Origin: a virus
Length of the DNA: 20,849 nucleotides
Virus record (IMG/VR): IMGVR_UViG_3300036835_000152
Strand: one strand, 5' to 3'
Part shown: piece after piece, positions 1 to 20,849 of the stretch
Layout of the letters: each line of letters begins with the position of its first letter
How positions within the stretch are numbered: the first letter of the stretch is position 1
Translations under genes and position numbers: made by a program
The notes under the pieces: generated by a model
The model's database searches: none
What the model was told of the DNA's origin: nothing
The model's input: only the letters and a program-made list of their open reading frames with translations

Positions 1-99
1 GTTCGCCAGCGTCCACCCGGCGCCGTCGCCGGACCGCTTGGACAGCCGGGCGTAGGACGCCACCGGCCTGAGGTCGGTGGCGGTGGTCGTGATGGTCAT
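1..99 (-). CDS. int: Large serine integrase, 5' end only (first 33 codons). Same sequence as 20723..20821.
   Basis: ATG at 99..97 is preceded by a GGAAGGA RBS (complement of 105-111). The frame runs off the window start and is identical to the start of ORF 19406..20821. Confidence 0.9.
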   Translation of the reverse strand, partial: MTITTTATDLRPVASYARLSKRSGDGAGWTLAN

Positions 100-127
100 G
101 CGGATCCTTCCACGGTGGCCCCGCGGT
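1..127. repeat. Terminal overlap: bases 1-127 are identical to 20723-20849 (circular closure or assembly overlap)
   Basis: Direct comparison of the two ends: gttcgccagcgtccacccgg...ccacggtggccccgcggt occurs at both termini. Unique length is 20722 bp. Confidence 0.97.
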
Positions 128-187
128 TCGGGGCTTCGCCCCGAGGGTATCACACATAGTCATTACTCGGCCTCCGCGGAGTACCGG

Positions 188-391
188 TTATGTGCGATCA
201 CCCGCACGCCCGTAGTCGGCCAGCCACGCCCCGACCAGGCCCGTCAACTGCGCCGCGTACGGCTCGGGCCACCCGGCCGCCAGGTTCAGCAGCCGCGCGA
301 CGAGATCCCCGTTGGCGGCCGCCAGCCTGTCGTACTTGGCCGCGGTCTCGTGATCGGCTTGGGCGTAGTCCGGCTCGGTCATGGGCGGCAT
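188..391 (-). CDS. Hypothetical small protein (67 aa), orphan between holin and integrase
   Basis: ORF with very high third-position GC, like neighbouring genes (ACC GAG CCG GAC TAC GCC...). No recognisable motif. Start could be 391 or 382. Confidence 0.55.
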   Translation of the reverse strand: MPPMTEPDYAQADHETAAKYDRLAAANGDLVARLLNLAAGWPEPYAAQLTGLVGAWLADYGRAGDRT

Positions 392-465
392 CGTAGCCGC
401 TGGACAACCCGCGCCCGGGGCGCCGCACTCGGGAACGGCACCCCGGGCCGGGGTGCGGTCGGAGT

Positions 466-726
466 CTAGTCCTCGGGCGGCTCGATCGGGCCGGTTCGGT
501 CGGCCTGCTGTTGCTGCCCGGCGCGGTAGCCGAACACGGCGCCCAGGATGCCGATGATGCCGCCACCCCAGCCGGTGAGGATCTGTGTCGCGTTCTCCGA
601 CAGGCCCGAGTTCTCCGGGTTGGTGACTGCGTCGTACATGACCGCGAACGTCACCACGTTGAGCGCGGTGGACATGCCGACCGCCAATATCAGCGCGATC
701 CAGTCGCGGGAGGGTTGCACGCGCAT
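466..726 (-). CDS. Holin-like membrane protein (86 aa, two hydrophobic helices)
   Basis: Two hydrophobic helices (WIALILAVGMSTALNVVTFAVM and GWGGGIIGILGAVFGY) and a charged C-terminus. GGAGG RBS 7 nt upstream of the ATG. Lies immediately downstream of the lysin. Confidence 0.7.
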   Translation of the reverse strand: MRVQPSRDWIALILAVGMSTALNVVTFAVMYDAVTNPENSGLSENATQILTGWGGGIIGILGAVFGYRAGQQQQADRTGPIEPPED

Positions 727-823
727 GTCGGGGCCTCCGGAGGGCCGCCCGCCGGTCGCTGGCCGTGCCGTGGATTCACGGCCAGGGGTTGCCGGGCCAG
801 GCGGGCGGCCCGGCTCGGGGTGG

Positions 824-1396
824 CTACTTGCCTAGGCGGTCGAGAATCTTGTCCACCTTGTCGTTGATGCCGTTCACCTGCCGTCGCAGGTCGGTGATGT
901 GCTGCTGCAGGTTCTCGGCCTCATCCTGCCCGGACTTGGCCCAGGTGTGGCCGTGCAGCACGGCGCTGGACAGTTCCTCGGGGGTGTCGTAATTCGCCAA
1001 CGGGTCTCCACCTCCTCCCACGCCAGGGATCTCCACATCGTTCACGTTGTCGGCCCATCCGGCATACGGCAGGCCCCAGGCCCGCTCGGGCCAGCCGAGA
1101 TCCACGGTGGCCACCTGCCCGGACCCGCCCGCGTCGGTGGACCGGATCCGGCCGCCGCCGACCGAGACCGCGATGTGCCCGTAACCCTTGCTGCCGCCGG
1201 TCCAATAGACCATGGCGCCGCGCGGCGGGTTCCGGTCGCCCTTGTGCCGGTGGAAGGCGTTACGCCAGGCGGTCGCCGCGTCGGGGAACAGCGAGCCGAT
1301 ATCGGCCCGTTCCCGGGACCATTGGAGGCAGTAGCCGGGGGAGTTGGTGTGCGAGGCTTCCGCGTTCTTGGCGGTCGCCTCGGCGTTCCTCACCAT
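824..1396 (-). CDS. Endolysin, CHAP/NlpC-P60-like cysteine peptidase with a C-terminal coiled coil
   Basis: Cys motif SPGYCLQWSRE, then PPRGAMVYWTGGSKGYGHIAVSVG (His). This Cys...His spacing is typical of CHAP amidase/peptidases. C-terminal heptad-like LQQHITDLRRQVNGINDKVDKILDRL. Adjacent to the holin. Confidence 0.8.
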   Translation of the reverse strand: MVRNAEATAKNAEASHTNSPGYCLQWSRERADIGSLFPDAATAWRNAFHRHKGDRNPPRGAMVYWTGGSKGYGHIAVSVGGGRIRSTDAGGSGQVATVDLGWPERAWGLPYAGWADNVNDVEIPGVGGGGDPLANYDTPEELSSAVLHGHTWAKSGQDEAENLQQHITDLRRQVNGINDKVDKILDRLGK

Positions 1397-1536
1397 GGCG
1401 GGCCGGGGTCGTCGTCGGGCAGCGGCCCGGGGGTGTCGGGGTCGTCGTCGTCGTCGGTGGCGGGGTGGCTGGCCGCGGTCCCGTCCGGGTCCTGCCCGGC
1501 CTCGGGCTCGATGTACTCGGGGGGTTGCTCAGTCAC
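1390..1536 (-). CDS. Possible small, very acidic protein (48 aa, GTG start)
   Basis: GTG at 1536 with an AGGAGA RBS 6 nt upstream. The start overlaps the stop of the upstream ORF, and the stop overlaps the lysin ATG. Low-complexity D/P-rich sequence, so coding status is uncertain. Confidence 0.35.
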   Translation of the reverse strand: MTEQPPEYIEPEAGQDPDGTAASHPATDDDDDPDTPGPLPDDDPGPPW

Positions 1537-1714
1537 GGCCGGTCTCCTGCTCGGCGGGCTCGTCGGCCTCGGGCTGGGTCTGCTCGGCCTTGGCCGCGTC
1601 GTACTTCTTGATCGCCTCATCCAGCCCGACCACGGCGGCCGCTAGCCGGTCCTCCGGGGTCTGCTCGGGCTGGGTCTGCTCGGGGGTCTGCTCGGTGCTG
1701 TCGGGCTCGGTCAT
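1529..1714 (-). CDS. Small acidic repeat protein (61 aa; EQTPEQTQPEQTPE repeats)
   Basis: ATG at 1714 with a GGAGTGAGAG RBS. N-terminal tandem EQT(P/Q) repeats are encoded by repeated GGGTCTGCTCGG (plus strand). The C-terminus is helical and charged. Confidence 0.5.
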   Translation of the reverse strand: MTEPDSTEQTPEQTQPEQTPEDRLAAAVVGLDEAIKKYDAAKAEQTQPEADEPAEQETGRD

Positions 1715-1719
1715 TGCTC

Positions 1720-1887
1720 TCACTCCAAAGGTGGGTCGATATCGGTGATCGGCTGGCCGCACGGACCACACCGAACGTCGGTGGTCACGATCGTTTCGCC
1801 GGTGTCCTCGTCGGTGAACTCCAGCATCATGGACATGGGGATGCCTTGGTTCTCGCATCCCTCGGTGTGACAGGTGACGGTGTGCAC
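1720..1887 (-). CDS. Small zinc-ribbon-like protein (55 aa, GTG start)
   Basis: GTG at 1887 with a GGAGGA RBS 5 nt upstream. Cys/His pairs CHTEGC ... CGPC. Confidence 0.55.
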   Translation of the reverse strand: MHTVTCHTEGCENQGIPMSMMLEFTDEDTGETIVTTDVRCGPCGQPITDIDPPLE

Positions 1888-1897
1888 GGCGGTCCTC

Positions 1898-2272
1898 CTA
1901 CACCTGTGCCGCGGTCCAGTAGGCGGAGATATCACCGGCCGACGCCCGGCGGCCCTGCGCGGTCATGCCGTCCTTGGTGATCGCCCCGGGGGTGACCCAC
2001 ACCGCCGAATAGGCGTTTGATCCGGTGGGGTTGCCGCTGTAGACCGTGAACATCACGGCCGTAGGTGAGGCCGTGAACCGCCCAGCCGGGAAGGTCACCG
2101 CCACCGATCCGGTGCCGTTGGCGGCTAGGCCGGTGATATCGAGCGTGCCCGCGGCCGCCGCCCCGAGTTTGGTGTCCACCGCGGTAGCCAGCGCCTTGAT
2201 CGCGTCGTCGCCGTCCATCACCCGGTCGGTGCCCACCGGGTACGGGTAGCCCTTCGGGGTAACGCTGCCCAT
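1898..2272 (-). CDS. Minor tail protein, possibly the receptor-binding tip (124 aa)
   Basis: N-terminal KGYPYPVGTDRVMDGDDAIKALATAVD motif, as seen in actinophage minor tail proteins. AAAGGCGGAG RBS. Directly follows the Dit-like gene. Confidence 0.6.
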   Translation of the reverse strand: MGSVTPKGYPYPVGTDRVMDGDDAIKALATAVDTKLGAAAAGTLDITGLAANGTGSVAVTFPAGRFTASPTAVMFTVYSGNPTGSNAYSAVWVTPGAITKDGMTAQGRRASAGDISAYWTAAQV

Positions 2273-2287
2273 GTTGCTCCGCCTTTC

Positions 2288-3589
2288 TCAGCCGCTCGGC
2301 CACTGATCCCAGGTGATCCCCGCCGGGTAGGTGGGGGCCAGGTAGTTCCACCGCAACGATGCCGGTACGTCGGCCCAGCGGCCTTGGTTGGGCCGGGGGC
2401 CCCAGCATGTCGCGTCGTCCCAGGTGCCGGGTGCGGTGTCCCACGTCATTGCCGCGTCCACCTCATCCCATTGGGGTGGGGGTGCGGTCCGGCAGTACCC
2501 CGACACCGCCAACTCGATCAGGTGGCTGTCCCCGGTGATGGTCTCCTGCCAGCCCTCAACCCACAGCACCGCCGTGGTCGGCGCATCCCCGGCGTACGGC
2601 AGGCCCTCTAACTGCACCAGTTTGGTCATGTCCAGGGTCAGCAGCGCCCAGGTTCGGTCTAGGTCCAGGTCCAGCACGTCGATCGGCAGGCTGGCCATGA
2701 TCCACACCGGCTCGGAGTTGCGGACCAGCAGCAGTGACGCCATGGCCTGCGCGTCCGCGGCGGCCGCCAACTCGGTGGCCGCGGTGTACTGATACCGGCC
2801 GAACGCGGCTACCGAGGTCTCATCGGAGGCCAGGTAGCGCGGTTGCTCCCCGCCTTCCGGGGTGGGCCCGTAGCCGATCGACACGTCATTGACCAGCCCT
2901 TCCAGGGTGCGCCGCCAGGTGGGGGTTACTGACAGGTCGCAGGCATCCAGCACCAGCGCCACCACCGACGAATGCCGCCACAGCGCGTCACCATAGGAGA
3001 ACCAGCCGGTCCGGCCCTCCCACAGCACCCCACCGGCGGACTCGGCTACCGAGTGGATCAGGTCCAGCGCGGGCTGGCTGTCCACGTCGCGGGGCAGGAT
3101 CTGCACGGTGCCCGGGTCGGTCAGATACCAGGGTTGCTGTCCTTGGGTATACCCGGCTTCTTTCAGGATCCGGGACACCCGCTTGCCGTCGAGTTCCTGC
3201 GACCACGGTTTCGCGCCGACGACACGGCGCCCGAGGTCGGCCATCGCGGACACGGCGATGATCTGCGCCAGCACCGCGTTGGGGGTGTCCTCGTCGGCCT
3301 CGTCCCAGCCGATCGACACGTCGGTGACCTTGCCCGCGAACCGGGTGGCCCGGCGGCCTGCGGTGTCGTCTACGGATATCTGGACACCCCAGCCGATATC
3401 CAGGCCGGGCGGCAGTTGGTCAACGGTGCTGTCCAGGGACAGGTCCAAGGTGACGGTCATGGCCTCGGGCTGGCTGTCGGCGTCGTCGCGGCCGTACTTG
3501 ACCGAGATCGTGTCCACCAGGCAGGCGTAGTTGGTGGCCGGGGCCTGCCCCGGCGGGTACAGCCACACATTCCAAGTCCCGGCGGTCAT
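2288..3589 (-). CDS. Minor tail protein, distal-tail (Dit)-like (433 aa)
   Basis: ATGA overlap with the tape measure stop, which is the canonical position after the TMP. The N-terminal beta-rich region resembles siphovirus tail-family proteins. Assigned by synteny and general sequence character. Confidence 0.65.
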   Translation of the reverse strand: MTAGTWNVWLYPPGQAPATNYACLVDTISVKYGRDDADSQPEAMTVTLDLSLDSTVDQLPPGLDIGWGVQISVDDTAGRRATRFAGKVTDVSIGWDEADEDTPNAVLAQIIAVSAMADLGRRVVGAKPWSQELDGKRVSRILKEAGYTQGQQPWYLTDPGTVQILPRDVDSQPALDLIHSVAESAGGVLWEGRTGWFSYGDALWRHSSVVALVLDACDLSVTPTWRRTLEGLVNDVSIGYGPTPEGGEQPRYLASDETSVAAFGRYQYTAATELAAAADAQAMASLLLVRNSEPVWIMASLPIDVLDLDLDRTWALLTLDMTKLVQLEGLPYAGDAPTTAVLWVEGWQETITGDSHLIELAVSGYCRTAPPPQWDEVDAAMTWDTAPGTWDDATCWGPRPNQGRWADVPASLRWNYLAPTYPAGITWDQWPSG

Positions 3590-5559
3590 GTCGCCAGCCC
3601 GACCCGCCGGTCGTGTCCGGCGAGGATGCGCCGGATCTGCCGGGCGGTCGCCTCGGGGTCGATCGCGCCGGTGACGTTGATAACCACGCTGCCGCCCGCG
3701 GGGGCACCGGTGGCGGCCCGGCGGCCGGTGTAGGCGCCGCGGGGCACCGCGGGCGCCGTGTAGGCCCGTCCGGCGCGGCCGACCACGGTGGGCGCCGGGG
3801 TGGGCGCCACCGCCTTGAACGGGTTCAGTTTGCCGATCGCGCTACCCACGTCGGGCACCTTGATCTTGCCCAGCCAGTCGATCAGCGACCGGACGGCGGA
3901 GATCGCAGAATCGACCGCCGACTTGATCGCGTCGAACGGCGCCGACACGGCCGACCCCACCGAGCGGGCCGCGGACTTGATCGCGTTGAACGCGGTCGTG
4001 AACAGGTTGCGGACGGCGTTGGCCACGGTGCTGGCCACCGACCGGATCCCGTTGAACACCGACTTGATCACCGACACCTGAGACCGGACCACGGCGGTGA
4101 TCGCCCGCCACGCGGCCGACCACAGCGCCTTCACCGCCCGGGCCACCGCGGACCCGGCGGCCTTGATCGCGTTGAACACCGACCGGAACACCGAGGCCCC
4201 GGCCCGGGCGGCCGCCGAGACCGCCCGCCAGGCGGAGCGGAACACCGCCGAGATCGCCCGCCCGGCGGCCTGCGCCCCGGACTTGATGACCCGCCACCCG
4301 GCCGCTAGTACCGCTTTCACCTTGGACCAGTGCTTGATGATCATGGCCACGGCCAGGCCGAACGGGCCCGCCAGGATCGTCAGCAGCAGCGGCCACCGGC
4401 GTTTGATCCAGTTCCACACCGCCATGCCCGCGGCCTTGATCCCGTTCCACGCGGCGGTGATCGCGGACCACGCGCCGGTGAACACCGCCACCATGACGTT
4501 GGCCGCCGCGGTGGCGCCGGTCCTGATCGCGGACCACACCGCCATGACCACGGCCCGGAAGGTCTCCGACTTGCGCCACAGGATCACCACGGCCGCCACC
4601 AGCGCGATCACCGCCGCGATCACCAGGAAAATCGGGTTCGTGAGCCAGGTGGCTTTTTGGACGGCGCCGACCACCACCAAGGTGGCTTGGTAGACCTTCA
4701 GCGCGGCGTTGATCACCAGCACCGCGGACGCCACCGCCAGGATCGCCCCGGCGATGATCTGAAACGCGGTGGTGTTCTTGGACACCAGGTTGGCCAGCCC
4801 GCCGAGTGCCGTGGACAGTGCCGCCACCACCGGCAGCAGCGCCGTCCCGAGGTTCGATTTCATGTTCTCGTATTGGGCGGCCGCGATCTGCGCGGCCCCG
4901 GCCGCCGAGTCCGACTCCCGGGCGAACTGCCCTTGTGCGTCGGCGGTCTGCTTGTTCACCAACTCCAGCAGCGCCATGGTCTTGGCTTGCTTGCCCGCGG
5001 CGCCGGTCAGTTTGTCGGTGCCGTCGGCGGCCTGCTGTGCCGCTATGTCGGCCTGCTTCACCGACACGCCGTACCGCTCGATGGGGTCGGTCTCGCCGCG
5101 GAACGCCGCGGACAGCGCCTCCACCGCTTCGGCGGTGGTGCCGCCGTAGGTGGCGGCCAGGTCGGCGCCCAGGGTGATCAGGTCATTGGTCTGCCCGGCC
5201 ACCTGTTTCATGGGCAGGCCCATGTTCTTCAGTTGGGCCCCGAGCACCGAGGCGAGTTCCCCGTACTCGGATTTGGCCAGGCCCACCGAGGTGGCGGCCC
5301 CGGCGGCCCATTTCTTGACCTGCCCGGCGTTGCGGCCGAACACCGAATCGACGGCGCCCATGGCTTGCTGGGTCCGGGATGCGGAGTCGATCGCGGCCTT
5401 CCCGAACGCGGTGATGCCCGCGACCGCGGCGGCCGCGGGCACGGTCAGTTTCGACATTTTGGCGCCGAACCGGTCCAGTTTGCCGCCCGCGGAGTCCAGG
5501 CCCGCGGCGCCCTTCGAGTAGTCGGTGACGATCCGGACCACCAGCAGCGCATCAACCAT
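3586..5559 (-). CDS. Tape measure protein (657 aa)
   Basis: Long Ala/Gly-rich helical protein with central hydrophobic segments and many roughly 11-residue repeats (F.AIKSA.., W.AI...). Position is after the chaperone gene and before the Dit-like gene. Confidence 0.9.
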   Translation of the reverse strand: MVDALLVVRIVTDYSKGAAGLDSAGGKLDRFGAKMSKLTVPAAAAVAGITAFGKAAIDSASRTQQAMGAVDSVFGRNAGQVKKWAAGAATSVGLAKSEYGELASVLGAQLKNMGLPMKQVAGQTNDLITLGADLAATYGGTTAEAVEALSAAFRGETDPIERYGVSVKQADIAAQQAADGTDKLTGAAGKQAKTMALLELVNKQTADAQGQFARESDSAAGAAQIAAAQYENMKSNLGTALLPVVAALSTALGGLANLVSKNTTAFQIIAGAILAVASAVLVINAALKVYQATLVVVGAVQKATWLTNPIFLVIAAVIALVAAVVILWRKSETFRAVVMAVWSAIRTGATAAANVMVAVFTGAWSAITAAWNGIKAAGMAVWNWIKRRWPLLLTILAGPFGLAVAMIIKHWSKVKAVLAAGWRVIKSGAQAAGRAISAVFRSAWRAVSAAARAGASVFRSVFNAIKAAGSAVARAVKALWSAAWRAITAVVRSQVSVIKSVFNGIRSVASTVANAVRNLFTTAFNAIKSAARSVGSAVSAPFDAIKSAVDSAISAVRSLIDWLGKIKVPDVGSAIGKLNPFKAVAPTPAPTVVGRAGRAYTAPAVPRGAYTGRRAATGAPAGGSVVINVTGAIDPEATARQIRRILAGHDRRVGLAT

Positions 5560-5719
5560 GGCGGCCCCGCTTCCGGTTCGCCTGCTCGGCTTGCTTGTTC
5601 AGCACGTCCAGCACGGTGGCTAGGGTGCTGTCGTCCTCATCGCGCCAGTGCCTCGGTGCGGTGTTGGTGGCCACGGCAACTTCTACGATCAGCCGGGCTC
5701 GGGACCCGGCGGGAAAGGG
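5552..5719 (-). CDS. Candidate -1 frameshift extension of the tail assembly chaperone (GT-like product)
   Basis: Slippery C_CCT_TTC in the zero frame (complement of 5713-5719). The -1 frame stays open for about 53 codons and stops at TGA 5554..5552, just inside the TMP start. Confidence 0.5.
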   Translation of the reverse strand, partial: PFPAGSRARLIVEVAVATNTAPRHWRDEDDSTLATVLDVLNKQAEQANRKRGRHG

Positions 5720-6006
5720 GTGCCGATCTCGTCGTCGTCGGGCTTGTCCAGGTTGTCCACGTCAAGCACCTCGTTACGCCACGCCTCCCAGGTGTGCTCG
5801 GACGGGATCGCGCCAGTACGCCGGGCCGCGGCCCAACTGATGAACGTCAGCCACAGGAACGGCGCCTCTTGGAACGGCGGCCACTTGTGCTTGACCCGGG
5901 TCTCGTCCCACCGGATCAGGTCCGGGTTGGCGGTCTGGATCTCCAGGTCGTCGTAGCCCTCGCGCACCACCCGCACCCGCGGGCTTGTCAGTCGTACCTC
6001 GCCCAT
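5689..6006 (-). CDS. Tail assembly chaperone (G-like, 105 aa)
   Basis: Start is the internal ATG at 6006, 4 nt after the stop of the upstream gene. Small acidic protein immediately upstream of the TMP. A slippery heptamer lies near its 3' end. Confidence 0.65.
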   Translation of the reverse strand: MGEVRLTSPRVRVVREGYDDLEIQTANPDLIRWDETRVKHKWPPFQEAPFLWLTFISWAAARRTGAIPSEHTWEAWRNEVLDVDNLDKPDDDEIGTPFPPGPEPG

Positions 6007-6010
6007 GCCT

Positions 6011-6382
6011 CTAGGCCCCTTCCACGGTCCCGATGATCCGGACCAACTCGGCCCGGTAGTAGTTGATCCACACGCCCTCGGTGTCCTCCGCGGCCGGGCG
6101 CAGGTAGGGCTGTGCCGCGATGTGGTGGCCGGGCCACCCGTACTCCTGCACCCCGGCATAGACCCGGCTCGACGCGGCTTCCGCGGTGGCGCCGGTGTGG
6201 CTGGCCCGGATCGACCCGGCCAGCGCCCCGGTGTGCTTCGGGGCCCGGCCTTGGGCCCGGACCCGGATCAGGTTGGCGGCCTGCTCGGTGGCGTTGTCCA
6301 TGTGCGCCAGTTGGTCGGCGGCACGGTGCAGCGTGGCGGCCAGGCGTTCCCGGCCGACCACCTCCGCTACCTGTCCGGTCAC
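6011..6382 (-). CDS. HK97 gp10-family head-tail/neck protein (123 aa, GTG start)
   Basis: GTGA overlap with the upstream stop. Motif RAPKHTGALAGSIRA...YAGVQEYGW...AQPYLRPA is characteristic of the HK97 gp10-like family. Confidence 0.75.
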   Translation of the reverse strand: MTGQVAEVVGRERLAATLHRAADQLAHMDNATEQAANLIRVRAQGRAPKHTGALAGSIRASHTGATAEAASSRVYAGVQEYGWPGHHIAAQPYLRPAAEDTEGVWINYYRAELVRIIGTVEGA

Positions 6383-6855
6383 GCGGGCACCGGCTCGGCC
6401 TCGGGCTCGGCCTGCGTCCCGTTCCCGGCGGCCTGCGACCCGTAGGTATAGGCGGGCTTCCCGACGATCGTGAACTCGAAATCCGAGGTCATGGTTTCGG
6501 TGGTCTCGTCGCCACCGAAATCGAGCGGGTCGATCACCAGGGTGCCGGTGGCTGTGGTGCCCGCGTCGGTGTTCGGGGTGAACGTGAACGGTTGCTCGGT
6601 GCCGGGCGCATCCTGCGACAGCGCGAACAGTCCGGCCGGGTCGTCCACGTCGGTATCGACGTTGCCGGACAGGCTGTAGGTGTAGGTGACCGCGCCGGGC
6701 CGGACGGTGCCGCACAGTTTCGTGGTCGAGTCGCCCTCGTCCTTGTCGGCACTGATCGTCGCGTTGTTCACCAGGCAGGACACGTCGATCTCGGTCCCGG
6801 TCTCCCCGATCGTCAGGGTGCCCGGGCCCAGGGGGTAGGTGTCGCCAGCGGCCAT
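6379..6855 (-). CDS. Major tail (tube) protein candidate (158 aa)
   Basis: Strong AGGAGG RBS. Beta-rich, T/D/G-rich sequence typical of actinophage major tail proteins (GTLTIGETGTEIDVSC...YTYSLSGNVDTD...FTFTPNT). Its position before the gp10-like gene is atypical. Confidence 0.55.
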   Translation of the reverse strand: MAAGDTYPLGPGTLTIGETGTEIDVSCLVNNATISADKDEGDSTTKLCGTVRPGAVTYTYSLSGNVDTDVDDPAGLFALSQDAPGTEQPFTFTPNTDAGTTATGTLVIDPLDFGGDETTETMTSDFEFTIVGKPAYTYGSQAAGNGTQAEPEAEPVPA

Positions 6856-6866
6856 GTCGGGGCCTC

Positions 6867-7253
6867 CTAGTCGATCGTCACCCGGAACCGGATCCCGGGC
6901 ATGGTTTGGTTGTCGTTGAACGTCAGTGCGGTGGGCTCGGCGTAGTCGATCCGGCCCACCCGGCGCAGCACCGGCGCCACCAGGTCACGGAACGAATCGC
7001 CCTCATCCACGGTGGTCGCCAGGTAGGCCGCGGGCAGCACCACGTACACGTCGTAGGCGTGTTGCGCGGGGTCGCACAGCGGGCCGTTCCAGAGGGTCTG
7101 GCGCCACCGCGGCCACGCGGCCCCGGGGGTGGCCACGTCGGGCACCTCGGAGGTGGCGGCCAGACCCGGCACGGTGTTGAGCGCGGCCACCAGCCGGGCC
7201 CGGGTGTCGGCGCCGGATCCGCGGACCCGCTCGGCGGGTTGGGCCAGACTCAT
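6867..7253 (-). CDS. Head-tail joining or tail terminator-like protein (128 aa)
   Basis: ATGA overlap with the connector gene. The N-terminal LVAALNTVPGLAA...P...PGAAWP pattern resembles DUF3168/tail-terminator proteins. Assignment is tentative. Confidence 0.5.
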   Translation of the reverse strand: MSLAQPAERVRGSGADTRARLVAALNTVPGLAATSEVPDVATPGAAWPRWRQTLWNGPLCDPAQHAYDVYVVLPAAYLATTVDEGDSFRDLVAPVLRRVGRIDYAEPTALTFNDNQTMPGIRFRVTID

Positions 7254-7570
7254 GCCAGCACCTGCCGTCGCCAGGCCCGCTCATGTTCCTCCACCAGTGA
7301 GTCGAGATACGGCAGCGCGGTGGGCCCGTACTCGGAGGCGTCCAGCCCGACCATGCCCAACGGCAGGTTGCGGGCCGCGGCCTCCCGCTGGATCCGGCGC
7401 AGCAGCGCCTGCGCGAGCGCGTACGGGTAGGCGCCCTCGGGCCAGGCGCACCGGGCGGTCTGATCGTCCATCGCCGCGCCGCGCATCCGCTCCAGGTCCT
7501 CATCGGACAGTTGCGCGGCCGGGACTTTCAGGTACGCCCGTACCTCATCCAACGTCGGGATCTCGGCCAC
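7250..7570 (-). CDS. Head-tail connector (gp6-like adaptor, 106 aa, GTG start)
   Basis: Immediately follows the capsid gene. The N-terminal PTLDEVRAYLKVPAAQLSDEDLERM pattern is typical of gp6-like head-tail connector proteins. Confidence 0.7.
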   Translation of the reverse strand: MAEIPTLDEVRAYLKVPAAQLSDEDLERMRGAAMDDQTARCAWPEGAYPYALAQALLRRIQREAAARNLPLGMVGLDASEYGPTALPYLDSLVEEHERAWRRQVLA

Positions 7571-7580
7571 GGTCCGGCCC

Positions 7581-8813
7581 CTACTTGCTGGCGGACTTGG
7601 CCGACGCGCTAGCCGCGGAGGTGTCGCCGCCGAGGCCCGAGATCGGGGTGAACAGGTCCGGCTTGGTGTTCAGGAACGCGCCGTACCCGGCGTAGCCGAC
7701 CAGTTGCCCGAGCACGTTGGGCTCGTCCACGTACAGGAACCCGTCCACGTCCTCATACCACTCCAGATAGGACGAGACACCGACGATCGCGGTCCCGGCG
7801 GTCAGCCACGGATCCACCACCAGGCGCAGGCCCAGCGGGTTGCCCGCGGTGGCGGTGGGGGTGACCGACGGGAACGCGGGCACGCCGTTGTCGTTGGTCA
7901 TGGAACCGAGCGCGCCCCACACGTCGGGGGAGGCCCACATCGTGTCGGGCAGCGGGGCGCCGTCCGCGGTGCCCATGATCTGCGCGGCCGCCTCAAACAC
8001 GGCCGCCCGGACCCCGGCGCCGTCCGCGGTGGCCGCGGCCACCGGCGGGTTGGTGATCGATGCCAGGAACTGCGCTACCGCGTCCTCGTCGGTCGCCTTG
8101 GCGTACTCGTGCCCGAAATCTGCGAACAGAATCTGCATGATCGCGGGCTCAGACCACTTGATGTCTTGCCGCGACACGTTGAGGTGCCCGGCGTAGGTGG
8201 TCGCCGTCACCGGCAGTTTGCCGACCTTCAATTGCCGGGATGCGGTCTCGGCCTTCTCAGCCGGTTGCTTGTCCACCGCGACGTGTTGGGTGATCGTCGG
8301 CCGGTCAAACGATCCGGTGGGCAGCGTCCGGTTGGTGATCGACCGGATGAACGGCCGCTCGTTCCCCACCGCGGTGATCACCGGCCCGAGGATGGGCCGC
8401 GGGATCAGGCCCGGGTTGTCGGCGGTGGTCTGATGCGCGGTGGCCCGGGCGATGCGCTCCCCGGCGTCCTTGTCGCCCTTCATGGCCCGGATCACGGTGA
8501 CCGCGTAGTCCCCGGCGGTCGGGAACATGTCTTCCAGGCTCGGCGGGTCCTCCGGTGCGGCCCGCTCGGTCCGCGGCACGGTCCGCACCGAACGGCGCAA
8601 CTCGCGCACCCGGTCGGTCTGCTCGGCCAGGCCGGTGTAGTGCTCGATCGCGGTTTGGAGTTCCGCCAGCCGGGTCCGGTCCCGGTCAACCTGCTGTTGC
8701 TCGGCGTCGGTTACGTCGCGGTCCTCGTCGGCGGCCCGCTGTACCAGGGTCTCGATGCCCTCGGTGATCTCGTCGTACTGATCGTTCAGCCGGTCCAGGT
8801 AGGTGGTGGGCAT
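7581..8813 (-). CDS. Major capsid protein, HK97 fold with an N-terminal delta/scaffold-like coiled coil (410 aa)
   Basis: The first ~100 aa are a charged coiled coil. They are followed by an HK97-family core (PGLIPRPILGPV...FIRSIT...GSFDRP...YAGHLNVSRQDI...VDPWL...). Confidence 0.92.
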   Translation of the reverse strand: MPTTYLDRLNDQYDEITEGIETLVQRAADEDRDVTDAEQQQVDRDRTRLAELQTAIEHYTGLAEQTDRVRELRRSVRTVPRTERAAPEDPPSLEDMFPTAGDYAVTVIRAMKGDKDAGERIARATAHQTTADNPGLIPRPILGPVITAVGNERPFIRSITNRTLPTGSFDRPTITQHVAVDKQPAEKAETASRQLKVGKLPVTATTYAGHLNVSRQDIKWSEPAIMQILFADFGHEYAKATDEDAVAQFLASITNPPVAAATADGAGVRAAVFEAAAQIMGTADGAPLPDTMWASPDVWGALGSMTNDNGVPAFPSVTPTATAGNPLGLRLVVDPWLTAGTAIVGVSSYLEWYEDVDGFLYVDEPNVLGQLVGYAGYGAFLNTKPDLFTPISGLGGDTSAASASAKSASK

Positions 8814-8847
8814 AGCGCGACCCGTCCTAGGTGTGGGGATTCCTAGG

Positions 8848-8930
8848 CCGGGTGGCGGCTTGCGATCTACGGACCCCGGGTGGCGGCTCGGTGGCCGGGT
8901 GGCGGGTGAACGTCGCGCCGGGTGGCGGCT
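8848..8930. repeat. Four direct copies of CCGGGTGGCGG(C/G)T in the leader upstream of the capsid gene
   Basis: Copies at 8848-8860, 8876-8888, 8895-8907 (one mismatch) and 8918-8930. An adjacent CCTAGG-N10-CCTAGG hairpin lies at 8826-8847. Confidence 0.85.
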
Positions 8931-8946
8931 CTCCTGCGCACCGACG

Positions 8947-9312
8947 TTACGCCGGGTCGCCGGGGTCGTCTAGGGCCTCGCCGATCCGGGCACCATTCGC
9001 ACCAGTAGCGTCACGGTCCTGACACTGTTGGCACGCGGCCATGCCGCCACAAGTACAGCCGTCCTCAATCGCCGTGACACCGGGCGGAATGACACGCTCC
9101 CATGGCTCGCCCGGTTTGCGGCGTGCGAGCGTGATCCGGTCGGGCGCGTACTCGCGTGCGGCGTCGTCCGCGTCGCGTTGTGCCTGTTCCCGTTGGGTTC
9201 TGCCGTTCCACCGCTCCGAGACGGACCCGTCGCTGAACATGACGCCATAGCGGTAACCGTCCGGCGCGAGGTAGTTCCGGGGCGCGTCTTTCTCGGCGGT
9301 GTGGTCCGGCAT
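8947..9312 (-). CDS. Hypothetical protein (121 aa) with a Cys-rich C-terminus, orphan in the head module
   Basis: ORF with lower GC and more A/T-ending codons than its neighbours. Contains CTCGGMAACQQC. No recognisable family. Confidence 0.55.
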   Translation of the reverse strand: MPDHTAEKDAPRNYLAPDGYRYGVMFSDGSVSERWNGRTQREQAQRDADDAAREYAPDRITLARRKPGEPWERVIPPGVTAIEDGCTCGGMAACQQCQDRDATGANGARIGEALDDPGDPA

Positions 9313-9321
9313 CCCGCCACG

Positions 9322-10047
9322 CTAGGGCCTCAGTCGGAACCGGGCCAGTAGCGCCCGGTGGTCCGAGTGGGTGCGGATCGTCCAGGCCCGGTCCAGCCGG
9401 ATCCGCGGGTCCCGCTTCCACCACACGTAGTCAACCGCCCGGCGGCCGTGGGTGGGCAGCCAGCCGCGGGCCCGGTGGGTGTTGGTCCAGCCGCGGGCGT
9501 ACAGCGGCCCGAGGATCCCGGTGTGGTCGGGCTCGGTGTTGAAATCCCCGACGATGAATCTCAGCCCGTACCGGCCGTCCACAGCGGCCGCCAGCCGCCG
9601 GACGTGCCGCACCGCCACCGCATGCCGCCGGGGCCGGTAGGACGACGGCACCAGGTGGGTGTTGGCCACCACCCGGGAGCGCCACAGCATCCCGCCCATC
9701 GCGTATTTCGGTTTCGCGGTGCTCGGCCCGTTCCCGGGGCCCACGTAGGTCCGCGGCAGCAGCGGTTTCCCGAACGGGTGCCGCATGGCTACCGCCCGCG
9801 GGTTCCACACCAGCGGGGTGGCGGACTGGCCGCGCAGACCCCGCCCGGCCTGCACCCGCCACCCGGCGGCCTTGGCGGTGGCCACCAGGCCGGGCCGGTC
9901 GCCCCACTCCTGCGCGCCGATCACGTCGGCGCGGCGCATGATCTGGCGCAGGTCCTCCCGGGTGCCGTGCGCGCCGGGGTTCCAGGTGGCCAGCACCAGC
10001 ACCAGCGGGGCCAGGTGCCGGACTAGCGCCGGACCGACTCCAGCCAT
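9322..10047 (-). CDS. Endonuclease/exonuclease/phosphatase (EEP, DNase I-like) family enzyme (241 aa)
   Basis: Full EEP motif set in order: LVLATWN, VIGAQEW, ANTHL, GDFN, VDYVWW, SDHRAL. The start is taken at ATG 10047. The upstream part of the 404-aa ORF overlaps the protease in another frame. Confidence 0.85.
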   Translation of the reverse strand: MAGVGPALVRHLAPLVLVLATWNPGAHGTREDLRQIMRRADVIGAQEWGDRPGLVATAKAAGWRVQAGRGLRGQSATPLVWNPRAVAMRHPFGKPLLPRTYVGPGNGPSTAKPKYAMGGMLWRSRVVANTHLVPSSYRPRRHAVAVRHVRRLAAAVDGRYGLRFIVGDFNTEPDHTGILGPLYARGWTNTHRARGWLPTHGRRAVDYVWWKRDPRIRLDRAWTIRTHSDHRALLARFRLRP

Positions 10048-10595
10048 GCGGCCAGCGCCTCGCGCCGCGGCGTCGGTGACGGCGCCACGGTCAGGGTGTG
10101 CTCGCGGGCCACCAGCACCCCGGCCCCGGCGTACTGAGGTGCCGCGGTGGCCGCCACATGGGACAGCCCGCACTGTTCGCGCCACACCACCCGCTGCCCG
10201 TCGCCGCGCGGCACCGAGCGGGACCGGTACACCCGCGCGGACACGCTCCAGCCGGTCAACTCCCCGGCCCGGGCGGCCTCCGCCTGTGGATGCCCGCGGT
10301 CGATGCGGAACGTCGGATACAGGCCCTCGGCGGTCTCCTCCAGCGCGACACAGCGACCGAGGTACCGGTCCCCGTCGTCCCCGACGTGCCCGAGCATCAG
10401 GTTGACCCACCGGCCGCCCTTGGTGCAGTCCCGGGCGAACGCGCCGGGGGTGAACGCCTCCAGGTAGGTCTCCCGGCCGTCGTCGGTCACCTCCTGCGGT
10501 CGACTGTACGGCACGGCCAGGCCGTAGACGGTCCACCCGTCGCCTTGCGGTTCCAGCGCCGGGGCCGCCCGTTCGATGATCAACTCATCCGGCAT
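10023..10595 (-). CDS. HK97-family prohead maturation protease (190 aa)
   Basis: YLEAFTPGAFAR...VNLMLGHV and a downstream S-containing core match the HK97 prohead protease pattern. Follows the portal gene with an 11-nt overlap. Confidence 0.9.
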   Translation of the reverse strand: MPDELIIERAAPALEPQGDGWTVYGLAVPYSRPQEVTDDGRETYLEAFTPGAFARDCTKGGRWVNLMLGHVGDDGDRYLGRCVALEETAEGLYPTFRIDRGHPQAEAARAGELTGWSVSARVYRSRSVPRGDGQRVVWREQCGLSHVAATAAPQYAGAGVLVAREHTLTVAPSPTPRREALAAWLESVRR

Positions 10596-11832
10596 CGGCG
10601 GTCACCTCCTCCGGGGTCAACTCGGGCACCCCGGCCGGGGTGCCGCCCTCCTCCTGCGTGGTGTCCATCGGCGGCCGCCCGATCGTGGCCCGGGCCTCGT
10701 CCACGTCCAGGATCCCGGCGTCCACGTAGGTTTTCAGCACCTCCGAGGTGGTTTTCTGATCGGCCCGCATCCGGCCCGCGTAGTCCCACGCCACGGTGGT
10801 CCCGGCGGGCATCAGCCACTTGGAGAACGCGGCCACGATCGGCGCCGCGTACCGGTCCACCGAGTCCCGGACGAACTCGATATCGGCGGTCTCGATGTTC
10901 TGATACGTCATGCTCGGCCCGGCCAAACCGAGTTTGTACGACGGGATCCCCAGCATCATCGCCACCGCCGCGGCGTTCCACTGCCGCGACTCCACCAACT
11001 GCGCCTGCTCGGCGTTGGACACCACCGGGGTCAGCACGTAGCCCGCGGGCAACACCACCGGCTCGCGGGTGGAGGTCATTTCCCGCCACTTGGATTTCAA
11101 CTCGTCGGCCTGCGCCTGCGTCAGCGTGACCGGACTGGACAGCACCGCCGGGGGCAGCGCGCCGCCCGCGAAATACTGCCCGGCGTGTTCCTCGGCGGCC
11201 ACCGAGCCGCCCAGCCATTCGGCGTACTGGCGCAGCACCCCGCGGCCCAGCACCTCCCCGGACCGGTTGCCCGCAGTGACATGCAGCATGTCGGCCCGGT
11301 CGATCACCTCACCGGCGATCGTCCAGGCGTACCAGCCGGGGTTGGCCGGGTCGGTGATGATCCACACCTCATCGGCGGGCAGCGGCACCAGGTAGCGCGG
11401 CCAGAATCCGAACGCCGTGTCCGGCTCGCCGTACAGCGCGAAATGGTTCCCGTACAGGATTAGGTCCTCCGCGAGACCCCACCGGTAGGCCCACACGGTG
11501 GTCTCGTCGCCGGTGGTGTTGGTGAGGATCGCCGGTTGGTCCGGCCGCCGCACCGACACCCCGAGATCGGCGTCCCAGCGCATCGCCCGCCATTCGGTGC
11601 CCGCGATCGCGTTGCACAGCAGCGCCACCCCGCGGCCGAACGGCGGCAGGCCCAGCGCCTCCTGCTCGGTCGCCGGGTATGGGCCGTCCGGGTACGGGTC
11701 GCCGGTCAGGAACGCCCACGATCCGGGCGGGGACAGCCCGGCGGGGCCGGTGGCCCGCGGCGGCCGGACCAGGCCGCGGCGCCGGGTGCCGGTGGCGGGC
11801 CGGGAGGTGAGGGCTCGGGGTCGGGGTGGCAT
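10585..11832 (-). CDS. Portal protein, HK97 family (415 aa)
   Basis: Typical motifs: LILYGNHFAL, EHAGQYFAGGALPPAVL, LKSKWRE, REPVVLPAG, QLVESRQWNAAAVAMMLGIP. Confidence 0.93.
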   Translation of the reverse strand: MPPRPRALTSRPATGTRRRGLVRPPRATGPAGLSPPGSWAFLTGDPYPDGPYPATEQEALGLPPFGRGVALLCNAIAGTEWRAMRWDADLGVSVRRPDQPAILTNTTGDETTVWAYRWGLAEDLILYGNHFALYGEPDTAFGFWPRYLVPLPADEVWIITDPANPGWYAWTIAGEVIDRADMLHVTAGNRSGEVLGRGVLRQYAEWLGGSVAAEEHAGQYFAGGALPPAVLSSPVTLTQAQADELKSKWREMTSTREPVVLPAGYVLTPVVSNAEQAQLVESRQWNAAAVAMMLGIPSYKLGLAGPSMTYQNIETADIEFVRDSVDRYAAPIVAAFSKWLMPAGTTVAWDYAGRMRADQKTTSEVLKTYVDAGILDVDEARATIGRPPMDTTQEEGGTPAGVPELTPEEVTADAG

Positions 11833-11835
11833 GGC

Positions 11836-12045
11836 TCACCGCTTCCGGTTCTTGCGCAGCGACGGGTACCGCTTGGTGACCGCGGCCCGGACAGTCTTGG
11901 CCGACCCGGCGGTGTCCCGGCGCGCCGAGTAGGCGAGCGCCGCCCGGGCCCGGGCCTTGGTGTCGATCGGGTACTTGCGTTTCGACGGCAGCGCGAACGC
12001 CGACCTCGGCAGCGCCTTCCGGCGCTTGGCGCTCAACCGGCCCAT
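11836..12045 (-). CDS. Small basic protein (69 aa) with an LPRSAFALPSKRKYPI motif
   Basis: ATG at 12045 overlaps the upstream stop. The stop lies 4 nt before the portal ATG. The LP.SAFA...RKYPI...A..AL motif recurs in small phage head-module proteins. Confidence 0.6.
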   Translation of the reverse strand: MGRLSAKRRKALPRSAFALPSKRKYPIDTKARARAALAYSARRDTAGSAKTVRAAVTKRYPSLRKNRKR

Positions 12046-12407
12046 GGCGATTCTGAGGCCCTTTCAGGATCCCGGTGGGCAGACATACCGGGGTGGGGCT
12101 GTACGGCCGTCCTAGGCGCCTCTGCGACAGCGGGAATGGCCGTTCTACGGTCCTGCCTCCCCGCCGTGGATACGTGCCCGTGCCAGATACCGCGGTCGTC
12201 GGCCCACATGCCCAGCGCCGTCATTTCCTCTAGGGTCCGGCACCGGCGCAGGCCCTCGGGCCAGTACGGGCCGATCCGGTGAGCATCGCTCGGTCTCGTG
12301 CTAGCGAACGTCCGGTGACATTCGGTGCAGTGTTCTTGCCTGCCCCGGAACGTCGCGCCGCACCCCGCCCGGCCCGAACACATACCCGGTGCGCCCATGG
12401 CGCCCAC
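12033..12407 (-). CDS. Zinc-binding protein resembling the FDXHR family (about 121-124 aa)
   Basis: CSGRAGCG...HCTECHRTFASTRPSDAHR...RRC pattern. GGGAAGG RBS (complement of 12411-12417). Start is either GTG 12407 or ATG 12398. Confidence 0.6.
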   Translation of the reverse strand: MGAMGAPGMCSGRAGCGATFRGRQEHCTECHRTFASTRPSDAHRIGPYWPEGLRRCRTLEEMTALGMWADDRGIWHGHVSTAGRQDRRTAIPAVAEAPRTAVQPHPGMSAHRDPERASESPWAG

Positions 12408-12424
12408 CTGCCTTCCCTCGGATC

Positions 12425-14473
12425 TCAGAACACGTAGAACGGCTGTGGCGCCTCGGTCTCCGCCGCCACCACCGCCACCGCCCAGGCGGTCGCCTTCACC
12501 GCGTCACAGCGCACCCCCCGGTGCGCCGGGGCCAGGCCCCCGTCCGCGTGCGCCGCCCAGCGGGTGCCACACACCTGCCCGGCCACGTCCTCGTCGGGTG
12601 AGTGCACCAACCGCCCCGACCGGACCAGCGACCTCAGCAGCGCCAGGCCCCGGCGGGCCCGGTCCGGCGCCTGCACCACCACCTCGGGCCCCAGGTACCC
12701 GGCGGCCTCCGACGCCGACAGCGACGGTCCCAGCACCACCACCGGGCCGATCTCGCGGCGGCCGTCGCCACGCATCGACGCGCCCGCCCAGGAGAACGCA
12801 TCCGCCCGCGACCCGAACGCCGCCCCCCAGGTCAGGATCCGCCCATCCGGGAGCACGGTGGCGGCCGCCGCCGACGCGCCCCTCCCGTACCAGTCCTCCA
12901 CCGCCACCGCCACCGGACGGCCCTCCGACGGCGCCGCATACAGGTCCGCCGCCTGCGCCCACTCCTCCCGGGACACCAGCACCTCGGGGGTGGAGGTGGA
13001 CGGCACCCACCGGCGCACCGGCCACACGTTCAGGTACTGCGCCCGGAACGCCTCCACCGGGTCGTCCTCGTCCGGGTCCTCCGACGCGCCCGCCCGGGCC
13101 CGGCGCAGCCGCGCCTCCAGCAGCCGCTCCCGGGTCGGCGTCCAATGCGGGGATGCCTGCCGCCAGCCGATCCGGTCCGCCAGGTCCGCGTCCCGCGGCG
13201 CCGACCACTCCAGCAGCAGCGACGACGACGGCGAGGAATACCCGGCCAGCAGCGCCGCCCGGCGCACCGGCACCAGCGCGGTGGCCCGCCGGTGCGCCGT
13301 CGAGAACATCACCAACTGCGCGTTCGCATGCTCGGCCAGCGTCGGCTCCAGGCCGTCCTCCACCACCCCCGGCGCCACCTTCCACACCTCGTCGGCCAGC
13401 GCCAGCGTCGCCGAATACGAGTACACCGAGCCGTGCCCGCGCAGCAGCCACCGAGACCCGTCCGGGTGCCCGATCTCCTCCTCGCCGTTGGACTCCCGCA
13501 CCGGGTAGCCCTGCTGCCGCGCCCACAGCCGCGCCGGACGGGTCACCTCCCGGGTCACCTGCCGGTCCTTCGCGGTGTGCAGGATCAGTTGCTCCTCCCC
13601 GAACACCTCCGAGGCGTGCAGCCGCCACAGCGCCAACTGGCGCAGGAACACCGACTTCCCCACCTGCCGGGCCGTGGACACCAGCGCATCCATCCACACC
13701 AGTTGGCCCTCCGCGTCATGCTCCAGCAGCCGGGCGAACGCCAGCCGCTGCCACCAGCGCAGACCCCACCCCCGCTCCAGACACCACGCCACCGCCGCCG
13801 CCCCATGCGACCCCGCCGCATCCGGGTGCGGCAGCGACATCAGCCGCGGCCACGTCGCACTAGGCGGCACCTCCCGCAAATCATCGAGCCACGGCGACGA
13901 ATCCCAGACCGAATCCTCAGGACCCGGCGTAATCACCGGCGGCTCGATATCGGTCGGCTCGAATTGGTCTATGGGGGAGGAATTGTCAGCCGGAGCGCCC
14001 TGGGAAGTCGAGGCCGCCGTCAAAAACCGGGCGCCGTTCTGCGCATTGTCGTCCACGATTTCGCCGCGTTGGTTGTCCCATTTCCCGGCTAGTGCTGCCT
14101 TGCCTGCGGCGTAGATCGCTTGGCTCAGTTCGCGTCCGGCTTTGCGGTTGCAGTGCGCATGGGCTGGCCGTATGTCGGGGGACCGGCCGCCGAGTGCGAC
14201 GGGTTCGCCCACGTGGTCTAGGTCCCAGGGTTCCCAGGGTTGTACGGGGTCGGGGCAGCGGGGGCATGGCTGGGGCAGGCGTTGCTGCCAGCGGTTGCGG
14301 AGTTCGGCCCATTCTCGGCCGTTGATGGGTCGGCCTGCGATGACTCCGGATCCCATGGTTGCCGATGATGCTCCGGTTTGGCGGGCCTGTCGATTCTCAC
14401 AACCCATTATCCGATTCGACCGTGTAGTGCGTCGTCGCGCGCGAACGGTGACGGAACAGACCGCATCGACCAC
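12425..14473 (-). CDS. HNH endonuclease domain fused in frame to the terminase large subunit (up to 682 aa)
   Basis: N-terminal CPRC...WDLDHVGEPVALGG...AHAHCNRKAG (HNH, about 14135-14266). Then a Walker A STARQVGKS (about 13652-13672) and a terminase ATPase/nuclease body. No stop codon separates the two parts. The start is uncertain (GTG 14473, ATG 14407 or ATG 14356). Confidence 0.85.
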   Translation of the reverse strand: MVDAVCSVTVRARRRTTRSNRIMGCENRQARQTGASSATMGSGVIAGRPINGREWAELRNRWQQRLPQPCPRCPDPVQPWEPWDLDHVGEPVALGGRSPDIRPAHAHCNRKAGRELSQAIYAAGKAALAGKWDNQRGEIVDDNAQNGARFLTAASTSQGAPADNSSPIDQFEPTDIEPPVITPGPEDSVWDSSPWLDDLREVPPSATWPRLMSLPHPDAAGSHGAAAVAWCLERGWGLRWWQRLAFARLLEHDAEGQLVWMDALVSTARQVGKSVFLRQLALWRLHASEVFGEEQLILHTAKDRQVTREVTRPARLWARQQGYPVRESNGEEEIGHPDGSRWLLRGHGSVYSYSATLALADEVWKVAPGVVEDGLEPTLAEHANAQLVMFSTAHRRATALVPVRRAALLAGYSSPSSSLLLEWSAPRDADLADRIGWRQASPHWTPTRERLLEARLRRARAGASEDPDEDDPVEAFRAQYLNVWPVRRWVPSTSTPEVLVSREEWAQAADLYAAPSEGRPVAVAVEDWYGRGASAAAATVLPDGRILTWGAAFGSRADAFSWAGASMRGDGRREIGPVVVLGPSLSASEAAGYLGPEVVVQAPDRARRGLALLRSLVRSGRLVHSPDEDVAGQVCGTRWAAHADGGLAPAHRGVRCDAVKATAWAVAVVAAETEAPQPFYVF

Positions 14474-14517
14474 GTTCCAGTTTCCTTTTCCAGTTAGTTA
14501 CCGTTCTATCCGTATTG
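14474..14517. promoter_or_regulatory. AT-rich segment (about 41% GC) with two TTCCAGTT direct repeats
   Basis: TTCCAGTT at 14475-14482 and 14488-14495. This is the lowest-GC stretch I noticed in the window. It directly abuts the palindrome array and the HNH-terminase start. Confidence 0.6.
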
Positions 14518-14606
14518 GGGCCACATCCGTGTGGCCCTGAGGGCCACATCCGTGTGGCCCAGGGTCCACAGATTTGTGGCCCTGTAGGGCCACATCCGTG
14601 TGGCCC
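14518..14606. repeat. Array of four tandem 20-21 bp palindromes, GGGCCACA-TCCG-TGTGGCCC
   Basis: Perfect copies at 14518-14537, 14541-14560 and 14587-14606. One variant (GGGTCCACAGATTTGTGGCCC) at 14562-14582. Spacing is 21-25 bp. Confidence 0.95.
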
Positions 14607-14929
14607 TATCCCGGGCCTCGGACCAGCGGGAACGTGAACCGGTACACCGCCCGGTGGCCACCTCCGCCGGGGCCAATCTGCTCGATCACCTTGGCGTCCA
14701 CCAGTCCGTTGATCGCCCGACGTACGGCTTCCTTGGCGGTCGGGGTGTACTCGGGATATCCGAGCCATAGGGCCAGGTTCTCCCACCCGCCGTAGTAGAT
14801 CCCGGCCTCGGCCCGCTCGGTGTCCCGGTCCAGCGCCATGTCCGCCATGGCCCAGGCAACGATGCGCTCGGGGTGGGTCAGTTTGGGCCCGATCAGCGTG
14901 ACCAGGCGGAACATTTGGCGCCCCATCAT
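14606..14929 (-). CDS. Small winged-helix DNA-binding protein (107 aa). Candidate small terminase, or origin- or operator-binding protein.
   Basis: ATGA overlap with the upstream stop. WENLALWLGYPEYTPTAKEAVRRAINGLVDAKVIEQIGPGGGGHRAVYRF fits an HTH plus beta-hairpin wing. Its stop codon abuts the palindrome array. Confidence 0.65.
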   Translation of the reverse strand: MMGRQMFRLVTLIGPKLTHPERIVAWAMADMALDRDTERAEAGIYYGGWENLALWLGYPEYTPTAKEAVRRAINGLVDAKVIEQIGPGGGGHRAVYRFTFPLVRGPG

Positions 14930-15192
14930 CGGGGCCTCGGGCGGCGCATTCGCTCCAATTCGAGTGACCTGACCAGTAGGCAGCGTTCGCATAGGCCGCC
15001 GGGTTCGGGGTCGTCGGCGGGCAGCCGGGCGCCGCATATCCGGCACCGGTTGGGCATGTTGGCCCGGGCGGCGTGGAATTCCCGTACGGGCGCCCCGGTT
15101 TTCAGGTTGCGGCATTTCTCGCCGGGTTTCGCGTTGCACGCGGGGCAGGGGTGTCCTAATAGGATCCGGCGCCATTCAACTGGTATTCCCAT
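14926..15192 (-). CDS. Double zinc-ribbon protein (88 aa)
   Basis: HPCPACNAKPGEKC and CRICGARL...GGLCERC motifs. Tight packing with both flanking genes. Confidence 0.65.
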   Translation of the reverse strand: MGIPVEWRRILLGHPCPACNAKPGEKCRNLKTGAPVREFHAARANMPNRCRICGARLPADDPEPGGLCERCLLVRSLELERMRRPRPR

Positions 15193-15195
15193 GGC

Positions 15196-15642
15196 TTATC
15201 CGGGTGGTTGCGGCTCGGGCTCGGGTTGTCCGAGGGCTTGGTAGATCGTGGTCTGCCCGGGCGGCACGATGGGGGCTTCGGGGGGCCTCGGTTCGCGGCG
15301 CGGCACCTTGGACGGCCGCCGGGTGCGGTGGTGGGCGTAGTCGGTGGTGGCCAGGGTCTCGGGGTTGATGGATGCGAGCGCCAGGCGGCCTCGGACGGGC
15401 CGGGATGCGAGCACCGGTGCGGCCCCGGCGGCGTCGGCCAGGTCGGCCAGTTCGGCGCGTTCGGCGTAGGACAGGCGGCCGGATATCTTGCAGGACACGA
15501 TCACCGGCGGGTGTCCGGCGCGGAGTGCGACGAGATCGGCGGGCCCCAGCGATCCGGCGGAGCGGACCACCAGCCACCCGGCGTCGGTGAACACGTCGCG
15601 GGTCTGCCGCTCGAAGTAGTCGCCGCGGGTCCGGTTGCTCAC
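15196..15642 (-). CDS. Holliday junction resolvase, Hjc-like PD-(D/E)XK (148 aa, GTG start)
   Basis: GDYFERQTRDVFTDAGWLVVRSAGSLGPADLVAL...VIVSCK matches the archaeal-type Hjc resolvase motif order (E...D...xK). GTGA overlap with the RecT stop. Confidence 0.75.
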   Translation of the reverse strand: MSNRTRGDYFERQTRDVFTDAGWLVVRSAGSLGPADLVALRAGHPPVIVSCKISGRLSYAERAELADLADAAGAAPVLASRPVRGRLALASINPETLATTDYAHHRTRRPSKVPRREPRPPEAPIVPPGQTTIYQALGQPEPEPQPPG

Positions 15643-16691
15643 GGCGCACCCCCGGGCCCGTCGTGGACGTTCATGGTGCCGTCATCGTTGAGCGTGAAAT
15701 ACGCCTCGCCGGTGACGATCCGGTCGAGCGCCGACAGCACCCGGTAGCCGTCGTCGCGGGTGAGATCGTTGGTGGAGTCGATCCGGTGCCCGACGATCGC
15801 GGAGCACAGCGCCAGGCGTTCGGAGCGGGTCGCCACCGACCCCAGCACCTCCCCGAGTTTCGCGTGCAGCGCGCGCAGCGGCCGGACCCCGATGGGTACC
15901 GGCTCGGGCGGTGGCTCGCCCTCGGTGGGCGGCTCGTCGTCGGGCGGCTCGGGCAGCGGGGTGTCTTCCACCGCCGGGGTGGGGTCCATCGGCGCCGGGC
16001 GTTTGGGCGGCCGCGGGTCGTCGGTGGCGGTGCCGTACCGGGATTGGTCGGGCGGCGCGATGGGGGGGCGTTCGATCGCGGCGGGCTCATGCTTGCGCTG
16101 CCGCCTGATCGGGGCCCGCGGCTCGGGGTCGGCGGCCTCGGGGGCCACCTGATCCCAGCCGGGCCAGTCGGCGGCCTCCTCGGCCACGTAGGACAGGCCC
16201 TTCACCACGTCGGAGAACAGTGCTCGGGCGAGGTCCCCGGTGGCCCGGGCCAGCAGCATGGCGCGGGGGTACCGCTGCCAGTTGGGCCGGTTCAGCAGCC
16301 CGGCGGCGCGGGCCATGTCGATGGACCACTCCACGACCATCCGCTCGGACTCGGGGGCGCCGCGGCGCAGGCCCGCGACCCGCACCCGGGTGCCGGACAT
16401 TTCGAGCACGGTCAGGGTGTGCCCGTCGCGGAGGATCAGCGCCCGCATCAGTTCCGCGGAGGGTTGCGGGCGGCCCTCCACGACGTGGATCCCGGCGAGG
16501 GCTTGCATGGGCCCGATTCGCAACTCGTCGCCGTACATGATCGCGGCGGTGATCACGTCGGGCTTGCCGCGCATCGCAGTGGGCACGAATTCGGTGTTGG
16601 CGATCCGCTCGGCCAACTGGCTGGCGGGCACCAGCACCGAGGCCCAGCGGGCCAGGCCCGCGTCCGCGGGCTCGATCGTCGCCATGCTCAT
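15639..16691 (-). CDS. recT: RecT-family single-strand annealing recombinase with a Pro-rich linker and an extra C-terminal domain (350 aa)
   Basis: The start is set at ATG 16691 (ATGA overlap with the exonuclease stop). RecT-like core: GKPDVITAAIMYGDELRIGPMQALAGIHVVEGRP...EWSIDMARAAGL...NWQRYPRAMLLARA. The C-terminal ~90 aa form a separate helical domain. Confidence 0.85.
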   Translation of the reverse strand: MSMATIEPADAGLARWASVLVPASQLAERIANTEFVPTAMRGKPDVITAAIMYGDELRIGPMQALAGIHVVEGRPQPSAELMRALILRDGHTLTVLEMSGTRVRVAGLRRGAPESERMVVEWSIDMARAAGLLNRPNWQRYPRAMLLARATGDLARALFSDVVKGLSYVAEEAADWPGWDQVAPEAADPEPRAPIRRQRKHEPAAIERPPIAPPDQSRYGTATDDPRPPKRPAPMDPTPAVEDTPLPEPPDDEPPTEGEPPPEPVPIGVRPLRALHAKLGEVLGSVATRSERLALCSAIVGHRIDSTNDLTRDDGYRVLSALDRIVTGEAYFTLNDDGTMNVHDGPGGAP

Positions 16692-17485
16692 GCCGACACC
16701 TCGCCCTCGGACCAGTCGGGCAGCGGGGCGCCTACCGAGTCCCGGGCTTCCTTGGTGACCCATTCCGCGACAGCGGCACAGTGCAGGAACCGGCCGTAGG
16801 CGGCCTCGGAGGCGTTGACGGGCACCAACTGCACCCCATCGGGCCGGACCCACACGACGGCGGCCTCATCGGTGGGCGGCATCAGCAGCACCCGGCCGCC
16901 GATCTGGATGTGGGAGGCGTGCCGGTAGGCGGCCAACTGGAGTGAGTCGGTGTCCCGGACCCCGGACGCGGCTGTCTTGTAGTCCAGCAGCCAGCGGCGC
17001 CCGTCGCCCATGTCCGCGATCAGGTCGAGCCGACCGGCCCACCAGTGTGTTTGGTGGAACACGATCGCCTCGTGTACGACGGGCTCGACCCCGCGCGCGT
17101 CCAGGAACCGGGCCAGGTGCCCGGCCATGTCCAGCACCTCGGGCGGCAGCGGGGTGCCGTCGTCGTCGCGGTCCCCGACCGGCTCGCCGTACACCAGCCG
17201 CTCGGCCACGGTGTGCAGTTGCCTGCCGAGATCGCCACCCGCGTCCCGTACCCGGTCCGGCGCCTTGGCCGCGGTCTCGATCCACACCTGTTCCCCGAGG
17301 CTGGCCAGGCCCTCGGCGTTGGTGGCGCACCATTGTGCGGCGGTGCGGGCCGCCCAGGCGATCAGGAACGGCTTCCCGATCGCCTTGTTGAGAATCGTGG
17401 TCACCCCGGGGCAGTAGCGCCCGTCCAGTGAGTAGGTGTGGCGGCGCTCGTTGAACACCACCCGCTCAGTTGTCTGCTCGATCAT
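16688..17485 (-). CDS. PD-(D/E)XK exonuclease (RecE/RecB-like partner of RecT, 265 aa)
   Basis: HTYSLDGRYCPGVTTIL N-terminal motif, GRLDLI...LLDYKT (D...D/E-x-K) and QLAAY (QxxxY). Confidence 0.8.
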   Translation of the reverse strand: MIEQTTERVVFNERRHTYSLDGRYCPGVTTILNKAIGKPFLIAWAARTAAQWCATNAEGLASLGEQVWIETAAKAPDRVRDAGGDLGRQLHTVAERLVYGEPVGDRDDDGTPLPPEVLDMAGHLARFLDARGVEPVVHEAIVFHQTHWWAGRLDLIADMGDGRRWLLDYKTAASGVRDTDSLQLAAYRHASHIQIGGRVLLMPPTDEAAVVWVRPDGVQLVPVNASEAAYGRFLHCAAVAEWVTKEARDSVGAPLPDWSEGEVSA

Positions 17486-17798
17486 CGGTCTGTGCCTCCA
17501 CCCCGTCGTCGGGGCTGTCGTCGGGCACGGCCAGACCGAGAGGCAGCGGATCCCCGGCGGGGATCACGTCGGGCCCACGCTCGGCCTGCCGTAGAACATC
17601 GTTGATCTGCTCGGCGGACATGCGAACCATGCCGCCGATCAGGTAGTGCGGCCACTGGCCGCCGTGGATGGTGCGCTGCCGTACGTACTTCTCGGAGACG
17701 TGCAGCAGTGCCGCGATCTCGGGCACCCGGAACAGTCGGAGCGTTCCCGTCCGCTCACCGCTCCCGGGGTCGAAAACCGGGTAGTCGTCAGGGGCCAT
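17466..17798 (-). CDS. MerR/excisionase-family HTH protein (110 aa), first gene of the long minus-strand operon (Cro- or Xis-like)
   Basis: ATG 17798 with a GGGGAGG RBS. LFRVPEIAALLHVSEKYVRQRTIHGGQWPHYLIGGMVRM matches the HTH_17/excisionase pattern. Confidence 0.75.
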   Translation of the reverse strand: MAPDDYPVFDPGSGERTGTLRLFRVPEIAALLHVSEKYVRQRTIHGGQWPHYLIGGMVRMSAEQINDVLRQAERGPDVIPAGDPLPLGLAVPDDSPDDGVEAQTDDRADN

Positions 17799-18030
17799 GG
17801 TGCCGCCTCCCCGAGACACTGGCCGAACACCACCAGTACCGCTCGGCCGCGGTGCCCGCAATCGCCCGGAACGGGGGTGGCGGGCTGGCCCTCGGTGCGC
17901 TAGCCGCTCGGCGGCCGCCGCGGGCCGGGTGTGGCCCGGCGCCGTGTTTCGCTCCCGTAGCGCGAACCTGTCGCGTTAAGGTGCCGCGTGTCGGCGCCCA
18001 ACCGGGGCGCCCACTCGGGGAGGAAACACG
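17799..18030. promoter_or_regulatory. Divergent intergenic control region (putative lysis-lysogeny switch)
   Basis: 232-bp gap between divergently oriented genes. Contains a hairpin CGGGCC-N6-GGCCCG (17921-17938), GGCGCC-N7-GGCGCC (17993-18011) and a TAAGGT -10-like hexamer (17977-17982). No promoter could be assigned with confidence. Confidence 0.45.
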
Positions 18031-18402
18031 ATGCCAACCAAAGCCTCTAGGACGGCGCCAGTGCCGGATGAGGATGCGCCCAAGGTGAGCGCCGAGACGT
18101 TCGCCGCGGGCCTGTCGCCCAAGGTCCTGCACTGTCGGGAACTCGGCCACAACTGGCGGCCTCACGTCGCCAGGTGGGAAGCGGACTCCCGGACGTTCTA
18201 CCGGGAACTCCGCTGTTCCAACTGCCGGACGATCCGGCGTCAGGTTCTCGACAGCCACGGCCACCCGCGCAGCAACTCCTACGCCTACCCGGACGGGTAT
18301 CAGGCTAAGAACGTCGAGCGGGGCACCTACAGCCGCGACGTGTTCCGGCTCGAAGCGTTGATGCGCGAGGTCTCGGCGCCCGGCCTGAGGCGGGTGGTCT
18401 AG
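18031..18402 (+). CDS. Hypothetical zinc-ribbon-like protein (123 aa), first gene of the plus-strand pair
   Basis: GGGGAGGAAA RBS 5 nt upstream of the ATG. HCRELGHNW ... CSNC motif. High GC3. Confidence 0.65.
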   Translation: MPTKASRTAPVPDEDAPKVSAETFAAGLSPKVLHCRELGHNWRPHVARWEADSRTFYRELRCSNCRTIRRQVLDSHGHPRSNSYAYPDGYQAKNVERGTYSRDVFRLEALMREVSAPGLRRVV

Positions 18403-18404
18403 AC

Positions 18405-18926
18405 ATGGCAACCGAGATCGTCCGGTGGTGCGACCGGCACCTAGCGACCAAGGATGAGCGGGTGCCGGGTGAGTCGTGGTCATTCCAGATCACCAGCCCG
18501 TCCGGCGGCAACGTGACGGCCAGCGTGGACGCCTGCCCGGACTGCGCGGCGCCCTACGCCGAGTTGGTCGAGTACCTGCGCGAGCACGGCACCCCGGGCG
18601 GCCCGATGGACACCGGCCCGGTGGCCCGGGCGTCGAGCGTGCGCCGGTCCCCGAGACCGGCGACGGTGGGCACCGACACCAGCCCGCCGATCGGGAAGGC
18701 CGCCTACGGCAAACCGGCGCCGCCGTGCCCGGTGTGCGGGTTCCAGTCGTCGTCCAAGGCGGCGTTGCAGGGTCACCTGCGCGAGCACCACAACACCGAC
18801 TGGTTCCGGGCGTTCGGCTTGACCCCGCCGCTCACCTGCGACCTGTGCGGGTGGGGCTGTGCCACCGGCACCGGTCTGGCCGCGCACCTCCGGATCACTC
18901 ATCCCGATCACGCCTCGGGCGGATAG
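18405..18926 (+). CDS. Protein with two classical C2H2 zinc fingers and an Lsr2-N-like N-terminus (173 aa). Candidate repressor or silencer.
   Basis: CPVCGFQSSSKAALQGHLREH (C-X2-C-X12-H-X3-H) and CDLCGWGCATGTGLAAHLRITH (C-X2-C-X12-H-X4-H). The start is 2 nt after the upstream stop. Confidence 0.75.
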   Translation: MATEIVRWCDRHLATKDERVPGESWSFQITSPSGGNVTASVDACPDCAAPYAELVEYLREHGTPGGPMDTGPVARASSVRRSPRPATVGTDTSPPIGKAAYGKPAPPCPVCGFQSSSKAALQGHLREHHNTDWFRAFGLTPPLTCDLCGWGCATGTGLAAHLRITHPDHASGG

Positions 18927-19068
18927 CCCGCGGGTGCAGTAACCGGCGCAGGCCCTCCAGCCGGTCCGGGTCCAGCGGTGGGGCGTGCTCGGCGCGTTTG
19001 GCCCCGGCCTCGCGGAGTCGGGCCAGGCGGGCCGCCTTGCGGCCCTCGGGGCGTTCCTTGGGTTCCAT
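18895..19068 (-). CDS. Possible small basic ORF (57 aa from ATG 19068). Doubtful.
   Basis: High GC3 over most of its length (MEPKERPEGRKAARLARLREAGAKR...). However, there is no clear RBS, it overlaps the convergent plus-strand gene by 32 nt, and it lies downstream of the integrase terminator. Confidence 0.25.
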   Translation of the reverse strand: MEPKERPEGRKAARLARLREAGAKRAEHAPPLDPDRLEGLRRLLHPRAIRPRRDRDE

Positions 19069-19316
19069 AGCCCGGTACGGTGCGGCGGAGCGTCGGGGGC
19101 CGTCCAACGGGCGCGACACGCCCGGCCGAACCGGTCGGTTCCTGCCAGATTCGGGGAAGGTTGGCAGGTTTACCGGCGTGTCGCGTGGCCGCCAGGTCAG
19201 GTGTCGTCAGGTGCGGGCCGCGTGTCGGCCGCGCCGCGCCGCCCGGGTCCGCTCAGGATTTCCGGGGATTCTCAGAATGTGAGACCGCCCGCGGGGGGTG
19301 GGCGGAGCACAGAAAA

Positions 19317-19350
19317 GGCCCTCCCCGACCGGTCAGGGTTGGGGAGGGCC
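19317..19350 (-). terminator. Rho-independent-type terminator downstream of the integrase
   Basis: Perfect 10-bp stem GGCCCTCCCC / GGGGAGGGCC with a 14-nt loop, followed on the minus strand by TTTTCT (complement of 19311-19316). Lies 56 nt after the integrase stop. A second hairpin CCGCCC-N9-GGGCGG is at 19285-19305. Confidence 0.65.
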
Positions 19351-19405
19351 GGGGACGGACCCGCCCAAGCGTGTTGGGGCGCCAGCGGGGCCCGCCAGGG
19401 GCAGG

Positions 19406-20821
19406 CTACCGGCGCCACTCGATGATCAGGTCCCGGTCCCCGTCGAACGGGGTGTGCCGGGTCGGCGCGCCGCGCAGCGCCACCCGGGCACACAGGTGGT
19501 CGATCACCGCCCGCTTGCGGGCCAGCGTCAGGCCCGCCCACGCGGCCGCGGCACCGGCGCCGGTGAGGTCGGCCAGCACCTCCACCGGCTTGGCCACCTG
19601 CTCGCGGGCCTCCGCGATCCGGGCCTCCAGCGCCGCCAACTCGTCGCGGTACACCGCGGCGGTCATGTCGTACTCGGCCTCGGACACCTCCCCGCGGGCC
19701 TTGCGGGCCACCTCAGCGGCCCAGCGGGCGCCCATCGCGGTGTGGGCGGCCTCCAGGTCCGCCAGGCCTTCAGCGGCGCTGTCGTCCACCAGCGCCCCGG
19801 CCGCGTCGGCCCGCTCCAGCCGCCCGACGATCACGCCCTCCAGGTAGGCATCCACCTCATCGGTCTGCCGGTAGCAGTGACGGCCGGTGGCGCAGGCGTA
19901 GGCCCGGGACTCGGGGGCGTTCTTGGGGCCGGGGCGCCCGCGCAGCACCTCCCCGCACTCGGCGCAGGTGGCCAGGCCCGCGGCCAGGTAGCGCCGGGCG
20001 TTGGTGTACGACGTGCGCCGGGCCGGGTCGGTCAGGATGAACTGCACCCGCTCCCAGGTGGTCCGGTCCAGCACCGGCGGCCAGTCGGCGGCACCGAGGA
20101 TCTGGCCGCGGTGCACGCGCAGGCCCGCCAGGTGCGGGCGTTTCATCATGGTGCCCAGGTTGGGGCCCGCCCAGCGGGCGCCCTCGGGGGTCGCCACCTC
20201 CCGGGTGTTGAGGTCGCGGGCGATGCTGGCCAGGGTCTCGCCGCCGATGATCCGCTCGGCCACCTCCCGCACGATCGCGGCCTCGGATGCGCGGATCTCG
20301 GTCATGCCCGGCTCATACCCGAACCGGCGCCGTCCGCCGTGGAACTTCCCATGCTCGGCCAACTGTCGGTGCCGCCTTCCTGCGCGTCGGGACTTCTGAT
20401 CGGACTCGGCCGCGGCCAGCGCGGACTGGATCCGGAGCATGGTCACGTCGGTGACCTGTTGGGCGCCGGTCCACAACTCGGTGCCGGTGTGCTTGCACGC
20501 GGACCACAGCCGCTCCAGTTGGATGGGCTGGCGGGTGAACCGGTCGGCGTGCCACGCGATCACCGCCCGGTACTGGCCGGACGCGATATCGGCCAGCAGC
20601 CGCTCGAAATCGGGCCGGGTGACCGACTCGTCCCAGGCCGAACGGTTGTCGCCGTAGTAGACGATCTCGGCGCCCGGGTGGGCGCCCGCCATGGTGGCGG
20701 TGTTGTCCTCATGCTGGCGCTCGTTCGCCAGCGTCCACCCGGCGCCGTCGCCGGACCGCTTGGACAGCCGGGCGTAGGACGCCACCGGCCTGAGGTCGGT
20801 GGCGGTGGTCGTGATGGTCAT
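19406..20821 (-). CDS. int: Large serine recombinase (integrase, 471 aa)
   Basis: N-terminal resolvase catalytic motif ASYARLS plus RSAWDE...FERLL. Recombinase domain, then zinc ribbon CAECGEVL...YACATGRHC, then a long C-terminal coiled coil. Confidence 0.95.
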   Translation of the reverse strand: MTITTTATDLRPVASYARLSKRSGDGAGWTLANERQHEDNTATMAGAHPGAEIVYYGDNRSAWDESVTRPDFERLLADIASGQYRAVIAWHADRFTRQPIQLERLWSACKHTGTELWTGAQQVTDVTMLRIQSALAAAESDQKSRRAGRRHRQLAEHGKFHGGRRRFGYEPGMTEIRASEAAIVREVAERIIGGETLASIARDLNTREVATPEGARWAGPNLGTMMKRPHLAGLRVHRGQILGAADWPPVLDRTTWERVQFILTDPARRTSYTNARRYLAAGLATCAECGEVLRGRPGPKNAPESRAYACATGRHCYRQTDEVDAYLEGVIVGRLERADAAGALVDDSAAEGLADLEAAHTAMGARWAAEVARKARGEVSEAEYDMTAAVYRDELAALEARIAEAREQVAKPVEVLADLTGAGAAAAWAGLTLARKRAVIDHLCARVALRGAPTRHTPFDGDRDLIIEWRR

Positions 20822-20849
20822 GCGGATCCTTCCACGGTGGCCCCGCGGT
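20723..20849. repeat. Second copy of the 127-bp terminal overlap (identical to 1-127)
   Basis: Exact identity with the window start. Confidence 0.97.

Follow-up and report, generated by a model that had tools for sequence, protein, structure and literature searches.

What does a gene for an EEP-fold phosphoesterase do between the prohead protease and major capsid genes of a small phage? The question is raised by the viral record IMGVR_UViG_3300036835_000152, whose whole stretch of 20,849 nucleotides is referred to below as the window. Since a 127-nt direct repeat is present at both termini, the genome is complete; it is circularly assembled and about 20.7 kb in length. It is that of a small siphophage of high-GC actinobacteria, and the presence of a large serine recombinase gene shows the phage to be temperate. 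A scan of 185,579 species genomes with EEP alignment A1 retrieved no relatives, and the host was therefore assigned from the capsid protein, whose sole closely similar match (61%) in the scanned reference genomes is in a prophage of Microbacterium helvum. Microbacterium is a genus without mycolic acids, and the hosts are probably soil actinobacteria. The features considered are the following:

466..726, minus strand: putative holin-like protein, 86 aa, so named from two hydrophobic segments in its translation
824..1396, minus strand: CHAP/NlpC-P60-like lysin candidate, 190 aa (Pfam CHAP 4.5e-5, below cut-off; phrog_12298 2.6e-16)
7581..8813, minus strand: HK97-type major capsid protein, 410 aa (phrog_2263 9.3e-43; Pfam Phage_capsid_4 8.4e-10)
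8814-8946: repeat-bearing gap, 133 nt
8826..8847, minus strand: hairpin CCTAGG-N10-CCTAGG, directly after the fourth repeat
8848..8929, minus strand: four direct copies of (A/G)SCCGCCACCCGG
8947..9312, minus strand: 121-aa accessory ORF
9322..10047, minus strand: EEP-fold phosphoesterase (Pfam PF03372 1e-10)
10023..10595, minus strand: prohead serine protease, 190 aa (Peptidase_S78 7.7e-4; phrog_80 head maturation protease 2.5e-5)
10585..11832, minus strand: portal protein, 415 aa (Pfam Phage_portal 1.9e-49; phrog_12 4.6e-49)
12033-12407: FDXHR zinc-binding protein
18405-18926: C2H2 zinc-finger protein
19406-20821: large serine recombinase

A cargo slot between the protease and capsid genes

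The minus-strand order is portal, S78 protease, EEP, 121-aa ORF, 133-nt gap and HK97-type capsid, so the original prediction of two genes lodged between the prohead protease and the capsid was correct in order, coordinates and strand. The Peptidase_S78 score of the protease is 20.1 bits, slightly under the 21-bit cut-off, and the protein is 50-74% identical to the product of the syntenic gene in 50+ related loci. The capsid protein, which has a delta-like coiled coil at its N-terminus, is 49-63% identical across 62 IMG/VR loci; the nearest cultured capsid relatives are the Cluster O phages (29.5% identity with the Corndog capsid). The lysin candidate sits ~8 kb downstream of the EEP gene, and the holin-like gene lies downstream of the lysin candidate.

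The EEP and 121-aa genes are absent from all of about 56 related loci, and no orthologue of either was found in 62 IMG/VR loci or in the M. helvum prophage. Among 54 loci, 22 show the protease and capsid genes side by side with no insert, at a distance of 147-201 nt (240-1205 nt in the others), and the M. helvum prophage shares the short spacing. It thus follows that the two genes are an insertion, as had been proposed, and not a conserved core part of the head module; both were acquired horizontally by the phage.

The slot, bordered upstream by the protease gene and downstream by a repeat array, is a recurrent cargo hotspot. Relatives carry Mom (1e-28 to 1e-30), Dam (9e-9) or collagen-like proteins there, and the commonest cargo, present at 12 loci, is a divergent A2-type EEP followed by a small membrane protein. 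The A2-type protein is 15% identical to the window EEP and is aligned with it by hhalign at a probability of 98.1% (E 7.8e-14). Since a homologous EEP occupies the slot in 12 relatives, an EEP in this place belongs to the typical accessories of the lineage and is not a one-off. A 235-aa cargo protein of locus L011 was considered as a third EEP type, which remained unproven (13.8 bits, hhalign probability 15%), and Rfam gave no matches for the inserts of L032 and L038.

A scan for sigma-70-type sites found neither a sigma-70-like promoter nor a minus-strand terminator in positions 7400-10700. A classical moron with its own promoter and terminator is therefore not supported: no signals of this type flank the cargo, which abuts or overlaps the protease gene. 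Because of this position the EEP gene looks like part of a late operon, which counts against a lysogenic-conversion or toxin-like factor of the sphingomyelinase, CdtB or phospholipase type that the prophage would express to benefit its host. The phage is temperate, and the EEP superfamily does include sphingomyelinase C and CdtB (weak profile matches, E 0.05-0.6); however, the protein lacks a signal peptide, promoter-like and terminator-like sites of the sigma-70 type do not flank the cargo, and the hosts are probably soil bacteria. We consider such a factor very improbable.

The 121-aa gene had been described as an orphan of lower GC content. The lower GC stands (68.0% vs. 74.7%), with a GC3 of 0.76 against 0.93-0.95, the range of the EEP gene, whose codon bias is native-like; the codon-bias score of the 121-aa ORF is 0.06 compared with 0.5-0.65 in core genes. 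The gene is no orphan, as 34 homologue clusters share with it an N-terminal domain of ~65 aa (NYxAPDGYRYGVMFxDGSV...ITLARR). This domain is 50-74% identical and mostly makes up stand-alone proteins of 67-95 aa encoded in non-structural regions of actinophage-like contigs. The C-terminus carries a CxCx5CxxC motif. Searches of Pfam, PHROG and NCBIfam with the ORF produced no matches, and the AF2 model, in which the N-terminal domain has a pLDDT of 80-92, retrieved no fold match at E<0.2. The ORF is a mobile small actinophage gene.

The repeat array upstream of the capsid gene

The gap had been noted to bear repeats, and these proved to be real and non-random: with at most one mismatch allowed, GCCGCCACCCGG occurs 8 times in the window vs. 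2.2 expected, and four of the eight occurrences are in the gap. The gap is an array of four CCGCCACCCGG copies and a hairpin, located upstream of the capsid gene throughout the lineage. The copies in the window are at 8929-8918, 8906-8895 (one mismatch), 8887-8876 and 8859-8848. Their CACCC cores are invariant in a 31-sequence alignment, the spacers vary, and the repeat flanks are palindromic (CNG..CN'G) with a covarying middle pair. Four to five copies are present in 40 of 51 distinct upstream regions, mostly spaced by 19-25 nt. The hairpin lies 12 nt upstream of the capsid ATG; relatives have an equivalent hairpin with other stem sequences (mean z -1.67 for 44 distinct sequences, z < -2 in 41%). 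Cluster O genomes, about 70 kb in size, do not have the CCGCCACCCGG array and carry instead a 17-bp palindrome of their own, scattered genome-wide.

Several accounts of the gap were tried and set aside. As a whole it does not behave as one strongly structured RNA (z -1.1), and a long-range helix between repeats 2 and 3 proposed by RNAalifold is probably an artefact, since the repeat copies vary in concert. The case for the repeats as anti-Shine-Dalgarno decoys is weak: the longest run of complementarity is 4.3 nt on average vs. 3.1 nt in shuffled sequences, and one of at least 6 nt is seen in 16% vs. 6%. Rfam returned no matches for the repeat gap. The CACCC array may be a new cis-regulatory element for capsid expression.

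Fold and active site of the EEP protein

The protein matches Pfam PF03372 (Exo_endo_phos) with 42.2 bits, well above the gathering cut-off of 24.5 (E 1e-10), and the match spans residues 29-230 and profile positions 18-225 of 225. All six motifs (TWN, QEW, THL, GDFN, DYVWW and SDH) are present in the translation. In alignment A4 of 51 diverse clade members, residues N23, E47, H131, D168, N170, D206 and H230 are invariant, and conservation at S228 and D229 is 90% or higher. The original claim that every EEP catalytic motif is present in order is thus upheld by both the profile and the alignment; by its residues the enzyme is catalytically intact and probably active, and would be a Mg2+-dependent phosphodiesterase. 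As for the start of the gene, the ATG at 10047 does lie inside the 3' end of the protease gene (25 nt within it; protease stop at 10023-10025), but the metagenome gene caller chose a GTG at 10002, giving a 226-aa protein (P0001). Since the homologues align from residue 16 on, the start is ambiguous between the 241-aa and 226-aa forms.

The AF2 model (pLDDT 86.3, pTM 0.85) shows a four-layer alpha/beta-sandwich fold. A Foldseek search of the PDB gave 163 matches at E<=1e-3; the 50 best of these, which were listed, were EEP proteins without exception (best E 7e-12, probability 1.0, TM about 0.7). Closest among the solved structures are an uncharacterised Bacteroides EEP (3mpr, the very best match), TDP2, CNOT6L and nocturnin, all at 12-15% identity, and ANGEL2 is also among the top matches. 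Cellular EEPs such as TDP2, CNOT6L/CCR4, nocturnin, sphingomyelinase C and 3mpr share with the window protein this fold and the Asn/Glu/His/Asp/Asn/Asp/Asp-His catalytic constellation, at the same low identity, whereas its loops GPGxGPxxxKPK and THGxRxID, the motifs of its clade, are defined from the clade alignment. No substrate-binding element specific to one of these families was identified in it. Structure prediction, suggested as a means to sub-classify the enzyme, thus established the EEP fold but gave matches at a generic level.

A single-protein sequence search of solved structures produced nothing relevant. A profile search of PDB sequences gave weak matches to nocturnin (2.8e-4), SHIP (0.009) and sphingomyelinase C (0.048), and we therefore assign the protein to no subfamily. 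DNase I and AP endonuclease were absent at E<=1 from both of these searches, and the label "DNase I-like" has no specific support. NCBIfam and PHROGs gave no matches to the protein.

The identity of the best-matching structures speaks for a nucleic-acid or nucleotide phosphodiesterase, which might act in the decay of host or competitor DNA or RNA, in TDP2-like resolution of protein-DNA adducts or, as counter-defence, in the removal of a defence signalling nucleotide, from a slot whose cargo is generally DNA-directed or anti-restriction. Against this, the fold likeness is generic and the very best match is the Bacteroides protein. The genomic contexts of the clade bear further on this alternative.

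Fusions, neighborhoods and possible role of the EEP clade

By sequence, the protein belongs to a phage-restricted clade, for which a profile search returned 881 representatives. Among 20 multidomain members scanned, 11 contain a peptidoglycan hydrolase domain (Amidase_2 in five, GH25 in four, NlpC/P60 in one and a weak M15_4 in one), and none contains a recognised nucleic-acid domain. Over its full length the window EEP shares 37% identity with the EEP domain of the tail lysin-like P0050, whose gene follows those of a presumed tape-measure protein (687 aa, so named from its size and position) and the next protein in the tail module, a tail-lysin position. P0165, like P0050, forms part of a large tail-type protein. 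The window EEP is also 32-33% identical to the endolysin-like P0103 and P0118. The former combines Amidase_2 and EEP domains, is encoded by the last gene of a late operon and has an amidase domain 45-50% identical to actinophage lysin A; the latter is an EEP-GH25 fusion. Among stand-alone members, P0047 directly follows an Amidase_2 gene, P0005 directly follows an M15_4 gene, and P0004 precedes a beta-helix tailspike. Small transmembrane proteins are encoded after the EEP in L003 and L076. BFVD also returned a "tail fiber" of a Citrobacter phage that contains an EEP domain. Nearly all clade contexts seen are late-gene.

Since members of the clade are joined to peptidoglycan hydrolase domains or have endolysin, holin-like and tail-lysin genes as neighbors, as lytic enzymes would, we favor a role at the cell envelope, one that the original list (nuclease, signalling-nucleotide enzyme, conversion factor, ejected protein) did not include. 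On this evidence the protein is more likely a helper in envelope breakage than a DNase. We see about an even chance that it is a late-expressed, envelope-directed phosphodiesterase, in the manner of LysB or of the GDPD modules that tail lysins carry.

GDPD modules are found in tail-associated lysins of phages of Gram-positive bacteria (enterococcal survey, PMC10194240). They too are phosphodiesterases joined to or located beside peptidoglycan hydrolases (endopeptidase, NlpC/P60) in tail or lysis modules, and they are presumed to attack phosphodiester-linked wall polymers. They differ in fold, a TIM barrel as opposed to the four-layer sandwich of the EEP; the EEP hosts are actinobacteria, and the window protein is a stand-alone, putative enzyme encoded in a head module. 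LysB of mycobacteriophages is a mycolylarabinogalactan esterase encoded next to lysin A. It likewise is a second lytic enzyme that lacks a signal peptide, acts on a non-peptidoglycan envelope linkage and is often encoded directly after the endolysin, a gene position paralleled by P0005 and P0047. However, LysB is a serine esterase of cutinase fold that cleaves an ester bond of mycolata, whereas the bond cut by the EEP would be a phosphodiester, and this phage has its closest genome-anchored relative, a prophage, in the mycolic-acid-free Microbacterium.

For substrate, timing and part in lysis we infer the following. The protein would be made late, co-transcribed with the portal and protease and probably translationally coupled. 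Lacking a signal peptide, it would gain access to the wall only upon membrane permeabilisation by the holin. There it would cleave a phosphodiester-linked envelope component, the candidates being a teichoic-acid-like anionic wall glycopolymer or its linkage to muramic acid and, less likely, a phospholipid. Cleavage would aid the single-domain CHAP-type lysin in dismantling the wall or would destroy receptors on cell debris.

Several observations count against an envelope role. In this genome the gene is part of neither a lysis cassette nor a tail module, being flanked by protease and capsid genes and ~8 kb from the lysin and holin candidates; the fusions are seen in 32-37% identical relatives and not in the window protein, which has no identified substrate-specific feature. 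Other points do so by favoring the nucleic-acid or nucleotide phosphodiesterase introduced above, the kind of enzyme to which the best structural matches belong (TDP2, CNOT6L and nocturnin, at the generic fold level only). Mom and Dam, found in the same slot of relatives, act on DNA, and the close homologue P0046 is encoded four genes from an Acb2/Tad1-like (Acb2/Tad1-hairpin) anti-defence gene.

The only cultured phages with a clade member, namely the Streptomyces phage Celia together with Itza, Urza and VieEnRose, point the same way. Their homologues (Celia gp4 group, annotated "hydrolase" or "phosphoesterase") are stand-alone proteins of about 235 aa, 44-45% identical over 93% of the window protein and encoded in a rightward late operon. 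Unlike the window gene, gene 4 is at the left genome end between HNH endonuclease/tRNA genes and the small terminase subunit gene, far from endolysin gene 28; Celia, with a genome of 50 kb and another kind of head module, is unrelated to the phage of the window. Celia was also the sole return of an IMG/VR scan with the EEP alignment. A literature search for EEP or Exo_endo_phos proteins linked to endolysins found nothing relevant, a weak result as the slash-separated family name is not searchable.

Opposed to a nucleic-acid substrate are the domain partners of the clade, with peptidoglycan hydrolase domains in over half of the 20 multidomain members scanned and recognised nucleic-acid-related domains in none, as well as the two stand-alone homologues that abut endolysin genes. 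Host-DNA degradation and anti-defence functions are usually early, and the position of the EEP gene in a late structural operon therefore also counts against this alternative, which we regard as unlikely, though worth keeping in mind.

The location between the protease and capsid genes could also mean that the enzyme is virion-associated, being packaged in the head or attached to the particle and acting at infection, or that it is a late modifier of the capsid or virion surface. The collagen-like proteins in the same slot and the tail-type P0050 and P0165 are in line with this. In Cluster O phages an O-methyltransferase and glycosyltransferases are likewise inserted in the head-gene block, although between the portal and protease and not the protease and capsid genes, and the Corndog transferases are proposed to modify the virion (PMC4351075). 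However, these inserted enzymes were not detected in Corndog virions (PMC4351075). No domain for attachment or targeting is recognisable in the stand-alone 241-aa protein, and Mom and Dam, which share the slot, have no need to associate with the virion. In addition, we know of no phosphodiester substrate on a capsid. Either possibility seems to us distinctly improbable.

Returning to the envelope-directed phosphodiesterase, a broader proposal can be made, to which we give somewhat less than an even chance. The clade may be an unrecognised lytic module of actinobacterial phages, a phosphodiesterase of wall polymers or their linkage units that serves as a part of endolysins and tail lysins and also as a separate late enzyme. 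A need for it in the ~21-23 kb lineage would have brought two versions, 15% identical, into one protease-capsid slot bounded by four CACCC hairpin-like repeats, possibly a new cis-regulatory element for capsid expression.

The phage lytic enzymes known so far are amidases, peptidases, muramidases, transglycosylases, GDPD modules and LysB. If the clade is envelope-directed, it would add a new catalytic module to them; it would also suggest that a phosphodiester-linked wall component genuinely hinders lysis or entry in actinobacteria without mycolic acids, and the clade would supply engineerable lysin parts against actinobacteria. If the EEP is instead a nucleotide or nucleic-acid phosphodiesterase, the lysin fusions would themselves need explaining. 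Regardless of the outcome, the locus provides a defined cargo hotspot in a minimal ~21-kb temperate phage, occupied alternately by EEPs, Mom, Dam and collagen-like genes and adjoining a repeat array of strong conservation, whose possible regulatory role can be tested directly.

Genome organization and lineage of the window phage

A 127-nt direct repeat is present at both ends of the window (positions 1–127 and 20723–20849), which is therefore a circular assembly representing a complete genome of ca. 20.7 kb. The GC content is ca. 70%, and almost all coding-like ORFs (GC3 >0.85) are located on the minus strand. The window phage is a very small temperate siphophage with the following features.

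Features of the window, by descending coordinate
19406–20821, large serine recombinase
18405–18926, plus strand, C2H2 zinc-finger protein of 173 aa (zf-C2H2_4, 3e-8)
16688–17485, PD-(D/E)XK nuclease
15639–16853, RecT-like protein
15196–15642, Hjc-like resolvase
12425–14473, minus strand, large terminase with an HNH-like N-terminus
12033–12407, small FDXHR zinc-binding protein, between terminase and portal genes
11836–12045, DUF6582 protein, between terminase and portal genes
10585–11832, portal
10023–10595, prohead protease
9322–10047, minus strand, EEP gene, following the protease in transcription order
8947–9312, minus strand, 121-aa ORF, following the EEP gene and preceding the capsid
8826–8929, minus strand, four direct copies of (A/G)SCCGCCACCCGG and a hairpin; same capsid-upstream position in related loci L007–L068 and L073
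7581–8813, capsid, with connector genes next in transcription order
6379–6855, major tail protein
3586–5559, tape measure protein
433-aa tail protein, between tape measure and lysin candidate in transcription order
824–1396, CHAP-like lysin candidate
86-aa holin-like protein with two hydrophobic segments, last in transcription order

By capsid sequence, the nearest cultured relatives are Cluster O mycobacteriophages (29.5% identity). Much closer are 62 loci in IMG/VR (49–63% capsid identity), many on contigs of 21–23 kb, and the capsid of a Microbacterium helvum prophage (61%). The lineage is one of unusually small temperate siphophages, equipped with a serine integrase, an Hjc resolvase and RecT paired with a PD-(D/E)XK protein. 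When the terminase ORF is taken from its first start codon, an HNH-like motif (CPRCP...DHV...HAHCN) falls in its N-terminal ca. 120 residues, and matches to PHROG terminases start near residue 205; the ORF represents either a fusion of HNH and TerL or two genes that were not separated. The gene for the C2H2 protein, close to the integrase, runs on the other strand; its product has zinc-finger matches of eukaryotic type and is a candidate DNA-binding regulator.

Two inserted genes and the protease–capsid slot

The original prediction that an EEP-fold enzyme is encoded next to the prohead protease was correct in its coordinates and motifs. The 241-aa ORF at 9322–10047 matches Pfam Exo_endo_phos (PF03372, 1e-10) and contains TWN, QEW, THL, GDFN, DYVWW and SDH in this order; with its ATG (position 10047) it reaches 25 nt into the protease gene. 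Since the public gene call begins at a GTG (position 10002, 226 aa), homologues align from residue 16 on, and pLDDT of the AF2 model is only ca. 50 over the first ten residues, the choice between the two starts is ambiguous. The composition of the gene is native (GC3 0.93–0.95). The EEP fold was confirmed by the AF2 model (pLDDT 86) and a Foldseek comparison with EEP structures (E down to 7e-12). The nearest solved proteins, an uncharacterised Bacteroides EEP, TDP2, CNOT6L, nocturnin and ANGEL2, match at 12–15% identity and a TM score of ca. 0.7, a level that cannot tell one substrate from another.

A tblastn search with all window proteins revealed no homologues of the EEP or the 121-aa ORF in related loci, while portal, protease, capsid and downstream genes are conserved and syntenic there. 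The two genes are thus an insertion, as had been proposed. Among the 54 loci with both protease and capsid genes, the distance between them is 147–201 nt in 22, 240–560 nt in 12 and 642–1205 nt in 20. Where this slot is wider, its cargo varies: proteins of the Mom family (1e-28 to 1e-30), collagen-repeat proteins, a methyltransferase of the Dam type (9e-9) and several small proteins without assigned function; in locus L030 it contains two small minus-strand ORFs, one of which appears ribbon-helix-helix-like by eye.

Slot cargo in related phage loci
L049 3355–4062, L053 1045–1830, L024 5343–5864, L042 897–1538 and L058/L059: Mom-family, Dam-type methyltransferase and collagen-repeat cargo
L016, L018, L021, L027, L032–34 and L038–39 (e.g., L038 1858–1998): single-transmembrane protein directly 3′ of the A2 EEP

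The commonest cargo, found in 12 loci, is a family of 245–250-aa proteins (A2) without a Pfam match. Comparison of the A2 profile (27 members) with that of the window EEP clade (51 members) gave a probability of 98.1% and an E of 7.8e-14 at 15% identity, with 213 columns aligned and the Glu, His, Asp-x-Asn, Asp and Asp-His positions kept. Since A2 forms 117 clusters in a large database, many on contigs of 20–24 kb, it is the usual EEP of the lineage. The closest relatives of the window EEP (43–49% identity) are found in unrelated phages, so the window is a case of non-orthologous replacement: the slot, frequently occupied by an EEP, has here received a different one. We conclude that the EEP gene and the 121-aa ORF are not part of the head-module core, but that EEPs recur in the slot as an accessory of the lineage.

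In relatives, a conserved protein of about 46–57 aa with one transmembrane segment (GRPWLDLxIAxLGSGTGSFxLGVVVGYRWARRR) is encoded directly after the A2 EEP, so that the usual cargo is a cassette of an EEP plus a small membrane protein. In the window, this position is taken by the non-membrane 121-aa ORF instead. The lower GC noted for this ORF is confirmed (68.0% overall, GC3 0.76, atypical codon usage), but its description as an orphan was wrong: 34 homologue clusters share its N-terminal domain of ca. 65 aa. Usually the domain makes up a protein of 67–95 aa on its own, encoded outside the structural regions of actinophage-like contigs, with Lsr2, WhiB, PD-(D/E)XK and methylase genes as neighbours. 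It is confidently predicted to fold into a small alpha/beta unit, for which a fold search retrieved no solved structure. The sequence GCTCGG(M/V)AACQQCQDRDA in the C-terminal part (8947–9099) recurs in P0044, an otherwise different 179-aa protein, suggesting that this small Cys4 module is mobile on its own.

Repeat array upstream of the capsid gene

The repeat-bearing gap of 133 nt noticed earlier (8814–8946) contains GCCGCCACCCGG four times, once with a single mismatch, and is not junk. A gap of ca. 150 nt precedes the capsid gene in essentially all relatives, and 40 of 51 distinct capsid-upstream regions contain four or five copies of the (A/G)SCCGCCACCCGG consensus or its variants CAGCCACCCTG and CGGACACCCCG. 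In an alignment of 31 sequences the CACCC cores are invariant, although the spacers vary and the capsids share only 50–63% identity. The copies are mostly 19–25 nt (ca. two helical turns) apart, and each is flanked by 3-bp palindromic arms (CNG..CN′G), whose middle pair covaries (75% paired versus 50% in shuffles). A covarying hairpin (mean z-score −1.67, 44 sequences), whose stem sequence varies between phages, directly follows the fourth copy; the Shine-Dalgarno sequence and the capsid ATG come next. In the loci examined, cargo is located upstream of the array. No Rfam match to the gap was obtained, no σ70-like promoter or terminator was found around the gap and cargo, and complementarity of the repeats to the Shine-Dalgarno region is only weakly enriched. 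The array could act on DNA, as a set of sites bound by a protein, or on the capsid mRNA, as a leader to which a protein binds and which stabilises the transcript.

The EEP clade and its possible role

Searched with a profile, 1.84 billion representatives yielded 881 relatives of the EEP, 68 of them at E ≤ 1e-30. Clade members are mostly stand-alone proteins of 225–260 aa; 21 of the best 150 exceed 300 aa. Amidase_2 was detected in five of 20 such long proteins scanned, GH25 in four, NlpC/P60 in one and a weak Peptidase_M15_4 match in one. Identity between the window EEP, taken at full length, and the EEP domain of P0050 is 37%, against 32–33% for the EEP domains of P0103 and P0118; all four share the clade-specific motifs GPGxGPxxxKPK and THGxRxID. 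P0050 (EEP, linker, NlpC/P60) is encoded in a tail module just downstream of a 161-aa gene and of a 687-aa gene that, from its size and position, is presumed to be the tape measure; this is a tail-lysin position. P0103 (Amidase_2 plus EEP), whose amidase is 45–50% identical to actinophage lysin A domains, is the last gene of a late operon, and ahead of P0118 (EEP plus GH25) lie two genes whose products have N-terminal transmembrane segments. Among stand-alone members, P0047 starts at the stop codon of an Amidase_2 gene. P0005 lies directly 3′ of a Peptidase_M15_4 gene, and the small proteins encoded after it contain two transmembrane segments and one, respectively. Downstream of P0004, homologous membrane proteins of small size are encoded, along with a tailspike-like beta-helix protein.

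Two side observations concern the same clade. DUF6221 and Gp80-family genes occur near the endolysin-EEP fusions on contigs L079 (4208–4570, 8787–9092) and L080 (10379–10786). On the very short contigs of P0010 and P0011, a C-terminal EEP fragment (…SDHRAV…) precedes a full EEP domain, and several representatives have two matched stretches each, which suggests tandem EEP genes or wrap-around assemblies.

EEP enzymes hydrolyse phosphoesters, so phosphodiester-linked envelope targets are plausible. Given the fusions to and proximity of lysin domains, the small membrane-protein genes and the tail-lysin position, the EEP may well be an envelope-directed enzyme working with lysins and holins or with tail lysins, a reading to which we give an even chance. 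Its target would be wall glycopolymers joined by phosphodiester bonds, or the bond that ties them to peptidoglycan; phospholipids are a less likely target. The role would be analogous in logic to that of LysB, and functionally to that of the GDPD modules of tail lysins (PMC10194240). Since all contexts but one are late-gene, lysis or virion functions are favoured over early host takeover.

Our estimate is no higher because the window EEP is ca. 8 kb from the lysin candidate, and because in four Streptomyces phages, the only cultured ones with the clade among 50,697 records, it is gene 4, beside HNH and small terminase subunit genes and far from the endolysin. The latter neighbourhood would fit a nucleic-acid or nucleotide role, as would the DNA-acting Mom and Dam cargo of the same slot and an Acb2/Tad1-hairpin gene four genes 3′ of the EEP on the P0046 contig, the only context hinting at anti-defence. 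This role is nonetheless unlikely: no recognised nucleic-acid domain was present in the 20 long members scanned, and the late-gene contexts speak against it.

EEP-domain proteins annotated as “phosphoesterase” already exist in a few Streptomyces phages, and both enzymes inserted within the head-gene block of Cluster O (PMC4351075) and GDPD-fold phosphodiesterase modules in phage lysins (PMC10194240) are known. A literature search of limited reach found no link between EEP domains and endolysins. What appears to be new is a phage-restricted EEP clade recurrently fused or adjacent to endolysin or tail-lysin domains, a defined protease–capsid cargo slot into which two EEP versions with only 15% identity to each other have been inserted, and a conserved four-repeat array bounding this slot. 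The envelope-directed role that the EEP may have can be tested by simple biochemistry.

Follow-up and report, generated by a model that had tools for sequence, protein, structure and literature searches.

The locus described here raises the question of whether an HNH endonuclease and a large terminase (TerL), read in one continuous frame, form a single packaging enzyme, and where the DNA ends that such an enzyme would make lie relative to its own gene. In HK97-like terminases, the HNH protein is known as an accessory subunit in its own right, and its cooperation with the TerL nuclease at the cos site is unsettled. In HK97, the HNH protein gp74 binds TerL and stimulates cos cleavage, and in circular DNA its gene is next to those of the terminase (PMC13595911).

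The stretch of viral DNA that we analysed (the window, 20,849 nucleotides) is a complete genome of ∼20.7 kb, assembled as a circle, and belongs to a small temperate siphovirus of Actinomycetota whose head and packaging module is HK97-like. Downstream of the terminase lies the HK97-type portal (PF04860; 10585–11832, minus strand), which, with an S78 protease (10023–10595) and an HK97-fold major capsid protein (7581–8813), makes up the rest of the HK97-like head module; a tRNA search found none. The resemblance to HK97 that had been read from the sequence is borne out by this portal and protease, and by HK97 TerL as the best structural match of the terminase. The family comprises hundreds of 21–26-kb contigs from soil metagenomes, with integrated copies in one Nocardioides genome (sp. 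zg-1228) and two contigs of metagenome-assembled genomes (MAGs); short contigs from MAGs of Acidimicrobiales and Actinomycetes also turned up in the same family search. No relatives were detectable among 50,697 deposited phage genomes.

The open reading frame (ORF) occupies positions 12425–14473 on the minus strand and runs for 682 codons from a GTG at 14473, stop included. Its translation contains zero internal stops, and the HNH-like motif (C70-x2-C73, D86-H87, H105-x2-C108-N109, in ORF numbering) has a common frame with the Walker A motif of the TerL ATPase (R269-Q-V-G-K-S274). The sequence-only reading that both motifs share a single stop-free frame therefore holds, with the 682-codon ORF intact. 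Translation most likely begins at ATG 14356, which would give a protein of 643 residues (∼70 kDa) and leave the first 39 codons of the ORF probably untranslated. These 39 codons (14357–14473) have a GC3 of 0.54, homologues in the alignment begin ∼12 residues ahead of an R-x-W-x2-L-R motif, and a promoter-like sequence (TCGACA-17-CATCAT, 14393–14365) sits immediately 5′ of ATG 14356. ATG 14407 is an alternative start, and a terminator-like site is absent from 13800–14750. The product given here by the public gene caller is only 471 residues long, starting at M212; across relatives, called lengths range from 450 to 700 residues, with M212 or other internal starts picked in many. An AlphaFold (AF2) model of the 643-residue protein reached a pLDDT of 87.5.

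The HNH (ββα-metal) nuclease domain is encoded by 14129–14311 on the minus strand (ORF residues ∼55–115). Its earlier placement at about 13,950–14,400 was too wide, as the core lies at ∼14129–14311 and 13919–14128 encodes a linker. Neither did the Pfam HNH and Terminase families delimit the two parts: no model matched the window protein at E ≤ 1, nor at E ≤ 10, and Pfam on the N-terminal part alone returned zero matches. The HNH identity of the window protein rests instead on a family profile compared with solved structures. Built from 14 homologues, this profile matched the HNH endonuclease 4h9d in the PDB (E = 6e-6), as well as the HNH domains of Cas9 (2e-4) and a group II intron maturase (2e-3), with the CxxC, DH and CN elements of 4h9d and Cas9 aligning with the family residues. 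The zinc-finger and active-site residues C70, C73, H87 (within D-L-D-H), H105, C108 and N109 are identical in all 15 sequences, giving the domain a D-H catalytic histidine, a downstream asparagine ligand and a flanking Cys/His zinc finger. PF01844 is present in several homologues of the domain, and the domain is modelled with a pLDDT of 83–97. By fold and motif, the HNH half is thus a predicted nuclease. The HNH domain had no tblastn match in 50,697 phage records; its initial alignment proved too diverse to search for loci, and a trimmed version recovered only 7 viral and 12 metagenome loci. Among the nearest relatives of the domain are stand-alone HNH genes, and in a second subclade a different HNH is joined directly, via a short linker, to the same TerL N-terminus.

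The linker DNA (13919–14128, minus strand; ORF residues ∼116–185) is variable and of low complexity, and its product is predicted to be disordered. It spans ∼70 residues here and 30–149 in relatives, and is poorly conserved. Residues 98–133 of the model (ORF 137–172) have a pLDDT below 50.

The terminase part begins with an N-terminal extension (13769–13918, minus strand; T-P-G-P-x-D-x2-W-D-x3-W-L ... W-P-R-x-M-S-x-P-H-P) that lies mostly 5′ of M212, is modelled confidently (pLDDT > 93) and contains the residues W190, W195, W208, P209, R210, M212 and P215–P217, all invariant in the homologue alignment; in the second subclade, the same motif immediately follows the HNH. The Walker A motif of the ATPase (13652–13669, minus strand) has its R, Q, G, K and S invariant across 77 sequences, its R-x3-K spacing matches R56/K60 of HK97 TerL, and both R269-x3-K273-S274 and the Walker B pair D361-E362 are invariant. 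In the RNase H-like nuclease domain (12428–12976, minus strand; ORF residues ∼500–682), D527 is invariant and R655-x-D657 conserved, with D657 found in at least 90% of sequences. The HK97 nuclease residues are D302/D388/D471, compared with D527 and D657 by presence alone. PHROG 9 (TerL) matched residues 205–525 (E = 1.7e-21), and the best PDB match of the AlphaFold model in Foldseek was HK97 TerL (6z6d; E = 9e-20 over 520 columns), with further matches to the nuclease domains of G20c, P22 and Sf6 TerL. The TerL assignment rests on PHROGs and predicted structure, as there is no Pfam terminase match. A family sequence profile searched against PDB sequences found no solved terminase, and tblastn of the whole protein against the 50,697 phage records found no match.

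The fused arrangement is conserved. All 14 full-length homologues (45–52% identity) read HNH-linker-TerL, the two domains occupy one ORF at 17 genomic loci (relatives 40–57% identical), and the one-frame arrangement also occurs in an NCBI Nocardioides genome. The single frame is not a sequencing indel, as the 17 relatives keep it: their linkers contain 0 stops in frame, compared with 42 and 51 when read in the two alternative frames. A start codon (ATG, GTG or TTG) is missing between cos and the conserved W190 in 9 of the 17. The fusion is not universal, because one more distant relative of ∼21 kb keeps an HNH gene, a 76-residue gene and a 426-residue gene apart, the last of these presumably encoding TerL. 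Given this separate-gene relative and the stand-alone HNH relatives, a deep-time fusion of once separate HNH and TerL genes is plausible.

The evidence that cos lies inside the gene comes from the ends of related contigs. Around 45 of 80 related IMG/VR contigs start inside linker-coding DNA, their TerL frame staying open up to the contig end, and 23 of these begin 10–16 nt ahead of a C-rich run. Left ends fall 10–16 nt (polished) or 16–22 nt (3′-tailed) upstream of this C-run, and right ends 24–27 nt (polished) or 32 nt (tailed) past a T-run, with five metagenome contigs stopping 24–27 nt after the T-run. The sequence GA(A/T)A(C/T)CCCCCC adjoins the left end in dozens of related contigs, and in three contigs TerL stands at one end and HNH at the opposite end. 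The layout of T-run, ∼44 nt and C-run is conserved in 15 relatives and the window, a T4–6 run lying 39–45 nt upstream of the C-run. Contigs bounded by both ends measure 21–24 kb, which is full genome length.

Several observations identify these as physical DNA ends in relatives. Near-identical pairs of contigs are broken at the site in one member and continuous through it in the other (L029/L007, L046/L049 and L054/L027), and an exact-DNA search for the right-end partner of L029/L007 found only L007. In L104–L107, which come from four SRA runs, the right end is fused directly to Illumina adapter, as is the left end in L108. The ends also bear non-templated tails of purines or pyrimidines that vary between near-identical genomes, and we take these low-complexity tails to be 3′-tailing products of library chemistry. 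End positions scatter by a few nucleotides, and two off-site breaks lie nearby (L050/L036; L055/L090, 15 nt away). With termini fixed relative to the T-run and C-run, the relatives use cos-type packaging.

The window assembly is circular and runs through cos, which is placed in it solely by positional homology to these relatives. The T-run (TTTTT; 14022–14026, minus strand) encodes the ‘invariant’ F150, the C-rich run CCTCCCCC (13973–13980, minus strand) encodes S-S-P in the linker, and the cosN cleavage region is predicted by position at 13990–14002 on the minus strand, across codons ∼158–162 (Q-G-A-P-A), within linker-coding DNA. Staggered nicks probably leave a 3′ overhang of ∼9 nt, where both length and polarity are read from one contig pair and the gap seen in end-polished libraries. 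The 9-nt CCCGTGCCG occurs at both ends of contig 3300037119_003173, and merging these keeps HNH and TerL in frame. With cos at this predicted position within the ORF, virion DNA would carry the gene in two pieces, made whole again when the genome circularises. Release of a free HNH by frameshifting at the T-run was considered and rejected, as the out-of-frame TGA that follows the T-run in the window is not conserved in L007, L027 and L049.

These findings bear on the base composition of the gene. A compositional seam exists as described from the sequence, with a sharp drop in GC3 over the first ∼200 codons: in 30-codon windows, GC3 is 0.50–0.80 over codons 1–200 and 0.87–1.00 from codon 200 on, averaging 0.72 in the HNH, 0.72 in the linker and ∼0.95 in TerL. 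Its interpretation as a separately acquired HNH module that was then fused is not supported, because the drop across HNH and linker is common to 16 of the 17 relatives, other small genes of the window (a Zn-finger ORF and an FDXHR ORF) also have a GC3 of ∼0.74, and cos sits at the seam's centre. Conservation of the T-run and C-run as DNA accounts for two features of the otherwise variable linker, its ‘invariant’ Phe and its Ile/Leu-Pro/Ser-Pro. The low GC3 probably arises from such dual coding, with the cos elements constrained as DNA and the protein needing just an open frame and flexibility; the codons that encode cos coincide with the disordered stretch of the model. A cis-acting DNA site can in this way overlay a disordered protein linker.

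No small terminase (TerS) accompanies this gene in recognisable form. Pfam and PHROGs searches of ∼30 ORFs covering the ∼20.7-kb genome matched no canonical TerS, in agreement with the sequence-only reading. In most relatives the portal directly follows TerL and cos directly precedes it. The FDXHR ORF (12033–12407) and a DUF6582 ORF (11836–12045) were each considered as TerS and rejected, as most relatives have nothing between TerL and portal. Upstream of the gene, four tandem 21-nt palindromic repeats (GGGCCACA-N4/5-TGTGGCCC; 14518–14607) recur at a spacing of 22–24 nt between the HNH-TerL gene and a gene directly upstream of them (14606–14929, minus strand) for a 107-residue winged-helix (MarR/HTH_36-like) DNA-binding protein. 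Analogous sets of 2–3 palindromic repeats, of other sequence and with a 23–24-nt spacing, lie 5′ of HNH in L006, L007, L009 and L086. The repeats may be a late-operon operator or an array that binds terminase or cos-accessory proteins. The 107-residue protein of the window itself had no family match and a word-indexed homologue search with it returned only itself, whereas an exhaustive search found 129 homologues, of which a few match MarR_2/HTH_36 and none has a terminase link; the family has a MarR structure match at E = 2e-3, and homologues of the gene occupy the equivalent position in L007 and L009. From its sequence, this protein is only a weak candidate for a DNA-recognition partner, the sole one at the locus, and is not recognisable as TerS. 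Packaging of cos DNA in this family seems to proceed with no TerS that can be recognised.

Taken as a whole, we favour a model, with a probability of roughly 70%, in which a ∼70-kDa single-chain HNH-TerL carries cos in the DNA of its own linker and its gene is split in virions. The model takes the conserved single frame, the domain identities and the physical ends in relatives from observation; the exact nicks in the window, the length and polarity of the overhang, translation as one chain and the catalytic division of labour are its predictions. One chain of ∼70 kDa would comprise an N-terminal HNH, a flexible linker of ∼70 residues, the family-specific extension, the TerL ATPase and the RNase H-like nuclease. 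Virion DNA would have the TerL part of the gene at its left end and the HNH part at its right end, and the whole gene would exist only once the cohesive ends have joined, or in concatemers or the prophage, which would be the templates for late expression. By analogy with gp74 and TerL of HK97, cos may be cut jointly by the TerL nuclease and the HNH tethered to it, after which the TerL ATPase would package the DNA. Every virion would contain an essential late gene in two physical parts, to be reassembled by end-joining. More tentatively, and as a possibility that we consider doubtful, this may be a TerS-free cos family in which the single chain itself recognises cos and makes both nicks, its target lying in its own linker DNA. 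Coupled transcription and translation could then deliver the nascent enzyme in cis to its own cos, each cut would cost the terminase gene one of its templates, as a form of built-in feedback, and the gene would stay silent on injected DNA that has not been joined.

Four other explanations bear on the ORF and its ends. The frame could be real and yet yield two proteins, an internal start such as M212 also or mainly producing a ∼50-kDa TerL, with the upstream frame giving either a minor full-length product or an HNH whose tail has no function. M212 is indeed invariant and gene callers pick internal starts in many relatives, many TerLs function without an attached HNH, and the HNH of HK97 is a separate protein. 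However, the ∼25 residues before M212 (including W190, W195 and W208-P-R) are invariant and confidently modelled and could not be translated from M212, nine of the 17 relatives lack a start between cos and W190, none shows a Shine-Dalgarno-like sequence, and the sole GGAGG-like stretch in the window is 30 nt away from the M212 codon on its upstream side. The HNH frame, moreover, never closes before TerL at the 17 loci, and the second subclade links HNH to the same TerL N-terminus by a short linker. We therefore regard two proteins as unlikely. That the single ORF is an indel artefact merging separate HNH and terminase genes could draw on the atypical composition, on homopolymers (T5, C5) prone to indels and on the public call of 471 residues, but at least 17 relatives with independent assemblies have the single frame, as do the 14 full-length database proteins and the NCBI Nocardioides genome, and it is always kept despite differing linker lengths; as judged from these sequences, an artefact is effectively refuted.

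The other two explanations accept the fusion. In one, the contig ends are assembly break-points in a hypervariable, low-complexity linker and the true cos or pac lies elsewhere, for example at the 14518–14607 repeats, which resemble terminase-binding arrays; no other part of the gene is as variable or as odd in composition as the linker, and two contigs break near rather than at the canonical position. The breaks, however, keep a fixed distance from the T- and C-runs across divergent genomes and numerous samples, and adapters and non-templated tails sit exactly there on both sides, which break-points would not yield; near-identical sequences assemble through the site elsewhere, and contigs bounded by both ends have the 21–24 kb of a whole genome. 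We consider break-points very unlikely. The remaining explanation makes the HNH a recent mobile (homing-type) module inserted beside the terminase and fused with it, its low GC3 marking it as foreign. Terminase genes are often adjoined by HNH homing endonucleases, this domain has stand-alone homologues, and GC3 is 0.72 in the HNH against ∼0.95 in TerL. Against this, the GC3 offset in 16 of 17 relatives at 40–57% identity implies that it is old and maintained, other small window genes have an equal GC3, and the HNH sits at the same place family-wide with invariant active-site residues, in a context (HK97-type TerL, PF04860 portal, S78 protease, HNH beside cos) that is that of a packaging-associated HNH. 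A recent insertion is accordingly highly improbable. Under the single-chain model, the conserved covalent joining of HNH and TerL argues that both nucleases act as one unit on one site, and a single-chain enzyme would be a simpler system for biochemistry and structural work.

The HNH-TerL fusion with its cos is a variation on HK97-like, HNH-assisted cos packaging. In headful phages, pac lies within terminase genes: that of P22 in gene 3, that of P1 in pacA and that of SPP1 at gene 1. The present family resembles these in that the cleavage site is embedded in a terminase gene and the enzyme cuts its own gene, yet theirs is the small-terminase gene and terminal redundancy leaves every virion a whole copy, whereas here cos lies in the large-terminase gene and each virion would carry it in two pieces. 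With HK97 (gp74 HNH, gp2 TerL and gp1 TerS), the phage shares the TerL fold, the PF04860 portal, the S78 protease and the HK97-fold capsid. In both, cos is flanked directly by the HNH on its upstream side and by the terminase on its downstream side, an order observed in the relatives and predicted for the window. HK97 cos ends carry 3′ overhangs (PMC9410871), and the cohesive ends here probably do too. Unlike in HK97, the HNH is covalently joined to TerL in a frame that crosses cos, rather than being a separate polypeptide, and no TerS lies between cos and TerL or is recognisable elsewhere in the genome.

A literature search for descriptions of HNH-TerL fusions or cos-spanning ORFs found nothing relevant. 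Predicted structures indicate that HNH-TerL single chains are already public in UniProt, uncommented: A0A6J5RK67, A0A6J5QUV0 (‘HNHc domain containing protein’) and A0A6J5T5X6, all from uncultured Caudovirales, align in BFVD with the 643-residue model over ∼650 columns (E = 2e-35 to 6e-28). They too join HNH and TerL in a single chain, with only 17–25% identity to the window protein. The nearest structural neighbours from cultured phages are the TerLs of Gordonia phage Gustav and Mycobacterium phage SkinnyPete (E ∼1e-26, 19–20% identity), which are 511–517 residues long, align over ∼515–530 columns, presumably lack an HNH and lie beyond tblastn detection. Gene callers and genome-end conventions truncate or split the HNH-TerL gene, and its NCBI annotation reads ‘hypothetical protein’.

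The ORF at 12425–14473 on the minus strand is a single stop-free frame of 682 codons counted from its GTG, the start used for residue numbering here. As the sequence-only reading had stated, it carries an HNH-like motif (C70-P-R-C73, D-L-D-H87 and H105-A-H-C108-N109) in frame with a Walker A motif, A-R-Q-V-G-K-S (269–274). The public gene call on this contig is 471 aa only, starting at M212. Sigma-70-like hexamers (TCGACA-17-CATCAT; 14365–14393, minus strand) end 8 nt before ATG 14356, the probable start, and match weakly (9/12); if this promoter were real, the HNH-TerL mRNA might perhaps be leaderless or nearly so.

No Pfam model matched the window protein at E ≤ 1. PHROG 9 (large terminase) matched residues 205–525 with E = 1.7e-21, and a profile made from the N-terminal domains of 14 homologues matched, among solved structures, the HNH nuclease 4h9d (E = 6e-6), the Cas9 HNH domain (2e-4) and a group II intron maturase HNH (2e-3), with its CxxC, D-H and C-N positions aligned with those of solved HNH nucleases. 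An AlphaFold2 model of the 643-aa form (from ATG 14356; model residue + 39 gives the ORF residue), calculated from a 77-sequence alignment, had a mean pLDDT of 87.5. It displays a confident HNH domain (model residues 10–95), one long disordered stretch (98–133, equivalent to ORF residues 137–172) and a confident terminase from model residue 140 on. Against the PDB, the model came closest to the HK97 large terminase (6z6d, E = 9e-20); the terminases of D6E, T4 and Sf6 ranked next.

The two domains are joined well beyond this genome. A search for homologues yielded 646 proteins. Many are 590–706 aa long and span 85–94% of the query, and a Nocardioides sp. zg-1228 protein is among these. In 14 homologues at 45–52% identity, the alignment runs the full length through HNH, a variable linker and TerL, with invariant HNH residues, ATPase motifs and an N-terminal terminase extension (W190, W195, W208-P-R-x-M212 and P215-H-P). 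At the DNA level, HNH and TerL share one ORF in 17 genomic loci whose sequence is unbroken. The linker DNA of these loci holds no in-frame stops, but 42 and 51 stops in the two alternative frames. This comparison bears out the continuous HNH-terminase ORF first proposed from sequence and rules out an artefact as its origin; that the fusion is real and conserved is almost certain. Between the cos site and W190 there is no in-frame ATG, GTG or TTG in nine of the 17 loci and no Shine-Dalgarno-like sequence in any of them, so the conserved N-terminal extension could be translated only from upstream, as a fusion. Translation mainly as one chain is probable.

Contig ends place the physical ends of the genome within the linker-coding DNA in the window's subclade, a reading to which we give a probability of about 0.85. 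Of the 80 top-ranking related contigs in IMG/VR, 53 start (5′) within the TerL ORF, the frame of which stays open as far as the contig end; for ∼45 of them the start lies in the linker, 40–67 codons upstream of the W-P-R-x-M motif. For three left-end contigs (22,405, 21,279 and 24,090 nt), the opposite end was found as well; there the HNH half lies in a frame open to the end. A conserved C-rich motif, GA(A/T)A(C/T)CCCCCC (the C-run), lies 10–16 nt downstream of the start of 23 contigs from many samples. Three linear-end contigs are 95–100% identical to read-through contigs (L029/L007, L046/L049 and L054/L027), and all three pairs present the same arrangement: a conserved T-run, 30–31 nt, the break, 15 nt and the C-run. 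The spacing of T-run, 39–45 nt and C-run recurs in 15 relatives and the window. At right ends, five metagenome contigs stop 24–27 nt past the T-run, and in Logan assemblies from four SRA runs (L104–L107) the Illumina adapter AGATCGGAAGAGCGTCGTGTAGGG is attached at the end, 24–27 nt past the T-run; at the start of L108, adapter is attached 11 nt before the C-run. Two breaks lie off this position, one directly after the HNH motif (L036:3230 and the left end of L050) and one 15 nt downstream, within the C-run (L090/L055); both are probably ordinary assembly breaks.

About 20 other contigs open with stray purine-rich sequence, which is not the same even in near-identical genomes (L056/57/60, L079/80/81 and L030/31), and one right end, L091, carries a pyrimidine-rich tail. 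The tailed left ends are those of L008, L017, L021, L030–L034, L039, L044, L052, L053, L056–L058, L060, L065, L069 and L079–L081. These low-complexity tails resemble what we take to be non-templated 3′ tails from single-strand library chemistry, assembled onto true molecule ends; the adapter in the Logan assemblies L104–L108 sits at positions where other contigs carry them. L091 and L057, the one tailed pair that comes from a single contig, have CCCGTGCCG at both ends, and HNH and TerL stay in frame when the two are merged on these 9 nt. Right and left ends from end-polished libraries do not quite meet, leaving a gap of a few nucleotides. The shared 9 nt and this gap together point to a 3′ overhang of ∼9 nt, to which we give even odds. 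The cos ends of HK97 likewise carry 3′ overhangs (PMC9410871).

The window itself ends in an exact 127-bp terminal direct repeat (1–127 and 20723–20849), and is thus a circularly closed assembly, a complete genome of ∼20.7 kb with reads spanning the cos junction. Here the T-run lies at 14022–14026 and the C-run at 13973–13980, with a predicted nick region at ∼13990–14002 (codons 158–162), the likely position of this genome's ends. Read as codons, the T-run and C-run give the ‘invariant’ F150 and the linker's I/L-P/S-P motif. The nick region falls in the AlphaFold-disordered stretch and at the centre of a compositional seam that had been noticed earlier; the seam is real, with GC3 in 30-codon windows of 0.50–0.80 over codons 1–200 and 0.87–1.00 thereafter. 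Its interpretation as the mark of a separately acquired and fused HNH module was not supported. In 16 of 17 relatives, the HNH and linker have a lower GC3 than TerL (HNH/linker/TerL values of 0.48/0.59/0.80 in relative L014, 0.43/0.46/0.75 in L018 and 0.75/0.72/0.95 in the window), and other small window genes, the Zn-finger ORF (14926–15192) and the FDXHR ORF, have a GC3 of ∼0.74. The offset is old and maintained, and does not serve as evidence of recent acquisition in this genome.

A second subclade (L001–L003, L062–L068, L072–L076, L082, L084 and L085) has a different HNH variant, G-S-P-Y-G-P-A-H...C-H-x-C-G...E-L-D-H-V-P-P-L...C-C...C-x2-C, fused directly onto the same TerL N-terminus. Its members have the same cos motif and contig ends just upstream of the fused gene, with stop codons between, so cos inside the ORF is specific to the window's subclade. 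The order of HNH and cos is swapped between the two subclades.

The fusion is not universal, as stand-alone HNH proteins exist among relatives of the HNH domain. In a more distant relative of similar size to the window (the P0131 contig, JGI sample 3300047160, 21,466 nt) the genes are all separate, in the order HNH (113 aa), a 76-aa gene, a 335-nt gap, a 426-aa gene that is presumably TerL, portal, S78 protease and capsid. This layout may be the unfused ancestral arrangement, and the 76-aa gene might encode a TerS.

In HK97, the HNH protein gp74 is separate, binds TerL and stimulates cos cleavage, and in the circular genome its gene neighbours those of TerS and TerL, a placement that many phages conserve (PMC13595911; PMC9410871). 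The window system shares with HK97 the order HNH, cos, terminase and the TerL type, but departs from it in the covalent link between HNH and TerL, in a cos site that is translated within the linker, and in the lack of a recognisable TerS. No account of HNH fused to TerL, or of an ORF through cos, was found in a literature search. Two single-chain relatives are present in a viral structure library (A0A6J5RK67 and A0A6J5QUV0, ‘HNHc domain containing protein’, uncultured Caudovirales; alignments of ∼650 columns, E = 2e-35 and 6e-28), so the fusion as such was already public, without comment. Headful phages are known to have packaging sites within terminase genes, the P22 pac site in gene 3 being an example; there, terminal redundancy leaves a whole gene copy per virion. 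Hundreds of related contigs, many of 21–26 kb, occur in soil metagenomes, and integrated copies were found in Nocardioides sp. zg-1228 and two large MAG contigs labelled uncultured Actinomycetes and Acidobacteriota. Short contigs of Acidimicrobiales and Actinomycetes MAGs also carry the HNH-TerL gene, while 50,697 deposited phage genomes gave no match to TerL or to HNH.

PHROGs and Pfam identified a serine integrase (19406–20821), an excisionase-like protein (17466–17861), an exonuclease (16688–17485), RecT (15639–16853), a Hjc-type resolvase (15196–15642), a portal (PF04860; 10585–11832), an S78 protease (10023–10595), a major capsid protein (7581–8813), a major tail protein (6379–6855) and a tape measure (3586–5559). 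By this gene content, the window is a complete, very small temperate siphovirus genome with an HK97-like head module. Between the protease and capsid genes (8813–10023, ∼1.2 kb), no ORF has the genome-typical high GC3, and candidate ORFs 8947–9312, 9065–9424 and 9431–9907 have no PHROG match; a scaffold or decoration protein might be encoded there. A 404-aa ORF (9322–10536) overlaps the protease in another frame.

No window ORF matches a TerS family in Pfam or PHROGs, in agreement with the earlier remark that a small terminase is not recognisable; that TerS is truly absent, rather than unrecognisable, is possible but somewhat doubtful. TerL is directly preceded by the genome end in linear contigs and directly followed by the portal in most relatives, with nothing between, so the window's intervening FDXHR and DUF6582 ORFs were rejected as conserved TerS candidates.

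Upstream, a listed 189-aa ORF (14606–15192, minus strand) is probably two overlapping genes on that strand, encoding an 88-aa phage zinc-finger protein (PF24623; 14926–15192) and a 107-aa winged-helix protein (14606–14929) with 129 homologues of ∼100 aa. The proline/arginine-rich N-terminus of the 189-aa ORF comes from reading the zinc-finger gene in the wrong frame. A few of the 129 homologues match MarR_2 or HTH_36, the profile of the 107-aa protein weakly matches MarR structures, and the protein is a predicted winged-helix DNA binder. Between its gene and the HNH-TerL gene (14518–14607) lie four tandem 21-nt palindromes, GGGCCACATCCGTGTGGCCCT, spaced at 22–24 nt; L006, L007, L009 and L086 have two to three palindromes at the matching place, with the same spacing and a different sequence. 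Kept spacing with changed sequence suggests a co-evolving dimeric DNA-binding protein, and the 107-aa protein and palindromes may form a late-operon regulator or a cos-recognition accessory.

Follow-up and report, generated by a model that had tools for sequence, protein, structure and literature searches.

A candidate lambda-like iteron origin with a minimal winged-helix initiator in a small uncultivated high-GC temperate phage-like element

In the 20,849-nt stretch of viral DNA analysed here (the window, taken at its full length), a tandem array of four palindromes and an adjoining A-rich patch lie between a gene for a small winged-helix (wH) protein and a terminase gene. We think that array and patch together are probably an iteron-type, lambda-like replication origin whose initiator would be minimal, at about 107 aa; this is the reading that the initial annotation had left open as origin iterons with an unwinding element. 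From the layout we infer a sequence of binding, unwinding and initiation: dimers of the wH protein (the product of 14606-14929) would bind the four palindromes spaced every ~23 bp, the resulting nucleoprotein complex would distort the DNA, on supercoiled DNA this distortion would open the adjoining patch at 14474-14517, and the host replisome would then be loaded. Host DnaA is probably used too in most relatives, though not visibly in the window. Underneath this scheme lie direct observations on the anatomy of the locus, its conservation, its co-variation with the wH protein, an enrichment of DnaA boxes around it and the repeats that longer homologues hold within their genes; the last two, together with weak homology to known initiators and with arrays that occur without packaging genes, point to an origin. 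On this best-supported reading, small high-GC temperate phages of an uncultivated lineage would have an iteron origin like that of lambda, served by a minimal initiator of a single domain.

The window comes from a small uncultivated high-GC temperate phage-like element. Its GC content is 71.3%, and a 127-nt direct repeat at the termini of the whole 20.8-kb contig lets us read it as a circular assembly of 20,722 bp. All major genes are carried by the minus strand and follow one another, in the direction of transcription, as serine integrase, excisionase-like HTH protein, PD-(D/E)XK exonuclease, RecT, Hjc-type resolvase, Zn-ribbon protein, 107-aa wH protein, array and patch, HNH-large-terminase fusion and the portal/capsid/tail genes. 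The presence of a serine integrase indicates that the element integrates. Neither a helicase, primase or polymerase nor a small terminase gene was recognised among the element's genes. When isolate phages were searched with the DNA of the region, with the TerL protein and with the wH protein, zero matches were returned, and the portal protein shows only ~25% identity to isolate phages. The Zn-ribbon gene (14926-15192, minus strand; Pfam Phage_zn_bind_8), which immediately precedes the wH gene in almost every relative read, has a stop codon that overlaps the ATG of the candidate initiator gene (14606-14929, minus strand) as ATGA.

Downstream, the neighbour of the array is an ORF for a fused HNH endonuclease and large terminase (12425-14356, minus strand; PHROG terminase large subunit, 1.3e-21, and HNH, 0.0027; aligned with the relative L017), which we do not count as part of the origin. 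The array had been placed about 45 bp upstream of this gene. That distance holds for the longest ORF, beginning at GTG 14473, but the likely start is ATG 14356, which aligns with the relatives, was also chosen by gene callers on sibling contigs, and lies 161 bp from the array. A promoter-like site picked up by a consensus scan (TCGACA, 17 nt, CATCAT; 14365-14393, minus strand) ends 9 nt before that ATG and may, as a weak suggestion, serve a leaderless late transcript. Cumulative GC skew in the window is lowest at ~13500-14500, near the array, which lends weak support to an origin there.

The array itself spans 14518-14606 and comprises four 20-bp palindromes, three identical and one variant. 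The first in the direction of transcription, iteron 1 (GGGCCACATCCGTGTGGCCC, 14587-14606), overlaps the stop codon of the wH gene: the TAG at 14608-14606 belongs to the palindrome, which thereby widens to TAGGGCCACA....TGTGGCCCTA. Direct reading of the sequence gives iteron 2 as the variant GGTCCACAGATTTGTGGCCC (14563-14582), while iterons 3 (14541-14560) and 4 (14518-14537) are again perfect copies of GGGCCACATCCGTGTGGCCC, iteron 4 adjoining the A-rich patch. Start-to-start distances are 23, 22 and 24 bp. Thus far the initial annotation, which had described three perfect palindromes and a variant in tandem from the wH stop codon onwards as a conspicuous non-coding structure, is borne out by a recount of the sites and a GC scan of the window. 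Two of its details need adjustment. Array and patch do lie within the range 14474-14606, but the palindromes fill 14518-14606 only and the rest is patch; and the period, given as about two helical turns, is at ~23 bp slightly larger than that. When the window was scanned with the pattern GGGCCACANNNNTGTGGCCC, allowing up to 3 mismatches, the matches were these four sites only, against an average of 0.51 in shuffles. Of eight copies of the exact half-site GGGCCACA in the window, seven fall inside the array (~2 expected by chance); the remaining one stands alone at 17930, and there is no other full site in the window. Their layout supports the earlier suggestion that the palindromes look like binding sites for a dimeric protein. 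A motif scan of viral sequences found no match to the exact motif, and among genome contigs it gave 13 single matches, in Marinimicrobium and Eremiobacterota, whose surroundings are unrelated and which are probably repeats native to those genomes.

Palindromes that begin at a stop codon might also act as RNA. The minus-strand transcript of the array folds very stably (-75.6 kcal/mol, z = -6.7), as would suit hairpins that terminate transcription in tandem or stabilise the mRNA where the early operon ends. We regard this as highly improbable: there is no U-tract, a scan for rho-independent terminators returned 0 terminator-like sites with no T-run after any hairpin, and an Rfam search of the region gave no match. 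Furthermore, in one related element (L088) the repeats are mostly direct and without dyad symmetry, and in another (L021) their centre, of 2 nt, is too short for a loop, which speaks against a role as RNA hairpins and for recognition of duplex DNA. The constant period of 22-24 bp is likewise a property of duplex DNA, and in longer homologues of the wH protein the repeats are translated.

Next to iteron 4, the patch at 14474-14517 (minus strand) is A-rich and T-poor in its coding-strand composition and is a putative DNA-unwinding element. Its GC content is 40.9%, the lowest of any 44-nt stretch in the entire window, in agreement with the ~41% and lowest-GC rank reported earlier; the best 45-nt segment after the array has an A fraction of 0.44 and a T fraction of 0.16. 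Two AACTGGAA repeats 13 nt apart lie within it, again as first described: their plus-strand form, TTCCAGTT, is present in exactly two copies, at 14475 and 14488. As far as composition goes, the patch fits what would be expected of an AT-rich unwinding element. Beyond it, direct reading shows a GC cluster, CGTTCGCGCGCGACGACG (14430-14447, minus strand). In relatives the corresponding position holds a cluster of the GCGCGCGA type, and a DnaA box, TGTGGACAA, comes after it; in the window no DnaA box follows the cluster. A DnaA-trio-like period-3 pattern of NAN runs in the patch is significant only in L019, L020 and L021 and not in the window, and was dropped as a general claim. By eye, a patch motif, TAG-RAAC...GAACCA, recurs in coding and non-coding contexts alike, and its recurrence whether coding or not fits selection on the DNA itself.

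The same locus can be read in a set of related elements. As a lone query in the homologue search the wH protein of the window retrieved only itself, so relatives were reached via RecT and then with an alignment of wH proteins; a metagenome search with that alignment added only an already known contig. The loci read are L019, L020, L021, L023, L083/84, L085, L086/87, L088, L089, L090, L091, L092, L093, L094 (incomplete), L095, L098 and L099. The layout of wH gene, array and patch is kept in all ~17 related elements that are readable, with 3-6 repeats each. The initial annotation had asked whether related genomes keep the array while its sequence co-varies with the wH protein; the array is present in all ~17 wH-bearing relatives read, and the co-variation is seen across ~14 elements. 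It lies directly after the wH gene in L019, L083/84, L085, L086/87, L088, L089, L090, L091, L092 and L094, with one extra gene in between in L020, L021 and L093 and two in L095; in L023 it is 1.1 kb from the wH gene and stays beside HNH. The sequence of the repeats varies from element to element, and the best repeat period is 22-24 bp in 12 of the 13 arrays measured. Iterons are expected to number at least three in tandem, recurring at about every second helical turn, and the window has four. In most relatives the patch follows 0-21 nt after the array, with an AT content of 51-62% vs 30-37% in the background, and is A-rich and T-poor with short direct repeats of 11-13 nt.

DnaA boxes accumulate around these arrays. 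Counting as DnaA-box-like any 9-mer that departs from TTGTCCACA or from TTATCCACA by no more than 1 mismatch, we found 26 in the 5.8 kb of array zones vs 21 in the other 98 kb, a 21-fold enrichment; permuted-motif controls gave a mean of 1.1 matches, and 1 of 1000 reached 26. In 9 of the 13 related loci such 9-mers are found to either side of the repeats, and perfect boxes are additionally present in L093-L095. No DnaA box with at most 1 mismatch lies near the array in the window, L019 or L088, and the sequence of L092 is incomplete. This lack of a flanking DnaA box in the window counts against an origin. The left arm of iteron 2 does contain GTCCACA, which we take to be the core of the actinobacterial DnaA box; on its own this match is not significant.

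To find the protein that recognises the repeats, we compared in ~14 elements the four residues preceding the conserved AVARAV recognition helix of the wH protein with the half-site of the repeat. The half-site GACCTGAC goes with TSER (L020), KAER (L095) and VAER (L094), GCCTGAC with TAER (L092), and GACCCGAC with TIER (L091). Other tetrads have other half-sites: TSKR has GAGGTGAC (L093), GARR has GGGTGAC (L083), AAKL has GAGGTATC (L021), TAKE, in the window, has GGGCCACA, TAKS has GCCACCT (L086) and SAKV has GCTACC (L089). The pairing of xxER with CCTGAC was predicted before L094 and L095 were read and proved true in both. In the close relatives L020 and L021 the wH proteins differ mainly in the tetrad stretch, and their repeats differ as well. 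A second wH gene in L020, L021, L093 and L095 encodes a constant helix, GAWKRCSDLA, while the repeats differ, which argues that the second wH protein is not the determinant of specificity. Since repeats and recognition-helix residues co-vary, the upstream wH protein is the likely binder and likely binds the repeats specifically. The comparison also yields a table of helix residues and half-sites, in which the two letters before TGAC are CC where the protein has Glu and GG where it has Lys, Arg or Gln.

The co-variation tells who binds and not what the binding is for, and it would suit any specific binder, including a regulator. As an operator or activator site, the array would let the wH protein switch the late HNH-terminase operon or block read-through from the early operon. 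Its place, with early recombination genes on one side and packaging genes on the other and the promoter-like site 125-240 bp downstream, would fit this, and wH proteins of the MarR and Fur types are mostly regulators. We nevertheless consider an operator unlikely. Dispersed operator sets, such as the cluster A stoperators or the phiC31 inverted repeats, have no counterpart in the window, where all full sites lie in one array and no further one is present; the gene downstream of the array changes among relatives, from HNH to a Zn-binding protein (L085) or a 68-aa ORF (L091); and longer homologues hold array and patch within the ORF. The enrichment of DnaA boxes and the conserved, strand-asymmetric A-rich patch would also be left unexplained. 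The set of operators that the initial annotation had listed as an alternative is thus weakened, there being no other full site and the array lying in the coding region of the long forms.

What the wH protein resembles was assessed from structure and from sequence profiles. An AlphaFold model of the window protein has winged-helix topology (pLDDT 88.5). Foldseek comparison with solved structures gave weak matches, the best TM-scores being 0.55-0.56 to the initiator domain of plasmid RepA_N; all structural matches are generic winged helices with E > 0.01. Among the top ones is TubR, and centromeres are repeat arrays too, so that a partition centromere bound by a TubR-type wH adaptor has to be weighed. 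This is hardly credible here: the precomputed Pfam calls of the sibling contig and our scans of selected ORFs contain no partition NTPase, and an element that carries a serine integrase integrates. We rejected a partition site because no NTPase gene was found, just as we rejected attP on account of the 5 kb that separate the array from the serine integrase gene. At the level of sequence, 16 of 36 homologues match Pfam HTH_36 (PF13730; best E = 6.6e-6), and one, P0011, has a precomputed HTH_36 annotation. The longer homologues weakly match the PHROG families 'replication initiation O-like' and 'replication initiation protein'. The window protein itself has no HTH_36 match at E up to 10 and no Pfam or PHROG match of its own, which also counts against an origin. 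No terminase small-subunit family matched it or the homologues scanned, and hhalign of the wH family against lambda O was not significant (E = 0.11). The family is large, with 1325 clusters (at 50% identity) at E up to 0.001.

In the long-form homologues, of 190-300 aa, the repeats fall within the gene. The best peptide repeat inside the protein has an 8-aa (24-nt) period in 17 of 25 of them (binomial p = 1.8e-10), and this repeat begins right after the wH domain. Two of them, L098 and L099, hold four palindromic 24-nt repeats and a patch with GAGGAACCA repeats within the ORF. Pfam returned nothing informative for the C-terminal parts of the long forms. In the single-domain 107-aa protein no part for helicase recruitment is visible, which, like the generic structural matches and the non-significant comparison with lambda O, speaks against an origin.

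The initial annotation had compared the geometry of the array with lambda cosB, and this comparison depends on where the genome ends lie. Contig ends and a conserved motif place a probable cos region, CCGGTTTTTGACGGCGGCCT/CGACTTCCCAGGGC/GCTCCGGCTGACAATTCCTCCCCCAT, at 13971-14030 (minus strand). In an alignment with L017 the motif sits in an insertion of 54 aa that separates the HNH domain from the TerL domain, which would put the genome ends ~520 bp downstream of the array. The contigs L015 and L016, siblings assembled from other samples, both end at window position 13997; L015, at 20,736 nt, equals the circle plus 14 nt, an overlap that presumes its unseen part to be collinear with the window. 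In seven further cases (L023, L083, L084, L086, L087, L089 and L090) the contig ends 9-45 nt past a CCG-T(5-8) run that comes after the HNH domain, four of the seven at 23-26 nt past it, and the contigs of L019, L020 and L021 likewise end shortly past the HNH domain. Relatives with ~40% identity in TerL have the same motif, made of two parts, a T-run and, after a spacer of ~35 nt, TCTCTCCCC, directly upstream of HNH-TerL, and many IMG/VR contigs begin at it. The genome ends are therefore probably at ~13997-14010, about 520 bp downstream of the array and beyond the HNH domain; this placement draws on contig ends from many independent assemblies, not on read-level data, and sets the distance from array to ends at 508 bp or more.

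With the ends there, the analogy to cosB fails, because they lie ~520 bp downstream and beyond the HNH domain. In lambda no more than ~200 bp separate cosB from the nicking site, and cosB is on the side that enters the capsid first. Like cosB with gpNu1, the window has an array of sites for a winged-helix protein near a terminase gene; unlike cosB, its inferred ends are ~520 bp off, across the HNH domain, and the array is also found in relatives without packaging genes nearby. A packaging site of the cosB/cosQ type, at which the wH protein would be the missing small terminase that positions HNH-TerL at cos, does have points in its favour. The element has no recognised small terminase gene, the wH gene is directly upstream of HNH-TerL as terS genes are, most short-form relatives have the array just upstream of HNH, with 0.4-0.65 kb between it and the end of the contig, and L023 keeps its array with HNH rather than with the wH gene. 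That position beside HNH in most short forms and in L023 is a further point counted against an origin. Still, we find a packaging site distinctly unlikely. The array appears not to adjoin the cos nicking site, and no terminase small-subunit family matches its likely binder or the homologues scanned, the matches of the homologues being to HTH_36 and to replication initiators. In ~13 distant relatives with at least 900 nt of sequence there, no tandem array occurs within 900 nt upstream of cos/HNH-TerL. Two elements, L085 and L098, have wH gene and array with no HNH or terminase in the flanks read, and DnaA boxes play no role in packaging.

In most short forms and in L023, the array may have a secondary role in packaging or late expression. 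Going further, a stand-alone wH protein of ~100 aa might fire a lambda-type origin on host factors alone, and the complex that it forms might mark the concatemer for HNH-TerL, a combination to which we give only a very small chance. In short forms, with the array ~0.5 kb before cos, such a marking complex may replace the small terminase and couple replication to packaging.

Among known replicons the origin reading finds its closest parallels in lambda and in iteron plasmids. In lambda, iterons and A-rich tract lie within the O gene, past the part that encodes the N-terminal DNA-binding domain. The lambda record has four 18-bp iterons, at 39034, 39054, 39078 and 39101 (spacing 20, 24 and 23), followed by an A-rich tract. 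The lambda iterons are described as imperfect inverted repeats, 19 bp long, to which O binds as a dimer (PMC7466680). At both loci four palindromic repeats, each of 18-20 bp and recurring every 20-24 bp, are followed by an A-rich strand-asymmetric tract on the coding strand of the initiator, the whole lying directly after the DNA for the N-terminal wH domain, and the long-form homologues resemble lambda O in holding repeats and patch in the gene. Unlike O, the window protein ends at the first repeat, and thus would consist of the DNA-binding domain only, with no C-terminal helicase-loader domain; sequence homology between the wH family and O is not demonstrable. Further differences are that the element has no P-like gene, that the host DNA is high in GC, and that DnaA boxes are added in most relatives.

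The initiator sites of iteron theta plasmids have a period of ~22 bp. RK2 oriV combines DnaA boxes and iterons with an unwinding element that contains 13-mers and whose A-rich strand is bound by the initiator TrfA (PMC4980987). The likeness to such plasmids (RK2 oriV/TrfA, F, P1, pPS10) extends to DnaA boxes, tandem initiator sites, an AT-rich element, repeats of 12-13 nt in the unwinding element, a GC-rich segment and a winged-helix initiator alongside. Plasmid Rep proteins, in contrast, contain two wH domains each and are monomers when bound to their direct repeats, whereas here a single wH domain of ~100 aa is paired with palindromic sites, which imply dimers, and the element is an integrating phage. 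Also comparable are the Streptomyces plasmids pWTY27, pFP1 and pFP11 and the RepA loci of extrachromosomal mycobacteriophages, in which Rep binds repeats near its own gene (PMC3583192, PMC7157519). These actinobacterial loci share with the window a high-GC replicon and direct or inverted repeats next to the rep gene, but their Reps are of 320-520 aa and unrelated in sequence, and their repeats are arranged differently, pWTY27 having one long inverted repeat of 105 bp.

If a stand-alone wH protein is enough to fire such an origin, the wH proteins would form a large family of minimal initiators, with more than 1300 clusters at 50% identity, whose origin lies past the stop codon or in the gene. 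The layout would also offer a rule for locating origins, namely a wH gene, repeats with a period of ~23 bp, an A-rich patch and often DnaA boxes, and this rule would cover a large uncultivated lineage without an isolate relative in the phage collection searched. To our knowledge, the replication origins of actinobacterial phages are mostly unmapped. Should the 107-aa protein initiate, it would be about the smallest initiator of its type, and the module could be usable as a compact vector replicon for high-GC hosts. The analysis also removes a wrong lead, as cos probably lies elsewhere, inside the HNH-terminase ORF. Finally, Pfam annotation of the neighbours of the two long forms L098 and L099 gave only a UvrD-like helicase, upstream in the former, and a MUG113 domain in the latter, neither of them informative.

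Three related loci differ in the repeats or in the winged-helix protein proposed to bind them. In the near-identical L086 and L087, whose arrays occupy the same coordinates (4309-4392), one repeat differs in both arms, reading GCCACCT...AGGTGGC in one and GCTACCT...AGGTAAC in the other. All repeats of the third array (L089, 1797-1886) are of the GCTACC/GGTAAC type, and the recognition helix of its winged-helix protein starts with SAKV as opposed to TAKS. On these sequence comparisons, the differences look like a switch in repeat/protein specificity caught in progress.

Outside the array, the half-site GGGCCACA occurs in the window only at 17930-17937, in the divergent early-promoter region; since about two such occurrences are expected by chance, this stray copy is probably not meaningful. 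The exact 20-mer GGGCCACATCCGTGTGGCCC was also found at several unrelated places in Marinimicrobium agarilyticum (L001, L010, L011 and L013) and in an Eremiobacterota MAG (L004, L006, L007 and L009). Both sets are probably these genomes' own dispersed palindromic repeats, and their match to the phage repeat coincidental.

In three related loci the A-rich patch beside the array is reminiscent of the DnaA trios at the origins of bacterial chromosomes: L019 (11797-11830), L020 (11580-11620) and L021 (11744-11780) carry runs of six to nine trinucleotides whose middle base is A (for example, TAG AAC AAC CAG GAG AAC AAC CAT CAG). Only in these three do the runs significantly exceed those in shuffled sequences. 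In one sub-lineage a second small winged-helix gene is inserted between the first and the array (L020, 11148-11470; L021, 11313-11634; L093, 1931-2167; L095, 1489-1728). The recognition helix of its product is GAWKRCSDLA, and the 3' end of the gene holds two or three DnaA boxes.

A 127-nt direct repeat at the termini of the window (1-127 and 20723-20849) identifies the contig as a circular assembly of 20,722 bp. For a tailed temperate phage that encodes an integrase, a complete head-tail module and RecET-like genes, such a genome is very small. The probable cos site, or genome-end site (13971-14030, minus strand), lies inside the uninterrupted ORF encoding the fused HNH endonuclease and large terminase (12425-14356), at the position of a 54-aa linker. 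As read from this arrangement, cleavage at cos would divide the gene between the two virion ends, with HNH on one and TerL on the other, and circularisation would restore it. No account of a gene that spans cos turned up in a literature search. In-frame read-through across cos is also seen in L088, a related locus at 36% identity; in relatives of ~40% identity HNH and TerL are directly fused, with the cos motif upstream of their ORF.

Finally, two unusual domains are encoded elsewhere in the window. A 173-aa protein (18405-18926, plus strand) has zinc fingers of the classical C2H2 type (Pfam zf-C2H2_4, 3e-8); its gene, divergent from the early operon, occupies the expected repressor position, and the domain is uncommon for a phage regulator. 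Between the portal and capsid genes, the usual place of a protease or scaffold gene, the minus strand at 9322-10536 encodes an endonuclease/exonuclease/phosphatase-family domain (Pfam Exo_endo_phos, 3e-10).

What the first reader, a model, noticed from the sequence alone, without database searches (positions are those of the whole stretch)
17799..18926. Repressor position occupied by two zinc proteins, one with tandem eukaryote-style C2H2 fingers on an Lsr2-N-like domain
The only plus-strand genes diverge from the Cro/Xis-like HTH gene across a 232-bp gap. That is the classic place for a prophage repressor, yet neither protein has an HTH.

The 173-aa protein ends with two fingers that match C-X2-C-X12-H-X3/4-H exactly (nt 18726-18791 and 18837-18902). 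Its first ~60 residues align by eye with the N-terminal oligomerisation domain of the actinobacterial nucleoid silencer Lsr2 (ESWSF / ETVEF; VTASVDACPDCAAPYAELVEYLREHG / VTYEIDLSTKNATKLRGDLKQWVAAG). The usual Lsr2 AT-hook-like DNA-binding half appears to be replaced by the fingers. The upstream 123-aa gene has an HC...GH...CSNC zinc-ribbon signature.

This could be a non-canonical immunity repressor or silencer. It could also be a two-gene cassette expressed in the lysogen with another role, such as exclusion or defence.
Basis: partly seen in the sequence, partly recalled or inferred. Interest (0 to 1): 0.75.

Follow-up and report, generated by a model that had tools for sequence, protein, structure and literature searches.

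The report
Zinc-finger/Lsr2-type gene pair in phage switch
A small uncultured temperate phage of high-GC bacteria carries, where a repressor gene normally sits, a conserved two-gene operon for a zinc-ribbon protein and for a protein that joins an Lsr2-type pairing domain to two classical C2H2 zinc fingers; no paper in the library searched describes this design, and it is a good candidate for a new kind of lysogeny regulator.

Summary
The window is a complete circular phage genome of 20,722 bp. Its only plus-strand genes are orf123 (18031-18402) and orf173 (18405-18926). They diverge from an HTH_17/excisionase-like gene across 232 bp.

**orf173:**
- It has two classical C2H2 fingers that score above Pfam's cut-offs. 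All eight ligands are conserved in 85 homologues.
- Its first ~62 residues are a remote homologue of the Lsr2 dimerisation domain (hhalign 95% probability, P 2e-8, clean controls). Lsr2 is also the structure with the highest TM-score.
- This domain carries an extra, conserved four-ligand metal site that Lsr2 lacks.

**orf123:** it belongs to an uncharacterised zinc-ribbon-like family (invariant C35, H40, C62, C65).

**Context:**
- The two genes form a translationally coupled pair in all 24 complete related loci of the first set and in 44 of 45 further metagenome loci. The pair always lies beside the integrase, whether that is a serine or a tyrosine enzyme.
- A motif, cGACACGCCg, is enriched about 9-fold on both flanks of the pair. 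This was replicated in an independent set of loci.

**What is not shown:** function is inferred, not demonstrated. The best reading is an oligomerising, zinc-dependent lysogeny regulator or repressor. However, about a fifth to a quarter of relatives also carry an ordinary XRE repressor gene just upstream, so the pair need not be the immunity repressor. It is a new domain architecture, so far seen only in metagenomes.

The parts
17466..17798 (-). First gene of the long minus-strand operon: a 110-aa HTH_17/excisionase-like protein, the Cro/Xis-like partner in the divergent arrangement.
   Evidence: Pfam HTH_17 E 3e-4 (below the cut-off). PHROG 1840 'excisionase' E 9.5e-7. TIGR01764 E 0.002. Relatives keep a homologue in the same place.
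17799..18030 (.). 232-bp divergent intergenic region. It presumably holds both promoters. It contains one copy of the conserved motif (GCGTGTC at 17986-17992, within CCGCGTGTCGGC at 17984-17995).
   Evidence: Sequence. Motif hits. No sigma-70 consensus promoter was found by the scan.
18031..18402 (+). orf123: a 123-aa protein of an uncharacterised zinc-ribbon-like family (phrog_4480). Residues C35, H40, C62 and C65 are invariant, as are W42, Y84, Y86, Y90 and R106.
   Evidence: PHROG 4480 E 8.7e-12. 105 homologues. Alignment A3. No Pfam, NCBIfam, PADLOC or PDB sequence match. GC3 0.86.
18405..18590 (+). orf173 residues 1-62: an Lsr2-type dimerisation domain (beta-beta-beta-alpha) with an added putative zinc site formed by C9, H12, C44 and C47.
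   Evidence: hhalign against 10 Lsr2 N-domains: probability 95.3%, P 2.2e-8; controls P 0.44 and 0.49. 11 of 82 relatives hit PF11774 below its cut-off. AlphaFold pLDDT 94. Foldseek: Lsr2 structure 4E1P_B has the highest TM-score (0.58/0.66) and probability 0.91. Ligand columns: C 85/85; H 74 and C 11; C 85/85; C 61, D 13 and H 11.
18591..18719 (+). orf173 residues 63-105: a low-confidence, probably disordered linker, rich in Ala, Pro, Arg and Gly and net positive across the family.
   Evidence: pLDDT 53-59. Across the family the linker has a median length of 28 aa and a median net charge of +3.
18726..18791 (+). orf173 finger 1: C108-X2-C111-X12-H124-X4-H129.
   Evidence: Pfam zf-C2H2_4 matches residues 107-129 at 34.1 bits. 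Ligands are invariant in 85 homologues. R126, in the H-x-R-x-x-H position, is R in 67 and K in 7. pLDDT 94-95.
18837..18902 (+). orf173 finger 2: C145-X2-C148-X12-H161-X4-H166. The family consensus is CPxCGxxFxxxQGLxxHxRxxH.
   Evidence: Second zf-C2H2 stretch. Ligands are invariant or 83/85. Q156 is present in 56, G157 in 71 and L158 in 62 of 85. Foldseek on the full model matches ZBTB7A, CTCF and Zif268 DNA complexes with probability 0.9-0.99 but E >= 0.01.
18895..19119 (-). Unannotated, conserved small ORF. It is 57 aa from the ATG at 19069, or 74 aa from the GTG at 19119. It converges on orf173 and overlaps its last 32 nt. The conserved motif is APPLxxEQxxxLRRLLxPR. It is a candidate recombination directionality factor.
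   Evidence: jackhmmer finds it in the same place in 18 of 19 serine-integrase loci and in 0 of 5 tyrosine-integrase loci. No Pfam match. The function is inference only.
19112..19228 (.). Cluster of three further motif copies downstream of the pair. An 11-nt perfect inverted repeat, CGCGACACGCC (19112-19122) / GGCGTGTCGCG (19175-19185), encloses a second inverted repeat. The 12-mer CCGCGTGTCGGC at 19217-19228 is identical to the copy at 17984-17995.
   Evidence: The equivalent position in relatives holds palindromes of the form GACACGCCG-N6-8-CGGCGTGTC.
19317..19350 (-). Terminator-like hairpin for the integrase gene, followed on the minus strand by UUUUCU.
   Evidence: Inverted repeat I5. RNA fold -33 kcal/mol, z -2.8. 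The consensus scan tool did not call it.
19406..20821 (-). Large serine integrase (471 aa). It converges on the pair and marks the lysogeny module.
   Evidence: Pfam Resolvase E 6e-14 and Recombinase E 3e-12. PHROG 95 'integrase' E 9e-68.

Best explanation
orf173 is a zinc-dependent, self-associating DNA-binding regulator of the phage's lysogeny switch. It is made together with an obligate zinc-ribbon partner, orf123, from one translationally coupled operon.

Proposed mechanism:
1. The N-terminal Lsr2-type domain, stiffened by its own Cys/His metal site, pairs or oligomerises the protein.
2. A flexible basic linker tethers two classical C2H2 fingers, which read short sequence-specific sites.
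3. The best candidate sites are the cGACACGCCg motifs. They lie on both flanks of the operon: in the divergent promoter region, and upstream of the small convergent ORF next to the integrase.
4. Binding at these sites, and possibly bridging between them as Lsr2, H-NS and lambda CI do, holds the early lytic operon and the excision factor off in the lysogen.

Shown here: the domain architecture, ligand conservation, operon coupling, conserved position in the lysogeny module, and enrichment of the motif.

Inferred: zinc binding, oligomerisation, DNA binding, which protein reads the motif, repression, and any role of orf123.
For: **Architecture**
- The fingers score above Pfam's cut-offs. All ligands are conserved in 85 homologues.
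- The Arg in H-x-R-x-x-H, which in classical fingers contacts the DNA backbone, is conserved (the role of this residue is established knowledge of C2H2 fingers).
- The finger models resemble DNA-bound finger arrays.
- The N-domain is homologous to the Lsr2 dimerisation domain.

**Operon**
- orf173-like genes follow orf123-like genes with a 0-4 nt gap or an overlap in 24 of 24 complete loci.
- The same holds in 44 of 45 further metagenome loci.

**Position**
- The pair is always divergent from the early operon and beside the integrase.
- This holds when a tyrosine integrase on the other side replaces the serine integrase.
- These are the only genes on that strand.
- No other HTH or repressor candidate was found in the 20.7-kb genome.

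**Motif**
- 4 of the 7 genome copies of GACACGC lie in the two non-coding regions that flank the pair. Those regions make up 3.4% of the genome.
- In 24 loci the downstream region has 1.67 copies per kb against 0.33 per kb elsewhere (p 7e-9).
- In 32 independent non-redundant loci the upstream region has 2.5 and the downstream region 2.7 copies per kb, against 0.29 per kb (p 2e-12 and 6e-16).
- Palindromic pairs of the motif occur in some loci.
Against: - There are no expression, binding or immunity data. The phage is known only from metagenomes.
- An XRE-type gene, the usual kind of repressor, sits directly upstream of the pair in 6 of 24 and 10 of 53 related loci. It is separated from the pair by a hairpin and a promoter-like TTGAC. 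In those phages the pair is probably not the sole repressor.
- The motif is mostly absent from the five tyrosine-integrase relatives, although they keep the pair.
- The motif's mostly fixed orientation towards the downstream gene would also fit a promoter element.
- The window has only one motif copy in the divergent region. It lies 45 nt from the orf123 start but about 190 nt from the start of the early gene.
- The inter-finger linker is 15 residues, not the canonical 7. The DNA-binding mode cannot simply be copied from Zif268-type arrays.
- No Foldseek E-value is significant (all >= 0.01).
- The window protein itself does not hit PF11774.
- Distant orf123 relatives occur without a finger partner in the early regions of large phages.
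Confidence: 0.5

Rival explanations
1. The pair is an accessory lysogeny-module operon and not the repressor. It would be expressed from the prophage alongside the true repressor and do another job. Candidates are control of integration or excision (for example of the small convergent ORF and the integrase), a CII-like establishment function, superinfection exclusion, or defence. This would be comparable to rexAB sitting next to cI in phage lambda.
For: An XRE gene sits directly upstream on the same strand in 6 of 24 and 10 of 53 relatives, and the pair appears to have its own promoter after a hairpin. The downstream motif cluster lies just upstream of a small ORF that co-occurs with the serine integrase in 18 of 19 loci against 0 of 5 tyrosine-integrase loci. 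The pair stays with the integrase whatever its type.
Against: Most relatives, and this genome, have no XRE gene or other recognisable repressor. The pair is the universal component and XRE is the sporadic one. No PADLOC defence model matches. The architecture, an oligomerisation domain plus DNA-binding fingers, is that of a regulator and not an effector.
Confidence: 0.25
2. orf173 acts through the host's own Lsr2. Its Lsr2-type N-domain would co-assemble with host Lsr2. This could recruit the host silencer to sites chosen by the fingers, making orf173 a targeting adaptor. Or it could poison Lsr2 filaments, making it a counter-silencer, in the way truncated H-NS-like proteins antagonise H-NS.
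For: The N-domain is homologous to the Lsr2 dimerisation domain over its whole length, including the conserved MAxKIV N-terminal strand. From the literature, Lsr2-type genes are common in temperate actinophages (PMC8612146), and a paper title in the search reports that Lsr2 is required for productive mycobacteriophage infection (PMC10066036; title only, not read).
Against: Identity to Lsr2 is only about 16%. The domain has gained a metal site and a helix insertion at the strand that forms the Lsr2 dimer interface. That favours a private homo-oligomer. The host is unknown. No interaction test was possible.
Confidence: 0.1
3. The pair is a toxin-antitoxin-like or addiction module. orf123 would be a small zinc-binding effector. 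orf173 would be its DNA-binding, autoregulating neutraliser. This would resemble MqsR/MqsA, where the antitoxin has an N-terminal zinc domain and a C-terminal DNA-binding domain.
For: The operon has two tightly coupled genes and overlapping stop and start codons are common. A motif copy lies close to the operon's own start, as expected for autoregulation. Distant orf123 relatives occur without the partner in lytic-looking phages.
Against: No PADLOC, Pfam or NCBIfam toxin or antitoxin model matches. Foldseek did not return MqsA among the 50 matches listed for the N-domain. The strict placement in the lysogeny switch, between the early operon and the integrase, is not typical of addiction modules.
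Confidence: 0.07

Closest known systems
Lsr2 (actinobacterial xenogeneic silencer; PDB 4E1P N-domain, 2KNG C-domain), including phage-encoded Lsr2-like proteins such as CgpS
   Same: The N-terminal domain is homologous: beta-beta-beta-alpha, hhalign 95%, and the highest TM-score among PDB matches. The overall plan is the same: an oligomerisation domain, then a flexible basic linker, then a small DNA-binding module. Both occur in temperate actinophages.
   Different: The Lsr2 C-terminal AT-hook-like DNA-binding domain is absent and two C2H2 fingers take its place. The N-domain has a conserved C-x2-H/C...C-x2-C/H/D metal site and a short helix insertion that Lsr2 lacks. Binding is probably to a GC-rich specific motif and not to AT-rich DNA. 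The gene has an obligate zinc-ribbon partner gene.
Ros/MucR zinc-finger silencers of alpha-proteobacteria
   Same: Both are prokaryotic proteins that combine an N-terminal oligomerisation domain with a C-terminal Cys2His2 zinc module. MucR has been proposed as an H-NS-like silencer (PMC7710501, PMC9779718, PMC8857273).
   Different: Ros/MucR has one atypical finger (C-X2-C-X9-H-X3/4-H, from my own knowledge) inside a larger globular domain. There is no ROS_MUCR hit here, the spacing is the classical X12, and there are two fingers. The oligomerisation domain is Lsr2-type. This is an analogy, not homology.
Classical eukaryotic C2H2 finger arrays (Zif268, CTCF, ZBTB7A)
   Same: The ligand spacing matches. 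Pfam zf-C2H2 and zf-C2H2_4 score above their cut-offs. The Leu of the hydrophobic core and the Arg in H-x-R-x-x-H are conserved. The predicted beta-beta-alpha fold matches DNA-bound arrays.
   Different: There are only two fingers. They are joined by a 15-residue linker with a short helix, not by TGEKP. In this copy the core Phe of finger 2 is Cys. The context is bacteriophage. Foldseek E-values are not significant.
CI/Cro-type phage repressors (XRE HTH)
   Same: The genomic position and orientation match: divergent from the early lytic operon and next to the integrase. A repeated motif lies in the flanking control regions. An oligomerisation domain is attached to a DNA-binding domain.
   Different: There is no helix-turn-helix. 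The operon has two genes. Some relatives carry a true XRE gene in addition.

Membership tests
Classical C2H2 zinc finger (Pfam PF00096 / PF13894) | Ligand pattern C-X2-4-C-X12-H-X3-5-H | tested here: met
   C108-X2-C111-X12-H124-X4-H129 and C145-X2-C148-X12-H161-X4-H166. Conserved in 85 homologues.
Classical C2H2 zinc finger (Pfam PF00096 / PF13894) | Score at or above the curated Pfam cut-off | tested here: met
   zf-C2H2_4 scores 34.1 against 27. zf-C2H2 scores 29.2 against 25.2. 80-82 of 85 relatives match at E <= 1.
Classical C2H2 zinc finger (Pfam PF00096 / PF13894) | Beta-beta-alpha fold | tested here: met
   In the AlphaFold model the fingers have pLDDT 94-95, with helices at 118-129 and 155-165. 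Foldseek matches finger-DNA complexes with probability 0.9-0.99, but E >= 0.01. This is a prediction, not a solved structure.
Classical C2H2 zinc finger (Pfam PF00096 / PF13894) | Canonical 7-residue TGEKP-type linker between tandem fingers | tested here: not met
   15 residues lie between H129 and C145 (NTDWFRAFGLTPPLT). The family has a conserved L-x-E-x-x-G linker with a short helix.
Classical C2H2 zinc finger (Pfam PF00096 / PF13894) | Zinc binding and nucleic-acid binding | not testable with these tools
   Needs metal analysis and EMSA.
Lsr2 (xenogeneic silencer) | N-terminal dimerisation domain (PF11774) | tested here: met
   Remote homology only. hhalign of the family profile against 10 Lsr2 N-domains gives probability 95.3% and P 2.2e-8 over 57 columns; controls give P 0.44 and 0.49. 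11 of 82 relatives hit PF11774, best E 4.8e-5, all below the 29.6-bit cut-off. The window protein alone gives no hit. Foldseek: 4E1P_B has TM 0.58/0.66 and probability 0.91, but E 0.5.
Lsr2 (xenogeneic silencer) | C-terminal Lsr2 DNA-binding domain (AT-hook-like) | tested here: not met
   The only Pfam matches to residues 100-173 are zinc-finger or zinc-ribbon type models; the OrsD match begins at residue 77. The protein is therefore not a member of the Lsr2 family in the strict sense.
Lsr2 (xenogeneic silencer) | Oligomerisation and bridging of AT-rich DNA | not testable with these tools
   The genome is 65-77% GC throughout with no AT-rich island near the pair. That argues against an AT-rich target but is not a test.
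Ros/MucR | ROS_MUCR domain with a single C-X2-C-X9-H-X3/4-H finger | tested here: not met
   ROS_MUCR is not among the Pfam hits at E <= 1. It is not among the 25 families most often matched by the 85 relatives. The spacing is X12 and there are two fingers.
CI/Cro-type (XRE) phage repressor | Helix-turn-helix DNA-binding domain | tested here: not met
   Neither protein has an HTH hit in Pfam, NCBIfam or PHROGs.
CI/Cro-type (XRE) phage repressor | Gene divergent from the early lytic operon within the integration/immunity module | tested here: met
CI/Cro-type (XRE) phage repressor | Repeated operator sites at the regulated promoters | tested here: inconclusive
   The cGACACGCCg motif is enriched on both flanks. 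Which protein binds it is unknown, and a promoter-element reading is not excluded.
CI/Cro-type (XRE) phage repressor | Confers superinfection immunity and maintains lysogeny | not testable with these tools
   The phage is uncultured.
Known anti-phage defence or toxin-antitoxin systems (PADLOC-DB) | Match to any defence-system protein model | tested here: not met
   0 families at E <= 1 for orf123, orf173 and the HTH_17 protein.

The most novel reading that the evidence does not exclude
This would be a lysogeny switch run without any helix-turn-helix protein. A phage repressor built from an Lsr2-type oligomerisation domain carrying its own zinc site, plus two classical C2H2 fingers, would work with an obligate zinc-ribbon partner. 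It would nucleate at cGACACGCCg sites on both sides of its own operon and bridge them, silencing the early lytic promoter and the promoter of the excision factor. I found no earlier description of a tandem classical C2H2 finger repressor in a bacteriophage. It would also be a natural 'retargeted Lsr2'.
Probability: 0.3. Interest if true: 0.85.

Novelty: new variant of a known kind. Interest (0 to 1): 0.7.

Why it matters
- **Rarity of the fingers.** From my own knowledge, classical tandem C2H2 fingers are a hallmark of eukaryotic transcription factors and are rare in bacteria and phages. Here they sit in a large and diverse family. About 100 of the 150 best matches in the full-library search are family members of similar length. 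All eight ligands are conserved, and the fingers are fused to the oligomerisation domain of the main actinobacterial gene silencer.
- **Modularity of silencers.** If the protein is the lysogeny regulator, nucleoid-silencer architecture (oligomeriser, linker, small DNA reader) would be modular enough for a phage to swap the DNA reader for sequence-specific fingers. That would be a natural counterpart of MucR in another phylum.
- **Testability.** The finding gives a compact system: two small proteins, a 9-10 bp candidate site and a 20.7-kb genome. It could be used to study how Lsr2-type domains assemble, and it could supply parts for programmable repression in high-GC bacteria.
- **Annotation.** orf123 (phrog_4480) and the small convergent ORF are conserved lysogeny-module genes that current annotation misses or leaves unnamed.

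Tried and rejected
- **Word-indexed homologue search with orf173.** It found only the query itself. The full HMMER scan was needed to find the family.
- **tblastn of orf173.** No match in 50,697 phage records or 72,556 plasmids. The family is absent from cultured phages at this sensitivity.
- **PDB sequence search with the N-domain profile.** It gave only a spurious match to the zinc knuckle of the HIV integrase N-terminal domain, E 0.06. Rejected as chance.
- **Foldseek of the N-domain against viral predicted structures.** Nothing informative.
- **Are orf123 and the orf173 N-domain homologous to each other?** Rejected: hhalign probability 0.9%.
- **Is the palindrome array at 14518-14607 the same operator as in the switch region?** Rejected. 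The GGCCACA-N4-TGTGGCC palindrome occurs only in that array. My first pattern had the wrong spacer.
- **Inverted repeat I1 in the divergent region.** It is only the two ribosome-binding sites facing each other.
- **Genome-collection scan.**
  - The scan gave a single decayed copy in an Actinomycetota MAG.
  - No intact integrated prophage was found.
  - attP/attB and the host therefore remain undefined.
- **Exact-DNA scan of metagenome contigs.** Nothing found.
- **Rfam and tRNA scans of the window.** Nothing found.
- **RbpA-like zinc ribbon idea for orf123.** This rested on my memory of the pattern only. RbpA is not among the Pfam families matched by the 53 relatives, so I dropped it.
Full report
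**1. What the window is**

The first 127 bases of the window repeat exactly at 20723-20849. The sequence is therefore a circularly closed or terminally redundant assembly of a 20,722-bp genome. It is about 70% GC.

It encodes the following phage functions:
- major capsid protein (7581-8813)
- portal protein (10585-11832)
- large terminase (12425-14212)
- CHAP-type lysin candidate
- Hjc-like resolvase
- RecT
- PD-(D/E)XK exonuclease
- HTH_17/excisionase-like protein
- large serine integrase

The same element was assembled in nine contigs from several samples. Its capsid is only about 30% identical to that of the nearest cultured phages, the Corndog-type mycobacteriophages. It is an uncultured temperate actinophage.

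Every called gene is on the minus strand except orf123 and orf173.

**2. The observation**

- Both ORFs show the codon-position GC signature of real genes, with GC3 of 0.86 and 0.92. Overlapping alternative frames do not.
- orf123 has a strong ribosome-binding site.
- orf173 starts 2 nt after the orf123 stop codon.

The two fingers lie at the stated nucleotides and score above Pfam's curated cut-offs. PDB sequence matches are all eukaryotic finger proteins.

**3. The orf173 family**

A word-indexed search found nothing but the query itself. A full HMMER scan of 1.84 billion representative proteins found 401 proteins at E <= 0.001. About 100 of the 150 best are proteins of 130-200 residues matched over the full length, interleaved with long multi-finger proteins that match only in the fingers.

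In an alignment of 85 members:
- C108, C111, H124, H129, C145, C148 and H161 are invariant.
- H166 is present in 83 of 85.
- The Arg in H-x-R-x-x-H is R or K in 74 of 85 for finger 1.
- Finger 2 has a conserved Q-G-L in its recognition helix.

AlphaFold gives pLDDT 94-95 for both fingers and 53-59 for the linker at residues 67-100. Foldseek on the full model returns DNA-bound finger arrays (ZBTB7A, CTCF, Zif268) with probability 0.9-0.99, though E >= 0.01.

The linker between the fingers is 15 residues, not the canonical 7. The fingers are classical individually but are not a canonical array.

**4. Is the N-domain Lsr2-like?**

- **Pfam.** There is no hit for the window protein itself. When the 82 N-domains were scanned separately, PF11774 (Lsr2 dimerisation domain) was by far the most frequent family. 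It matched 11 members, best E 4.8e-5, all below the cut-off.
- **Check of my template.** My recalled M. tuberculosis Lsr2 sequence was checked against PDB chains 4E1P and 4E1R. The printed alignments show residues 1-61 identical. C-domain entries, including 2KNG, match residues 65-112 strongly.
- **hhalign against one sequence.** The family profile against that single Lsr2 sequence gave a full-length collinear alignment with P 4.7e-4.
- **hhalign against an alignment.** I fetched phage-borne Lsr2 genes and aligned ten distinct N-domains, M. tuberculosis plus nine of these.
- **Controls.** The reversed Lsr2 alignment gave P 0.44. The orf123 family against Lsr2 gave P 0.49.
- **Structure.** The N-domain model has pLDDT 94 and the topology strand, short helix, two strands, long helix. 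In Foldseek against the PDB, the Lsr2 dimerisation domain 4E1P_B has the highest TM-score (0.58/0.66) and the highest probability (0.91) of all listed hits. Its E-value, 0.5, is not significant.

I conclude that the domain is a remote homologue of Lsr2-N. The profile comparison is the strong evidence and the fold comparison is consistent with it.

One feature is new. C9 and C44 are invariant. Position 12 is His in 74 and Cys in 11 members. Position 47 is Cys in 61, Asp in 13 and His in 11 members. Every variant is a metal ligand. Lsr2 has V/D and S/N at these places. A third, structural zinc site is therefore likely. This is inferred, not shown.

**5. orf123**

- 105 homologues were found, all but one from metagenomes.
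- C35, H40, C62 and C65 are invariant. So are W42, Y84, Y86, Y90 and R106, and the block RDVFRLEA is conserved.
- The only named family that matches is PHROG 4480, function unknown.
- There is no convincing Pfam, NCBIfam, PADLOC or PDB match, only scattered sub-threshold zinc-ribbon hits.
- It is not related to the orf173 N-domain.
- Distant relatives stand alone in the early regions of Nocardia phage P3.1 and Gordonia phage PokyPuppy. An HNH-type gene lies immediately downstream in P3.1 and one gene further on in PokyPuppy. Others stand alone in three viral contigs and in the Phaeacidiphilus oryzae chromosome.

**6. Conserved context**

Across 24 loci with both genes (this window, L009, L010, L013-L033), the orf173-like gene follows the orf123-like gene with a 0-4 nt gap or an overlap. 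In a further metagenome scan this held for 44 of 45 loci that had enough downstream sequence.

The usual gene order is RecT(-), Exo(-), HTH_17(-) | orf123(+), orf173(+) | serine integrase(-).

In five loci the serine integrase is missing. In the four that extend far enough upstream (L013, L016, L019, L028) a full-length tyrosine integrase lies on the other side, divergent from the pair. In L021 only its 5' end is on the contig. The pair therefore belongs to the integration/immunity module and not to one particular integrase.

All ten orf173 relatives that I looked up are single sequences from metagenome assemblies. None is found in cultured phages or plasmids.

**7. A complication: XRE genes in relatives**

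Six of the 24 loci, and 10 of the 53 metagenome loci (the two sets overlap), have an XRE (Cro/CI-type) HTH gene on the plus strand directly upstream of orf123. Between the XRE gene and orf123 lie a motif copy, a GC-rich hairpin and a TTGAC-type hexamer.

So the pair probably has its own promoter, and in those phages an ordinary repressor candidate coexists with it. This window and most relatives have no such gene, and no other HTH candidate.

**8. A conserved cis motif**

A k-mer screen of the 260 nt upstream of orf123 in 24 loci picked out GACACGC(C). It is present in 15 of 24 loci, against a maximum of 11 in shuffled sequences. The extended consensus is cGACACGCCg.

- **Window.** Overall the motif is not over-represented: 7 copies against 8 expected. 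But 4 of the 7 lie in the two non-coding regions that flank the pair. An identical 12-mer, CCGCGTGTCGGC, occurs at 17984-17995 and at 19217-19228.
- **First set of 24 loci.** Density is 2.9 per kb upstream, which is circular because the motif was chosen there. It is 1.67 per kb in the 500 nt downstream of orf173, an independent test with p 7e-9. Elsewhere it is 0.33 per kb.
- **Replication.** In 32 non-redundant loci not used for discovery, density was 2.5 per kb upstream and 2.7 per kb downstream, against 0.29 per kb (p 2e-12 and 6e-16).
- **Arrangement.** Downstream copies often form palindromes, as in L009 and L010 (GACACGCCG-N6-8-CGGCGTGTC). In the window they form an 11-nt perfect inverted repeat 52 nt apart.
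- **Exception.** The motif is largely missing from the tyrosine-integrase relatives.

This is a real regulatory element of the module. That orf173 reads it is my inference. The HTH_17 protein, or a sigma factor, could equally be responsible.

**9. An unannotated neighbour**

The downstream motif cluster lies just upstream of a small minus-strand ORF (18895-19069, or to 19119). This ORF overlaps the last 32 nt of orf173.

- Its peptide motif, APPLxxEQxxxLRRLLxPR, is conserved in the same position in 18 of 19 serine-integrase loci and in 0 of 5 tyrosine-integrase loci.
- It has no Pfam family.
- Its linkage to the serine integrase suggests a recombination directionality factor, a function that must stay off in a lysogen. 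This is inference only.
- A strong hairpin followed by a U-run at 19317-19350 on the minus strand looks like the terminator of the integrase gene.

**10. Synthesis**

Shown:
- A widespread, metagenome-only family joins a zinc-bearing Lsr2-type oligomerisation domain to two classical C2H2 fingers.
- It is encoded in a coupled operon with a zinc-ribbon-like protein.
- The operon sits at the repressor position of a lysogeny module.
- It is flanked on both sides by a conserved motif.

Inferred:
- The protein oligomerises.
- It binds that motif.
- It represses the early operon and the small ORF.

The XRE genes in some relatives, and the lone orf123 relatives, keep an accessory role open.

I found no description of this architecture in the literature library. 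I searched Lsr2 with C2H2 and phage, and C2H2 with actinobacteriophage. I also checked a survey of phage Lsr2 genes, which does not mention zinc.

The nearest functional analogue is MucR, which is non-homologous. The nearest homologue of the N-domain is Lsr2. I rate the finding a new variant of a known kind and of high interest, with the mechanism still to be tested.

Noticed in passing
window 14518-14607: Four tandem copies of a 21-bp palindrome, GGGCCACATCCGTGTGGCCCT, at 22-24 nt spacing. They lie in the 393-bp gap between the early (recombination) genes and the terminase gene. The palindrome occurs nowhere else in the genome (4 matches against 0.35 expected). It could be a packaging site, an origin, a late-promoter control site or a stack of hairpins. 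It is unrelated to the GACACGCC motif.
   Followed up: partly
window 18895-19119 (-): Unannotated, conserved small ORF (57-74 aa, motif APPLxxEQxxxLRRLLxPR). It converges on orf173 and overlaps its 3' end. It is present in 18 of 19 serine-integrase relatives and 0 of 5 tyrosine-integrase relatives, and has no Pfam family. It is a candidate recombination directionality factor. Convergent overlap with orf173 could give antisense interference.
   Followed up: partly
window 17986-17992, 19115-19121, 19176-19182, 19220-19226; same regions in L009-L033 and L054-L105: The motif cGACACGCCg is enriched about 9-fold on both flanks of the orf123-orf173 operon. This was replicated in 32 independent loci (p 2e-12 upstream, 6e-16 downstream). 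The motif is largely absent from the tyrosine-integrase relatives.
   Followed up: yes
L010 7674-8045; L014 1658-2083; L023 431-793; L027 4319-4864; L029 4523-4882; L030 4407-4847: An XRE (Cro/CI-type) HTH gene lies on the same strand directly upstream of the pair in a minority of relatives. It is followed by a motif copy, a GC hairpin and a TTGAC-type hexamer. It is absent from this window.
   Followed up: yes
window 1-127 and 20723-20849: Exact 127-bp terminal repeat. The window is a circularly closed assembly of a 20,722-bp genome, unusually small for a temperate tailed actinophage. The repeat falls inside the integrase gene.
   Followed up: yes
L013 3481-4608, L016 2368-3543, L019 3352-4440, L028 3514-4575: In some relatives the serine integrase downstream of the pair is replaced by a tyrosine integrase upstream of and divergent from the pair. 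The integrase module has been swapped around a fixed orf123-orf173 operon.
   Followed up: partly
window 19112-19185: A nested inverted repeat. The 11-nt perfect arms CGCGACACGCC / GGCGTGTCGCG enclose CCTGCCA...TGGCAGG. It lies between the small ORF and the integrase terminator. It could be an operator, or part of attP for the serine integrase. No integrated copy was found to decide between these.
   Followed up: partly
L103 1521-5149 (65-kb contig Ga0247818_10000045): A variant arrangement. The orf123-like and orf173-like genes are followed on the same strand by an ORF that matches the window's serine integrase only weakly (phmmer E 1e-14), and then by a second orf173-like gene.
   Followed up: no
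L011 420-1664; L007 10001-10393 (Phaeacidiphilus oryzae chromosome): Copies that look chromosomal. L011 has a diverged pair: a 145-aa orf123-like gene and a 267-aa protein with a CxxC...CxxC N-domain and degenerate fingers, sitting among metabolic genes. P. oryzae has a lone orf123-like gene.
   Followed up: partly
window 9322-10047 (-): A 241-aa protein with an Exo_endo_phos (endonuclease/exonuclease/phosphatase) Pfam hit on record is encoded between the capsid and portal genes. That is an odd place for such an enzyme. Possible counterparts in relatives lie next to the lysin; this was judged by eye from sequence and not tested.
   Followed up: no
L012 10046-10497 (MAG CAWBOK010000003.1, uncultured Actinomycetota): The only hit in the 185,579-species genome collection. 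It is a decayed copy of the pair (70-aa and 73-aa fragments) next to a fragment of a tyrosine integrase, probably a prophage remnant.
   Followed up: partly
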